Positions 1-64,000 of a stretch of DNA of 64,000 bases are shown one piece after another. Position numbers and translations under genes: made by a program. The notes under the pieces were generated by a model. It worked only from the letters and a program-made list of their open reading frames with translations. It did no database searches and was not told the DNA's origin. How positions within the stretch are numbered: the first letter of the stretch is position 1; each line of letters begins with the position of its first letter. The stretch spans positions 920,689-984,688 of the forward strand of contig CM074809.1 in assembly GCA_037447605.1 (NCBI GenBank), in the 5' to 3' direction. The stretch is from Zygnema circumcarinatum SAG 698-1b. Lineage: Eukaryota; Plantae; Zygnematophyceae.

Positions 1-34
1 ATTCCTTAAGGATTGGTTTGAACGCATTTGGCAG

Positions 35-803
35 ATCAAAATTCGCAGGCGTTCAAAGAAGTTGCTATTATCCGCCATCCTCGTGTGGGAGAGTATGCGT
101 TCGGCTTCATCACATCCTCCCTCTTGCTGCAGGTAAAGTCTCACTGCCACTTCTGTCAGCGATGACTTCGACTGGAGAGAGTGCTTGTGACCTATTTCCT
201 TCACCTGTTGTGTGGCCTACTGCTCAGACATTTCGTCCTGCTGGCGTACAGAAACAGCTGAATGTATAGGAGTTGGTACGGAATTGGCCGTGCTCGTAGA
301 ATTTCACATGAGGCACGCTATAGGCTGGCACAGACTTGCTAACATTCTGTCTTGTGGCAGCTTGAGTCTGGGGATGAGGAGGAACTCTGCAGCGTGTATG
401 TTCCGACGAACCATCTGTACATCGGTGACATCTTCCTTGTATCCAATAAAGAGATAATTCGCCCAAATCTTTCTGTTCGGGAGGGAATAGGTATGTCGAA
501 CTACCTGACTTCCGCTTCTGGATATCGTGGGGTCCTGTGCAGTCAGACTGTAGAGTGCACATAAGCTTAAAAATTTGTGCTAGCCTCACTCACTTGCGTC
601 AAAAGCTGCGCCCTTATTGCCCGCCCTAAACATCAAACACTCTTTGGACTCTCGAAACTCTCCCAGTTCTGATTGCACTTAACACCTAGTGGAAGTTGTA
701 GCAACACATTCTCAAATGGCGATGGATGTTTTTGTGTGCAGAAATTGTCGTGTCCGGAGGCATGTCTATGCCGTCTGTGTTAAGACCTGCGGGAAGAGGT
801 TAA
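35..803 (+). CDS. COV1: COV1/LCV-like (DUF502) membrane protein, 3' part only (5' exons lie outside the window)
   Basis: Exons 35-132, 361-490 and 742-803, all AG/GT bounded. Spliced translation DQNSQAFKEVAIIRHPRVGEYAFGFITSSLLLQ-LESGDEEELCSVYVPTNHLYIGDIFLV...RPNLSVREGIEIVVSGGMSMP matches the COV1/LCV C-terminal motifs. TAA at 801-803. Confidence 0.9.
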
Positions 804-1876
804 TGGTCTTCTCGGATGCTCCCTATTTCGGCCTCACATGGAGCCATCAAGTCCTTGTGGAGCCGTCTCCTGCTGGAGGCCGGCCGGGCATGGAACAAGC
901 CCCTTGTTCTTTTCCATAATAAGGACTTGAGGGGCGGCCCCTCGCGATCGACTGAAGGAATAAGAGCGTCTGTAAATTTTCAAGACTTTTTCCGCGGCAA
1001 AAGCTAAGACCCTGCCCTGACAGCAGCGATGTGGGTCTGCAATGTGGAAAATCTAGTCATTCAATGTGGAATTTGTCAGGGGAGGTGGAAAGGGGAGAGG
1101 GTAAGGGAGAGGTGGGTACTTATATGGACAACATCGAATGTCTAGAGATGAGATATTCCCTTCTAGTGGTGCTCAAAAGAGGAAGCACTGGGTTTCCCTC
1201 CCTTTAGGCTCTAGCAGGCACGCGCGCTGTATACTCAAGTGTATGACTAAGAAGAAAATCGTACATTTTCTGCCCTCGCCTTCACTTTTTTTTTCAGGAA
1301 TTGTCGGTTCTCCATTTGCTATTGCTCAAAAGTCCTATCAGATTTGAAGATTTTGTAATGCTGTACCCTAATGCTCTCCTAGTTGCAGTGAACCGTGAAA
1401 GTTTCACCTGCTTGGAATTCCAGCAAATGCAGAGTACCGACTAATAGGGGGCCATTCAATTCCATAAAGCGCTGTTCAATGTGACCAAAAAACAATGACT
1501 AGTATTTAAGTTCTGCACAACGGACATCCGATTCCACCCAGAATCAGCATTTTCACCACCAGCTTACTGTGTTCAAGATTGAACCCACTCAATCGCCGAT
1601 TCTACGTGGACCAAGTTCAACCCGAAAAGTTCGAAATGAGGCGCAAAATTTTCATTACGAAAAAGGAATAGTACACAAGCCAGCCTAGCAGTAGACCTCG
1701 TTCTCAAATCAAGTAAATACACTTGTGGAGTTCCCGCGAGCCACTACGGCATAGAGCTTCACGACTGCCTACCTGAATGTGACACATATTCTTGAGAGAG
1801 GGAGGAGGAGAAAGAGAAAGAGGAGGGAGGGACGTGCTATGTACACAATTCTTCGAAAGCACGAAGGCTTGTTCTC

Positions 1877-4800
1877 TCACAGAAGCCGAGCCCACTGCCC
1901 GCCACAGAGAGGGCAGGCACCAGCCCACCAAGAAGGCCACCACTTCTCTTTCACTCCATGCGATGCGCCCACTTCACCTTCAGCTGCGGAGGCAGCGAGG
2001 CTTGCAGCTGCCAAAGAGGCGGTCTGTCTTCCACAGCTCATACACTGCACTTGAAACCACGAGGGCACACGTCACAATCTTTCTCACACATCTCCGCCTA
2101 CCCTCTCACCGAGCCCCTTTACCCCTTCACACCACTAGCTTTCCTTTCACAGAATCCGAAAAATATAGATTAAGCGACAATGCGTGCATTTACACATCTC
2201 GAGACGAGGTCGATGCAATAAAACCAAAACTCTCGGCAGTTCTGTTCAACTGATAGTGCCTACAGGGTAAGGAACACCTCAGGATGAGGAACCTCATCTA
2301 CGCCCCCTTGACAGCAAAAGGCAAAAACTCACTCGGCTCAAGGGCACTACGCTGGCCAATCATAATACAGAAGGGTGAGGGCAGCAGACAAGATATCTAC
2401 CCCAACCCATCAGCTGATTTCACCAATTTCCTCGTCTTCTGCATGTCTCTCCCTCACCTTATGCCAAGTAGCATCGGGCGCAGTCCTCCATGTGGCAGTA
2501 ATTACATCTCTTCGAGCTCCCAAAAGACCGGCGTACGCCCCGAGTTCAGCGGCGGTAACCAGTCCCAATGCAGCATTGCGCTCTGCAAAGCGACGCTTTC
2601 GAGGCCAAACCCTAACCCCTCTGTTTCCTTCCCCTTCTGCTCCGTCAGGTGACTCCCCATAGTCGACATGCATGGCTCGGGTAACTCCCATGCCCAATGG
2701 TGCCATGGGGGGAGGTTTGCGTGCAGCATCTTCGACAGGTGGTGAGAGTTCAAGCTCCCTTACAAGGAGGCCTGCAGCATCTGCTCCGCGAGGTCGAGGA
2801 AATTGCTGTGGAAATGCAAAAGCAGAGGAGTATTATTCGTTTGTGAATGGACAGTTTACCAAATTTAGGTGTACCGCGTAGACCACCTTGGTCATGATCT
2901 AGTTGCTGATACAACTTGTTAAAGTGCTGCTCTGTCAGCGTTGGCCTGAGTCCATGGTGAAGCGTCGCTTATGAAAATGCTCCATCTTTCCCCTTCTGCA
3001 TGAAACATTAATCCTCAATATGTTCAGCATTCCATATACAATATAAGAAGGTATTACTCACCTGCATGTGTGGCGTCATCCAGATTTCAAGCTGCTCGAC
3101 CGGAACCGAAATCTGACCATCTGCATAGTGTAGTCGAACAGTTGGTGTGCTTCCTTGAGTGGGAGGTGGCGGAGTGGATGCTGGAAGATTGTGAGTCTTC
3201 TTGCACAGTTCATTGAGAGCCAAAAACATCACTTTCACCTGCAACGCTCTCAATAAACCGTGAGCTGTTACCCCTTGGGACATCTGAGCCTTTACAAATG
3301 AACAAGCAGCTATCACTCATTTCCTCAGACAGGAACTGCAAATAAACATATAAGCGTCTCCATTGTGACTTACCTCATCTGCAGTATATCCCATCCCCCC
3401 ATTTCCATTTCCAAGCCGTGCATGTCGATCGTCAGCAGAACCCTTCCCAAAAGCTGCCTTTCCTTGGCTCGAATCAGAGGCACCCTTTAGCAAGCTTGAC
3501 CCCCCATGGAGACCTCCACTAGGAGGGGGAGGAGGAGTTCGCTTTCGGCAAACTATTGCAAAGCAGGCGAGGGAGCAGAGACGGTGCAGAAAATGGCGGT
3601 CTCCCACAAGCTGCACAGCAGTCATAGAGCGGGCGGAGGCCATGGAGAGTTGGAGATTGGCGGTGCTTCCTGGAGTGCCACCTGGCACACTGCCAGCCAG
3701 TGCCGTTTCGCCACCTGGACTTTTTCCGGATTTGGCGGCTGTAGCTGCCTTTGCTACAGCAGCAGCAGCCGCTCCATTTGCCATCACTACAATACAATAC
3801 AGAAAGTGGGTCATTATGAGTAGGACTGTAGGGTGTAAGGAGTAAAACGAGGGGAAAACACGACAAACAGAAGTAATGTGAGGTAATAGATGAGTGAGTG
3901 ATTATAGAACTCAAGTGAAGCTTAGCTGCTGAGCCTTATACGCAGCATATCGCAAGCAACATACACACCAGCTGAATTTCCAGAAGCAGGTCCTGCGCCT
4001 GCTCCTGTCGCTGCAATTGTTTTATACAAGCTGAAGTATCGTCGAAGTCTAGTTAGAAAATGGGAGGTCATATCGAGTAGAGCATCCACATAAGCCTGCA
4101 AACCAATCCAACATCCTCAGACTTCCGATGATGTAATCCCGAAGGGAACAATACTGTCAGACACCATTCTTCTGTGAAGGTAGCAACTTAGCCATCTTCA
4201 ACATTCATTACTTGACATTCATTAGCATGCTTCCCCTTAAGCTTGAAAGTAGTGACGAAAAGGGACGATCAAAGAGACTCCCAAAACCCCCACAAAAAAT
4301 CGTCGGCGTATCATTTTCTCTTCTTACATGCACCATTGGAATGAGTGGCGGATCGACAGCCATTGCATCTTGTCCAAGCTGAGGCATGGCTTCAGGAGGT
4401 GAGCTCCATGGAGCGACCATAATTGTTCCAGGAACTATGAGAGCAGCCTCTATGGCCCGCCCCAACGAATCGAGGAGAAGGCGGGCCTGCAGGTCAAGAC
4501 ATAGAGTGCGAGTTTCATGACCTTCAATTCCTTCAAGGGCTCTGCATTTGACTCGATCGAGCATCTGCAGACACCGCAGGGGGAATTGAACCAACCCAAC
4601 TCCTCCGTAAGAACAAAAGAAAGAGAAACACCGCTTTTATGAAGACAAAGTTAAGACCTGAGGTTTATGTTTGATGGAATGCAAGAGGAGGAACCAATTT
4701 TCTTTCAGCAGATTAATCTTGAAAAAGGAATCCTGAAACAGGGGTCAATGCACTAAGTAGAACCTTAAATAAGACGATGGGTGAAAGGTGACGTCGGTTA

Positions 4801-7800
4801 GCTTACAGGCGAGTAGTGCATGCGGTATGCTTGCTGCGTCTGAGAATGAAAATCAGCATCCAAAAGAGCCAAAACACTCGCCACCGTTCCTGGTGAGGCA
4901 GAGGCAGCAAAACAAAGTGTGCCTTTACATACTATGCAAAGCAGAATCACTCCATATGATGTCAAGAATACAGAACTTTCCGACACCTTTCTGACAACTG
5001 TGGCGTGGCAATCATGTTTCTGGCTTAGCCCCACTTCAAGCAAAGGAGACGGGCAGCCCCAGTCTCTGCTGCTACTCGCCAAGCATGTCTGAGAGAAAAT
5101 TCAGGTACTCTTGCAACTTGGCTACTTTGTTGTCTCACCAATCCGGTGTTCTTTCTACATCCGCAATTCCGGCCTTGTTCCGGTTGGTCGATGACTCAGA
5201 TCATGTCAGATGCCTTGCTCTCCTTGACAGATGAAAAGGGGGCAGAGCGCATACCTATGCCTTCTTCTTCAGCACTCTGAGCGCATGCAACGGCGTCCCA
5301 CCAATGCGCGCCGGTCACCCAGCTCCACTCCAGTCTGTCCCTTCGCCTCCCAAGCCAGTAGAACTATGATTCTTCGACTCTACATAGTAACAAATGCTGC
5401 TTCATCTCCTTCCAACATAGTGAGCAAAAAGCTTCAGTAAAGCCCTACACGCTTCTAGAATAGTATATGCCAATGAATCAGAACCTAGCGGGTCGTTTCA
5501 GAACATCCAACGATTGCCAGGAGCATTTCTTGTCTTGGCGAAAAAAAAAAAAAATACACGCGATTACAACCCGGGACTTTGAGTTCGATGGCTATGTGGG
5601 GAATGGCAATGCAAGCAGCTCATGAATGAACTGGGAGAAGTTTGCAATAATCTGTCGCCCACCCACCCTACATTATCTATTATGAATGCCGAGAATTGGT
5701 ATGCATGCCACACCTATCTGCAAGATGTCGCTCCCACGCCGCTGGAGATGGCTCGGCAACAGGAAGCCGCAAGACACGCAGAATTGTTCGAGTTGGTCCA
5801 CTTGTATCGCACCAAGTAGTGCCCAGACAGCAACTGGTGGGAGAAAATGCCAATGGGGCTAAAACAGAAGACTCCAACTTCAAAAGAAAGTTCCTGAGAG
5901 GAGTCAACATAGAACCCACTAGAACGTGGACTTCCCCGCCTGGCAATGATACTGCCAGTTCACCACTTGGAGAAAATACTAAGTCAGCAATAAAACATGG
6001 CCTTCCAGTGGACCCTTGCCCTTTAGTAGAGGATTGGTCAAGCCCCGAATTTCTATCTCTGTTCCGTCGCCATCCACCGTACTCCTGCATGGCAACGGAG
6101 TTCCATTTGAAGGCCACTGATTGTTGTGATGCAGCACTCACTCCACTCCCTCCTCCGCTTGCCATTTCCTCAAAAAATGGATGAATAGTGAGTTGTCTCG
6201 AACTTTCCCATCTCTCGAGCCGCCAAAGAAGCTTCTCATTCATCGAATGCCCGACTGAATTGGAGTTGACATCCCCTCCTGCATACATACCCTGGGTCTA
6301 TTCGTAATCAAGTTGTTTGGATGAACAAATTGTTCGAAACTCTCGTCCTACAGTTTGTACGAACGAAACCTGGTTTCTTTTTTGAAAGAGGCATGACCTC
6401 AGGGGTCTGACCTGACCGGTATGCTTTAGATCATTTAAACCCCAATGGAGTACTCATGAGGTCGGAGAAATGACGTAGGATCCTCCACACCCAGACTTCC
6501 GATAAACCAAGCAGCAGTGTAACGCAAGCATTTTCAGAACTATTTTTTCCAGCAAATGACTAAAACCATTTTCTCCTTGACACAGGGATCTATTGTCAAA
6601 AAGAAACTACAATAGGAACCGTGGAGTTCTGAATTAACACAAACAGGCCTGTCAGACTAAACCGCAAGGCATGTATGCGTCAAAAACACCTTGAACAAAA
6701 AACCAACGGTTCAGCAAAATTATTACTGGGCAAGGCGAAGTATCTGCTATCTGCTAATAGCCTATCTATTAGGCTAGATTCTGCCCAATCTAATCTCAGA
6801 TTTAACAATGGCAAAAAGGGACATACCTTCAGCTACGAGTGTCACAAGTGCAGAGGTTGGACTCGTTGGGTCCAAAGCAACTCGCACTATCCTTCCACTC
6901 CTCAGTTTTGGCCCTTGTCCTCGAGCCCCTTTCCCGCAGGCATTAACATGATTCAAAGGAGAGCAAACTAAGAACGGGCCCAATGCTGACCCACCTCCGT
7001 CCCCCTTCTGCCCTTCTCTTTGACTCTGCTCCGCCCTCTTCCAGCCCATCAAAAAGGCGGCTAAAGGCGCCATACTTGGCCATGCCTGGGATGGTCCCTG
7101 ACTAACCACTATGCCCCCAGGCTTTACCTCCCCTGGATGCACCTCCCACAAGACAGCTGTCCCTGGAACAGTGGCTGAAACTGCCACAAGGATCAGTTTT
7201 CCACTGGCGGTGACTGCCACGTCAGCAGCAAGGACTCCTCCGGGGCCTTTGCAGAAGGGTATCACGAGGGAAGCGTGCCACTTGGCAGCATCGGAGTGGG
7301 CGGGGGGAGGCCAGACCCGCCAGCGGAGCTGGAGAGAGCCACAACGGAAAACTGTACAGACACAGAGAAAGCTGCTGCGTGGCCACCTGGCTGCAAAGGA
7401 TTGGTCGCCGCGAGGGTGGCAGGGAAAGTCGGAAAAGGTTAGCTTCAGATTCAAGTTTCATAGACCAATTTGAAGAGTGATGAGGACTTCCTGGAAAGAC
7501 AAGAAACTGTAGCATAGGCAGACCATGCCTCTCTTCAAAAATTCACGTACTCAAATTTACTGGACCTGATTGCACTAGACCTGTCTGCCATTAGACCATG
7601 TAATGACCACCCTTCTGAATCGCTGGCAAGCAGGACCCTTACTTGAACTCCGAGATACTTTTGTCAAGAACCGCTCCTCGTATGTTTTTCCTGGTGCAGG
7701 AGGAGCAGGTGGCCATGGATACTGTAATTAAAAAAAAATAAAAATAAACAACAGGATAAGTGTGATTGACCTATCCGAAAGCCATGCACAGAAACGCCTG

Positions 7801-8934
7801 ACCCTTAGTCTGCCCAGCCTATAGTTGAGCCACTTCAAGTTAAAACTTTGTCTCACCACAGGGGTTCCATGAAGCCACTTTGCAATCAACGGAGCCTCTT
7901 GACTCCACTCCGCCTCACAGCACCACGAGTTCACTGCTCGTCCGATGCTGGGCCCCCCCTGCCAACCCCTAAACTCGTCTGAAGAGATCACGAAATAAAT
8001 ATACATTCACCTTTCCGTGTTGGAATTCCCAGTAAATGCTCAAAGGCCTCTGGTAACTCCCTTAGAACACTGCAATGGTGATTTCACTATAGTTTCCAGT
8101 AAAGTTAAAAATATATTTATCTACCAAGAGACAGGTTCACCAACACCAAACTTTAGCTTTCCTCTTGAACACATTACCAGCAAACGCATGCCATGTTAGG
8201 CATGCTTTTCCCAGAGTCCCTAAAACGAATCACGGCTAATTCAACCTCTTTCCTTCCTCCAAATTAGGATATAATCATGATCTTTGAAAATTCAACGTGA
8301 CTAAGAACTCCAAGAATTACCGTGAAAATGAGGACTCCTAGAGCGATTTGGTTGTAAAAGCTTATTGAAGAGCATTACACGAATCTAGAGCAAGTTACAC
8401 AAAAATGCCAACGGCCTCACCTGATGTGGTTGGGTCCACACCATTGCCCGCCCACTACTTGCTACGGCAATCAGAGCTCGGGGACATCCTTGAGGAGACC
8501 ATGCCAGAGTATGAAGATTCTCCGTTGGCCCATCTGGGCACAAACGGACATGTTTCGACAAAATCAAATAATGTTTGTCAATTCTCCTCTGAAATTATAG
8601 ACCCAGTAAACTAACCACATAAAATTAATGGCACGTATCTTCTGGCTCAAAACCAAAGCCTTGTTATTGTGTTTTTGCTCGAGTTAAAAAACAACAAATC
8701 TGAATCACGAATCTTCCAGCTTCTCATGACTTTCTGAGTGCAGTAAGATTGAAAGTACAAGTTCTTTCCAAAAGTAAAAGGAAAAGTAAAAAGTAAAAGG
8801 AAGCACGTACCAGCTGGTACACGTATGACAAAGTGTTCTGCTGGTCGCTCTGGATCAACAACGCTAACAGGAATGCAGAATCGCAGACCCCCCACTGGCC
8901 TGAGTTCCAGCAAGCCCCCGCCCATTGTGCCTTC

Positions 8935-8978
<44 letters not shown>

Positions 8979-8988
8979 NNNNNNNNNN

Positions 8989-9035
<47 letters not shown>

Positions 9036-9711
9036 GCCGCAGCCCTGACCTGCTTTAATGGAGAGGCATAACTAGCAAGATCAATAAAAGCAAACGCAAA
9101 TTTGGTCGTGGAAACTGGTCCCTTGCCATGACTCAATACTCATCAGGTTCACGTGATTAGGTCTATTGTAACTGAATTGCGGCCCTTGGGTGCGTGACAG
9201 GATAGTAATTACTGCGAAATCGGGATGCTGCCTGTGGTTGAACATGCCACAAGGTTACTCACTGAGCACCAGGCCACAGCTCTGCTTTGCAATCAAGCCA
9301 CAAAACACAAACGGTTCAGGTAAACGGCATCAGAACAATTGCTGAAAATGAGATAAAAGGGAAGCCATGAACGAACTGACTAGTGGAACCAGAAAGAAGC
9401 CCGGCAAATCAGGCAGTATGAGACGTATGTGGAGCAAAAAACCACCATACAATTCATGAACGTACGTACGGAGAGCTGTCCGAAGCTGTCGCAGCGGACC
9501 CAAAAAGCGACTCAGCGCCGTCGTAGTCTCCAAGCGGAGACGCCATCTTCACCTCCAAGACAGTCCCAGGCACCTCCTTTTCATCCTCATCGTCCTCCAT
9601 GAGGTCTATGGCTTCGAGAGGAGCCGGAGCGCTTGTAGCAGCGCTGGAAGGCGCAGCCGCAGCCATAGCTGCCGGCAGCGAGCTCGCCTCTCGCTGCAGC
9701 AGCGCTTGCAT
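1877..9711 (-). CDS. MED16: Mediator subunit 16 (SFR6-like), multi-exon
   Basis: Successive minus-strand exons give AVAWC...NLVAC, FCIPVSVVDPERP, WSPQGCPRAL, SWCCEAEW...KWL, ARWPRSSFLCVC, WRLERWESS, FSPTSCCLGTTW, LLDADFHS, LDRVKCRALEG...DLQARLLLD, VGDRHFLHRL, VRLHYADG, VWPRKRR...RRDVITATW and C-terminal CxxC...CPLCGGQWARLL. These are collinear with plant SFR6/MED16. The start codon at 9711 is the most likely but is not proven. Confidence 0.93.
8938..9032. repeat. Poly(A) tract containing a 10-N assembly gap (8979-8988) inside a MED16 intron
   Basis: Seen directly. It lies within intron 8900-9212 of the minus-strand gene. Confidence 0.95.
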
Positions 9712-10667
9712 GAAGTTCCAAACTCCAAAAGGTGCCGCCGGAGGTGCCGGCTTCGAGCCTTGTCACTCGCCTTGTTGCTCGCCAATCTTTCACATTCCCC
9801 TAAGAAAAACACTATTCAAAACCAGTACAATCATTTCTGCAAAATGTACCACATATTAGGGATTTTTCCAAGCTACTTCTTTCGAACTGTTTCCGAATCG
9901 TAACAATGTTGAATGGTGACACGCCCTTTTATAGAATACGAAAGCGTGAACCGTAAACCGTAAAACTTGACTGCCTCGCTATTTCACACCATAGAACCTT
10001 GGTGACCGTCTCCGTTTCAGTCATCACAGCTCCATGTAACGCCTGCACCGACTTCGGGTTTTTGGACGTTCGTTCAGGACAGCCGGGTCGGTAACCGTTC
10101 GTACGGCGGCACCCGTACGAACGGCGATTCACACGTCCGTACGCTTGGTGTTCATGACGTCATCCCTAGGACCTGCACGTCATGAAAACACGCGGAGCAG
10201 CATGGTCGGCCAACGCACTCTTTTGTCGTTTTTAACCGTTTTCTAATCTTTCGCATACCGGTCAGTAACGGCCTAGTCCTCTGTGCGTCAGCAATCGTGT
10301 CTTTTTCAGCCAGTTGCGGTTCCATGCCAGTTTGACGGCGAGCGAACTGGCGCATAGAATCGTTCGAGTGCGCTGGCTGGCGCGCGGCTGTAACTGTCCG
10401 ACGGTTGCGCGGCGGCGGACGGTCCGCCTCCGCTACAGCTAAAGGGGGGAGGCCGACTCTGCAGGTCTCCCTCCCTCCACTGGCGCCCTCCCTCCCTCCC
10501 TCACCGCCGCCCTCCCTCCCTCCCTCACTGCCGTCCTCCCTCCACTGCCGTCCTCCCTCATCTCGTCTCGTGCTTCTCCTCGCTCTCTGCCCTCTTGCTC
10601 GCTCTCCTTCGCTTTCGCACTGTCTTTCGCTCTTCCTGTTTGTGGAAAAGGAGGAGGGGGGCAGAAA

Positions 10668-13345
10668 ATGTACCAGGTCGGCTCTGTTCGGCAGGTGATC
10701 ATTCACCGAGGATTGAAGACAATACATGCGGAGCTCTTTTATTCTTTCTTGCAATGTACCTTCTGGAATTTGTTTACTTTATTTTTAACCTCACCATATT
10801 ATCTCTGTTTTCAATCTCCTTTCGTTTAAGGATTACTGCGTCCTTTCTGCTCGTGTTGAATGACCCACCACTTAATAGTACGGGGGAGGAAAAGGAACGA
10901 GGATGGATATGGGGATGGAGGCCTTGTTCGTTACAACTTAATTCATGTTGCAGCTTCCTCTGCTCCCTTTATCTGGAATTGGAATTCTCTCATTTGTTTT
11001 TGGACACATTCCATCTCTAGTCCCCATTTGCCCTCCTCGCTTTTTTGACTGAAACTGAGCGCGTAAATCACCACCTGATCACTTGAACAACGTATTTTCT
11101 TACTCTGACTGCTGGTTGCATAGCTTTCGCTGATCTTGAATCCAACACTTATTCACCCTTCTTTCATCCGCTTGTTCCCCTTTTCGCAGTTGTTTGGCAT
11201 CACAGGAGCCTCCTTCACCTTAGCCCTAGTGGCCGTAATACTGTCAGCTGCCGCTTTCTTGCAGTCAATATCTTCATCGCCGTCACAGTCGTTACTCTCC
11301 AATCCGGATAGCCCTGGAAATGCAAGAAATTTCCTTCCCGAAATTATAAGAAGAACAGTGACGGAAAGTCAACAACCTGAACGTTCTCAGGCTTTAATTC
11401 CTCCTAAAGAATGTCCTCCGCCACCTGCTTGTCCGCCCGCTCCGCTCCTTTTGGAAAACCCGTCTTGCCCTAAATGTGCAATCTGCACAGACTACGTCGA
11501 TGGGGAGGAGAAAACTGAAGGAGGCGTAGAGAGCAGTGAAGAACGAGAGAGACGAGTTCAGAATCGTTTTGAAAATGTGAACGAAAAGGGTGATGTTGAG
11601 AACATCTTGGAGACGGGAGCGTGGAAGTTCAACGAGTCGTATGTGTACCCCTTCGATGCTCCTCTGGCGAGTCTTCTTAATACCATTCTGCGGGGGAAGA
11701 CGGTTTTGGAGCTGGGAGCAGGGACTGGTCACTACACAAGAGCCTTTGCAGGTGGGTTTCTGTCCACTTTGAACTGGAGAAAGACTCTGGGGGGAATTGC
11801 TGGAAAGGATTAAGGGCATATGGGGCTCGAGCTGAAGTAAGTTATTACAGGCTTATTACGCAAGGGCTTTGTTTTTTAACCCTTTAAGTATGAGCTGTGT
11901 TTGTCTCGTTGTTAAGAACCTCATATCATGATGCAGCTCTAACTATCACGTGGCTCGTATATGAAAAAAAATGCAGAAGGAACTGTACATATAACCACAA
12001 AATATGAAACATTTTAGCAATTAATTCCATCGTGTTTGAAGGACTTGCAAGTAGTCGACTAGTACTTGCGTTTTCGACTCTCTGAATAGTGAAAAATGGT
12101 GGTCAATTTTGAGGGGTTAGACTTTCCCTTCCCGTCCCTTCCTGTAGAATTAATAATTTTTTGAAAAGGTAGCGTTGGCTTTCCCAAAGTTTCAGAAAAG
12201 CTCATTTTTTTTCGGTGTTTAGAGTTTCCCCCTTCATCTATGTGAACAACTTCCCTCGTATTGTTTTGTTTCCCTGTACTTTGACTCAGAGACATGGAGT
12301 TATGTGTACATTTGCTTGCTGTTTGGAAGCAGAGATTAAGGTGAAAAAGTGGCTCAAAACATACTCTGATATTTTTTACTCATGGCTGCAGAGGATGCGA
12401 GGATAATCCACGCCTACGATGGTGCGGAGGGGATCGAAAAGTTAACGGGGGGGTACATCCAACAGGCAGACCTGACCCAACACCTCAATCTCGGATTGCA
12501 CGAGTGGGTTGTATGCATGGAGGTAAGCAATGCAGACAGCCAGTTTTCCTCATTTCTAATTCGCACAATGAAAAGCGTTAAAGCACTTTGATGTTAAAAA
12601 GAATAGCCTCTACTCTCCTTTGTTTACATGCAACGTGAGTTTTTTCGAACGCTTTATGAATAGAAGGAAGTGGGCCGGATTGCTTTTCTCTTACTCGGCC
12701 TAAAAGCAAATGTCATGTCCTGCTGCGCCTATCTTTTAACCTTTGTAAATGCTTCTTCTGCTACCTCCTTCACACCTCTCAGATCAAGTCTCAGACTCCA
12801 CCCTTGACTTAGCCGGTTCTGAACTTGGCCTCTTAGCGACGTGCTTGGAATTGCTGCAGGTGGGGGAACACGTGCCTCAGGAATTTGAACTGTCAGTTAT
12901 TGATAACATTCACAGGTGAGGCCTTTGGGGACCTTTTGTACTGCGATTGCTTCCACTCACATGTTGTGTTGACCACCTGTGAAGAGCCATTATGAAAAGA
13001 GTCCCTAACCTTACCATTGCAACATTTACAACAGAGCGCCTAACTGTCTGAATGCTTCAAGTTTCAGCCTTAGGTTACCTAAATACTAACTTAAACTGTC
13101 GTGCTGGTGGGGTTGAGGGCTTTAGGCATAACACGGAAGGTGTAATCTTGAGTTGGGCGATTCTCGGGCAGAATGGCATCGGCCACGTTAACAATCACTC
13201 GAATCAGTACATCAAGAGGCTGATGAGAAGTTTGGGCTACAGGTCTGATGTCAATGCAGAGAGGCAAGCACGCAAGGCCGCTTCCTTGTGGTGGTTCCAA
13301 AAGAGCACCATGATTTTTCGGCGAGTAGAAAGTCCACTCCGGTAG
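10668..13345 (+). CDS. Class I SAM-dependent methyltransferase with N-terminal transmembrane anchor and Pro/Cys stem (type II membrane topology)
   Basis: Exons 10668-10694, 11190-11751, 12392-12522, 12860-12915 and 13126-13345 splice in frame. Features: hydrophobic LFGITGASFTLALVAVILSAAAFL, motif I VLELGAGTG, AYDG, ADLT, VCMEVGEHVP, GVILSWA...GIGHVN. Stop TAG at 13343-13345. Confidence 0.8.
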
Positions 13346-14816
13346 CTGTATGTATTTTAAAGATTTTTTTTTCATGTTTATAAAGGGAGCGAATAATAAT
13401 GTTTCAGAACCCTAAACCCTTACAGATTCTTCTTAAAATAGGGTGTTAGACAGTGCCTGCTAAATTAAGTTCTGCTGCTGGCAGGGTGGGAGAGAGTTTA
13501 CCTTGTCAATGAGTTGGGTATGTTTCTGGATCATATGAATAGCGCGACGCGTCTTTGGGAGGTGTTGGACATCCAAAAAAATGATCAATCGGGACATGGA
13601 ACTAAGTTCAGAGCGCACCCTTAAAGGCCGCGTCTTTGCGGTCCAACTTTCTTCAAAACTGCTTTTGAAGCGGCGGAGTTAGAAACTGGAGACAGAGTTT
13701 TCCAGTTTTCAACCGAGGTTTTTAAACTCGCTTCAACCAGTTGTAACTTCAACCGTCCGCACGAGCGAGCCGTTCGTTGATAAGCCGCAGAATAGAGCAA
13801 TGAAATGGCGCCACGTGGCCTCCACATGGCACATTATGAGGCACGACTGCCAAAGTGTCGGCGCATGTTTTTGCCAGCTCAGCCCTAAATCCTGATCGCG
13901 CGGGACTGCAAGGAAAACAGAGCGCAGTGTGCCGCGTGTCGTTATTTCGTTATAATTTGGATCTCACAAGTTTACCCCATTTTTCTATTCGGGCACGAAA
14001 GCGATACCCGAATTATTTAGCGTCAACAGTTCGCACGTGTGATATCACACAGCAATGTTGGACCACATCAGCAAATTGATGAATTGGACCATGAAAACGC
14101 ACCCATATAGTTCAAGATTCGGCACTTGCGAGATGACATCAGCAAAACTGAAGCACGTCATCAAAAGAAGTTGAAGAAGTTGAATGTTGGATTATGCGAA
14201 CATAGCTGAAGTCGCACACAGGCTTCGGCATTGAAATAGAAAACTGCCTTCTAATAGGCTCATAGTTGTTAACACGGCGTTGAACCTTGTGTGGATTGTA
14301 ATGACATCGAGAAATGTAAAGAGTTTAATCTTTGGTATTTCTCTTAAACCTTTGTCATTTGCTATGAGATGATCCTCTATGTGATAGCCACATAGCCAAC
14401 CATGTTGTTTAGACCTGAAAAGGCAACCGCAGATGTACATATTAAGCCATACATCTCTATGTATACCGTTATGTGGCATCGCACTATAATGGTTAGATCT
14501 GCAAAATCGATTGTGTGCTGAGGAGAGGCAAAGGCTTGTTAAGATACATCGACGGTAGCATTGTGGCATCGGAAGAGATACAAGAACCAGCTGCTTCGAA
14601 TAGTACAGTCTAAAAGCGCCGCACATCGGCGACCTTCGCGGCTGCTTCTAGTGCCGTGTTGTTGGGCCTAGGAGTAGATCTCCGTTTTGAGGCTTTCTCT
14701 CTGTCCTTATGTCCATTGTGACCGCTTCTTCTGGTTCCCTATGTCGATTTTATCCATATACATTTGATGGCCTTGCCATCGTGAGTTCAATCAAACATCT
14801 CTTTTCGCGTCTAAAA

Positions 14817-15676
14817 GTGTAGCGGTTGCTACACCCACCATGGTGCTCCAACCATGTGCCCCACCGTACCGCCGTACTGTACGTACGGCCGATGCACAGT
14901 ACAGTCAACAGTCCTCATATTTTCGCCATGGTTTTGGCAAATATGAGGCGAAAATATTGATTTTTGCAAATAGAAGGTTCGTGTTACCAATAGACGGGCG
15001 GTATTGTTAGAGTTCATGTTGTACCGTACGTATCGTACCGCGTCATATCGTACCGTATCGTACCGTGTCGTTCAGTATTCTATCGTATTGTGTCGTATCG
15101 AAGCCAAAAAAGAGGAAAGACGAGCGAGCTCCTCTTACGGCGGCACTTGCGGGAAGATTCGGTGAGTTTTGCTGAAGCCCGTAACGGCTAGCACAGCAAG
15201 TACGAAAAGTACGGCTAGTACGGCTAGTACGGTTTTTAGGGTTTTAGGGTTTCTTAGCCTTCTTAGGGTTTTAGGGGTACGAATAGTACGGGTAGTACGG
15301 ATAACACAGAGTTACCGTACAAAAAGGTGGTTTCGGCAAAATCGGGGCGAATTTCTTGGGGACGCACTGTACAGGGTGGAAAATATGAGGACTGCTGACT
15401 GTACAGTACTGTACTGTACCTCAGCCATACGACAAGTCGTACAACTGACCATAACGGTCGACCGCGAGCAAGGCTAATTACTCACAAGGCGCCATGTGGC
15501 ATAGGATCGCCCTCTGACGTGCGTTAAGAGGGTGCTGCAAGTCTGCCTGGGCTAACGGACCAAACCAAACCAAACCATAACCATAACCAAACCATAACAA
15601 TGGGCCGTACGAAGAGCCGTACAATTGTCGTACATCGGCCCGCGAAGCACCATGGTGGGCGTAGTAACCGCTACAC
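14817..15676. mobile_element. Non-autonomous element bounded by 31-bp terminal inverted repeats that end in a hairpin
   Basis: 14817-14847 gtgtagcggttgctacacccaccatggtgct versus the reverse complement of 15646-15676 gtgtagcggttactacgcccaccatggtgct (29/31 identical). There is no coding capacity, and I found no clear TSD. Confidence 0.65.
14902..15401. mobile_element. MITE-like element with CAGT termini and TA flanks (Tc1/mariner-type signature), nested in the previous element
   Basis: TA|cagtcaacagtcctcatattttc ... gaaaatatgaggactgctgactg|TA: 23-bp inverted repeats with 1 mismatch, and TA at 14900-14901 and 15402-15403. The interior has (TATCG/TACCG)n, GTAC repeats and TTTTAGGG units. Confidence 0.6.
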
Positions 15677-15949
15677 CAAGTCTTTCACAAAGGGGGAGGG
15701 GAGAGGAGCATTAGCGAGCTCCTACTAGTCGCTGGAAACCGGCATTGAGAGCAAGAGCAAGGAGGCTGTGAGATCGCCTTGCTACAAAGACTCCAAGACC
15801 ATATCCTAATATAAACGATGGTCCAGATTTTGGATCTAAAAGCCTTACAGAAGGTGAGGAAAAGCTTAACAGAATATGATGTGGTAGTGTAACAGGAGGC
15901 CCCAACCCCCCGCCCTAGCTCTTTCTCTTTGTAGTGCTGGTTTTTAGCG

Positions 15950-16239
15950 AGCTCTAAGAGCTTGCGAATGCCCCTTTGCTCCCTTCATCAATGCAAGGGA
16001 CCAGGAGTAAGGCCAACCACTGGCAAAGCGCCGTGTGGCATGGGATTGCCTCTAATGCGCATCAAAGGTTGCCGTGCATCAACCAGAGTCTGATGGATGC
16101 GTGCCATACAAGGGTATGGCGATGTACATAGTCAACCGTGCGAGTCACCATATGACCAAAGTACATCAACCATACAATATGGCCGTGTGACAGGGCACAT
16201 AGTGCGCAAAGCACCATGGTGGGTGTAACAACCGCTACA
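15950..16239 (+). mobile_element. Degenerate copy of the right arm of the 14817-15676 element
   Basis: gcgccgtgtggcatgggattgcctct (about 16028) resembles gcgccatgtggcataggatcgccctct (about 15489). It ends in agcaccatggtgggtgtaacaaccgctaca (16210-16239), a third copy of the TIR. Confidence 0.6.
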
Positions 16240-16984
16240 AGTAAGAATGGTGATAATGTTTGAGTTTAATTCATCGATACTCAAAGTTAGGTACTGTGAA
16301 GACAACTTTTTATATGTAATTAGGTTTAGTAGCCTAATGCAAAAGTTTATCACAATGAAACAATTTTTAGATGCACATCATAAGATCATTCAATTCCTAA
16401 AATATTTGCAATTTGAAGCCATCCAAAAAAAAAATCAACAAATTGATAACTTGTTATCAAAACATTACATTTAATGAAAAATATTAAGAATTGTCTAAAT
16501 CACATTCAAGGTAGCCATATCTTTTGTCTTTTAAAAACTTTTGAATACATTCATATTTTTCAAATTCAATTTCAAGGATTTTCTCTTGAGCAAGCGCTAG
16601 TTTTTTTTGTTCGTTGAGATGAATCTGCATCACAAACGGACTCCATGTTTTGTTAAAATTAAAATAAGAATTTAAATTTTATACTACTAGCTTTAAACTT
16701 TTAACGACTAAATAATCACTTATTAAACACTCACTTACGTAAAAACATATAACAATCAATTAAAAAAAATCCACAACTTCTTCTTAAAAGGACTATATAC
16801 CAACTTCTACAAAAACTATCACTAGAATTGCCATTGTCTTTGATGGCCCTCTCGTGGAACCTTTAGCCAACATACAAAACTGAGAGCAAAACCAACCAAT
16901 AACAACACGACATGCAATATAAATTTCCTTTTGGATCTAACAACAGCTCTAAGAAATAAGAGCCCTTGGAAGCGAATGTTACCG

Positions 16985-17600
16985 CTACCATGCGCCCCAA
17001 CCGTACAATGAATTGTACAAAATACATACAATACCATGCCCAATATTTTCACCATGGTTTCAACCGAGATTGGACGAAAATCTTGGGGATAAAAAGTAAA
17101 AGGAAGTCTGTTAACATTAGGCAAGGGTATTATATTAAAGTTACGTATATAGATCCGTATGTATCAAACGCTTGTAGTATAATACCCTGTATTATACGTG
17201 CATACTATACCACGTTTTAAAATATAGTGTACTTTATATGTATTTAACGTCTTTTCTTTGCCCTCTTGCTAGTTAGATAGAGATTGATTATAATAATTGA
17301 AGCTTCAAGCTGTAAGGCATCTTTAGGACACCCCTAGTCTCAAAATAGTTGTATTGAAAAATAGGTCTACAAGAGCAGTTTTAAGGGGGACGGTGATGAT
17401 GGGACATATAGTAGTATTGTTACAATGGTGCATCACGAGAAGGATAAGAGAAAAAGAGCACCAACAAAATGATGATAACCCTTAAATTAAACCCTTAATA
17501 CATTAACACTAACAAAGTGGTTTCCTCCCAATCTGGGCAAATTTCTTGGGTAGCGAAAGTGCTTGGGGCAAAAATATCTGAAGGGGGGTACTGTACCCCA
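16985..17600 (+). mobile_element. AT-decayed copy of the left part and inner MITE of the 14.8-15.4 kb composite element
   Basis: ccatgcgccccaaccgtac resembles ccatgtgccccaccgtac. atattttcaccatggtttc resembles atattttcgccatggtttt. aagtggtttcctcccaatctgggcaaatttcttggg resembles aggtggtttcggcaaaatcggggcgaatttcttggg. Aligned by eye. Confidence 0.5.
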
Positions 17601-17639
17601 ATCACACAACGGATTGTATAATCAATCGCACATTTTGTA

Positions 17640-17823
17640 CGGTTACACGTCCCCAAGCGCCTTTGGAGTTGAAAGGACGTGCAACAACCTATAACGCATA
17701 CCAGAGGCGAACCTATGCCACGTGGTGCCTTGCTTGATTGGCCTTACTACTAGTAAAGTGTTCGATAGTGGAAACAAGCATTTAATGAAAGAGCAAGGGG
17801 GCTGAGGAGCCGAGCTGCTACAC
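17640..17823 (-). mobile_element. Inverted degenerate copy of the same repeat family
   Basis: The reverse complement caaggcaccacgtggcataggttcgcctctggtatgcgttataggttgttgcacgtc resembles 15485-15543, and cccttgctctttcattaaatgc resembles 15974-15995. Confidence 0.55.
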
Positions 17824-18583
17824 CTTGGTACCACATCTATCTCTTGATCGATCGACAATATGACACAAATCTAAACATGGTTGAGTACAAAACCTAAATA
17901 GCTCACTATCTTAGACTCGTCTTGTTTTAATAGGGCATGTTAGACTAAGAGTTTTCCATTTTGTAAGTTGATACAAAAACAAGTACTTTGGGGACATTGC
18001 GATTTAACTACAAAGGAGTACTTCTATAATTTTTATAACACTTCTTGTAAGATTTTGTTAAGTTTGACAGGTCGTACAGAGAAAAACCAAATTTCGCTTT
18101 CATACTCAAAAAAAAAACAAACAATGATTCAAACCTACTGCATATATACATCTATCTACAACAAGTCAAAAATAATCTATATTTCATATAGACTGGAATG
18201 CATAGACTCTTGCACACATATCCTCCAACAATTTCATAAATTTTCAATGCATACTTATTACATGCGTTAAACAACGCACAACGTAACATAAGCCCATCTC
18301 TTCCAATTTCAAGGATGATCCACCCCAAGGAAAATGCCCTGCCAATATCTTTTAAAAAGGCCACTTATGCAAGCTTCAAAAACAAACATGACATAACATC
18401 ACCACATGAACATTACATTATAGCGATTTATTTTACAAAAGCGTGTGTATGTCACTTTTACATCACCAAGAAATTCTTGAGAATGGAACAATTGGCTGGA
18501 TATGTATGCACTTGATTTCACATGCAATCACAGAAAGAAAGGTTTGTTGGTTGTCTCAAAAGTTGTTGAGTCAGATGGCTCAC

Positions 18584-19441
18584 CTCTTTCAGAGCAGCGA
18601 TTTCTTCAGCATGTCGCCTGGCCAACCCTTCAGTCCTCTCCGTCCGTTTACCTCGAGAGACAACGTAAAATTCGAAGCAACGTTTCTTTGACGGACGTTC
18701 AGGGAACATTTCAGCAGTAGCAAAGCGGACGGTTACAGGCCGGGGTAAACCTCCCAACATAAAGAGCTTCTCCTTGAACTCCTCTACTACCTGAATATCC
18801 AAAGACGAATCATGTCTTGCGATTCCTTAAACTTTTTTGCACATTCAACTCTTTGAAAGGATTAAGGTTGGAATCTTATAATCTGAAGATCGAGAAAATT
18901 AGCTCCTCCATATGTTTCTCATTTCTAGCTCTTATTGACAGTTTAAGATGCCACTGCAAAACAGCCGCCGCCAAACGAACTCGTTGACGTCGTATCAATA
19001 TTGTTCCCTCTTGTTTGTTTTGGAATTTCTGCACAGGACTCTAGTATCAACTTCAATGAAGTTACTACGGAGATATTACAGCCTGAGAAAACGACGTCGC
19101 ATCATCACGCATCCAACACTTTTCCAACATGGCCCATTTCTGCAGTCCACACAAACCCTAAAATCACCAAAGTAAATGATGCTCACAGTCACTGCCTGCT
19201 CCCGTGTCTCCAATTCCACAAGAGCACAGCTGAGTCGAATTTTATTTTTGAGCTCTTGATGACAGAGAGTGATGTCCTGCACAACTCCGAACTGCGAGAT
19301 AGCGCTTTTGATGACAGACTCATCCAGAATGGGCGAGAGGTCATCGATCAGCACCGTTCGTCTCACTTTCTCTTCGAATTTTGCGGCCTCATCGACCTCG
19401 AGGTCAGCCGGAGGCAACCCCGCAAGGGTCCCTGCCGCCAT
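18584..19441 (-). CDS. AIPP1: RRM protein resembling ASI1-immunoprecipitated protein 1 / EDM3; last exon(s) not resolved
   Basis: Exon 19441-19187 encodes MAAG...KFEEKVRRTVLIDDLSPILDESVIKSAISQFGVV...SCALVELET. Exon 18790-18584 encodes VVEEFKEKLFMLGGLPRPVTVRFATAEMFPERP...LARRHAEE. These match the AIPP1 pattern EKVKRTVYID...FMMSGMPRPV...MF.DRP as I recall it. Confidence 0.75.
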
Positions 19442-19892
19442 GGCTGCTCGCTCTGCAGCAAAGCCTCCTCCAGTCTCAGCCAGTCCCAGCCATGTCCTGG
19501 AGCTTGCACTCCAATATGCTGAACATATATCGGGACTACCCATATCGAATGTGCATCGCAAAATTTCGATCGTGTATCGGAATATATCGTGCGAGGTATT
19601 GAGTCATCTCGAGAATGTATCGTATTGTGTCGCATCGTATTGATGGTGTATCGTATCGAGGTTGATCCAAAGCGATTACCCACGTGTCAAAATTCCAGTG
19701 GTAACACACCACGTTGGATGAACTAGGCGTTGTACGGTCCTTAGTGATGTACGGTTTTGAAACTTCTACGAAACTGTTTTATTTGAACCTTCCGCGAAGT
19801 TTCCAATTTTTAAAGCCCTGCCTCCCTCTCTCCCTCCCTCGCTCCCTCCCTCTGTGCCGCGTTCGCCACTCTGGGAGGCGCTGTTCGCCGCC

Positions 19893-22527
19893 ATGGTCTT
19901 GGCGGGAGAGCGGAGGGAGGGGGCGGAGGGAGAGGGAGGCGCAGACACGCGTCTCGAGTATCTCGATGACATGCAGCGAACTGAGGGGGAGGCCAAGGTC
20001 GTCAATGTCGTGCTGGTAAGACTTGCCGCTGCTTTTGGAGCCCCACCATCGATTTCATGTGCTAAGGTCTGCGGTCTTCCTCGAATTATGGTTTATCAAT
20101 TGAATATTGTTTCTTAAATTGGGTAATTGAAGGACATTTTGGAATGGGTGCTTTTGACTTGACGTAGTTTCGCTCCTTTGATTCTCTAGCTCTCTCCTTC
20201 TCTCGTTTCGTTTGCAGGAAGATGGGCGCATAGCCGTCATTTTGAACCAAACCATATTCTATCCTCAAGGCGGAGGCCAGCCTGCTGATCACGGATGGAT
20301 TCTGTCGGTGGACCGAGCAATGCAGTTTCGAGTGGAGGATGTTCGACAGAAAGGCGGCTTGGTGAGCTCCAGTGGCGGATCCAGTCTGGTTTTTCTTAAG
20401 CATGCTGACCTACCTGCTTCATTTCTTCCGTAGTTGCTCGCTAGTGCTTTAGGCGATCGCTCCGTACTTTGAAAAGCTTTGGCCTTAGAAAGTCGTTTGA
20501 CTCTGTCTTGCACTCGGCTGCTAGAGTGATCCCTGTACTTCTCTGCCCTCAAATGTCGAAATTTTCTTTCAATTCTCTTTTGCTTGTTCTATGCAACGTA
20601 ATCAATGTGCTATTGTCATATATACTTTTTGGAGATGGTTGTTTGTCTCCCGACACATTCCCTCCAGCCGTGCATGTTTGAATCAGTAAGACCGTTCTTG
20701 GAACCGTATCAGAAACGTTTGAAAGATGAGGGGGATGTCAGGTTTACCACTACGGCTTCTTTTCAGAAGAGCAGGAAGCTGAGTTGAGCGCAGAGTTTCG
20801 AACGAACCAAGAAGTGATTTTGGAGGTCGACTTTGAACGCCGTTACTTTCACTCAAGGTACAAGTAATGACCCGGAGACTGAGCTGCTCTTTGCTCTCTC
20901 TCTCTCAGTCTGTCTATTTCACTATCAGGGAAAGCTTTTGAGGCCATTTACGTTTTGAGATGAGTGGGTAGATATTGCTGTTCTTCGTACTCTCAAAGTG
21001 ACTGGATTAGAAGCATCTTGCTCGTCTATTGAGTCTTGTTTCTTCTATTGTATTTTACACGTGCTCCTAGTGGGAGATGACGTCAGATTGCATTCTGCTG
21101 GCCACCTTTTGGACTCCTGCGTATTGAAGTTCTGCAAGACTGAGCTGCTTCCCGAAAGAGGATATCACTTTCCCGACAGGTGATTCTGCTTCGTCTCCCT
21201 CTCCCTCTCCCTCTCCCTATCTCTCTCCCGCGCTCTCGCTCTCTCCTTTCTACTCTTCTTTCTTCTCCTTAATCTTGTTCTCCTCAAATATCCTCCTTTG
21301 GTGACCTTCACTTCCATCAGTTTTTCACCTTTTTGTTTGTTTTTTTTTTCCGTCTCTTTTTTGTACATTACCTTCGGGGCCATAACTTTTTCTTTTTGAA
21401 CGTGGGCAGCCCTAACGTGGAGTACAAGGGAGTGGTTCCCAAAGACCAAGTTGAAGACTTGAGGACAGAGGCCGAGGTGGAAGCCAATCGGTTGGTGACA
21501 GCTGGCGGCGAGGTAGGGCCAAGTTCATATGCAGGGTCATTCAGCATTGTATGAAGAATGTATTCTCCTTCATTTTTTTTTTTTTTTTTTTTTTTTTGGC
21601 GCGTTGGCGTGAAAGATGGCTGTGTGTTTAGAATTGTGCTTCGGAAATTTTATCTGTTTTCGGTGATTGACTTTTGCATGGCAATTTGCTGTTGGTCCTT
21701 GATAGATTTACTCACTGGTGACGGATTACAGTGAAGCTGAAGCCTTGTGCGGGGGATATCTTCCGGATTTTATTCCAAAAGTGAGTCACATGATCAGATT
21801 TCTACGGAGTTTGGTCTTGTTTGCTCCTTGCAGATGCCCTCCTTTATATTTGTAATGCTTCCGTCACTGAAACTCCAGAGGCGCAAGTTTTGACATATGC
21901 ATATGATGAATTCGGATGAGCATCCATCCATGTCTTTGCCTCAAGCATATTATTCTGATCTATCTCTCTATCGACACCCTACCACTCTTGTGCAACTAAC
22001 TCTATTGCACTACTCGTTGCAACTCACGAATATCGCCAATTTACTTCCTCTCAATTGCCCAAAAAGTTGATGCACTTTATGTGGCTTGGTTTCGGCCATT
22101 CAGGAGAGCAGGCCGCGGATAGTTGTTATGGCGGGTCTCGGATGCCCTTGCGGCGGTACGCACGTGCGAGATATATCAGAAATAGGCCCCATGAAGGTGA
22201 CCTTACCGCATTTTGTTGGCAGAGTCTTCGGCTGTTGGGTGAAAGGGCGAGTTGAACCTAGAGTTTGTTGTTTAGTGGGAGCCATGCTATGTCTCTCTCT
22301 TCTCTGTCTTCTCTCTCCTCTCTCTCCTCCCTCTTCTCTCTCGTCTCTCCCCCCACTCTCGTCTCTCCCTTCTTTCCCCTCTCTCTCGTCTCTCGCTTCT
22401 CTCTCGTCTCTCTCGTCTCTCTCACTGTTTCTCTTAATGGGGATTTCAGGTTCGCAAAATTCGAGCGAAGAAAGGTATGACCATCGTCTCCTATACGATT
22501 GAGAAGGAGGTTGGAACCATATCTTGA
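19893..22527 (+). CDS. Free-standing alanyl-tRNA editing protein AlaX (AlaXp), multi-exon
   Basis: TRLEYLDDM, TIFYPQGGGQPADHG, HxxxH motif RLHSAGHLLD, GYHFPD-SPNVEY and CxxxH motif CPCGGTHV. Last exon 22450-22527 VRKIRAKKGMTIVSY..TGA. Confidence 0.9.
22290..22425. repeat. CT-rich microsatellite-like tract in the last AlaX intron
   Basis: Degenerate (CT)n/(CTCTCGT)n seen directly. Confidence 0.85.
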
Positions 22528-23380
22528 GTCGTTAGTCGGAACCTGGTCCTGGGCAGAGTCACCGATTTTACCATCTGATTATCAAGCAGGGTTTGCAACA
22601 CTGTACAGTAAGTTACTTTTAAAATAGAAATAAACTACTTTTACCACTGTTTCTATTCTAATTCCATTCGTGGTACAGGATGTAGTAGGCATATGTTAGT
22701 TGATTTGCACACGTGGAGCATTCAATATTTATCTCGTTAGAAATGCCTGGTCTATGTTTGAGTATGCATAAGTATGAAAGCAAAACATTGCAATCTATAA
22801 GCGTTGAAGCAGCTGTTTGGGTTTTTATGTTGTCCGGACCCTCATGCTTGGATTTAATAAAGATGATGTGAACTATTGAAAAGTCAGAAATGACTTGTGA
22901 CCTTGCCAGTCTCTTCCTCCCTTAAGATTCTTATGTGATTCGTCAAAGGTGTCGAGCGTGCGTGCGTGCCAATTCTTCACTCAAAATTTAGAGTACTTAT
23001 ATGTGGGTCATGAAATTGCTGATGCTGAGGGGGGGGCACCGCCCTGCATAGACGGCAGGAACAGCCCTAACTTGGCAGCTCGCAGGGCCACACCAACCGG
23101 GTCGAGATAAAGGCACTTTCAGACTTTCACAAAGCTCCTTTTTCCAGCAATTCCACAGCTGAAACTACGCAGCAAAAACACAAACATACAGGAGCTCCCT
23201 AAGGCGCCTTATTCCTCTCTCTCACCAGCCTTCCGTTGCTCCAGCTCACTACTCTGTCTCTGCCCCACTCTCTCCTCTCCCTTTCTCCCCCTCTACCCAG
23301 TTCCTACACACTTCTCCTACAGGCATCCCTCCTAACTGCATGTACACCATCCCCCCAAACGCGAAGCAGAGTTCGTTTTG

Positions 23381-26300
23381 TCAGTGCAGGCGCGTCAACT
23401 CTTCGATTCGCTTTGAGAGCTCTTCCACTGTGGAGTCCATGGAGGACGCAACCTCCTCCATCTTATCGCGCTTCAGGTCTAAAAAGGACTCTATTAGGTC
23501 TCCATCCAAGAAGTTCCTGGCCTCCACTGTTTTCCTTTCACTGCTGAAACTTCGCCACTGTTCGTGACTGAATCCTCCCACGCCTTTCACCACCTTTGTA
23601 AGACAAGTTTGCAACCTTTGGAGGAAGAGGAATTGGTCGTGGGGCAGAGATGCAATTACTCCGATCACTCCGTTTACTGTTGCGAATATTACAGTAGGAA
23701 TGTGAGCAGCTTCGGAATCCGGCAGACGCATGACAAGGGAACCATGGCGAAATCGGTTTACAAATTCTCCAAGATGGTATTCCCCCACGACCTGTAAAAT
23801 GGACAGAAAAAGGAAATGGAGCTTCCAATAAGTTCTTACATCTGGAGGCTTTCGAGTTAGGTCTATGAGGATCGTCGAATGTCCGCATTAACAGAGAGAG
23901 ACAGAGGGGAGAGCGTTGGAGGGGGAAAGGGAGAGCGAGTGGGAGAGAGCGAGGGAGGAGACCTCTAATCGGCTCCTCTCTTCATCGGTCGCTGCATCGC
24001 TGTTTTTTCGCACAGTGAAGAGGTTGAAGCTGTTCTCTGCTCCGAGAAAGGTATCATCATCCAAAATCTCCACCGCCGTCATCCAGTTGGCATTGAAGTC
24101 TCTCGCCCTCTCCTCTATGGCCCCCTCCTCAGGCTGCACCAAAACTCACCAAAAGTGTGCCTCCATTGTCAAAATTGAGATAAAATACAAACCTTCCAAC
24201 ACCCAATTCCATTATGGCGATTTCCAAAATTCTCATTAGAAACTGGAGAGCAATGTTTTACTCAGTAGTTCAGAATGGCCCAAAAGGTCCCCTTTTCACA
24301 CCTTATATATGAGAAGGCTGATGCTCTTCATGAGATCTCCCACCACGATGAAATCCCCCCTGCACTGCAAATAGAGGGCCAAAATGTGCCCGTGATGGCC
24401 GCATTCCGCCTGCAATTCTCGCGATCCGTCGTCTCTGAGAGCCCACTTGAAGAGCTGCACTTTCTGGTTGATGGACCCCAAAAGCTTTCCGTTGAACGAA
24501 TTGAGGCTATAAACTGCACCTTTCACCTCCTTCTCGTGCACGAGCTGCAGCTTCTGCTCTTCCACAATGAACACCAAAACGCGGCCCTGCAAAAGCACAA
24601 ACCACGGAACAGGCTCACATATGGACTGCAATGAGGGAGGGGAGGGAGAGGGAGAGGGAGAGGGAGAGGGAGAGGGAGAGGGAGAGGGAGAGGGAGAGAG
24701 GGAGAGGGAGAGGGAGAGGGAGAGGGAGAGGGAGAGGGAGAGGGAGAGGGAGAGGGAGAGGAGAGGGAGAGGGAGGGAGAGGGAGAGGAGAGGGAGAGGG
24801 AGAGGGAGAGGGAGAGGGAGAGGAGAGGGAGGAGGGAGAGGGAGAGGGAGAGGGAGAGGGAGAGGGAGAGGGAGGAGAGGGAGAGGAGAGGGAGAGGGAG
24901 AGGAGAGGGAGAGGGAGAGGGAGAGGGAGAGGGAGAGGGAGAGGGAGAGGGAGAGGGAGAGGGAGAGGGAGAGTGGAGAGGGAGAGGGAGAGGGAGAGGG
25001 AGAGGGAGAGGGAGAGGGAGAGGGAGAGGAGAGGGAGAGGGAGAGGGAGAGGAGAGGAGAGGGAGAGGGAGAGGGAGAGAGAGAGGGAGAGGGAGAGAGG
25101 GAGAGAGGGAGAGGGAGAGGGAGAGGGAGAGGGAGAGGGAGAGGGAGAGGGAGAGGGAGAGGAGAGGAGGGAGAGGGAGAGGGAGAGGGAGAGGGAGAGG
25201 GAGAGGGAGAGGAGAGGAGAGGGAGAGAGGGAGAGGGAGAGGGAGAGGAAGAGGGAGAGGGAGAGGGAGAGGGAGAGGGAGAGGGAGAGGGAGAGGGAGA
25301 GGGAAGAGGGAGAGGGAGAGGGAGAGGGAGAGGGAGAGGGAGAGGGAGAGGGAGAGGGAGAGGGAGAGGGAGAGGGAGAGGGAGAGGGAGAGGGAGAGGG
25401 AGAGGGAGAGGGCGAGGGAGAGGAGAGGGAGAGTGGAGAGGGAGAGGAGGAGGGAGAGGGAGGGAGGGAGAGGGAGAGGGAGAGGGAGAGGGAGGGAGGT
25501 CCACCTTGGTGGGTTCTGGCTCCTCATCCAAAGCATAGGCTGTGCCCACAACATAGTAAGTTGCCGGATCGTCGGAGAATGAACATGAGATGAGGGAGCA
25601 GCCATGTTCATAGGCATCGAGCTGAAACGAGCCCACGATTTCAAATGTCTGATCGTTGATAAGGCGAACATATGCAGTTTCCAAATCCTCTCCTGTATTC
25701 GAAAACTGCACCGTGTGAAGCCCACCCTCCTCGTGCTAACATCAGTGTTGAGCAATGCAGGAGTCGCCTTCTATGCAGGGAAGGAAGTATTGCAACAACC
25801 CAATGCGATAATAACACAGCACAGAAACATGCATATGCATCATTCTCACGTGTTGGTATTTGATGGACACAATCGCCAGAGTCCGGGAAGCTTCCTGGTG
25901 TGCAATCCGCCGCGGCTGCTCGCCTAAGGGCACAGCGCGAATGTGCAGCTTTTGGATCTCGTCAATGGTGCCGATAGTGAGCTCGCCCTCCTTCCCAATT
26001 GCAAGGCTGCAGATTCGGGCACACCACAACAAAGGGAGTTCAGAGTTTTGAAGGTTTTAGGGAGTTCTGGCAATGTGAAAAAAACTCGGTTTTCGGTTTG
26101 CAGAAACTGGTTTCCAGGATGATGATGATGGTGCGGACGATGTACCTGTCGGGGAAAGATGCAGAGTTGAAGGGGCACATATGGTTCACTTCCTTGAGAT
26201 TCACATTGCTGTAAAGCAGCTTCTTGTTGCTGCTGTAGATCACAGTGGGTCGGTCCGATGCTGCAAACACATGCGTTGCGTTTTTGGATCGGAATGTTCG

Positions 26301-28275
26301 CAGAGTGATTGGCTGTGTCCCAAGAGATATTTTCTTCCTATCGGATAAAGTTCCGGTTTGGGGGTCCACTACAAAATTGAACAAATGCCCATCACCCAAA
26401 GCCACCAGAAGGTACGGCACCTGCATTTCCAGCACCACCCATTAGTTCGACAACAAAACATGTCTATGCAAATACATACACATATATACAAAACCATACA
26501 TTAGAATTCATACTTGAGAACAAAGGGTACCGATTTTTACCGTCTCAAAGGAGCAGAAAAGCACGGAACGAGGAATAACCTCCCCTCCGAGATTCTCTTT
26601 CGCGATTAGGTCGAGTCCGGGCAGCGCAAAAATTCGCACGCTCATATCCGTCCACATGCCCACCGCTGCAAGGGCAGACTTTTCGTCTCCCTCCTGGAGG
26701 GGGTTTATGTCCAAACACGAAATTTCATATTCCAAGCCAATGAACTTCTTCTCGTGCAGCTCCCCCTGCCCGATTTCAAAATACACCAAGTTTCCTCCGC
26801 CCGTCGCTAGCAAGACCTGCACCTCCTCGTACAGGTAGTGGTGTAAGTAAGTGACTTTTTTCTCCAACCTCCCAAACAAAAAAGCATCACGAAGTCTACC
26901 CTCTTCCTTCTGTTCAATGTCCAATCCATTTCCTTTCAGTAAATCAAAACATCGACTCGTCTTCTCCAGTCCTCCTTCCATCCCCTGCACACATACATAC
27001 ATCCATACCTGCGAAGCATTGGCAGCTGCAACATTGATCGAAATTCCCGTGGAGGATTTCCACTCTTTCAGCTGCTGCAGACTGCCGGCGTGCACCAATC
27101 GCAGCGAGGCAGCTGTCACCTGCTCAGCCCATCACCCCTCCACATTCACACTCCCTCTCTCAAGCCCTAAAAGGACCCCTCAACGACTTCAACCTTTCTG
27201 CATGTGCAAACAATCATGATCATTCCCCGCGATCAACCCTCCATGTGCGATATACCCCAACTGAAACTGAAACTTCCTCGACTCAGCGCTCCCTATGCGA
27301 TCTACCCCAACTGAAACTGAAACTGAAATTTCCTCGACTCAACACCCCATCTGCGATCTACTCCAACTGAAACTGAAACTGACACTGAAACTGGCATGAC
27401 CTGCACGAGCTGGTCATGCAGTGCGTTGGCGCATAGCAGCGTCTGCGCGTCCGAGTCGAACCCGCCGATCTCCGTCTCCTCGAGCTCGTCCCCCTCGTTG
27501 ATCGCCAGCACGCGCGTCTCGCTGATGAACGAAACCACGAGGAAGGTGTCGCACGAGGCCGCGGAGGCCGCCCGGAGGGACCACATGCCCTTTATGCCGG
27601 GGAGCTCCGCCGTCGCCTGAAACAGGCCTCCACTCATTGCTTATGGTTAGTAAATGTGTGGGTTTGTATGAATTGGCCCTAAAAGGGGTGGAATTGTCAT
27701 AGGGGTGGAAGTACAAGGTCATGGAACAGGGCTCGAGGACTCCACTCATTGCTTATGGTTGGTAACTATGTGTGGGTTTGTATGAATTGGCCCTAAAAGG
27801 GGTGGAATTGTCAAAGGGGTGGAAGTACAAGCTCATGGAACAGGGCTCGAGGGCTCCACTCATTGCTTATGGTTAGTAAATGTGTGGGTTTGTATGAATT
27901 GGCCCTAAAAGGGGTGGAATTGTCATAGGGGTGGAAGTACAAGGTCATGGAACAGGGCTTCAGGGCTCCACTCATTGCTTATGGTTGGTAAATGTGTGGG
28001 TTTGTATGAATTGGCCCTAAAGGGGTGGAATTGTCATAGGGGGGAGGTGGCTACCTGCTCATTGATGCCGATTCCGTTGCGGACGATGCGGAGGGAGCCG
28101 TCCTTGTACGCCCCCGAGCAGGTGACGACCTGGCCCTGGCCCTGCCTCTCTAGGTCCACAACGCAAAAGTCCACAATGGGGCCCAAGTTGCTGAAACTCT
28201 CCAACACTTCCACGTAGCTGCCGTTCGGGCTCGGGGTGGGGGTCAGCTTCACCAGCTGCTCCCACATCCCAAAAG

Positions 28276-28313
<38 letters not shown>

Positions 28314-31300
28314 GATGGTATTTCATCTCAGGAAGTAATCAAACTCGTTCACACCCGTTGGAAGCAAAGACTAAGTCCAATGTTGTAATGATGGAATTTA
28401 GAAAACATTATCATGCAGGTTTCTCTCATGATGTCATGCTGAGACCTGCAGAGGCCCTCACCTGCGAGTCGCCATGACTAGAGCCCACAAAGACCACACC
28501 GTTGTCCAAATATGAGAGAGTGGAGGCTGCTGAAGTCTCTCCCAACTGCTCGATCTTCAAACCCAGCACCCTGCGCAGCGGAATCAACCCATTCAGGACA
28601 TTGGAGGAGGGGAAGAAAGGTCCACTTCTTGCTCCATAATAAGGGAGCCGCATGGACAGCATTAGGTTTGGAAGAGAACCGGACTTTTGTTGCGAGAAGA
28701 AAGTGCGGCCTACCGCTCCTTGTCGTGCGTGATGACGAGGAGGTGCAGCATTCCCATGTAATCGCTCAGCAAGTATCGCGACCCGTCGGGGTCTACCCTT
28801 CCGTAGGCCCTCGTGATGGACTGCGGCAGACCGGACCCAATGAAACAGCTCCACGTCAGCTAAAACTGATGAATAATCTCCTCGCAAACCATGCAACTTC
28901 CATGCAAATTACAAAATTGACGACAGAACAACGACAAGAACAACAACTGGAAACGGCTACAAAAGGACGATAAATGCGTCTGCACCACCCCTTTGGACTA
29001 TTGGGCTTCCGAAAACTGCACCTAGCCTGCCTTTGCCCGTGTCTGCACATACCTCTCCATTCCCTCTCCCTCTTCTTTCTTCCCCCTCCCCCTCCCCCTC
29101 CCCCTCCCCCTCCCCCTCCCCCTCCCTCCCCTCCCCCTCCCCCTCCCCCTCCCCCTCCCCCTCTCCCTCCCTCTCCCTCTCCTCTCCCTCTCCCTCGCCC
29201 TCTCACCCTTTCCAGAACTCTCATCTGTGATCGAACCATGCGACTAGGTGCGAGTGAGTGCGTGAGTGAGTGCGTGCGCCCTCCCTCCCTCTCACCGGGC
29301 GCATGCTGATGGCTTTGAACACCGCCCCGTTGTGGTACACGATGGTCTGCTCCCCCACGATGAGCGCACCACCCAGAGGTAACGGCACAGGGATGACCAG
29401 GCCCGCCCCGCTGTCGAGGTTGTTCTGCACCCACGGCCCGGGGGCGAAGTCCTTCTCCTTCAAGTTCACCTCGTATGTCTTCACGTGCCGAGCGTCTTTG
29501 TTGTCCTGCAAACAGAAACAGTACACAATGTTTTCAGACGGATAGGAGAACGATCTTGTGAAGGATTCGACCTCCTCTCTCTCTCTCTCTCTTTGTCTGG
29601 GCTTCTTCTCTCCCGCAAATTTTTCACTGGTCGACTCCGTCTGCCTGTTTCCAACAGCAAGGTTGATGACCAAAACATGGCACAATCAAGTAAGGCGTCT
29701 AAAGCAGGGTCCACAAACCGACCTGATAAAGGACGGCGATTACTGGTTTGGGCATTCCATACAGAAATTTTATGTCTATAACCTGGAGCTCCTCCAATCT
29801 GCACCACAGCTTTAAAAAAAAGGGAAATTAAAGTCACCCTTCAAATCCTTAGGCATTTGCTTGGTTCCCATGAAAAACTTTAGAATACGTTCTACCCAGC
29901 CATCATCTAGTGCAGAAGAAAGATCACCCTACTTGAGTCAATAGCCAACGCCTGCTATAAAACAGCACACACACAGACACACCTCTTTTGGCGAATGTTT
30001 ACCAACTCTAACTTGATTCCATTCACGTCACTAGCATCGAATACCAGCCAAAATACTGACCTGATGTTGAAAGCCTCCTTCAGGTTGCCTTTACTATCAA
30101 TGGGGATGACTTTAAAAAGTCCATCATAAAGATGGAGCCCAATCAGCCGGCACTCAGGATCAACAATGCCGATCTGCAAACTCCGAATCCCAAAGAGAAG
30201 CTCGTCTTCATTGCTGAAACCGTGCTCGGAAGAATGCCCACATGCAAACTAGGGGTTTGAACAGATACTGCTAACTGCTTGATCCATGTGACTGACCTCT
30301 CTGTGTGCAAACTGCGGCTCTCATGAGTGAGGAAGTAACGTAAAAGTGGCCCAGCTTTCCCACTTCTTGAATGCATTCTTGCCCATTGAGAATTCCCAAA
30401 GACCAATGGTAAATTACCTGCCCATTATCTGTTAGCCGGCCGATACGGTCCGCAACATCACCCATGGCTCTGCATGCCACCAGGAAATGGATTTTATTCT
30501 CTAAGTAATCCTCAAGTATTCTCTTTCAAGTCACATCACATCCGGAGTGTACAAGGGGCGTTGAAAAATCCCCGTGAATAAAAGCCTGAGCGGCAGGAAG
30601 GCTGGTAGCCCTTTTTTTATCACGTGGAGGGATGCACTCACTTCCAGGATCCGTTTAGTAAGCTGTTAACTACAATGCACTCTCTATAAGTAAGCACTTC
30701 CACCTGTTGGATTCTAAAGGACATGCTACTTTTTATCACCAGTCCCCTCGTAATATTGGTTGCATCACAGTTTATCTTGTCTGCAAGCAGGTCTTCACCC
30801 TGCGCACGTTGTTTTGCCAGGGAAGGCAAATACTAGGCAAAGATTCCATGCTCTGGGTTCACCGTAAATCTGTTGGTAAAGGGTATACTGCATTGACCTA
30901 ACTCACTTGTATAGCCCCGACCCATTGTGCCCTCTGAAAACCATTCCGTTCATGGGCTTCAGCCATTGCCTTCAGCTTCCCTTTTTCGAAGACACTAAGG
31001 ATGAGCTCCTAACTGAACAGCTTGAACCCATGTAGCTCAATATTAAGGTGCATTTAACTGCAGTAGTCCATTCTATACACGCTTTGTGTATAAGAATTGT
31101 GATTTCGCTGCTCATAAACAATTTTTAATATTCTGACTGTGCTCTAGCTTGCCTAGCGAGCAAATTTACGGGTTCAGGTCGCATAGTGAGATGTGCAAAA
31201 CCTCAAAACCACGAGTGCCCACCTTGTGATAAGCTCCCCCTTCTCCGAATCATACTCCAAAACGCAAAACTTGTAGCGTTCCGTACAGATAAAGAGCCAA

Positions 31301-32322
31301 TCCTTGTTCTCTGACTGCATGAAGTCCCGAAACCAACCGCTTCGTGAGCCAAACTAACCTAAACCCAGACTCAATGATTCTGGGCACTTGAGGCCATATA
31401 AGTTTTCTTGTGATTGGCTCAATCGTCAATTGAATTTTGAATTTGATTGAGCCCTATGTAACGCATGGAGGAGCCCGCGGAAAATGATATACTTACAAAA
31501 GGTCGATATAGTTCCAAAGTTGCAATCCGACCGTAAACAGGGACATCCAGGAGCGGCTGAATGCCCCCAAAAATGGACAGGAGGTAAGTTTTCTGCTCAC
31601 TTTATAGCTAACACGAATCAAGCATAACCATGTTAGCTTGACAATTTGACTAAAGCCAACTGCCACATGACTATCCGCGCCAGCTGTTCATCCCCCCTCG
31701 TAGTGCGAAGAAAAAAAGTATGCAAATAGATACCTTTCTTTAGATGGTCATGACTAACCGAAACTGAGGGCTTCAACCCCAAAAGTAAAAGACGCGGGAA
31801 AGCGCACCTGAAGGCCAGTTGGAGTGAGCAGATGAATCTCGATCCGAGTGCATTTTCTGATAACTGGTCAAGGATTAGTCTGCCCTTGCATTTCGATTCC
31901 AACGAAGCAGCAAGCGCACACCCCCAAGCCCGCATGACGCCGACTCCCAACTTCACACTACACACAACCAGCTGGCGTGATATAGAGTACCCCAATCACT
32001 TTTGCATGCTGCCTTGAAACCCTTCCTAAGAACATCATCAACAGCAGCAGCGAATCCCCAACCCTAAAAGACACTTCACACACCCGTGAGCCCCCCCTTT
32101 CCAAATTGCCACGTGGCAGCAGCTGCAAGATTAGCAGCCCCACGGAATTCCCCTTCAAGGACTCCCCCCACTCCTTTCTCCTGGTGCCACGTGGCAGCGG
32201 CACGCGACTAGAGGATACGCAACGATGAGGTTTAGGTCGGTGGAGCTCGTGAAATAGCCCACAGCCGAGTGCGTCACATTGGTCGGCTTGTGCGCAGTCA
32301 CGACATAGTTCCAGAGCGACAT
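23381..32322 (-). CDS. DDB1: DNA damage-binding protein 1 (CUL4 adaptor), multi-exon
   Basis: Start [24 protein letters not shown] at 32322. Then [134 protein letters not shown], and C-terminal [14 protein letters not shown]...IEELTRLH stop. Confidence 0.97.
24633..25498. repeat. (GAGAGG)n hexamer microsatellite of about 865 bp filling a DDB1 intron
   Basis: Seen directly. It lies inside intron 24587-25504. Confidence 0.97.
27248..27395. repeat. Three copies of a 50-56 bp tandem unit (cgatctaccccaactgaaactgaaac...) in a DDB1 intron
   Basis: Copies start at about 27248, 27298 and 27354. The intron spans 27120-27400. Confidence 0.85.
27628..28041. repeat. Minisatellite, about 3.7 copies of a 112-114 bp unit, filling a DDB1 intron
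   Basis: ctccactcattgcttatggtt... restarts at 27628, 27740, 27854 and 27966. The copies are near-identical. Confidence 0.95.
29060..29195. repeat. (CCCCCT)n-type microsatellite in a DDB1 intron
   Basis: Seen directly. Confidence 0.9.
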
Positions 32323-32540
32323 GGCGCCGGGAAGCGCTCTCTCTCTCCACAGGGGCTGCCTTTCTCCCGCTTAGCCCAAACTTCAGAATTTGATCCTCGC
32401 CGCGAGCTGAGAGGGAGGGGAAGGAGGAGGGCTCGCCCGCAAATCTCCGCCTTCGGAGAATTTCAGAGGAAGGTCTGCAGAGAGAAAGGGCCTCTCCTGC
32501 CTCGCCCAGCGCGGAGACGGCGGAGGAGGCGCCACGTGGC
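32108..32540. promoter_or_regulatory. Three perfect GCCACGTGGC G-boxes around the DDB1 start (two in intron 1, one upstream)
   Basis: Exact 10-mers at 32108, 32186 and 32531. Function is inferred. Confidence 0.5.
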
Positions 32541-35137
32541 TTTTCTCCCTCGCTCCCTCTCTGGGAGAGGGCACGAGGGGGGACGTACAGAGGCGTATCG
32601 ATATCGCTTGATATGTATCGTATCGTATTGGGGTATTTTAGATATGGTACGGGCTGTACGGTCGTGTGTGCTTGACAAGCACATTTGTTGAACATGCTTG
32701 TACATGCATTGAAATTGATTTTTTTTAAGAAATAATGATGGTAGAAGGATGATGTGGCATTGACCTCACGATGGCATGCATCGCCGTGAAATAATGTGCA
32801 TGGAAAACATCATGATGGGGAACCACGAGGAACTGGCCACGAAGGACCCAAAGACAAAAGAAAAAAAAACTATGAGTAAAGTGCTGCTTTTGCGAACCAG
32901 ACGAAAAAATAATAAATAATAATAATAATAATTTATTCGATTGGCGAATTACAATCCCAAATGTGATTTTACTCCTTTTCAAACCAAATGTTTTGGGGCA
33001 CATGTTCAAGTTGAGCATGTGTCCCAACTGTTGGGCGATAATATCGCAATATCGCCGGCGTATCGGTTGTGATGGACAGAAGGGCGGACCTCTGCGGCGT
33101 TGGAGTGCTCTCCCCTCCGTGAGGCGGTGGGCGGTCCGCAGGGATCGGGTGTCATTCTGTGGCCGCGGAGACTCTAAGGAGCGGGAACTTGTGAGGATGG
33201 AGATCGTGGGATGATGGGGGCGTGGAAGTCTGCGGAAGAGACTCGTTGGAATGGCGAGGCAGACAAGACTTCACACTTTTAGAAAGGTCTGGGTTTGCAG
33301 CGTATGGCAGCAGTGGTCAGGCTCAGGTAAGGACTGCGGAAGCTCGAGGCAGTCTGCAGGTGGATGGCGGGTTAGCAAGTAGGTGAAGGGGGGAGGCAGA
33401 AGGAGGGGCGAGTGGAGGAGCAGGAGGGGTGAAATGTGTGGGAGAAGGAACTGTGGGGAGCTGGAGGAGCGGAGGGGCAGGAGTGGCGGGAGGCACAGGT
33501 AGAAGGGGGGGGGGGGTGGGGGAGAGGAACAGAACAAGTAGGGAGGGTAGCAGAAGCAGGGAAGAAGGGAGAAGGGAATTTTGGGAGACGGGAAGGAGTG
33601 GGAGGGAGAATACGGAAGGAAGATTGGATGTGAAAGAGGCTGGAAGGGGAGCAGGAAGCGAGGGAATGGCAATAGGAGGAGTCGGAAGGGAAAGGGAATG
33701 GGAGGGAATGGGAGACGGAGTAAGTACGGGAGCAGGAGTGGGAGCAGGAGGAGGAATTGGAAAATCCGGAGGGGGGACTGTAAGAGCTGTAGTGGCAAAG
33801 GGAGGGACGGACGGTAGCAGGACGAGCGGGAATGTAAACAGAAAATTGTGATTAATGGGAAAGGAAACGTTCGGGGGAGGGAGGAGAGCGGGAGTGGGAG
33901 TGACAGAAATGGGGATTGGAGGTGGGGGAGGCGCAGCAAGCGTGGCATTAGTGGGGGCGGAAGGAGCAGGTGGAGTTGCGAGCCGCCTGAAAAAGACAGG
34001 AGCGACGGAAATTGGCAGTCGGGAACTCGAGGTGGCTGAGTAGGCAAGATATTAACATTACCGGCCAGCAAGAAATGGGAGAAGACATTGGGGAAAACAT
34101 CAAATTGTGGGCAATAGTCAAAAAGAACCACCTTCCGTGTGCAGCAACGATGCCACCTTTGTGCAGTTGCCAGCGCCAAAGAGAGGACAGGGTGTTAAAG
34201 CAATAGTGTGACAAGAGAGGCCTAAAATGTTAGTTCTTGTTGATGCACATCATCTGCGGCGAAGCTAAGCCAGTGCTTATTGTAAGAACGTTGAAGAGCT
34301 ACAGCTCAACGTTTCTTATAATCTTAGTTGGCGAGATATCGCTGCTGGCTGAACAAGGGCTAAGGTTAGTTATTTGTGCATATTGTCGGGCCAACAAGAC
34401 ATTCCGTAAAAGTTTAATGGGATAAGGGCAGATATGAGCATACAAACAGAAAACATAGCAGCCTTAACTGACTGTGCACCAGCCTTATAAGATCATTACA
34501 TGGCCTGTTCAGAGTCAGTAAGTGCCTCGGATCGGAATAAAGAAGCCCCCACAAAGTCTGGATGAGGATTCACAAAAAACACAAAGAAAACAATGCTTTG
34601 TCTCATATTTGTTTCATCGCATACGAGGTCACATGATACGAGTGATGCAGTCCTCGGAGCTCCATTGACCAGCGTCTGACAAGCGGCTTTTCCAAAAGTA
34701 ATTACAATGCGCCAAATGTAAGAATCACAGTCCCAGTTCCAGACCGTAACTAGCCTTATTGAATTATTCGCACGAGTACAACGGACCTCGTGACTTGCCA
34801 TATTTATCTACAAATCAGAAGCATGGAACAGCCACCTTCTGAAGGTCTCAAAATTCTTAACTCCTCAATCGGGTGAACCACTATATTCTCTGACGACTGT
34901 CCTCTTCACGTGGAGCCTGATGTTCGAAACATAAAAATCTCGCAAAGTAAAGAAAGAAAGCCAACGTTGCCTAGTTCCTCCTCCTTTCGTGCCGAGTCGA
35001 CCCTATTTCTCCTACCTGAAAAAGCTGCTTCACCGAACTCGCCTTATTTGCTCCCCTCTCTCTCTATACACTCTTCTGAGGTGCTTTGTTTCTACGGCCC
35101 AAATGCTTCCTCCCACAGCCTTGCGTGACGCCATTCT

Positions 35138-36112
35138 TCACCTCCCTCGCCTCCCCAACATCATGATGCACTTCAACCCCCCACGGAAAGAGGAGTCTTG
35201 CTCGCATTGCAGCCATGCATCCTGCAGCACCTCGCCAGCCGTGGGCCTCTGCGCGGGGTCCCTCGCCAGCATCCGACGGACCAGCCGCACTGCACCCGTT
35301 GAGATCGACGGCCATGGAGCTCCCGACACGTCGAATTTTCCGACCTTAATGGCGTTGAAAGTCTCTTCACGGCATTTGCCTCTGAAGGGAAGACTTCCGG
35401 AGAGCATCGCATAGAGAATAACACCGAGGGACCACACGTCAGCTGCAGCTCCGTCCTGAAGTCCTGCAACCACTTCCGGCGCCATGTACGACGGGGAGCC
35501 CGCCGTTTGCATCTTCCCATTCTCACCTCCAATCTGCACTGACAGCCCAAAATCCGCAATGCCCACATGGATTTCGCCCGCGGAATTCCGCCATCTTCTC
35601 CCTTGAGGGGCTTTAGCAGCTTTAGAGCTGTCAATAGTTTCTCCGAACTCGCCGTCCTCCGAGTTCTTCCATCTGAGGAGGATATTCTCCGGCTTCAAGT
35701 CGCGGTGCACCCACCCCTTGGAGTGAAAGGCGGCGACAGCGCGGACTATCTGACGGAAGAAGAGCGCCGCCTCCGGCTCTTTCAGCCTCGTCTTTTCGGC
35801 AATTCGCTTGAAAAGATCGCCCCCTTCATAGAGCTCCATGACGAGGTAGACGGAGTCAGAGTCCTCCATGACTTCGCGGAGCTGCACGACGTGGTCGAGG
35901 CCCGCGAGAGCGCTCATGGCCCGCACCTCCGCGCAGAGGCCGACGATGTCATGCATGTTCATGCCGCGCTTGGCCACGCTCTTGCAGGCGAAGCGCGCGC
36001 CGGTCCGCCTGCACTCGCAGGCGCGCACGAGGGAGGACCCGCCCGCCCCGATGGTTTCTCGCCACTTGTACTTCATCCGGAAATCGCTCTCTGCTCCGGG
36101 GAATATAACCAT
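35138..36112 (-). CDS. Intronless Ser/Thr kinase, CDPK/CRK/PPCK-related kinase domain with no EF-hand module
   Basis: A single 324-aa ORF with GAGGSS loop, FACK, LVMELYEGGDLF, HRDLKPEN, IADFG, GSPSYMAPE, ADVWSLGVILY, W.SIS and ML.RDP..RPTA.EVL. It stops about 25 aa after the kinase domain. The start may be the second Met at 36076. Confidence 0.9.
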   Translation of the reverse strand: MVIFPGAESDFRMKYKWRETIGAGGSSLVRACECRRTGARFACKSVAKRGMNMHDIVGLCAEVRAMSALAGLDHVVQLREVMEDSDSVYLVMELYEGGDLFKRIAEKTRLKEPEAALFFRQIVRAVAAFHSKGWVHRDLKPENILLRWKNSEDGEFGETIDSSKAAKAPQGRRWRNSAGEIHVGIADFGLSVQIGGENGKMQTAGSPSYMAPEVVAGLQDGAAADVWSLGVILYAMLSGSLPFRGKCREETFNAIKVGKFDVSGAPWPSISTGAVRLVRRMLARDPAQRPTAGEVLQDAWLQCEQDSSFRGGLKCIMMLGRRGR

Positions 36113-38099
36113 TAGGACGAGGTAGGTCGAGAGAGAGAGGTAGTGAAATGGAGAGAGCGGGAGTCAGAGAGAGAGGGAGAGAGAGGGAAAGAGAGAGAGT
36201 GCGAGTGGGAGAGAGAGCGAGAGTGAGAGAAAAAAGAGAAATTGACAGAGTGAGAGAATACCAAAGAGAACCAGAAATATACAGATAGATAGAGAAAGGC
36301 GGCGCGTGGTAGAAGAGAGAGAGAGTGGGGGGAGGAAGGGAGAGGCGGAGGGAGGGAGGGAGGGAGGGGGAGGCGAAGAGTGAGGCGGAGGGGGCGGTAG
36401 AGGAGAGGACCTGCCCCTTCCTCGCCGGCCAACGGACCGACGTCGCGGCCCGTTGGGTTGACTGCCGTACGGGACCCGTGGCCTACGGCCGACCTAGGAC
36501 CGGCCGTTGGCCAATGGGGGCTCGCCAGCATGGCTTGTACACATGGCACTTCACTATTGGATAACGGCGACGGCAGTCACGCCGTCACAAGTCACGCTCA
36601 CATGGTGGACGGATTCCAGTTTAACAACAAATCACAGGAAAGCGTGAACTACGCACAAACGGTTGAGAGAGTTGACTTCCGGCCGCCGTCGGTCATGGAA
36701 ACGGGGGTCGTACAACCCAATCACAGCCGTCGATCGAATCGATGAGCGGCGGAGGAGCCGACATGTGTCCCAAGAATCGCGGAGAGGAGGCCGCAAGGGC
36801 CACTGGCCGCGGAAGCTCCGATTGGCGGAGAGCCGTCACTGGCGTCATGATTGCCATTTGGTAGTTATGGGATCACGTGGCAGTCCCACAGTCATCATGC
36901 TTTAGCCTAGCGAGTAGAATGCCGAAACGTGGCAAATTGTCCCGTGTATAGGTTTTGTCCAGGTGGCAGATAGGTCGGTTAACTACTAGCTGTAACCCTA
37001 CGCGGCTGGCACTTTTGTCTTTTATAACCGTCTTCGTACGAAAAGCGCGGCGTGTCGCAAGGCCGGCACCGCTCGATGAAGCTTCGCTGTACCGTACCAC
37101 TTCCGTTTTTGGACTAAGCGAAACAAACAAGAGACCAGGCCCGGTTAGCGCCGCGTTGACTGTACGGACAGCCGCCTTTCCAACCGCCCGATCGGCAGCT
37201 GCCGACCAGTGGGTACTACGTGGTAAGTTCCGAGTGGCGGAAGTCAGTCCTTTTCTAGAATGCCGCCACGTGGGCCGACCGGTCGGCAGCGAAGCCGTAC
37301 GGCGCGCTCGAGAGGGCGGGCGCCGGAAACTCGCCATGATCGAGGTGCCGAAACGTATCGTATCCTACGTATCCCGATACGACAACGCTACTATCTCGGT
37401 ATCGTAAATACCGGAGGAATATCCGTATCGGGATATGAAACACAGTTCCGCTACGATATTGCTACGGAATTGACGATCCAACAGACGGACATGGAGCATC
37501 GCAGTGCTCTCTAGGAGCGCATGTTGAAGCTATTGTTGATCGCTTTCCATGTTGGCGCCTCATGAGGCCTCGTGTCTGTGGGGGCTCCATGGGCTCAAAT
37601 GGCCTCAATGCCACTGAGACCCCTAGAGAACCTTCACATCCGGGGGGAACAAAAGTTGACCGAACCATTGGACCCATGCGCGCATCGCCTTGACAAAGGA
37701 AAGCACACAAACATCAGGGCATGCATCACTCGCGTGCAACGTGAGACCGTCCTCGATTGCACTCGTTTTCTCCTCAAAATTAATGGGTCCATTTCAGACT
37801 AAGCTTCTTCTGCTTCGTAATCAAGAAGCCCAAGCTGTGAAGTCGCCCCACAGCCCCCCCCCGCCATGGAGGGAGGGAGGGAGGGAGGGAGGGAGGGAGG
37901 GAGGGCGAGGCCCAACAGCGCGAGAATGCGGCACTTGGGTCAGGCAGCAGCCAGGTTTGAGGATGCTGCCGTCATGGCGTCCCGCAGGCGCACTGTGAAC
38001 CCTAAAATTAGGGCAGCGGTGAGGCAGCCCTAAGATATGGAAGTGAGGGAGGAATGTCGCCCATTCTGGGGATCACATAAACATTGAAGTTTTTTTTAT

Positions 38100-39826
38100 A
38101 GAAGCCGTAACCGGATTGGGCCCTTCCAGTCAGAGTTGGGATCGATCTGCTTTGCCTTCTGAGGCACCCAAGTAGACAGCCCTCTCAAAGCCATGAGCAT
38201 CCCCCTAGGCGAGGGAACATTCACGTTCAGTGTTTGTGTTCATCTTTTCATGTTTAAACCGTTTTCAAAAAGAAACCTAAAGCGGATTTCCAACAACGGA
38301 AATTGAACGACCAAAGCTGAAAAAAACAACAACAAAAAAAGCCAGGAAGGAAGTGTTGCAGCTATGCAGAGGAGAGACAAAAAATGTGAAGGAAAACTAG
38401 AGACTGAACAAGATGGAAGGTGCATCAATTGCGAAACAGAGAAGATGGAGAAAGAAAGTAAGCGAAAGGGGAGATCGAAGAGAAGTTTTGCAAAATGGAA
38501 CTTCGCAAAAAGCATGAAACCTTCAAAGGAACGACGAGCAATGCTCTCTTCCAAACCTACCCACTCTCACGCAGCAGAAATAGCAAGTTTGAGTACCCCT
38601 GCTGAGCTGCAGTTTTGCAGATGAAAGAGTTAGAATGGTAGCGTAGAGGAAAATGGCGGTTGGTATAGGGTCGCACAGTGATAGAAAAATGCACACAATG
38701 CATTGCCTCCCTTCCTTCCAGAGAGAAGAGTCTGCAGTGGGTCAAATCTCACCTGAGTGATGGCGATGGAGCCTGAGCACGCCATTCGCTTCGCCACCTG
38801 AAGAAGGACCATCACTCCTCCAGCTTGACGCATTAAAGACTGCTTGTTGAAACCACTACAAAACCTTCCATATCTTCCCTCAATTTCTCGGAATGAATCA
38901 AAATCAAGATGAATCTGAGTTGAATAAAGCACAGCACCTGTCGTGTGATCTCCATTAAGGGCCTGCATGTAGCCCATCCGCATATTTTAAGCAGTCAGTG
39001 AACAGAACGAAAGAGCTTTGCTTTGTCATTTTCAATCTACTCTGAGTGATGATGTGGGTTTATTTGTCAACACCACAATTCGAAAGACGTCATTGACTGC
39101 TGGGAACGAGGGACCTATCCCAGTACTGTAGCTCCAGCATGAATGGAGGCTTATTGCACGGCCTGGCTTACCTCCAGTTGCTTGGTTCAACTGCCCGAGC
39201 TGTACACGGAACACAGGACCCCCTCCCAAAAAACAGCTATCTGTTACAAGCAGACTTCTGAAGACGGCAACTGTCGACACACATAGGCAAATCAGCGAGA
39301 TAGGAAATCTGAAAGTACATGAAAGAAGATTAGGCCACGCTGCAAACCTCTCTACACCTATTCCCAAAATGCTCAACCCCATTCATGAATGATGATTCTA
39401 ACAAGAAGGATGCCAACTTCAGAGTGTCCATTCAGGCCCACCTGCCTCACTCGGTCACATTGAAGACTCCGCCTTCCTGCTCTGCAAAATTCGCATGATC
39501 ATCCCCTCGAGCTGGCCTTCTAAATGTTCCCTTTCTCCGATACAAACTGCCCTCTCCTCCGCTTTGTCTACACTCTCAGTCCCTGCTGCACCTTTTCTGC
39601 CCCTTTTCCCAACTTTGTCAGCAGCTACTGAATCAATTTCTGTAGCACTTGAATTGTTTCGAACTCTCAGTGCTTCATCAATCGTCAACTGTTTCTGTAA
39701 CGTTTTTCGTTCACATGCTCTCTCTGATTGTGTCGCATCTGTCTCGTATTCACAACCTTCAGCGCCTTTCTTCCTCTTCTTAGAGAAAGAAGATTTTCTA
39801 CGGATTCGCTCCTTTCCGATATCCAT
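38100..39826 (-). CDS. Probable multi-exon hypothetical protein with a Lys/Arg-rich N-terminus; exon structure not resolved
   Basis: ATG at 39826 opens MDIGKERIRRKSSFSKKRKKG... to a stop at 39455. A telo-box aaaccctaa lies at about 39994, and there are several short AG/GT-bounded coding-like segments downstream. I could not build one convincing splice path. Confidence 0.3.
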
Positions 39827-40629
39827 AGCGAGTCTCAGGAATAACGACAAGAATGATCTAGCGCTTGCTCCTTAATCTCCAGCGTTCATTCCAAAAGGAA
39901 GCAGCTCATTCTGATAGACAGGCAGACACTGACAGAGAACTGACACTGAGATCACACTGAGATCTGACAGACATTATTCGCCGCTACTGATCGAAACCCT
40001 AATTTTCTGAAATTACGATTCTAAAGCCTTCATGCTATGCGGCTAGCTTTCTCATAAACGGAATGAAGCGGTACAAGTAGTAGACGCAACTTGTCAAACC
40101 AAGAAGCATACTGCAGGTACTCTCCAACCCCTGCTTTTTTGGTTTAGGGCTTAGAGTAAAGGGTTTAAAAAAACAAAAAAATAGCTCTTTACTTCATCAA
40201 GCAAACATCTTCTTTGAATCGCCGTTTCTTTCTTGGTAGTATGTGAATTTGGTCTGAGTGTCCAATTGAAGGCCAATTTATGATCTATGATCCCAAAGTG
40301 TATCGCTGAGTGTCGATGTTGAGACCAGCCCTTCGGCGAAGGTCCAATGGTTGCCCGATTATCCTCATTTAATTTCCTTCGCTTTGGTCTGTCGCCGAAT
40401 GAATAGCCGAATGACATCTGACTTCGATCTTTAAAACGTTTTGACAGAACAATACCAGAAAGAGACATCTTAAATTTGTTTGGGTGTCTAAAACATACAG
40501 AGAAGGTGCCAGTCCGCAGCGCCATTCTCCACCATGGGCTTTGCACTAAAAGGGCACAAAATCGAAACCCATCTCTACATCTGAACTATAACATGCGCAT
40601 CTCTCAAAAGGAGTGAAGCATTTTCCTTT

Positions 40630-42857
40630 TTAGCTTCCTACACTAGTTTGTCCTTGGATGATTTCGGCATCATGAGCTTTCTTCACTAAAGGAGCCTCCG
40701 CTTGTTTCGCATTTGCAGCTCGTTCTTGTTCCCGGGCCAGCGCGAACTCGGGATAGTTCTGGTCGTTCAAAGAGAGCAGAAACATTCGAACGTTCTGATC
40801 ACGCTTCTCCGTTGCAGCCATGTGCGGGTAGATGACGTGGCGCTTGAAGGCATCCACCTGCTCTCGGAAACAGTCGAGGCTGATCTCTTCGTGGGAGTTT
40901 TGAAACTTGCGATTGTATCCCGTATAGAGACATTCATCCAAGAACAGTCCAACTTCTGGAGCAAGCGGAGTGTTAACTTTTCGGTCCCTGCAAAGAGAGG
41001 CACAAATCCTCCGAGCTTCAGTTGAAGGCTGACTTTCTCACCAACCCCTGAGCAAATTTGAAGTGCATAAAATAGATGAAGATGAATAGCAGCAAACTCT
41101 TGGAAGAACATTACTGGCAAATGAATGAGCCAACATAACACCAGAAGCTAAAGCCACCTCTAGGAAAACAAAAGCGGAGGATGACAAATATTGACTATCG
41201 GCCTCCAAAGCTAAGCGTTAGAGAAACAACTTAAGCAAAACAAACAAAAGTTACCAAACACGTTAAAGTCAAAACACCAAACGATTTGGTAGAGATGTTC
41301 GATAATCTACCTTCGAAAAGCTAAATCGATCATAGATTCAGGTGCAAACCCGCGCAGAACAGCAACTGCCATGCCAATCATCTTTCGAATCTGATGGAGC
41401 ATGAAGCTCTGGCCAACCACATGGCACTTGACGAATTCAATGCCGCCTTCACAGAAAATCTCGACGGTCTTGAAAGAAACCATGTAACGGAGTGCACTGG
41501 GATCCTCTGCTCTAACTCTGGATGTGAAATTATGGAAGTTGTGAGTTCCCTCGAACATACTCAAAACCTTATCAAGTCTCGCCCTCACTTCGTCGTCAAA
41601 CACGAAGGTACTCCTTCCCTTGCTCTCCTCTATGCTCCCTTTTGAAACATCATCTATTGGTCCTCCACATCCTCCTGCCTGAGGTTGTACGTTGTGCTTC
41701 CCTTCATGCTCTGTTGCTGGAACATCAGTTTTAGGCTTCTCTACATTTTCTAGCCCATCTCTGTTTTCTGCGCCTTCTTCCCGTCTCTCCCCTACGCCTA
41801 TCTCTCCTCTCTCCTCCATGCGAACGTCCCTACTACTTTCCTTCACTTCGCCTGCAACAGTAACTTCAGAATGTGCTCTCACTTCCGACTGTACTTTTTC
41901 CAGAGCCCCCTCTGCGTTATTTCCACTACTATGTTTCTCTTCGCAGACTTCCACTCCCTTGATTGTTAATTCTAAATTGCTTCCAGATGAGGCGATTGAA
42001 TCGGCATTCACAGGCCTCACATCTCCTGGACGGAGCTCTTTGTTTTCTGAAGTACCCTTCACTACTGTCTCTACTTTGAGAAACTCCGCATCAAATGCAA
42101 AAGTGGGAATAACGTACTCATATCTCCTCCTATCACAAAGCTGCTTCGCGTTGAAACCATTTGTGACACGTTTGAAACCCAACAGGTGAATATCTTCTGG
42201 AAGCTCCTTGTTCACGCGTTCCACAAAACCTGCTGGCTCTATCACCATTCGAGCTGAAACAACTTGCCCAACTGCACTCACTCCTTTGTCAGTTCTTGCG
42301 GCTCTCATCCAGTCAACACTTCTCGGGTCACCAAAATTGTCATCTCCAATGGCCCCTGCTCGATGCAAAGACGTTTCAAGAATCCCCTCAATCGTCACTG
42401 CTCCCGGATTACGCTGCATTCCTTGGTACTTCTCTCCACAATAAGCAAAGAACATGGCAATCTTCCGCTTCTTGAGTCGCTTCCTGCCCCCTGCTTGAGT
42501 CTCAGAACCTCCTGCGCAGGGCGCTGAGCCGGTCTCGCCTTCCTTCACAGATAAGGATTCTCCCTCAGTTGCTTTCAAGGCGGCAGAACCTCCGCCCAAG
42601 ACAACAGATGAAACGACCCTCTCTGTTTCTTCACGCAACACACCAGAAGATGAAATGTTCTCGCATTCCACATGTGAAGATGCAACTGCACTGACAACTC
42701 TCGCCGAATCACTCGCCGCCTTCTCCTCATCTCCAGCGGCTCCTTCCGGCGCAAGCCTCGCCTTCTTAACAGGCGGCTCGTGGACAGCTGCCTGCTCTGG
42801 AGCAGAGACGGGCTCTTCGCCTTCCCCCGAGCCGCGCCCCTCTGCAGCGGGCGCCAT
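40630..42857 (-). CDS. tRNA pseudouridine synthase, TruA/PUS1 family
   Basis: Exon 42857-41311 and exon 40987-40630. Motifs KRKIAMFFAYCG..YQGMQ, RAARTDKGVSA (catalytic Asp), FNAKQLCDRRRYEY, GTHNFHNFT, GQSFMLHQIRKMIG and TPLAPEVGLFLDEC. Confidence 0.92.
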
Positions 42858-43618
42858 GGCTTCTCCCCCTGCAGCCAGCCTCCCTCCCTCCCTCCCTCCC
42901 TCCCTCCCTCCCACCCAGGGCGCGCTCTCCGCCTGCGTCACGGCTGACGCTCGGGTTTGTTTGTTACTGGTTTTTTCCTGTCACCTGGTTTGCGGTTTCA
43001 GTTCCATGCAGCTCCATACTTCTTCCGTTACATCCACGGCCATCTGTCGAAAGTTCACAGTTCCGTAAATTTTTTTTAAAGAACCTGAAATGACGAGATT
43101 ACCGACCACACGGAAATACCAACATGCCGAAATGTCGAGTTCAGGAACCATGGAGTGACCCATGCGCACAATGTTGTTCTCCATGGACGCAACATGGGGC
43201 CAAGTACAACAACAACAAGGAGAATTGTGGAACAGTCGTGGGCGGACGGACGGGCAGACTTCAACTCTTTTGAGTGCCCGACACGGACGAAGGAAGTCGC
43301 GGGTTGGCTGCCGCTGCCGCCTGCCTGATGCCCGTTCACAGTTCGACCGGCAATCTGTCGTCGCGAGATTTTGAGGGCAATAGCCGAAATTATGGCTGCC
43401 CGGGTGGAGCCTCCGCCCTGCTATTGGCTGTTGCCCGGAAGGGCAGCTCGGTGCGAAAACTTGCGACGGACTGACGGCGCCCAGGCAAATGGCTCCCTGC
43501 ACATGCCGGCCAGTTGCGACTCTGTTCGCCGTTAGGAACTGGCCAGCGTCACGACACGGACGACACGCTACACTGAGCAATAGAAACTGTTGACCCGTTC
43601 TTCCGGCAATCGCTTTTC

Positions 43619-43909
43619 GCCACGTGGCAGCCCGTCCATCACCGACGCCGAATCGGCTGTCCGTACTTTCGAGCGTCGCGCCCGGCTTCCCCGCGTGGCC
43701 GCTTCTGAGCGGCCAGATATGATCCTCGAATCCCGCTCGCTTCCTTCCGCCATTCGCACCTCGCCGTTACACGTGTGCGAATCCAGCTTCATGCTGATGT
43801 GGCATCCCCACAGCGTAAACACGTCTGCAAGGTCTCCTTCCTCCCTCCGGTCCACGGCAGACCGGCCGCCACGTCGCCCGTCGGCACCTCTCAACGGGCG
43901 CCACGTGGC
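43619..43909. promoter_or_regulatory. Two perfect GCCACGTGGC G-boxes in the TruA/MgtE divergent intergenic region
   Basis: Exact 10-mers at 43619 and 43900. Confidence 0.45.
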
Positions 43910-44079
43910 AGAAAGTTGCTCCAGGGTCCAAAGAGTGGATCCCCAGCGCCCGGAGTCCACCTGGAGCTCCAAGCTCTTGAGCTCTGAGCCGAGCAGAGAG
44001 GAAGAGGGATAGGAGAGTTTTGGAGGTGCGGTGTAGGGTTAAAGCTTTGGGAAGGAGAGGGAGCGGAAGAAGGGCGGCC

Positions 44080-46935
44080 ATGGATGCGGTACAGCTCGCA
44101 GCGTGCTGTGGCTCAGGAAGAACTTCCGAGTGCTTTGGGTCAGAGGTTCGCGATGGCCGGCACAGATCTCGGGTGGTTTCGTCAGCAATTTCGTTTAGTG
44201 GGGCGTTGCAGAAAGATTACAGTACTTTGATGATGCACTCGTCTGTGTCTGAAAGGGGAGGAAGGAAAGGGAGGGAGGCGAGCCGTGTAGATGAGAGCCG
44301 GCATAGCCTCAGCGTGAAATGCATCGCGGTGCCAGGATATGAAGGACGGCCGGCTGCGGAAGGTAAGACGAGGAAAACGGCAAAAGATGAAGAGCTGGAA
44401 AGAGAGTGCTTTCCGGAAGCGAGGGAGCAAATATTGAGGTTGACAATGCAGGAGGCGTTGCATTTGCAGGGAATGCTGCAGCGTCAGGTACATTCCGCCA
44501 ACTTTTCTGGCATATTTTCATACTTTATTGTGAAGCTAAATCGACTTGCACTCACAGAATTCCACCAGAACACGCTCAGCTTGTTGCGTAAGCCCGAGCT
44601 GTGCAAATGTAGTAGCAACCAATCAATTTGAGATCAATTGTTTGATATGAGTGCAGATTGCTCGCACAGAATGGCCGGCAGTTGAAAATTTAAGTGACGA
44701 GAGGCTTGTGAAGGGATCCGGCGGATGGAGAAGTGGAGGTGCTTTAAAATTCGCTGGAGATTCAGGGATTGGTAATGGAGCTGATTATTTGAACTTAGAC
44801 GGGAGAATGCAGGGGATAGCTCGAGGCCAAGTGTTGCTGACCAGAGCAGTAGAGTCCAGAAATTGGAATTCTTTGGTGTTTTCGAACGGCCATCTAGCAG
44901 ACGTCAGAGATCCTTCAGCAGACTTTAAGACGCGTGACATAGTTTTGCGAGTTCCGTCTGATTCGATTTCACTACCGGCTTCTTTGACCTCGTTCCTTTC
45001 AGAACCATCTTGGTTAACCGCGTCAGATAGGAGCGGCGAATTAGGGTTTGCAAATGCAGGGGAATTAGCAGAGGAAGGGGTTCCCAGGCAAAGATTAGAG
45101 GGGAGCAGTTCTTTGCGAAAGGACGATGGGTCTGCCACTGAGATGCTTAAGCCACAGGAGGAGTTAGGACTCTATGGGTTTCCCATTGCTCGGGAAACTC
45201 TGGCCAGAGGCCCTTGGTGAGTTCTATTCCTTCCACTCTGTCTGGTGTACATAGGCACTCCAATCCGTTAGAAGCTCCTTTAGCTTGCCTGACTTGAATC
45301 TACGTATTTTCAGTTGTATGCAAGGTGTGCATCGGTTTTTCTCTGTTATTCAATCAATTTAGATACAGCATGTCCTTTCAACATCGTCGACTTTTGCAAA
45401 GGCAATGGCTTCTTATGTCTTATGTTACTGTCCTTGTACATTTATATGCAAGCTGAGACTGTCCTCGAGGATTTCCTGTACAGTAGATGCCTCCGCGAGC
45501 ATGGCTCTCAAGGGTTTGGGGGAAACATTGCAGGCTCCTTGGACTGTTGGTTCTTCAGTCGGGCTCATCCTTCGTGCTGGAGAAATTCGGGGGATTAATA
45601 GAAGAGCATCTTATTATCACACTTTTCTTGACTATGCTCGTGGGCGCTGGCGGCAATGCTGGCAATCAGGTAATACAGCGAGTGCCTGCTTCTTTTTTTT
45701 TCATCCAGTCACATTCATTTGACAGTATGGTAAATCAATGCTGATGTAGTTCCAGAGTACGCACGAGATCTAGCATAAGGGTAACTGGAAAACGCTGTCG
45801 AAATCATGACTTCGTGTAAGAATTGGATGGCTTTCTTGCCTTGCAAGTGAGGCATGTAAAGTTGAACACATTGGTAGATAGGTAAGATATGTGTAAGACC
45901 TAATTCTGGTGCATTTTGGTGCATTCAGAGCGCCATCAAAGTTATCCGAGAGTTTGCGACAGGCGAGGCATCGTTGTCTGTGAGCAGCTTGCGGCGATGC
46001 CTCAAGGAGCAGCTGCTGGTGGGCCTCCTGCTGGGCACAGCACTCTCTGTGCTTGGTTTTCTGCGCGTGTTTGCGACCAACGGTGACTTGACGGTATGCA
46101 CTTCTTCTCCATGAAAGCTTTCTCTGCTCAAAAAAGTGAGAGATAGGTCCTTTCCATTGGGGGGTATGCACAAGTGTGAGATTGGAGAGAAGGCATGCAG
46201 ACGAAAATGGGAAATAAAAAAGTTTTTGGGAGAAGCGTGGTAAAAATCAGGGTCACCTCCCTTCAAGGAAAACGAAATTCTTTCGTTTTTGCCAGCCCGA
46301 ATTCTAGCCATTTGCACTGCTTTGTCACTATTTTCACTTACTCACCGTCTCGATTCTGAGCATTCCCTCTTCCTTTCCCTCCCCCTCTTCCCGGCTCCCC
46401 CTCTCCCCTTCTCTCATTCCTTGCACTTTCATCTCTTCCTCTCTCCAGTTGTCTTTCCTGTGTCGATTTCCACTCTCACGTTCTCTGTCTCATAACCTCC
46501 CTTATCACTCAGTCCTCTTCCAGCAAATGTCTTTCCACGCCTGCATTCTGAGTACAGTCGATGCAGCTGCTCTGTGCAGAATGCAACAGCTATCTCCGCC
46601 TCCCTCTTCGCCATCGTGCTGACCTCTGTGGCTGTGGGAACAGCTCTCCCCTTCGCGCTCGCATGGAAGGGGGTAGACCCGGCAAATGCGGCAACATCTG
46701 TCCAGGTCAGCCCCGACCTCCTTCTCTGGAAACGCCCTCTCCCTGGGAGGACTGCTCGAGCTCTTTCTATAGCAGCAACCCACTTTTTGCGTGGTTCTGA
46801 TTCTGTATTGTGCTCTTATTGGCTATGCAGGTGCTAATGGACATCCTAGGAGTAGGCCTCACATGCATCATTTGCAGCCTTATTTTTTCCCTCTCCAGCC
46901 ATCATCCGCTCGCGTCCTTCACCCTCCTCCAATGA
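44080..46935 (+). CDS. MgtE-family (SLC41/MgtE transmembrane domain) divalent cation transporter with a long N-terminal extension
   Basis: Exons 44080-44487, 44657-45216, 45534-45669, 45929-46093, 46580-46705 and 46831-46935 splice in frame. RGPWLLGLLVLQS, LFLTMLVGAGGNAGNQSAIKVIR and LPFALAWKGVDPANAATSVQVLMDILGV correspond to MgtE R.PWL, GGN.G.Q, DPA and the TM5 Asp. Confidence 0.85.
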
Positions 46936-48438
46936 TGGCTGCCTGACTTCCCCCGCTCGCTTCTGCTGCCGGTTTTTTCGCTCAAGAGCGTTTCCGCCGG
47001 CGCTGGAATACTTGCCTCCATGCGCCGTGGGACCTCCGTTGGTTAGACACACAGAGATGAAGCCCTAATTGATGTTCCCATGAGCGCTCGTGCCTTCGTG
47101 AAAAGCAGCTAGGCTTCATCTGGAGATGCGGAAGATCCAAGTCGCCTGAAATTGTTAAATTTCGCGAGGCAGTAGTCCCGTGTGTTGTTGCATTTTTACG
47201 TGTTTACCTTTCTATATAGATTGTGAATAAAGTGTTCATGTTGTGCATAGAAATCATGAACTTGCAGACTCATGAGAGCCCTTCTCGTGGTCGACCAACC
47301 CCCATGTCGTCTCTTGCACCTCCTTGTTCTCACGACGTTATCCTCTGTTCCCACTAACCAGCACGTTTGCGTTTGTGTGAAGTGAGTACTGTTTTGCACT
47401 CGCATTGCCTCTCTCATAGTACTCGTTTCGGTACCCGACTGCGGGACGGACAAACGGCTCGTCCTCGTTTCCGTGAAATCCAGTTTCAGTTAACGTGTGC
47501 CTTGACGAGCAACGATAGGTACTCGTTCCATGCGAAGCGTTGCGTTGACGTACAGACCTTTCGTGAACTTTCCGCCACGCGAGACCGGGAAGCAGAACTG
47601 TACGGATATTGTACGTGACATGTACGGACTGCATAGTACGACAATCATGTGCGAGAACGGCAGTCAACGATTCTCCGTATGGACGTGGTCGGCGCAGATG
47701 TCACCGCACGAGGCGAAGACCGTTACCCGCCAATCAGGGGGCCCGTGTGGTCCGCGGGAAGAAGCTCGCGGCCAATCAGAAGGTGCACCTCAGCAACTTT
47801 TTACTCATTCTTCTGGTCAACAGATATGACAAAATGATGGATCGGTTTTGCCGCGTTGACCTCTCCTTTCCCGCCCCGTCGAAATCGCAAAGCAACCGCC
47901 GCAAAGCGACAAAACGTCCGGGCAGGAATGTAAGTTTTTCTATCTGCCCAGACATTCCGACAGCTATTTTCACCAGAATGTAATATTTTCCGCCCTGCCC
48001 GCCGTTTAAATTGCCCCAGGCCAAAAGTCGACGACAAATGGACGCTGACAAAATCAGAAGCACGTTGACGAGCCGGCCCCTCCGCCGGTCAACTCCCTAC
48101 AATGTGTACGAACTGTACGGTATTGATCTGTACGGCCCGTGCCGGTCACGGCCGACGGAGCATAAAGCTGCGACCGAAAGGACGCGGGCGAAGGGACGCC
48201 GTAGGGGAGGGGGGGAGGTGAGGGGGAGGGAGAGGGAGAGGGGGAGAGAGAGGGAGAGGGGGGAAGGGAGAGGGGGGAGGGAGAGGGGGGAGGGAGAGGG
48301 AAAGGGAGAGGGGGGGAGGTAGAGGGGCAGGGAGGGGGATTGGAGGGGGAGGAAACCCTAAAAAGGATATAATCTGCATACATTCTTTCTTTCTTGAAGC
48401 TCCATTTTCGATTTGGTGAAATTTCTGGGTAAGTTTGC

Positions 48439-48958
48439 ATGCTGATGAACAGCGGGATCTCTAAGGACAAGGGGAAGGGGGGGGGAGGAGGAGGAGAGCG
48501 GAGGTTCGATGCGGAGAAGGTTTTGGATGACGTGTACAAGAAGGTGAACGAGCAGAACATGGCGAGGTTTCAGGCGGGGATAGGAATGGCTGCAGGGAAT
48601 TCTCCGCCGGGGGAGGTGATCCGTGGGGAGGTCGTGGAGAAGGAAGGAGGAGGGATCAATAAGGCTTCGAAGCTCAGCCATGGCGGCGTCCTGCTGCTTG
48701 CGAGCCCCCTTGGCGTGAGAATGAGTGCGGAGAGGAGGAGGCAGACCCTGGAGGAGCTCTCGAAGCTTCCAGAGAAGGAGCAGAGGACGGAGCACAAGAA
48801 GAGCGAGTACTGGACGGTGGACATGGCGCCTCCCAACCCGCATTGCAGGATTGCATGGCCGAGGTGAAGCAGGGCTGCTGGTCGGCGATGCGAGCGGCGT
48901 ACATAGCGAACTTAGCGATGTGGAGGAATCGAAACATTAGGAAGTTTTTCGTCAATTG
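48439..48958 (+). CDS. Hypothetical protein, possibly frameshifted near 48838
   Basis: 142-aa ORF 48439-48867 with GC-rich coding-like composition, downstream of a GA tract and a telo-box (48354). A second frame continues with protein-like text to a gtaagc donor at 48959. Confidence 0.35.
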
Positions 48959-49813
48959 GTAAGCACCCACCTTTGCTTGTCCCCTTTTGATAAACTTAAA
49001 ATAGTTGCAAGTTTTCCCGTGTAAAAGCTCAAGTGTTGCATCTCAAGCCTATTCTGATTCCGTCCTTCTCTTTCTCTTTCGATGCAGATGTTCGGACAAG
49101 GGTCCTACCATCAAATTTTGAGGTGAAGTCTTGTGAAAACGATCGTTTATGGCAATCTAGGAAACAGTTTTTTCTCTTTAATGAGTGCCCACTCAACTGT
49201 TTAAGCGAGAAGTACTGGCCCAATTTAGCAAATTATTCACCGCAGTGTCACTACGACGGTCAGTCTTTGTCCGAAGCAAAAATGCTTCGAGAACTGTAAA
49301 TATTGTACCAAAATATAAGTAATCGATTTTCAAATTTCCACATCAATAGAAGCCCGACGTGACCCATCACTTCTGGGACTTTGGAGAACTGCTCGTACAG
49401 GTGCCAATTTCAAGACGCATTCATTCATTTATTCATTCATCCAAGCAGCTTGGGTTGCCTGTAGAAGCTCACATTATCGTGGAGGCTGTTGAAAGCAGCA
49501 TAAGGATGGACCTAACGAGAATTACTAACGCTATTATTCTGCAAAAAAAGAGGCAAAAAAGTCGTCTAAGATTGAAATTGCAGTCGTTCTACTGTCCTTT
49601 GCCAACCTTCTTTGGCCTATCTTTAACCAACGATGGAGCAACTTCAAGCGTCTTCTCGTCCTTGAGCAAAAATGCACGTGCTGCTGAATTTGCTGCTTGC
49701 TTTCCCAACCGAAACCCTAAAATTGAGCTGCCAAAAAACCCCATTGTTCCACCCGACCAGCAGCTTGCGAGCACTCCCTCCCTCCCTCCTCCCCCACATC
49801 CTTCATCACTCGT

Positions 49814-50092
49814 CTAAAATATGATGCGGAACTTGGGGGCGGAGGAGCTTCCTGTGGGCAGCAGCTGCCACACGCAGGGCTCCATTCTGTCTGACACGTG
49901 GCAGTAGCCTGCAAGAGTGCCCGCCCCCCCCCCTCCCTGCCCGAACTCGAAGACAGAAGTGTCGCTGGAGAATGTCTCCGGGAAGGGAGGGCCCCCCTCG
50001 GCAGCTGCAGGCTCCGCCGCCTCCGACTGCTTCTCTGCTCCCTTCTTTTGCTCCTGCTTGCCCTTAGGGTTGCTCTGCTTGCTGCGTCCCAT
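49814..50092 (-). CDS. Small (92 aa) intronless protein with a C-terminal motif TLAGYCHVSDRMEPCVWQLLP...APKFRIIF
   Basis: Complete ORF. The C-terminal motif resembles a family of small uncharacterised plant proteins as I recall it (GF/YCxVSDxLEPCxWxILP...APQFRIxF); not verified. Confidence 0.6.
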   Translation of the reverse strand: MGRSKQSNPKGKQEQKKGAEKQSEAAEPAAAEGGPPFPETFSSDTSVFEFGQGGGGAGTLAGYCHVSDRMEPCVWQLLPTGSSSAPKFRIIF

Positions 50093-51050
50093 GGATGCTG
50101 AAAAGAGAACAGAAAGCAGTTCACCTTTCAGAATCAGGGCCAGTTATTGTACAATGAAACCGTCTACCACTGTTCAAGGGATCGAGCGTGACATGAAGCA
50201 GTTTGGTACTTCAAAGAAACGTTGAAGTGTTTTCCAATTCCCACATTAGGGTTGGAGAACTGTTGACTGAAAAGCACTACGCACCCTGATGTCTGTCCTT
50301 TGTTACCTCAACAAGATCATCACGTGGCAAAAGGGAAAAAAAACGAGGGAATGTCACAAGCATCAATACCCCTTTCTAATGAAATCACGTCTACTGTTCA
50401 GATATCAGTGGCAACAGAACAAGAACTTCTACCCAAAAAAAAAAAGAAACTCGAGCAGAATCGTCTAAGGTCGTTATCAAGAAGAGTGAAGATCGGTGTG
50501 ACAATATGATATCTCCCACCACTTCTAAAGGGTGCGAAATCCATAGCGTCAATCTTCTCTGTAGAATGTGAAACTGTACACTAAGGTTGTAAACTTCTGT
50601 AAACATTTGAAGCGCTAAAAAACAAACAGGGAGGGGGCGAAGGAACCCATATCTTGAATATCGTTATCTGGGCTAAGGTGCTTTCTAACTTCTCTGTCGC
50701 TTTTTGCTTGGAGGGGAGAGAAGAAAGTGAGGGAGGGACTACAGGATTGGAGAGAAACTCCCTCTCCTCACCTCTCCCTCTCGTCGCCTCTTCGCCCCTC
50801 TTCTCTCCTCTGCTCTCCTCTTCTAACACATGAAAGAACCCAAAAACAATCTCAAAATAAGGCTGCATTATAACCCACCTGCTGTCTGTGCCCAACGACC
50901 CCAACGACGCCTTTCCGGTAGCCGGGTCGAAGCTTGCAGCCGAAGGAAAATGGACGAACCGATGCTTCCCGCGAGAATTTAGGGTTGCGCTCTGAAGTTT
51001 GGGGTGAAGTTATGACGTCACAGCCCCTCTTGTGTCGACTGTGTGCGACG

Positions 51051-53974
51051 ATGAGCAATGCAGCGCATGGTCCAGCGTCTATCATGCATGCTTTCCTGCT
51101 TCTCAGAACCGGCATGAAGCCATGGCGGCGGAAGGGGCATCTGGGATCTCCGTCCCGCTCTGCCCTTTTGCCTGTTTTGCTCCTTGCTTTATTTTACTTT
51201 GTTGTTGAAGCAAAGACCTTCAAGAGTTCCCGATTGAGTAAGAAAGCAGTAGAGGAACCGCGGGCTGCTCCTGATTTGAGGAGGGATAGCGGCACTCAGG
51301 CGCCAGTGAGCATTGTGGAGGAAAGGAAGGAGAATTTAGATGTGTATAATTGTAGGGGGGAGGAGCGGGAGTACTCCGTGCGGTATGTGCCAGGTGGGCC
51401 TTTGAGTCATGTTAGATTTACGTTTTTTTAAAGCCTACTGAGCTATAGCAGAGAATGGGAGATAAAAAAGAAAAAGAGGTAGCGTCTAGGAGAGAGATGA
51501 ATAACCATATGGTCCATAGAACCTCATAAAGTTTGTCTCGTCCTGGTCTTTGCCATCAACATTGAGCGCATATTTTCTGGCTCACAGAAACCCATTCGTC
51601 GAGTATTTGTTCAATGCGCAATTTCATTCCGCTCGACTGTTTCCATCATGCAATTTTTGAGTGACCATATACTTAAAAAATTCCGGCGACTCCTGTGGTC
51701 TATGTAACTGTCTCCTACTGATATCTTTGTTACTGCATTTTTTTTGCAGGCTTGGCATCCGAAAAGTTTGTTGGTCTAGGATTCAGTGGAGAGCAGCTGA
51801 GCAAGGCCCGATTCCACTTAGCAGACGCTCTCGCTTTGGCCAAGTCAACCGGCAGGACGCTCATCCTCCCCTCGTGCGGCAAGAGTGTGGTAGCGAGCGG
51901 ATCTGGCGATGCCCTTCCCCTCTGTACATATTTCGACACAAACGAACTTGGTAAATTTGTAAACTGGGTTACAGAAAGTTACTTTTATCAGGAAATCGTG
52001 AACCGAAAGCTAATGAAACCGACGACCGTGACCGTTTTCTTGCTGAAGGAACAGCACGCCTGCCCTCCGGTAGGTGATGAACTACTCGCGAGACATTATA
52101 ATTGAATCAATTTCATGTGTTCCAGGTCACTTTTGAGTGGGTCCTGGAAATTTTGAGTCCGGTTGATACTATATTTCTTAGCTTTTCTGAGGTTAGGGCT
52201 TCTCCTCAGTAAGATGTCAGCGAGCTCCAGTTCGGGATTAGAAAAATAGAGCAGATTCATTCTTGTTGATTCCTTCACACCCCCTTCGCATCATTAAGGT
52301 CACCCTTCGGGAACACTTGAAATGATACAGGCTTGTGAGACAATGCAGTGAAAGTACTTTCTTTTATGGGCTGCAGTTTACAGTTCGACGCTTTGGGAAA
52401 GACCTATCCGGTTTGGCACTGGGCAACCTCACATCTAACTGGGGACACGGAATTAAAGCGGTCTGCTTCAAATCCTGTCCTCCTAAAGGGAAGGGTCGAC
52501 TTCACAACAGTCTTAAGCCAAAACTAGCTGCCCACGATGTAATTGTCTTGATTAAAGCTACTCCGAGAGTGTGCCATGTTCCGCATGAACTTGAGGTACA
52601 CCATTTCTCATCCTTCCATGCTCACAATAGCGAAATTTCTCTTGTGCTCTGATGTTCCATTGGTTCCACTAGCCCTCTACTGTAAACCCATCAAACTTTC
52701 TCACGGGCTTCCTTGTTTTTGGGGGTAAAGATGCCACTGAGCTATGTCAAGTATCCTCTCCGACTTGAGAAAAGAGTGGCGGAATTAATTTCCGCAAAGG
52801 TAGGTCCGCGGTTCTTAGCAGTGCACTGGCGGATGGAGAAACTCGCGGAGGCAGAAGTGACAAGAGCGAAGTTCCGGAAATGCACTAAAGACCTCCTCCG
52901 CTCGGCGAAAGTGCTCACAGAAAGCTGCAACTTAACCTCCGTATTTCTGGCCACAGATGTGGCCGTGGACGGCAGGTGAGAGCGGGGGCGAGTGCGAGGG
53001 AGGGAGGGAGGGAGGGAGGGAGAGCGGAGGAGGAGAGGAAGTAGGGGAAGAGAGCGGAGATTCTGTTTTATGGATTCGTACAAAGCTGTCTACAGATTAT
53101 TGTTTCTCTTGTTCTTTTCTAAGTCTTAAACCGGATGGGAGCGCTTCTGCAGGCAGTATTCGAACTCAATGCGGTGGCTGCCAAAGCATTTTCACGAATG
53201 GATGAAGGAGGCTATGAAGGTACGCGTGTGAAGCATTACTGTTCACGGTTGTAGAGTTTTACAGAAGTCAGTGCAGTTCCTGTCGAGGAGGAGATATGTG
53301 CATTGAAATCATCAGACAACGTCAATCTTAGAAGATTGAATAGCCTCTCATGAAGAGAAGTGTACGCTGTATGCTGCGCAATAGAAGCTTCTTATTCGCG
53401 ATGAGTTGTTATGCCTTTGTATTCAGGAGCTACATAAGCATCTGCAGCCAATAACGTGGGAGGTCCTTGAACCCCAAGTGCTAACACTCGACTCAGGCAT
53501 TCAGGTGAGCCCAAAATGAGCAGCGAACCCATCATTCACTTAGCCACACAGCTGCCAACTTTATGCATTTGACAGGAAGCCCTTCGGTGTTCCATCCTGA
53601 AAGAGTCTGACGCATTTTGACAGAAAAAGTAACATTTGGTGCGGAGAATACCTCCAAAAACTCTTCTTTGGTCATATGATTGTGACATGGAGTGAGGGAG
53701 AGGCAATCATTTCGACTTTTTTGTTTGTTTACAGGGAATTTTAGACAAGCTGATGTGCGTGGGAGCCCCCTACTTTCTGTACCCTCCGGCCCAATGCTTG
53801 GGGCAGCACAACCTGTTGGCTTCAAGCTTCACTCGCGAGATCGTGACTTTGAGACAAAACCGCGGCCGCAGCAACGCAAGCAGCAGAGCGTGGACGTACA
53901 AACTGAAAACTAGTTGTCAACGGGAGATAGATAAACCTTTGAAGACGAGGAAACAATGGAAGAAGAAGCCGTAG
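51051..53974 (+). CDS. GDP-fucose O-fucosyltransferase-like glycosyltransferase (O-FucT fold), type II membrane protein, multi-exon
   Basis: TM segment ALLPVLLLALFYFVV, then EQLSKARFHL..ALALA...RTLILP, PRFLAVHWRMEK, VFLATD and GILDKLMC..A.YF. These are typical O-FucT/GT68-like motifs. The exact start is uncertain (51012, 51051 or 51113). Confidence 0.78.
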
Positions 53975-53980
53975 ACCACC

Positions 53981-53981
<1 letters not shown>

Positions 53982-54017
<36 letters not shown>
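53982..54017. repeat. (TGC)12 trinucleotide repeat just after the O-FucT stop
   Basis: Seen directly. Confidence 0.9.
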
Positions 54018-54018
<1 letters not shown>

Positions 54019-54229
54019 ACAGGGAAATAAAATGAAGGGGGTCGGTCGGACACTCCGCCAGCATTGGTCGGTGGCGAGCGCGCGAAGGGGAAAGAGCCAT
54101 CAGATTGGAACACGAATTAATTATTTTATGTGGGGAAACTCAATTTTGAGTTACATTTTTAATTCTTTCATTACATCAAGCAGTCTTCCCAATAGTCCAG
54201 CGTGCTTGCTTTGCTTTGCCTTTCTTTGG

Positions 54230-54420
54230 CCTCTCTCTCTCTCTCTTCCACCTCTCCCGTATCTCCTCTCTCTCTCACGTCTCGCTTTCTCCCCTCTCCT
54301 CTCTCTCTCTCTCCCCTCTCGCTCTCTCCCCTTTCCTCTCATCTCTCTCTCTCTCTCCCCTCTCGCTCTCTCCCCTTTCCTCTCCTCTCTCTCTCTCCCC
54401 TCTCCTCTCTCCTCTTTCTT
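54230..54420. repeat. CT-rich compound microsatellite
   Basis: Seen directly. Confidence 0.9.
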
Positions 54421-56202
54421 TCTGTCTGTTTGCGGGCGCTGCACCCATCCATCCCTTCACCTCCCCCGGTGGCTTACAGTAGTGGCGGAGGGGGGAAAAA
54501 AAAAACTTTCCCTCGTGGTTTCAACAACCGCGTTGTACCAGGCAGTATGAACCGTACGAAACTGTACGGGTCACCGGCGATGCCCTCGGCCCGGGGTTCC
54601 ATGGAGCGGGTTTTAACCGCGCCAGGTCGGATGGCGCGTTGTACGAAAGAGCCCTCCGCCCTGGCAGGTGCGGGCCCCACCACAACCGTGATATCCAATC
54701 AGAGCTCGCCATGTTGTCATCATTGTAACACGTGACATCAAAATTTGTTCTCGTCGTCAACGTGTCTGCGCACGATTGGCCAATGGTCATGTCCAGTCAA
54801 GAGAAGTTTTGCAGTAGTCTGCCGTGGCAGCCACGTTGACGCCACGTCATCAAAACGCGCACACATAGAACCGAGAAAAGCGTCGCACACGACGGCGTAG
54901 CGCTGCATGGAATCCCGCCCTGTGGCTCCCTTGTTGCCTCGGTGCAGATTAATGGTTGGCAGTGGTTGGCAGGGTCGCGAATCAACGGTTGGCAGCCATC
55001 CGATGGTTGATCCAACGGTCTGAACTGCGCCCTAGCGCAGCGCTAAACGACAAACTCAGTCCGATGGCACTTGGCCTGCTGGCGGCGGCGGCGGTGAGAG
55101 CAGCCCTGCGTCAAAATCGTCTTTGCTTTTTAATTTGTAAGCAATGGGTTGTTGACAGGCGGCCGCCATGGCGGAGCAGCAGGAGAGGCTTCTGATGGGA
55201 CTGCTCCGTGAGTGAGCATGGCAGGATAAGGCAGCAAGAGGAGGCAAGGGAATGTGCAAGTAAGGGGTTGATGATAGCGCTTTCGATGCGGAGGACAGGG
55301 CTCCTCTCCAAAAGCTCCAATTCATAAAATAGCAGCAGAGTGGCACTTCAACAGTTTGTGTTGCAATGAGGAAAAGGTCTCTCTCCCGCACTGACACACA
55401 CTCTCTCCCTCTCCATTTTTCAATTACGACAGCTGCTGAATTGTCGCCGCTTCTTCTCTCCAATTCCCCGCTGTTTCTTCCCAAACGCGCTGTCAATCCC
55501 TCTCTCCTTCTCTTCCTCCGGCTCGCCTCTCTGTGTCTCTCTCTCACCATCCTCCGGACTGTAACAGCAATGCACCTTCTTAAAAAACTCTCCATCGCAC
55601 AAGCAGTGTCACGCACGGCAGCAATTACACATCTTGGTTTACTTTGCAATGAATGATATGGCACCACTGGAGTATAATACAAATATTGTTACACGAACCT
55701 TTAGGACACAGATTTCTACACCTTTGACTGGTACTACTCATGCGTGTCCGATGTGTGACGTCAGGAAAATCTGCACATTCACTACATAATCTACGCACTC
55801 TCTGCTGCATCTGCTGCAAAGAGAGCTAAAAAAACGCACCAGTCTTCTGTTATTTGGATTCCTAGCAAAATTGCGGCCACCCCATCTCACTACCTTACAC
55901 CTTCCTTATATAGGCGTACCACTATATGTCCAAAACACCAGTCTGCTGAAATGTTTGGAGCATGTCACGCCATGAATAAACAGGGCCTACAGGTTTCAAA
56001 TCACGTTACAGAGGCAGAGTTTCGACTAGTGCTGACCTAGGACTTCGGAGAGACTGACCCGCTGCTCTATCTTCAAAAAACGTCAAATGTCGAGAAGAGA
56101 GGGTGAGTGGAATTTATCTTACCCCACTTCCCTCTCCTCTACCCCCAACAAGAATTCGTTAAATCCGAACAACTTGCCAGCAGCACACGAAGCGTGAAAG
56201 CC

Positions 56203-57924
56203 TCAAGCCTTGGAGTCGAAACAAGGTTCGGCCACAGACTGCAGATAGGTGTCCACCTCTCCGGTGCTCAGAAACAAGTTCAGTACAGCAGCGATGTCTG
56301 CTTCTGAATCATTGCCCTTTAGTTCATCACATTCCCCTCCTTTCTCTCCCCCAGCTATCCATGTCCCCAACTCTCCAGTCTTCCTTGTAACTTCCGCACT
56401 CCCACTTATCGCCCATGCGTCGCTAGTAACACCCAAACTAGAATTTTTACTCGACTTGTCAACTATGCTGTCACAGTCGTCAATAAGAAAGCTTCCAGCA
56501 GCTGTAGATGTTTGAAGGTCTGTAGCTGCAGCTGCCTCTCCATGGACCATTCTTCCTCCATCTTCTCTCTCAGGCTTGACTTTTGCAACAGCAGTTTTCC
56601 AGGCATCTAGAGATTGTCTCCGAGGACGAGAACGAGGATTAGGAGTACTCCAATCTTCTAACGAGTACTGCCGAAAAGCTTCCTCAAAAACAAGCAGAAG
56701 TGCCGGATCAAAAATTGCGTCGTCAATTTCTGACTCATCGAGCAATTCACAAAACTGAAGCTCGTCAGTAGACTGTTGCAGGTCACTTGATGATGTGCTG
56801 ACTATATCCCCGCTGGTCTCACTTGTAAAGTCGATTTTTCGAGATACTGGCCTCGACTTTGGCGGTTTTGGTGGAGTCGATGACAAAGTTTCAAGCTTCC
56901 AAGGAGCAGGAATGTCCTGCTTAAATGGACAATCAGATGAGGGAGATGGACCAGCTACAGAGTAAATAGAAGATACAGTAGGAGAAGTTGAAGCTGCCTC
57001 CTTTCCAGATGCTTCGGGCAACAGTAATCCCTCTGGACTGCTCGGGTTCACTGATGGTGCTTCCGAGTCGGTTCTCACATTTGTAGTCTCTCCACAACGA
57101 GGAACTCCTAGGCCTAAAAATTCCTCAATATGAGCAGCCAGCATCTCATCTATGCCTTCATCCACTCCCCATAGCCCCTCTCCTGCCTCCTTTCCAGTAC
57201 AAAATGATTGTCCCCCAACCTCTTTACTCGAACCTCTCAGAGACGAAATGTGCTCTACTTCTGCCACGGTCCTGCTCTCTTCTACAGAATGCAGCAAGCC
57301 CTCCTTCACTCCGTGATCTCCTTCACTCCCCACTTTAAAGTTGCTGGTGTCTGGCTGCGCAGTTGACGCGACTCTTTCTCCTCCATCTTGACCATCCCAT
57401 TTCTCAGAAGTTGACACAAAGGCCTCTCCTTCCCAGACATCAACTTTCCCTCTTTTATTGGTTCCAGTCCTGTCAGAAGCATCTAGACTTCCAGAATGTT
57501 TCCCTCCCACTACTCCTGTCTCCACTTCGTTGAAAACTCGACTTGCACCCCTTGCCAGAAACCATTCTTTCAACTGCTTATTCACGCCTTCCAGAGTAAG
57601 TTTCTCAGACTGTCTGCCTCTCCTCCTCCCCATTCTCCGTGCGAATGAAAACCGTTCCTTCGACGCAGGTTGAACCGAAGCCTTTGAACCTTTCCCTTGA
57701 ACAAAGCGCCCCTTGCTCTCAGTGCTGGCGGATTCAAAGCTGCCAAAAGAGCTCTCGCTCTCGCTGTAACTGCCGAAACTTGCGACGCTGCTGCTCTCGT
57801 CTGAGAGCAGCGAGCAGTCGGACACGGTTCGCCCGTACTGCAAGCTGCTCAGGCGAGGACTCCCGCCCTTCACCTCTGCAGCCTTCCTCTCGTTCACGTC
57901 AGCAGAACTCAAGCACGCCCCCAT
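56203..57924 (-). CDS. Uncharacterised 573-aa Ser/acidic-rich protein, N-terminus MGACLSS; paralogue A of a divergent pair
   Basis: Long intronless ORF that shares several motifs with 59084-61279 (see findings). Gly2/Cys4 lipidation-type N-terminus. Confidence 0.8.
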   Translation of the reverse strand: MGACLSSADVNERKAAEVKGGSPRLSSLQYGRTVSDCSLLSDESSSVASFGSYSESESSFGSFESASTESKGRFVQGKGSKASVQPASKERFSFARRMGRRRGRQSEKLTLEGVNKQLKEWFLARGASRVFNEVETGVVGGKHSGSLDASDRTGTNKRGKVDVWEGEAFVSTSEKWDGQDGGERVASTAQPDTSNFKVGSEGDHGVKEGLLHSVEESRTVAEVEHISSLRGSSKEVGGQSFCTGKEAGEGLWGVDEGIDEMLAAHIEEFLGLGVPRCGETTNVRTDSEAPSVNPSSPEGLLLPEASGKEAASTSPTVSSIYSVAGPSPSSDCPFKQDIPAPWKLETLSSTPPKPPKSRPVSRKIDFTSETSGDIVSTSSSDLQQSTDELQFCELLDESEIDDAIFDPALLLVFEEAFRQYSLEDWSTPNPRSRPRRQSLDAWKTAVAKVKPEREDGGRMVHGEAAAATDLQTSTAAGSFLIDDCDSIVDKSSKNSSLGVTSDAWAISGSAEVTRKTGELGTWIAGGEKGGECDELKGNDSEADIAAVLNLFLSTGEVDTYLQSVAEPCFDSKA

Positions 57925-58317
57925 CGCGCTCACAATGTCAGCTTCAAACCAAGTAAAAGCCCACCGAGCCACCCCAAAACGTTTGCAGACGGAATGTGGG
58001 CCTAAAGATGTGTCAAAACTTTAAATTCTAAACAAAGATAAGGCTTTCCCTCAGAATCCACAGCCGCTGCTCGACCCCCACTCGCAGCCTGACCGCAGCT
58101 TAGAGAGCGCCGCTTTAAGTAGAGCGAGGAGCGGCGGCGGCGACACTGTCCGTACAGTGTCCCGCGAACCCGTTATGTACGGTTCCACGGTCGTACAACC
58201 CGTTATGTACGAAAAGAGTCAAAGTTGCCGAAAACTGTACGAAATTGAGCTGAGCCGTACGGTACGGCTGGCCTTAGGCCCGTGTCGGTCCGCGGCGGTC
58301 CGCCCGACGCGTCGCGC

Positions 58318-58434
58318 GCACACGTGGCGCGCGCTCAGCGGCGAAGGCCGCCGCGAACCTCGTTAGGGCCACGTGGCGCGCGGAGAGGCGCGGGGGGGGC
58401 TGTCGGCGCAACTGATCTCAGGCCGCCACGTGGA
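58318..58434. promoter_or_regulatory. Cluster of three CACGTGG G-boxes between the two divergent paralogues
   Basis: cacacgtggc at about 58319, gccacgtggc at 58368 and gccacgtgga at 58425. Confidence 0.45.
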
Positions 58435-59083
58435 ATTGTTTCATGAGGTTAAATAGCAACTGTTTAGTCACAGTTTCAGGACTTTCTGGAATTTTGAACA
58501 GTAACTGGAAGAGTAACGACGTAGGGTTCTAGGATAAACAGGACTGTAACGGTGAACTACACTGGATGGATAGATACGGAACGTCAGGCCGTACCGTACT
58601 TTGAGTGACATGTCTCCCTTGTTGATCCTGGGCATTTTCGGATCAACTACGGTAGATCCAAACCTCTTATCCACTCCCAGAGACCGAGATCTACTGAAAG
58701 AAAATCCAGAGTGGACTTCAAGAAGATCGCGCCCCGCCGCCATGCTGGCGCAGGCCTTGGGCAGAGCGCCGCCAGCTGGACTGATCGGACGGCGCTGGTG
58801 CGCTCAGGATCCGCATCGGACGGCGAAGATCGCATCAATCTCTTCGGCATGATCGGGCCAATCGGCGCCCTCACACGTGGCCGGGCCCTCCGGGCCCGTC
58901 ACGGCGGGTCCTGGTCGCTCCTCCCTCGGCTGGCGGGCGGGGGCTGCATCTCTCTCTCTCTCTCCCTCTCTCTCGCTCAATTCAGGGCGTGGGGGGGACG
59001 GTCAGGGCAGGAATTGCACAAACCAAGAAGTGGGTCTGGCAAATTACGCGGCTCTACAAGTGGGTTTGCAATTATATTTCAGA

Positions 59084-61279
59084 ATGGGGGGCTGCGTGGG
59101 CGTGCCGGAAGTGAGGCAGGAGACTGCGAGGAAGGGAGAGACGGGCAATGGCGACGAGGGCCATTTTCGAGCCTCGTCGGAGTCCTTCTCCTCCTTCGAT
59201 GGACTGCATTTTGACAGCAGCAGTGGAAAGTCGGGTGACCGGAGCGGGAGTGACAGCTCGTCGGGAAGACGGTCGGGCAACTTTGAGCCGATAGAGAAAT
59301 TGTCATTAAAAGGAGAGATTGTGAAACCTGCTCGGAAAAAGGGGTTGCTGTCGAACGTAAAGACACCTACGAAAAAAAGACATTTTCTCGCGCATGGAGG
59401 ATCAAACAAGAGGAATGGAAGGCGGCACAGTTTGTCGTTAGTGGTTGATGTCAGCGAAAGAGTGAGAATGGGACGAAGGAGGTCGACTAGCGATATTCCC
59501 GTCACCGCGGAGGAAGAAATCAAGAAGAGATTTTCAATGGAAGCGAGAGATGCTCAAAATGCGGTCAGTACGGAGGAGGCAGCCGACAATAGTCCGCAAG
59601 AAACGGTTTCTGCAAAAGGAATTGCAAGGCATGGCCCCAGTCCGTTTGGTAGTAAGAGAACCTTCTCGTGGTACGTCGAAACTAAGGTGGATGTCAAGCC
59701 TTGTGACGATGCTGAAGCTGAAAGCGAGAAGAAATCTGGAGGAACAAATTGTGTAGGCTCGCATGAGAAGGATGTAGCGGAGCCTGCAGCAGTGGAGGAG
59801 TTTTTGCCTCAGGAGAAGACTGTTAGTGATGTAGAGATTCAGCAAGTGGTTGATTGGCACTATCCTCTGGCAGATGTGAAATTGCCGGCAGTGGCGGTTG
59901 AAGCTGAGGCAGGTTCAAGGAGTCAGGTTGTGCTGACAGCAGACAACGAGAGAAAGGGTGCAGGTATGAATACTGAGAACGCGAAGGAGAGGGAGGCTGC
60001 CTCTACAGAGTCGAGAGACGAATTCGCTGGAAGTGTAAGCGGAGATGGGGCAATGCAGAGGCAAACAGTGCAGGGCATGGCTGTTTCGAGAGTGAGCCTG
60101 GGAGAGGTGAAGGAGGATGTTGCTTCAGAGAAGAAGCTTCTGGAGGCCGTAGCTGCACTTAGTCACGCCTCGGAGGAAGATAAGCTTGCAAAGAAAGCAC
60201 TCCTTACAGCTGTCAAGAAAGCACAGGAGGCAGCTGCAGCAGCAGCTGAGATGGATGGGGAGTGGAGGGAGAAGCTGATCCTACAGGGAGCTAGCGCAGA
60301 GGTAGGAAACGGTCGAGTGAATGGAAAGTCGCAAAGGATGAATCCTGCTGATGATGGGATAGTTATTGAAGAGTTTACAGGTGCTGTTTCTAATGGCTCC
60401 AGTTCTCCCAAGGGAGGTCATCTTTCTCCAAAAATGCCTACACATCCTAGAGAATGTTCTCCAATGTCTCCCAGCAGGTATTCTCTTTCAACCATGGGCG
60501 CTCCCATTTCCCCAAGGGCAAGTCCAACATCTCCAAGGGCAGCACCTCCAGCACCAAGTCCGCCGAAACTCAAAAGTCCGCAAAAGCCTCCGAAACCGAG
60601 ACTGCCGATAGCGCTCAACTTTACTGGAAAGTCGTCTGCACAAGGTGCTGCCGACTCGTCATCTACCGGTGACAATCTGCAATTAAAGTTTTGTGAATTC
60701 GTCGATGACCTCGACGACCTCGATGATGACGCGGATGCAATCTTTGATCCGGCTCTCCTCCTGACTTTTGAGGAAGCTTTCCAGCAGTATTCCATAGAAG
60801 ACTGGAGTGCTCCATCGCTCGGTCCTCGGAGACGCTCTCTTGAAGTATGGCAGAGAGCTGTTGCAAAAGCCAAGTCTCTGAAGCTCGCGGAGGAAAGGGC
60901 CTCTGCAGATGCATGTGGGACATCAGGGGCCCCAAATTCCCCAACGACCGTCCTTTCGCCGGCGACCTCCCTGAGCAGCACCCACGAAATTGGGAGCAGC
61001 AGTCCAAGGTCGAAGTACGGCTTGCCGGCCGGCCGCGATGTATGGGCCGCCGAAGGGAGCTCTGCAGAGGAGGGGACGGCTGGGAATGGAGGGGGGAGGA
61101 GGGCAACGGCTGGCAAGGAGGAGGGAGAGGGACGGAGGGCGTCATCAGGAGCTGCTCCGGAGGCGGACATGGCGACTGTGCTGGACAGGTTTTTGAGCAC
61201 CGAGGAGGGGGGCAGCGCCCTCTCGTTCTACGACTCGAGTGTATCTTCATCTCCGGTTTTTGACGGAATCAGTGTTTGA
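59084..61279 (+). CDS. Uncharacterised 731-aa Ser/acidic-rich protein, N-terminus MGGCVG; paralogue B of a divergent pair
   Basis: Long intronless ORF sharing DAIFDPALLLxFEEAFxQYSxEDWS and other motifs with 56203-57924. Confidence 0.8.
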   Translation: MGGCVGVPEVRQETARKGETGNGDEGHFRASSESFSSFDGLHFDSSSGKSGDRSGSDSSSGRRSGNFEPIEKLSLKGEIVKPARKKGLLSNVKTPTKKRHFLAHGGSNKRNGRRHSLSLVVDVSERVRMGRRRSTSDIPVTAEEEIKKRFSMEARDAQNAVSTEEAADNSPQETVSAKGIARHGPSPFGSKRTFSWYVETKVDVKPCDDAEAESEKKSGGTNCVGSHEKDVAEPAAVEEFLPQEKTVSDVEIQQVVDWHYPLADVKLPAVAVEAEAGSRSQVVLTADNERKGAGMNTENAKEREAASTESRDEFAGSVSGDGAMQRQTVQGMAVSRVSLGEVKEDVASEKKLLEAVAALSHASEEDKLAKKALLTAVKKAQEAAAAAAEMDGEWREKLILQGASAEVGNGRVNGKSQRMNPADDGIVIEEFTGAVSNGSSSPKGGHLSPKMPTHPRECSPMSPSRYSLSTMGAPISPRASPTSPRAAPPAPSPPKLKSPQKPPKPRLPIALNFTGKSSAQGAADSSSTGDNLQLKFCEFVDDLDDLDDDADAIFDPALLLTFEEAFQQYSIEDWSAPSLGPRRRSLEVWQRAVAKAKSLKLAEERASADACGTSGAPNSPTTVLSPATSLSSTHEIGSSSPRSKYGLPAGRDVWAAEGSSAEEGTAGNGGGRRATAGKEEGEGRRASSGAAPEADMATVLDRFLSTEEGGSALSFYDSSVSSSPVFDGISV

Positions 61280-62304
61280 GCTAACGCGCTCTTACAAGGT
61301 GGGTTGTGCACTGTTCTGCTCTCCCGCTTTCTCGCCCTCTTCCCCTTCCTCCCATCTCTTTCTCATTCCCTGAACTCCGTCCTTGTGTTTGTGTCGATTG
61401 GCTGAAATTGTTGCCTGTGAGGGCAACGAGTTCGTGAATATGTCTAATCTATAGTTTCTTGATGTACACCTTCTTTCCAAGCCAGGCGTGACATGGTTCA
61501 TGTCCGTGACCTTTCCACTGAAAGCCATTCATTTCTTTGTTCGTTGCAGATCTGCCTCTTGCTGCTTTGTAAATTATACTCGCGAACCTTCTACCACGAA
61601 CGGGAGGACTCTCCCCTATGATACATAAAGTGATAAGCTTTGCAACGGCAACGGCGGTCTTGGCGTGAAGAAGCTTCTTCTTTTGACATCAGATGGTGCT
61701 CCTCTGGTGATGCTCGCCAGGCTCCGTATTGTCGCACTGAGAGACATGTACCGCATCCTCGACAAAGAGGCGGAGGCGGGTGGGGGATGCCCTGCTCATG
61801 GCTCGCTTAAATTTTATTAGAAAAGTTCATCTACGGATAGGAAAGTTTTGCTTTTAGGGAGGTCAAAAGTGCTAGCGTGTTATTTTTTTCATTGCTTTGT
61901 GTGCTCCTGTTTATATTGCTATGCTCTCGCATGCTTAGGCTATTATGTAGCGGCGAATGACGCCCATCCAAGCAGTGGCACGTGTACAGTACGCAGCAGC
62001 AGTGCAAGGCAGAGAGGCAGGGCAGCGCGCGGTAACGAGTTCGTGGTGTGGTGTGCGAGTGTGCTCTTTTCCGCGTAATCCCAAACGTCATTGTCCTTCG
62101 ACCGTGCTGTGCTCTCGTCCATGTTGCCCAACCTCGCTAGCGGTTGATGTGCGCACTTGTGGATGCATCAATTGCATGTTGCAAACAGACGTATCCATCT
62201 CCCCGGACGATAGCTTTTCTGTAATCAATAGTTTTTGCTCATTATTGCCCCTTCCATGCGCTCAAGCCCCTCCAGCATATACACATGCATGCATGCGTGC
62301 CCAC

Positions 62305-62725
<421 letters not shown>

Positions 62726-64000
62726 CATGCCCAGCCGCCGTTCCATGCATGCGCCAGTCCCCAGCGCCGGCCCGCCCCTCCCCGGATCCCTTGCCAGGAC
62801 GGGCCCGCCCCCCGCCTCGGCTCCTGGCCCCTCGCGCGAGCCGCCAGGCCGTACACTCCCACCGACATTTTGTCGGTTTATCCGTACGGCCGCCCGGGCG
62901 CAGCCGCCCGCAGGCAATCGGATTCTGCGGCGGGGCTGGGCGGGCGGAGATTCGCCCCCACCACGTGGCGACCCGGGCCCAGCGAGCGGCTGGAAAGGGC
63001 CGAAAAAGGCGCCCATATCCATTGGGGGGGACCGTGCCTCACCTCCCATTGGCCCAGACCGGATCACTGACGTGGACCTTTGTGGCTTCCGAGGTTGCCT
63101 ACTTGGCAGTCCGTACATCCACGTGGTTATACGTGCGAAAGATCTTTCCGTCCCCCCCGCCCGGTTTCCCTGCCTCGGTTCAGACCACACCTCGGATTCT
63201 TCCACGTCAGGGCACCAGCTGGCGCCATCCTATTGGCCGGCCTTTCCCTAGGAAATATCTCTCCCGCCCGCCCGCTCCCGCGCAGCCGCTTGCGCCGAAT
63301 CTTGGGATCGCGGGCACATCCGTTTCCGAACCTGAACCTGGCCGCCACGCGACGCTCGGACCTACTCGAACCTGAGCCTAGCCGCCTCACGAGGCTCGGA
63401 CACCTTCGAACCGCCGCCTCTGAACCTGACCTCGTGATTGAGGAGATAGTGACGTGACGTGTCCTTGAAGCGCCACGCGGGGCTTATCCTGCCGTACGGC
63501 ATGGCCATCATGCTCCCTCACGCCATGGGCCCATCCATGCCCATGCCGGGCATCCATGCGTCCATGCATGCGGACGCATGGATGGGTCCAGGCCCCAGGG
63601 CCCCGGGACGTGCAGACGCGGCCTGCCCTTGGATTAGAAAGCGAGCGCTGGGCGGGCGGGCGGAGGGAGAGAGTGAAAGGGGCGCCGACAGCCGCCGGGC
63701 GGCTGAGGATTAGAGTGAGCGGATAACAGCAAGGGGAGGGGGGAGGAAGAGGATACATAGGGGGCGCAGCTGCAGGGGAAGCGTACGGCAAAAGAGGTTG
63801 AAGGACACTTGTGCGTTGTAGAGGGAGTGATAAGAGGAACAAGGAGAGGGAAGGAGGAGGTGAAGAGGCTGTGGGTGTGAGAAGATGTGTAAGACAATGG
63901 TTTTCGATCGGGATGGGCTTGACTGTAGGGCTTCGAGCCTGTATGGCTGCGGGGTAGCTTGCGCGCAGGAGAGAGCAGGACTGGCGGGGCTTCGGGCGGG

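Follow-up and report, generated by a model that had tools for sequence, protein, structure and literature searches.

Genes A and B, a divergently oriented pair in the window (the whole 64-kb stretch of green-algal DNA that was analyzed), encode two paralogous proteins of an undescribed and, as far as it is known, very narrow family that comprises A, B, and three relatives. Our preferred reading, to which we give a probability of about 0.6, is that these are doubly lipid-anchored disordered proteins that carry a helical docking module probably regulated by phosphorylation. The genes, their coding constraint, and their relatives are observed directly, and from the sequences we infer the lipidation, membrane location, phosphorylation, and partner identity.

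A divergent pair of paralogous genes

The two coding regions are positioned as follows.

56203..57924, minus strand: coding region of gene A, 573 residues plus stop, intronless (open reading frame, first ATG, paralogy with B)
59084..61279, plus strand: coding region of gene B, 731 residues plus stop, intronless (open reading frame, first ATG)

Read from the first ATG, A begins with MGACLSS and B with MGGCVGV. The two genes are transcribed in opposite directions, with an ATG-to-ATG spacer of 1,159 bp (57925-59083), and there are zero additional ATGs between the transcript 5' ends and either start codon. The coordinates and the head-to-head layout over ~1.16 kb given in the original prediction are thus borne out, as is the paralogy: BLASTP aligned A and B at E 2e-26 with 34% identity over 367 columns, and all eight motifs listed at that stage were located collinearly in both proteins by regular expressions with coordinates and by alignment. 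Judged by this alignment, A and B are true paralogues. Column identity rises to 73% in the core block, where dN is 0.25-0.37 versus a dS of 0.80-1.40 (dN/dS about 0.27-0.31), and different codons are used at 25 of the 50 identical degenerate residues, as expected under coding constraint. The core is under purifying selection.

Transcript-like contigs from four runs in three studies cover both genes. A single colinear 2,462-nt contig (run X2) spans 55700-58078, including the entire coding sequence of A, and contigs from X1 and X4 are colinear with the genome across 58983-61296, including the entire coding sequence of B, in agreement with the predicted absence of coding introns. None of the runs is recorded as RNA and the contigs are unstranded, but they cover the genes, skip the spacer in most runs, and contain a GT..AG joint, and so behave as RNA. 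Two introns were defined in this way.

61299..61549, plus strand: intron in the 3' UTR of B, GT..AG, beginning 19 nt past the stop codon (joint in all four runs; splice-site sequence)
56103..56781, plus strand: intron of an antisense spliced transcript over the 3' third of A (joint in X1 and X6)

The 3' UTR intron is the sole joint in B, whose stop codon is retained in the mRNA. The second intron has its GTGAGT donor and TTGCAG acceptor on the plus strand only; because this antisense spliced transcript overlaps the 3' part of A, sense transcription there is not strictly proven.

Relatives in sequence databases

A word-index protein search with residues 335-573 of A gave no matches, while the B core retrieved P0001 only and the P0003 core retrieved only itself. 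The reach of this search is restricted by its need for shared 5-mers and by the length of the query, and we therefore used an exhaustive profile search. A two-sequence profile run against 1.84 billion proteins returned three unnamed eukaryotic relatives, at E 4e-17, 4e-9, and 1e-4. These proteins, P0001, P0002, and P0003, come from a Logan transcriptome (SRR8128904/6/7), a EukProt Trinity transcriptome, and two ENA metagenome assemblies. Each begins with MG(x)C, contains the core module of A and B, and lacks a Pfam domain. P0001 additionally has GRRRSxxDIP, VDWHYP, DVWA, and a FLS..F[FY]DSS tail in common with B, and P0002 and P0003 overlap with the family only in the N-terminal signal and a core of about 45 residues. 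Otherwise, the five members are less than 30% identical, with N-terminal sequence that is almost unalignable.

The original prediction could assign the pair to no known family, and Pfam and PDB searches agree: Pfam gave no family for A, B, or P0001-3 (only sub-threshold noise, CRF1, E 0.022), and a sequence search of the PDB gave 0 matches at E 10. A Foldseek search of the PDB with the core model retrieved nothing specific (best E 2.9), an Atlas shape search retrieved only generic helical hairpins with a TM of about 0.5 or less, and ESM Atlas language-model features provided no usable match for the A core or the whole of P0003. A scan of JGI metagenomes with the five-sequence core produced 206 pattern matches, 0 of which were confirmed by tblastn, and Rfam had no matches in the whole window. 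In the literature, the motif strings occur in no relevant paper, and the accessions of the runs and samples that contain the relatives were not found. By these searches, the A/B proteins belong to no described family and are new as a family.

A conserved, predicted helical core in a mostly disordered chain

The conserved islands of A and B lie at the following positions.

56575..56760, minus strand: A core with LQFCEL, an acidic run, AIFDPALLLVFEEAFRQYSLEDW, and PRRQSLDAWKTAVAKVK; residues 389-450 (alignment, conservation, motifs)
60683..60874, plus strand: B core, residues 534-597, with RRRSL at 582-586 (alignment, conservation, motifs)
57550..57636, minus strand: A first island, residues 97-125, with RMGRRR ahead of a predicted helix (motif; AF2 helix)
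59465..59548, plus strand: B first island, with RMGRRRS ahead of a helix-prone stretch (motif; GRRRSxxDIP common to P0001)
56257..56304, minus strand: A C-terminal motif EADIAAVLNLFLSTGE (motif; common to B and P0001 only)
61160..61207, plus strand: B C-terminal motif EADMATVLDRFLSTEE (motif; common to A and P0001 only)

The core consensus of the five members is VFDPxLLxx[FY]EExFxxY..W...PRRxS[LI]xxW, with F, D, P, L, L, E, E, F, Y, W, P, R, R, S, W, and A invariant in 5/5 and RR[RKQ]S[LI] found in every member. The FDPxLL helix and the RRxS site, proposed beforehand as a docking element and a kinase site, are the best conserved across the five-protein alignment. An RRxS followed by a hydrophobic residue is the classic consensus of basophilic kinases (AGC/PKA-like or CDPK).

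Structure prediction places the order of A in its first island and its core. The AlphaFold2 model of the core has three short helices with a pLDDT of 70-87 over the conserved part, at a modest overall confidence (mean pLDDT 69, pTM 0.49) and with only five sequences as input. In A, the core helices are predicted at 407-418, 422-426, and 434-449 (pLDDT 65-80), and the helix of the first island at 111-124 (pLDDT about 73). The full-length model of A is confident only at 110-130 and 397-452, and its pLDDT is below 50 for 484 of the 573 residues, which is consistent with the earlier description of mostly disordered proteins. The P0003 model in the ESM Atlas has a pLDDT of 0.40.

Several short-motif readings were considered by eye. 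The acidic dileucine [DE]xxxL[LI], clathrin box, LIR, RVxF PP1 site, 14-3-3 mode I, and calmodulin 1-8-14 were dropped because they are not conserved in all five proteins or are off consensus. DxxLL fits all five members (DPALL, DPLLL, DPTLL) and is retained as a lead only, since it falls inside a predicted helix and the GGA VHS domains that are known to read it have, to our knowledge, yet to be established in plants.

A predicted double lipid anchor

Both proteins start with a putative acylation signal.

57904..57924, minus strand: start of A, MGACLSS, with Gly2 as predicted N-myristoylation site and Cys4 as predicted S-acylation site (pattern match)
59084..59104, plus strand: start of B, MGGCVGV, with Gly2 as predicted N-myristoylation site and Cys4 as predicted S-acylation site (pattern match)

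The N-myristoylation pattern MG{EDRKHPFYW}xx[STAGCN]{P}, which is permissive, fits A, B, P0001, P0002, and P0003 (5/5, by regular expression). The MG(x)C start is kept in all five, with permitted residues at positions 3 and 7, and no hydrophobic segment was detected (top 19-residue Kyte-Doolittle mean ≤1.5). The match of A, B, and three relatives to the pattern favors the reading of the MG-C start as a myristoylation and S-acylation signal, and the family members probably carry a fatty anchor.

Proposed mechanism

We propose that A and B arose as an old inverted gene duplicate in a small eukaryotic (algal) family. N-myristoyltransferase would acylate Gly2 co-translationally, the neighboring Cys3 or Cys4 would be S-acylated next, and this dual acylation would hold the N-terminus on the cytosolic face of a membrane. 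The long disordered chain that follows would bear a few conserved islands, the main one being a ~50-residue module in which the acidic amphipathic helix FDPxLLxxFEEAF leads through a short turn (Y-S-x-E-D-W) into a basic amphipathic helix that opens with the invariant PRRxS[L/I], matching the basophilic-kinase consensus. Phosphorylation of the RRxS serine, Ser438 in A and Ser585 in B, may then toggle either how the two helices pack or whether a partner docks, and the outcome would be a lipid-anchored, phospho-switchable adaptor. The "signalling or polarity scaffold" of the original prediction remains an inference.

Alternative explanations

The low-complexity composition and the antisense transcript over part of A would fit chance ORFs, pseudogenes, or non-coding transcripts, but this is hardly credible for ORFs of 573 and 731 codons with a dN/dS well below 1, full-length homologues in independent transcriptomes and metagenomes, and transcript-like contigs over both genes, which also speak against the case in which neither ORF is transcribed. 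Paralogy, dN/dS, and the relatives from the profile search effectively refute it. A more serious competitor, though still an unlikely one, is that these are soluble, lineage-specific disordered proteins in which the helical module, perhaps used for dimerization or docking, is the sole functional part and MG(x)C is not lipidated. The looseness of the N-myristoylation pattern and the rank of the core as the strongest conserved element speak for soluble proteins; against them stand the retention of Gly2 and of Cys3 or Cys4 in five proteins that are otherwise so diverged, with N-termini that hardly align, and the allowed small residue at position 6 in 5/5.

The remaining competitor concerns ancestry. 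The A/B family may descend from the group of THRUMIN1, At3g28850, and At5g39865, having lost the redox-like domain while its plasma-membrane role, linked to actin or 14-3-3, was kept. Arabidopsis At3g28850/At5g39865-type proteins presumably have an FDPxLL-like helix and an LDxF..GG..Y domain start, and the original prediction suggested that the pair may derive from them. In the A/B family, both an MG(x)C start and RRxS sites occur, and its predicted layout, an N-terminal lipidation signal followed by a disordered chain, is like that of the N-terminal half of THRUMIN1 (At1g64500), whose paralogues are At3g28850/At5g39865. The N-terminus of THRUMIN1 needs myristoylation and/or palmitoylation, the protein is plasma-membrane associated, and the long disordered region of its N-terminal half holds regulatory serines and predicted 14-3-3 sites (PMC8566215). 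A list of plasma-membrane phosphoproteins includes At3g28850 (PMC3537754), and in the literature At3g28850 and At5g39865 were found in expression or phosphoproteome lists only. Yet the features that define THRUMIN1, its glutaredoxin-like domain and its Cys-rich, putatively zinc-binding C-terminus, are both absent from the A/B family, with no cysteine cluster near the end of the sequences. The two-sequence profile retrieved no glutaredoxin-domain protein at E ≤0.001 among 1.84e9 proteins. PF00462 is absent from A, B, and P0001-3, and their tails are without a match even at E 10. The THRUMIN1 residues around 164-186, as readable from published primers, are without the FDPxLL motif. The original prediction had stated that no glutaredoxin domain follows, and this held for the Pfam searches of proteins, tails, and the ORF pieces that follow each of the two genes; the mRNAs of B and P0001 end at their own stop codons. 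Splicing onto a downstream glutaredoxin domain was rejected, as the only joint in B follows the stop codon. This comparison with the Arabidopsis group draws on domain and profile searches and on the published description. The derivation from At3g28850/At5g39865-type proteins is not supported by the profile and Pfam results; descent from the group that includes THRUMIN1, neither supported nor contradicted, seems to us improbable, marginally more so than soluble proteins.

Comparison with MARCKS-type proteins

In animals, MARCKS, BASP1, and GAP-43 combine an acyl anchor, a long acidic disordered chain, and a short segment that is switched by a basophilic kinase, and phosphorylation of the segment switches binding to a partner or membrane. 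The A/B family, read as lipid-anchored adaptors, would be alike in principle, by analogy and not by homology. MARCKS (PF02063) and related Pfam models gave no match in the family, and its alignment contains no polybasic-aromatic segment: the A/B module pairs an acidic with a basic helix, whereas the effector domain of MARCKS is polybasic-aromatic. As frank speculation, with the odds well against it, the FDPxLL / RRxS[L/I] module could be a hitherto unrecognized docking unit that acts as a phospho-switch and sits on a disordered tether with two lipid anchors; it would be a green-lineage counterpart of MARCKS/BASP1. It might also be a sister, lacking the domain, of the THRUMIN1 disordered region and organize cortical actin or the anchoring of organelles in early-diverging algae. 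On such a reading, A and B would be two isoforms that differ in expression and share one G-box-rich bidirectional promoter.

In animals and land plants alike, lipid-anchored disordered adaptors are important in organizing the cell cortex. An algal adaptor with a new docking module would, if real, add to that picture. The family itself is real, expressed, selectively constrained, and named in no database, and has a compact signature in the MG(x)C start and the ~50-residue helical module with its invariant RRxS. As an orphan family of narrow known distribution, it is useful for annotation and opens no long-standing question for now.

The divergent spacer

57925..59083, no strand: divergent spacer, probably a bidirectional promoter (contig ends, sequence, G-box positions)

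The stretch at about 58165-58415 is free of contigs among those listed. Four CACGTGGC-type G-boxes occur in the spacer, two of them inside this stretch and a third at its edge (58425-58432). Enrichment of this element extends over the entire window, and the G-boxes were therefore rejected as a special feature of the A/B spacer.

A divergent gene pair

Two open reading frames, A and B, point away from each other across 56203-61279 of the window, where the original prediction had placed a pair of paralogues. Their ATGs are 1,159 bp apart, and each is the first to follow the transcript 5' ends. The locus comprises the following features:

57924..56203, minus strand: gene A, 573 aa from the first ATG, starting MGACLSS
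59084..61279, plus strand: gene B, 731 aa from the first ATG, starting MGGCVGV
61299-61549, plus strand: intron in the B 3'UTR, beginning 19 nt past the stop
55348-57100, plus strand: spliced transcript on the antisense side of A, intron 56103-56781

BLASTP aligns the two proteins at E 2e-26 (34% identity, 367 columns), mostly through their C-terminal halves, bearing out the paralogy. All eight collinear motifs read earlier from the sequence were recovered in both proteins, by regular expressions with coordinates and by alignments, in the order MGxC, RMGRRR, KVDV, KPPKxR, LxFCE, the FDPALL block, the PRRxSL..W..AVAKxK block, DxWAxxGS and EADxAxVLxxFLSTxE. In the core block, the conserved module with FDPxLL and RRxS, dN is 0.25-0.37 against a dS of 0.80-1.40. 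Of the degenerate residues identical between A and B, half are encoded by different codons; the similarity is thus maintained at the protein level.

Transcripts and gene structure

About 0.8 of the window's sampled words are present in six public runs from three studies; none of the runs is recorded as RNA, their contigs are strandless, and contig depths are unfit for ranking A against B. Four of them (X1, X2, X4 and X6) behave as transcriptomes. Depth over ~58088-58485 is zero or near zero in X1, X2 and X4 and low but kept in X6, ~58165-58415 is free of contigs among those listed for any run, and a GT..AG joint is carried by all four. Single X1 and X4 contigs span B gap-free (58983-61296), so its stop codon (61277-61279) is within the mRNA. 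Splicing onto a downstream domain is ruled out, since the sole joint of B is the 3'UTR intron past that stop. A low-depth unspliced X2 contig also crosses this intron. Gene A is covered by one colinear X2 contig of 2,462 nt (55700-58078).

A second joint, 56102 to 56782, occurs in X1 and X6 contigs. Its ends (GTGAGT..TTGCAG) are canonical on the plus strand only, so the 3' third of A is overlapped by a spliced transcript that is antisense or convergent to it and reaches the 3'UTR and last ~190 codons of A. The exons of this transcript hold no sizeable plus-strand ORF, and two readings are possible: a natural antisense lncRNA, or the 3' end of a plus-strand gene lying upstream. Within the spacer, low-depth X2, X4 and X6 contigs at 58416-58924 lie upstream of the main 5' end of B (~58949, just past the CT-rich microsatellite 58940-58982); they may come from a distinct promoter-associated RNA or from an alternative upstream start of B, whose leader would carry several upstream ATGs.

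A narrowly distributed family

A two-sequence profile of the core, run exhaustively with HMMER against 1.84 billion cluster representatives (E <= 0.001), returned three proteins only: P0001 (684 aa, E 4e-17), P0002 (865 aa, E 4e-9) and P0003 (406 aa, E 1e-4). All three are singleton clusters without name or Pfam domain; they derive from a Logan transcriptome (three runs), a Trinity transcriptome in EukProt and two metagenome assemblies in ENA. Word-index protein searches, a JGI metagenome scan and the literature yielded no extra members. The five proteins share the core [AV][IV]FDPxLLxx[FY]EE[AT]FxxY[ST]xx[DE]W, 8-10 residues, PRR[RKQ]S[LI][ED][AV]WxxA, with sixteen invariant columns. P0001 is B-like over its entire C-terminal half and also has GRRRSxxDIP and VDWHYP in common with B, which suggests that the A/B duplication is older than the split from the organism of P0001. 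The P0001 mRNA ends at its stop codon, as that of B does, and its 3'UTR holds no further sizeable ORF. With these relatives, A and B form a real family, undescribed so far and of narrow distribution.

Neither A nor B contains a Pfam domain (best match CRF1, E 0.022, below the cut-off), in keeping with the earlier view that the pair fits no known family; both lack a hydrophobic segment. The disorder proposed for them is likewise supported: Ser, Gly, Ala and Glu abound in both proteins, ~60% of residues are disorder-promoting, and AlphaFold2, given an alignment of the five sequences, models A with pLDDT < 50 in 484 of 573 residues. Only three islands stand out: residues 110-130, where a helix follows RMGRRR, the core at 397-452 and, weakly, the tail at 545-564. 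Modelled alone, the core forms the helix PALLLVFEEAF, a short helix LEDWS and the helix PRRQSLDAWKTAVAKV; its conserved part scores pLDDT 70-87. Searches of the PDB by Foldseek and by sequence, and of the Atlas by shape, gave only generic helical matches.

A predicted lipid-anchored adaptor

The relatives start MGACVSTS, MGCVSSKD and MGCAYTNP, and all five proteins fit the N-myristoylation pattern with a Cys at position 3 or 4, so the proposed lipid anchor stands as a prediction. That the MG(x)C start is kept family-wide, though the remaining N-terminal region is unalignable, argues for lipidation; Gly2 N-myristoylation with S-acylation of the neighbouring Cys would give stable membrane anchoring. 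Two amphipathic helices are paired in the core: an acidic one, which in four of the five proteins comes after an acidic run, and a basic one whose first residues are an invariant RRxS and then Leu or Ile. RRxS plus a hydrophobic residue is a basophilic-kinase consensus (AGC/PKA-like, also CDPK-type). Phosphorylation of the RRxS serine could control docking of a partner by the helical module, or closure of the module on itself. Taken together, the lipidation signal, helix pair and kinase consensus lead us to read the family, with a probability of roughly 0.6, as lipid-anchored disordered adaptors with a phospho-controlled helical module; we hold the anchoring with more confidence than this overall reading and the phospho-switch with less. 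MARCKS, BASP1 and GAP-43 combine an acyl anchor, a disordered chain and a kinase-switched segment; they would resemble the family in this proposed working mode only, and are not homologous to it.

The closest known architecture is that of THRUMIN1 (At1g64500) and its paralogues At3g28850/At5g39865, which are located at the plasma membrane and require N-terminal acylation (PMC8566215; PMC3537754), and whose disordered region carries regulatory serines and predicted 14-3-3 sites (PMC8566215). A putative FDPxLL resemblance to At3g28850/At5g39865-type proteins had prompted the suggestion that A and B may be redox-domain-less derivatives of such proteins, which we consider improbable. What defines the THRUMIN1 group is a glutaredoxin-like domain together with a Cys-rich C-terminus, and the A/B family has neither; Pfam finds no glutaredoxin-like domain in the five proteins, their tails or ORF pieces downstream of A and B. 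The exhaustive core-profile search returned no THRUMIN1-type protein at E <= 0.001, and residues ~164-186 of THRUMIN1, the stretch readable from primers in PMC8566215, lack an FDPxLL-type motif. Given the missing defining domains and the absence of a search match, we do not file the family under this group.

G-boxes and neighbouring features

The A/B spacer carries four CACGTGGC-type G-boxes, two of them inside the stretch free of listed contigs (58165-58415) and another on its border (58425-58432). The extended element CACGTGGC, often as the palindrome GCCACGTGGC, occurs 24 times in the window against ~1.1 (1.08) expected, and clusters in apparent intergenic or promoter stretches (32108-32540, 43619-43909, 49895-50328, 58321-58881 and others). 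This window-wide enrichment indicates that it is probably a general promoter element of the alga. Pfam places three other genes in the window:

24296-27119, minus strand: exons of a CPSF160/DDB1-type beta-propeller protein (PF03178, PF23726)
35138-36112, minus strand: intronless Ser/Thr protein kinase ORF (PF00069, E 3e-60)
41307-42941, minus strand: tRNA pseudouridine synthase exon (PF01416)

At 62240-63100, a long CA/GT-type dinucleotide microsatellite generates spurious 200-300-aa ORFs in all six frames (HAHAHA, GMGMGM, PMPMPM).
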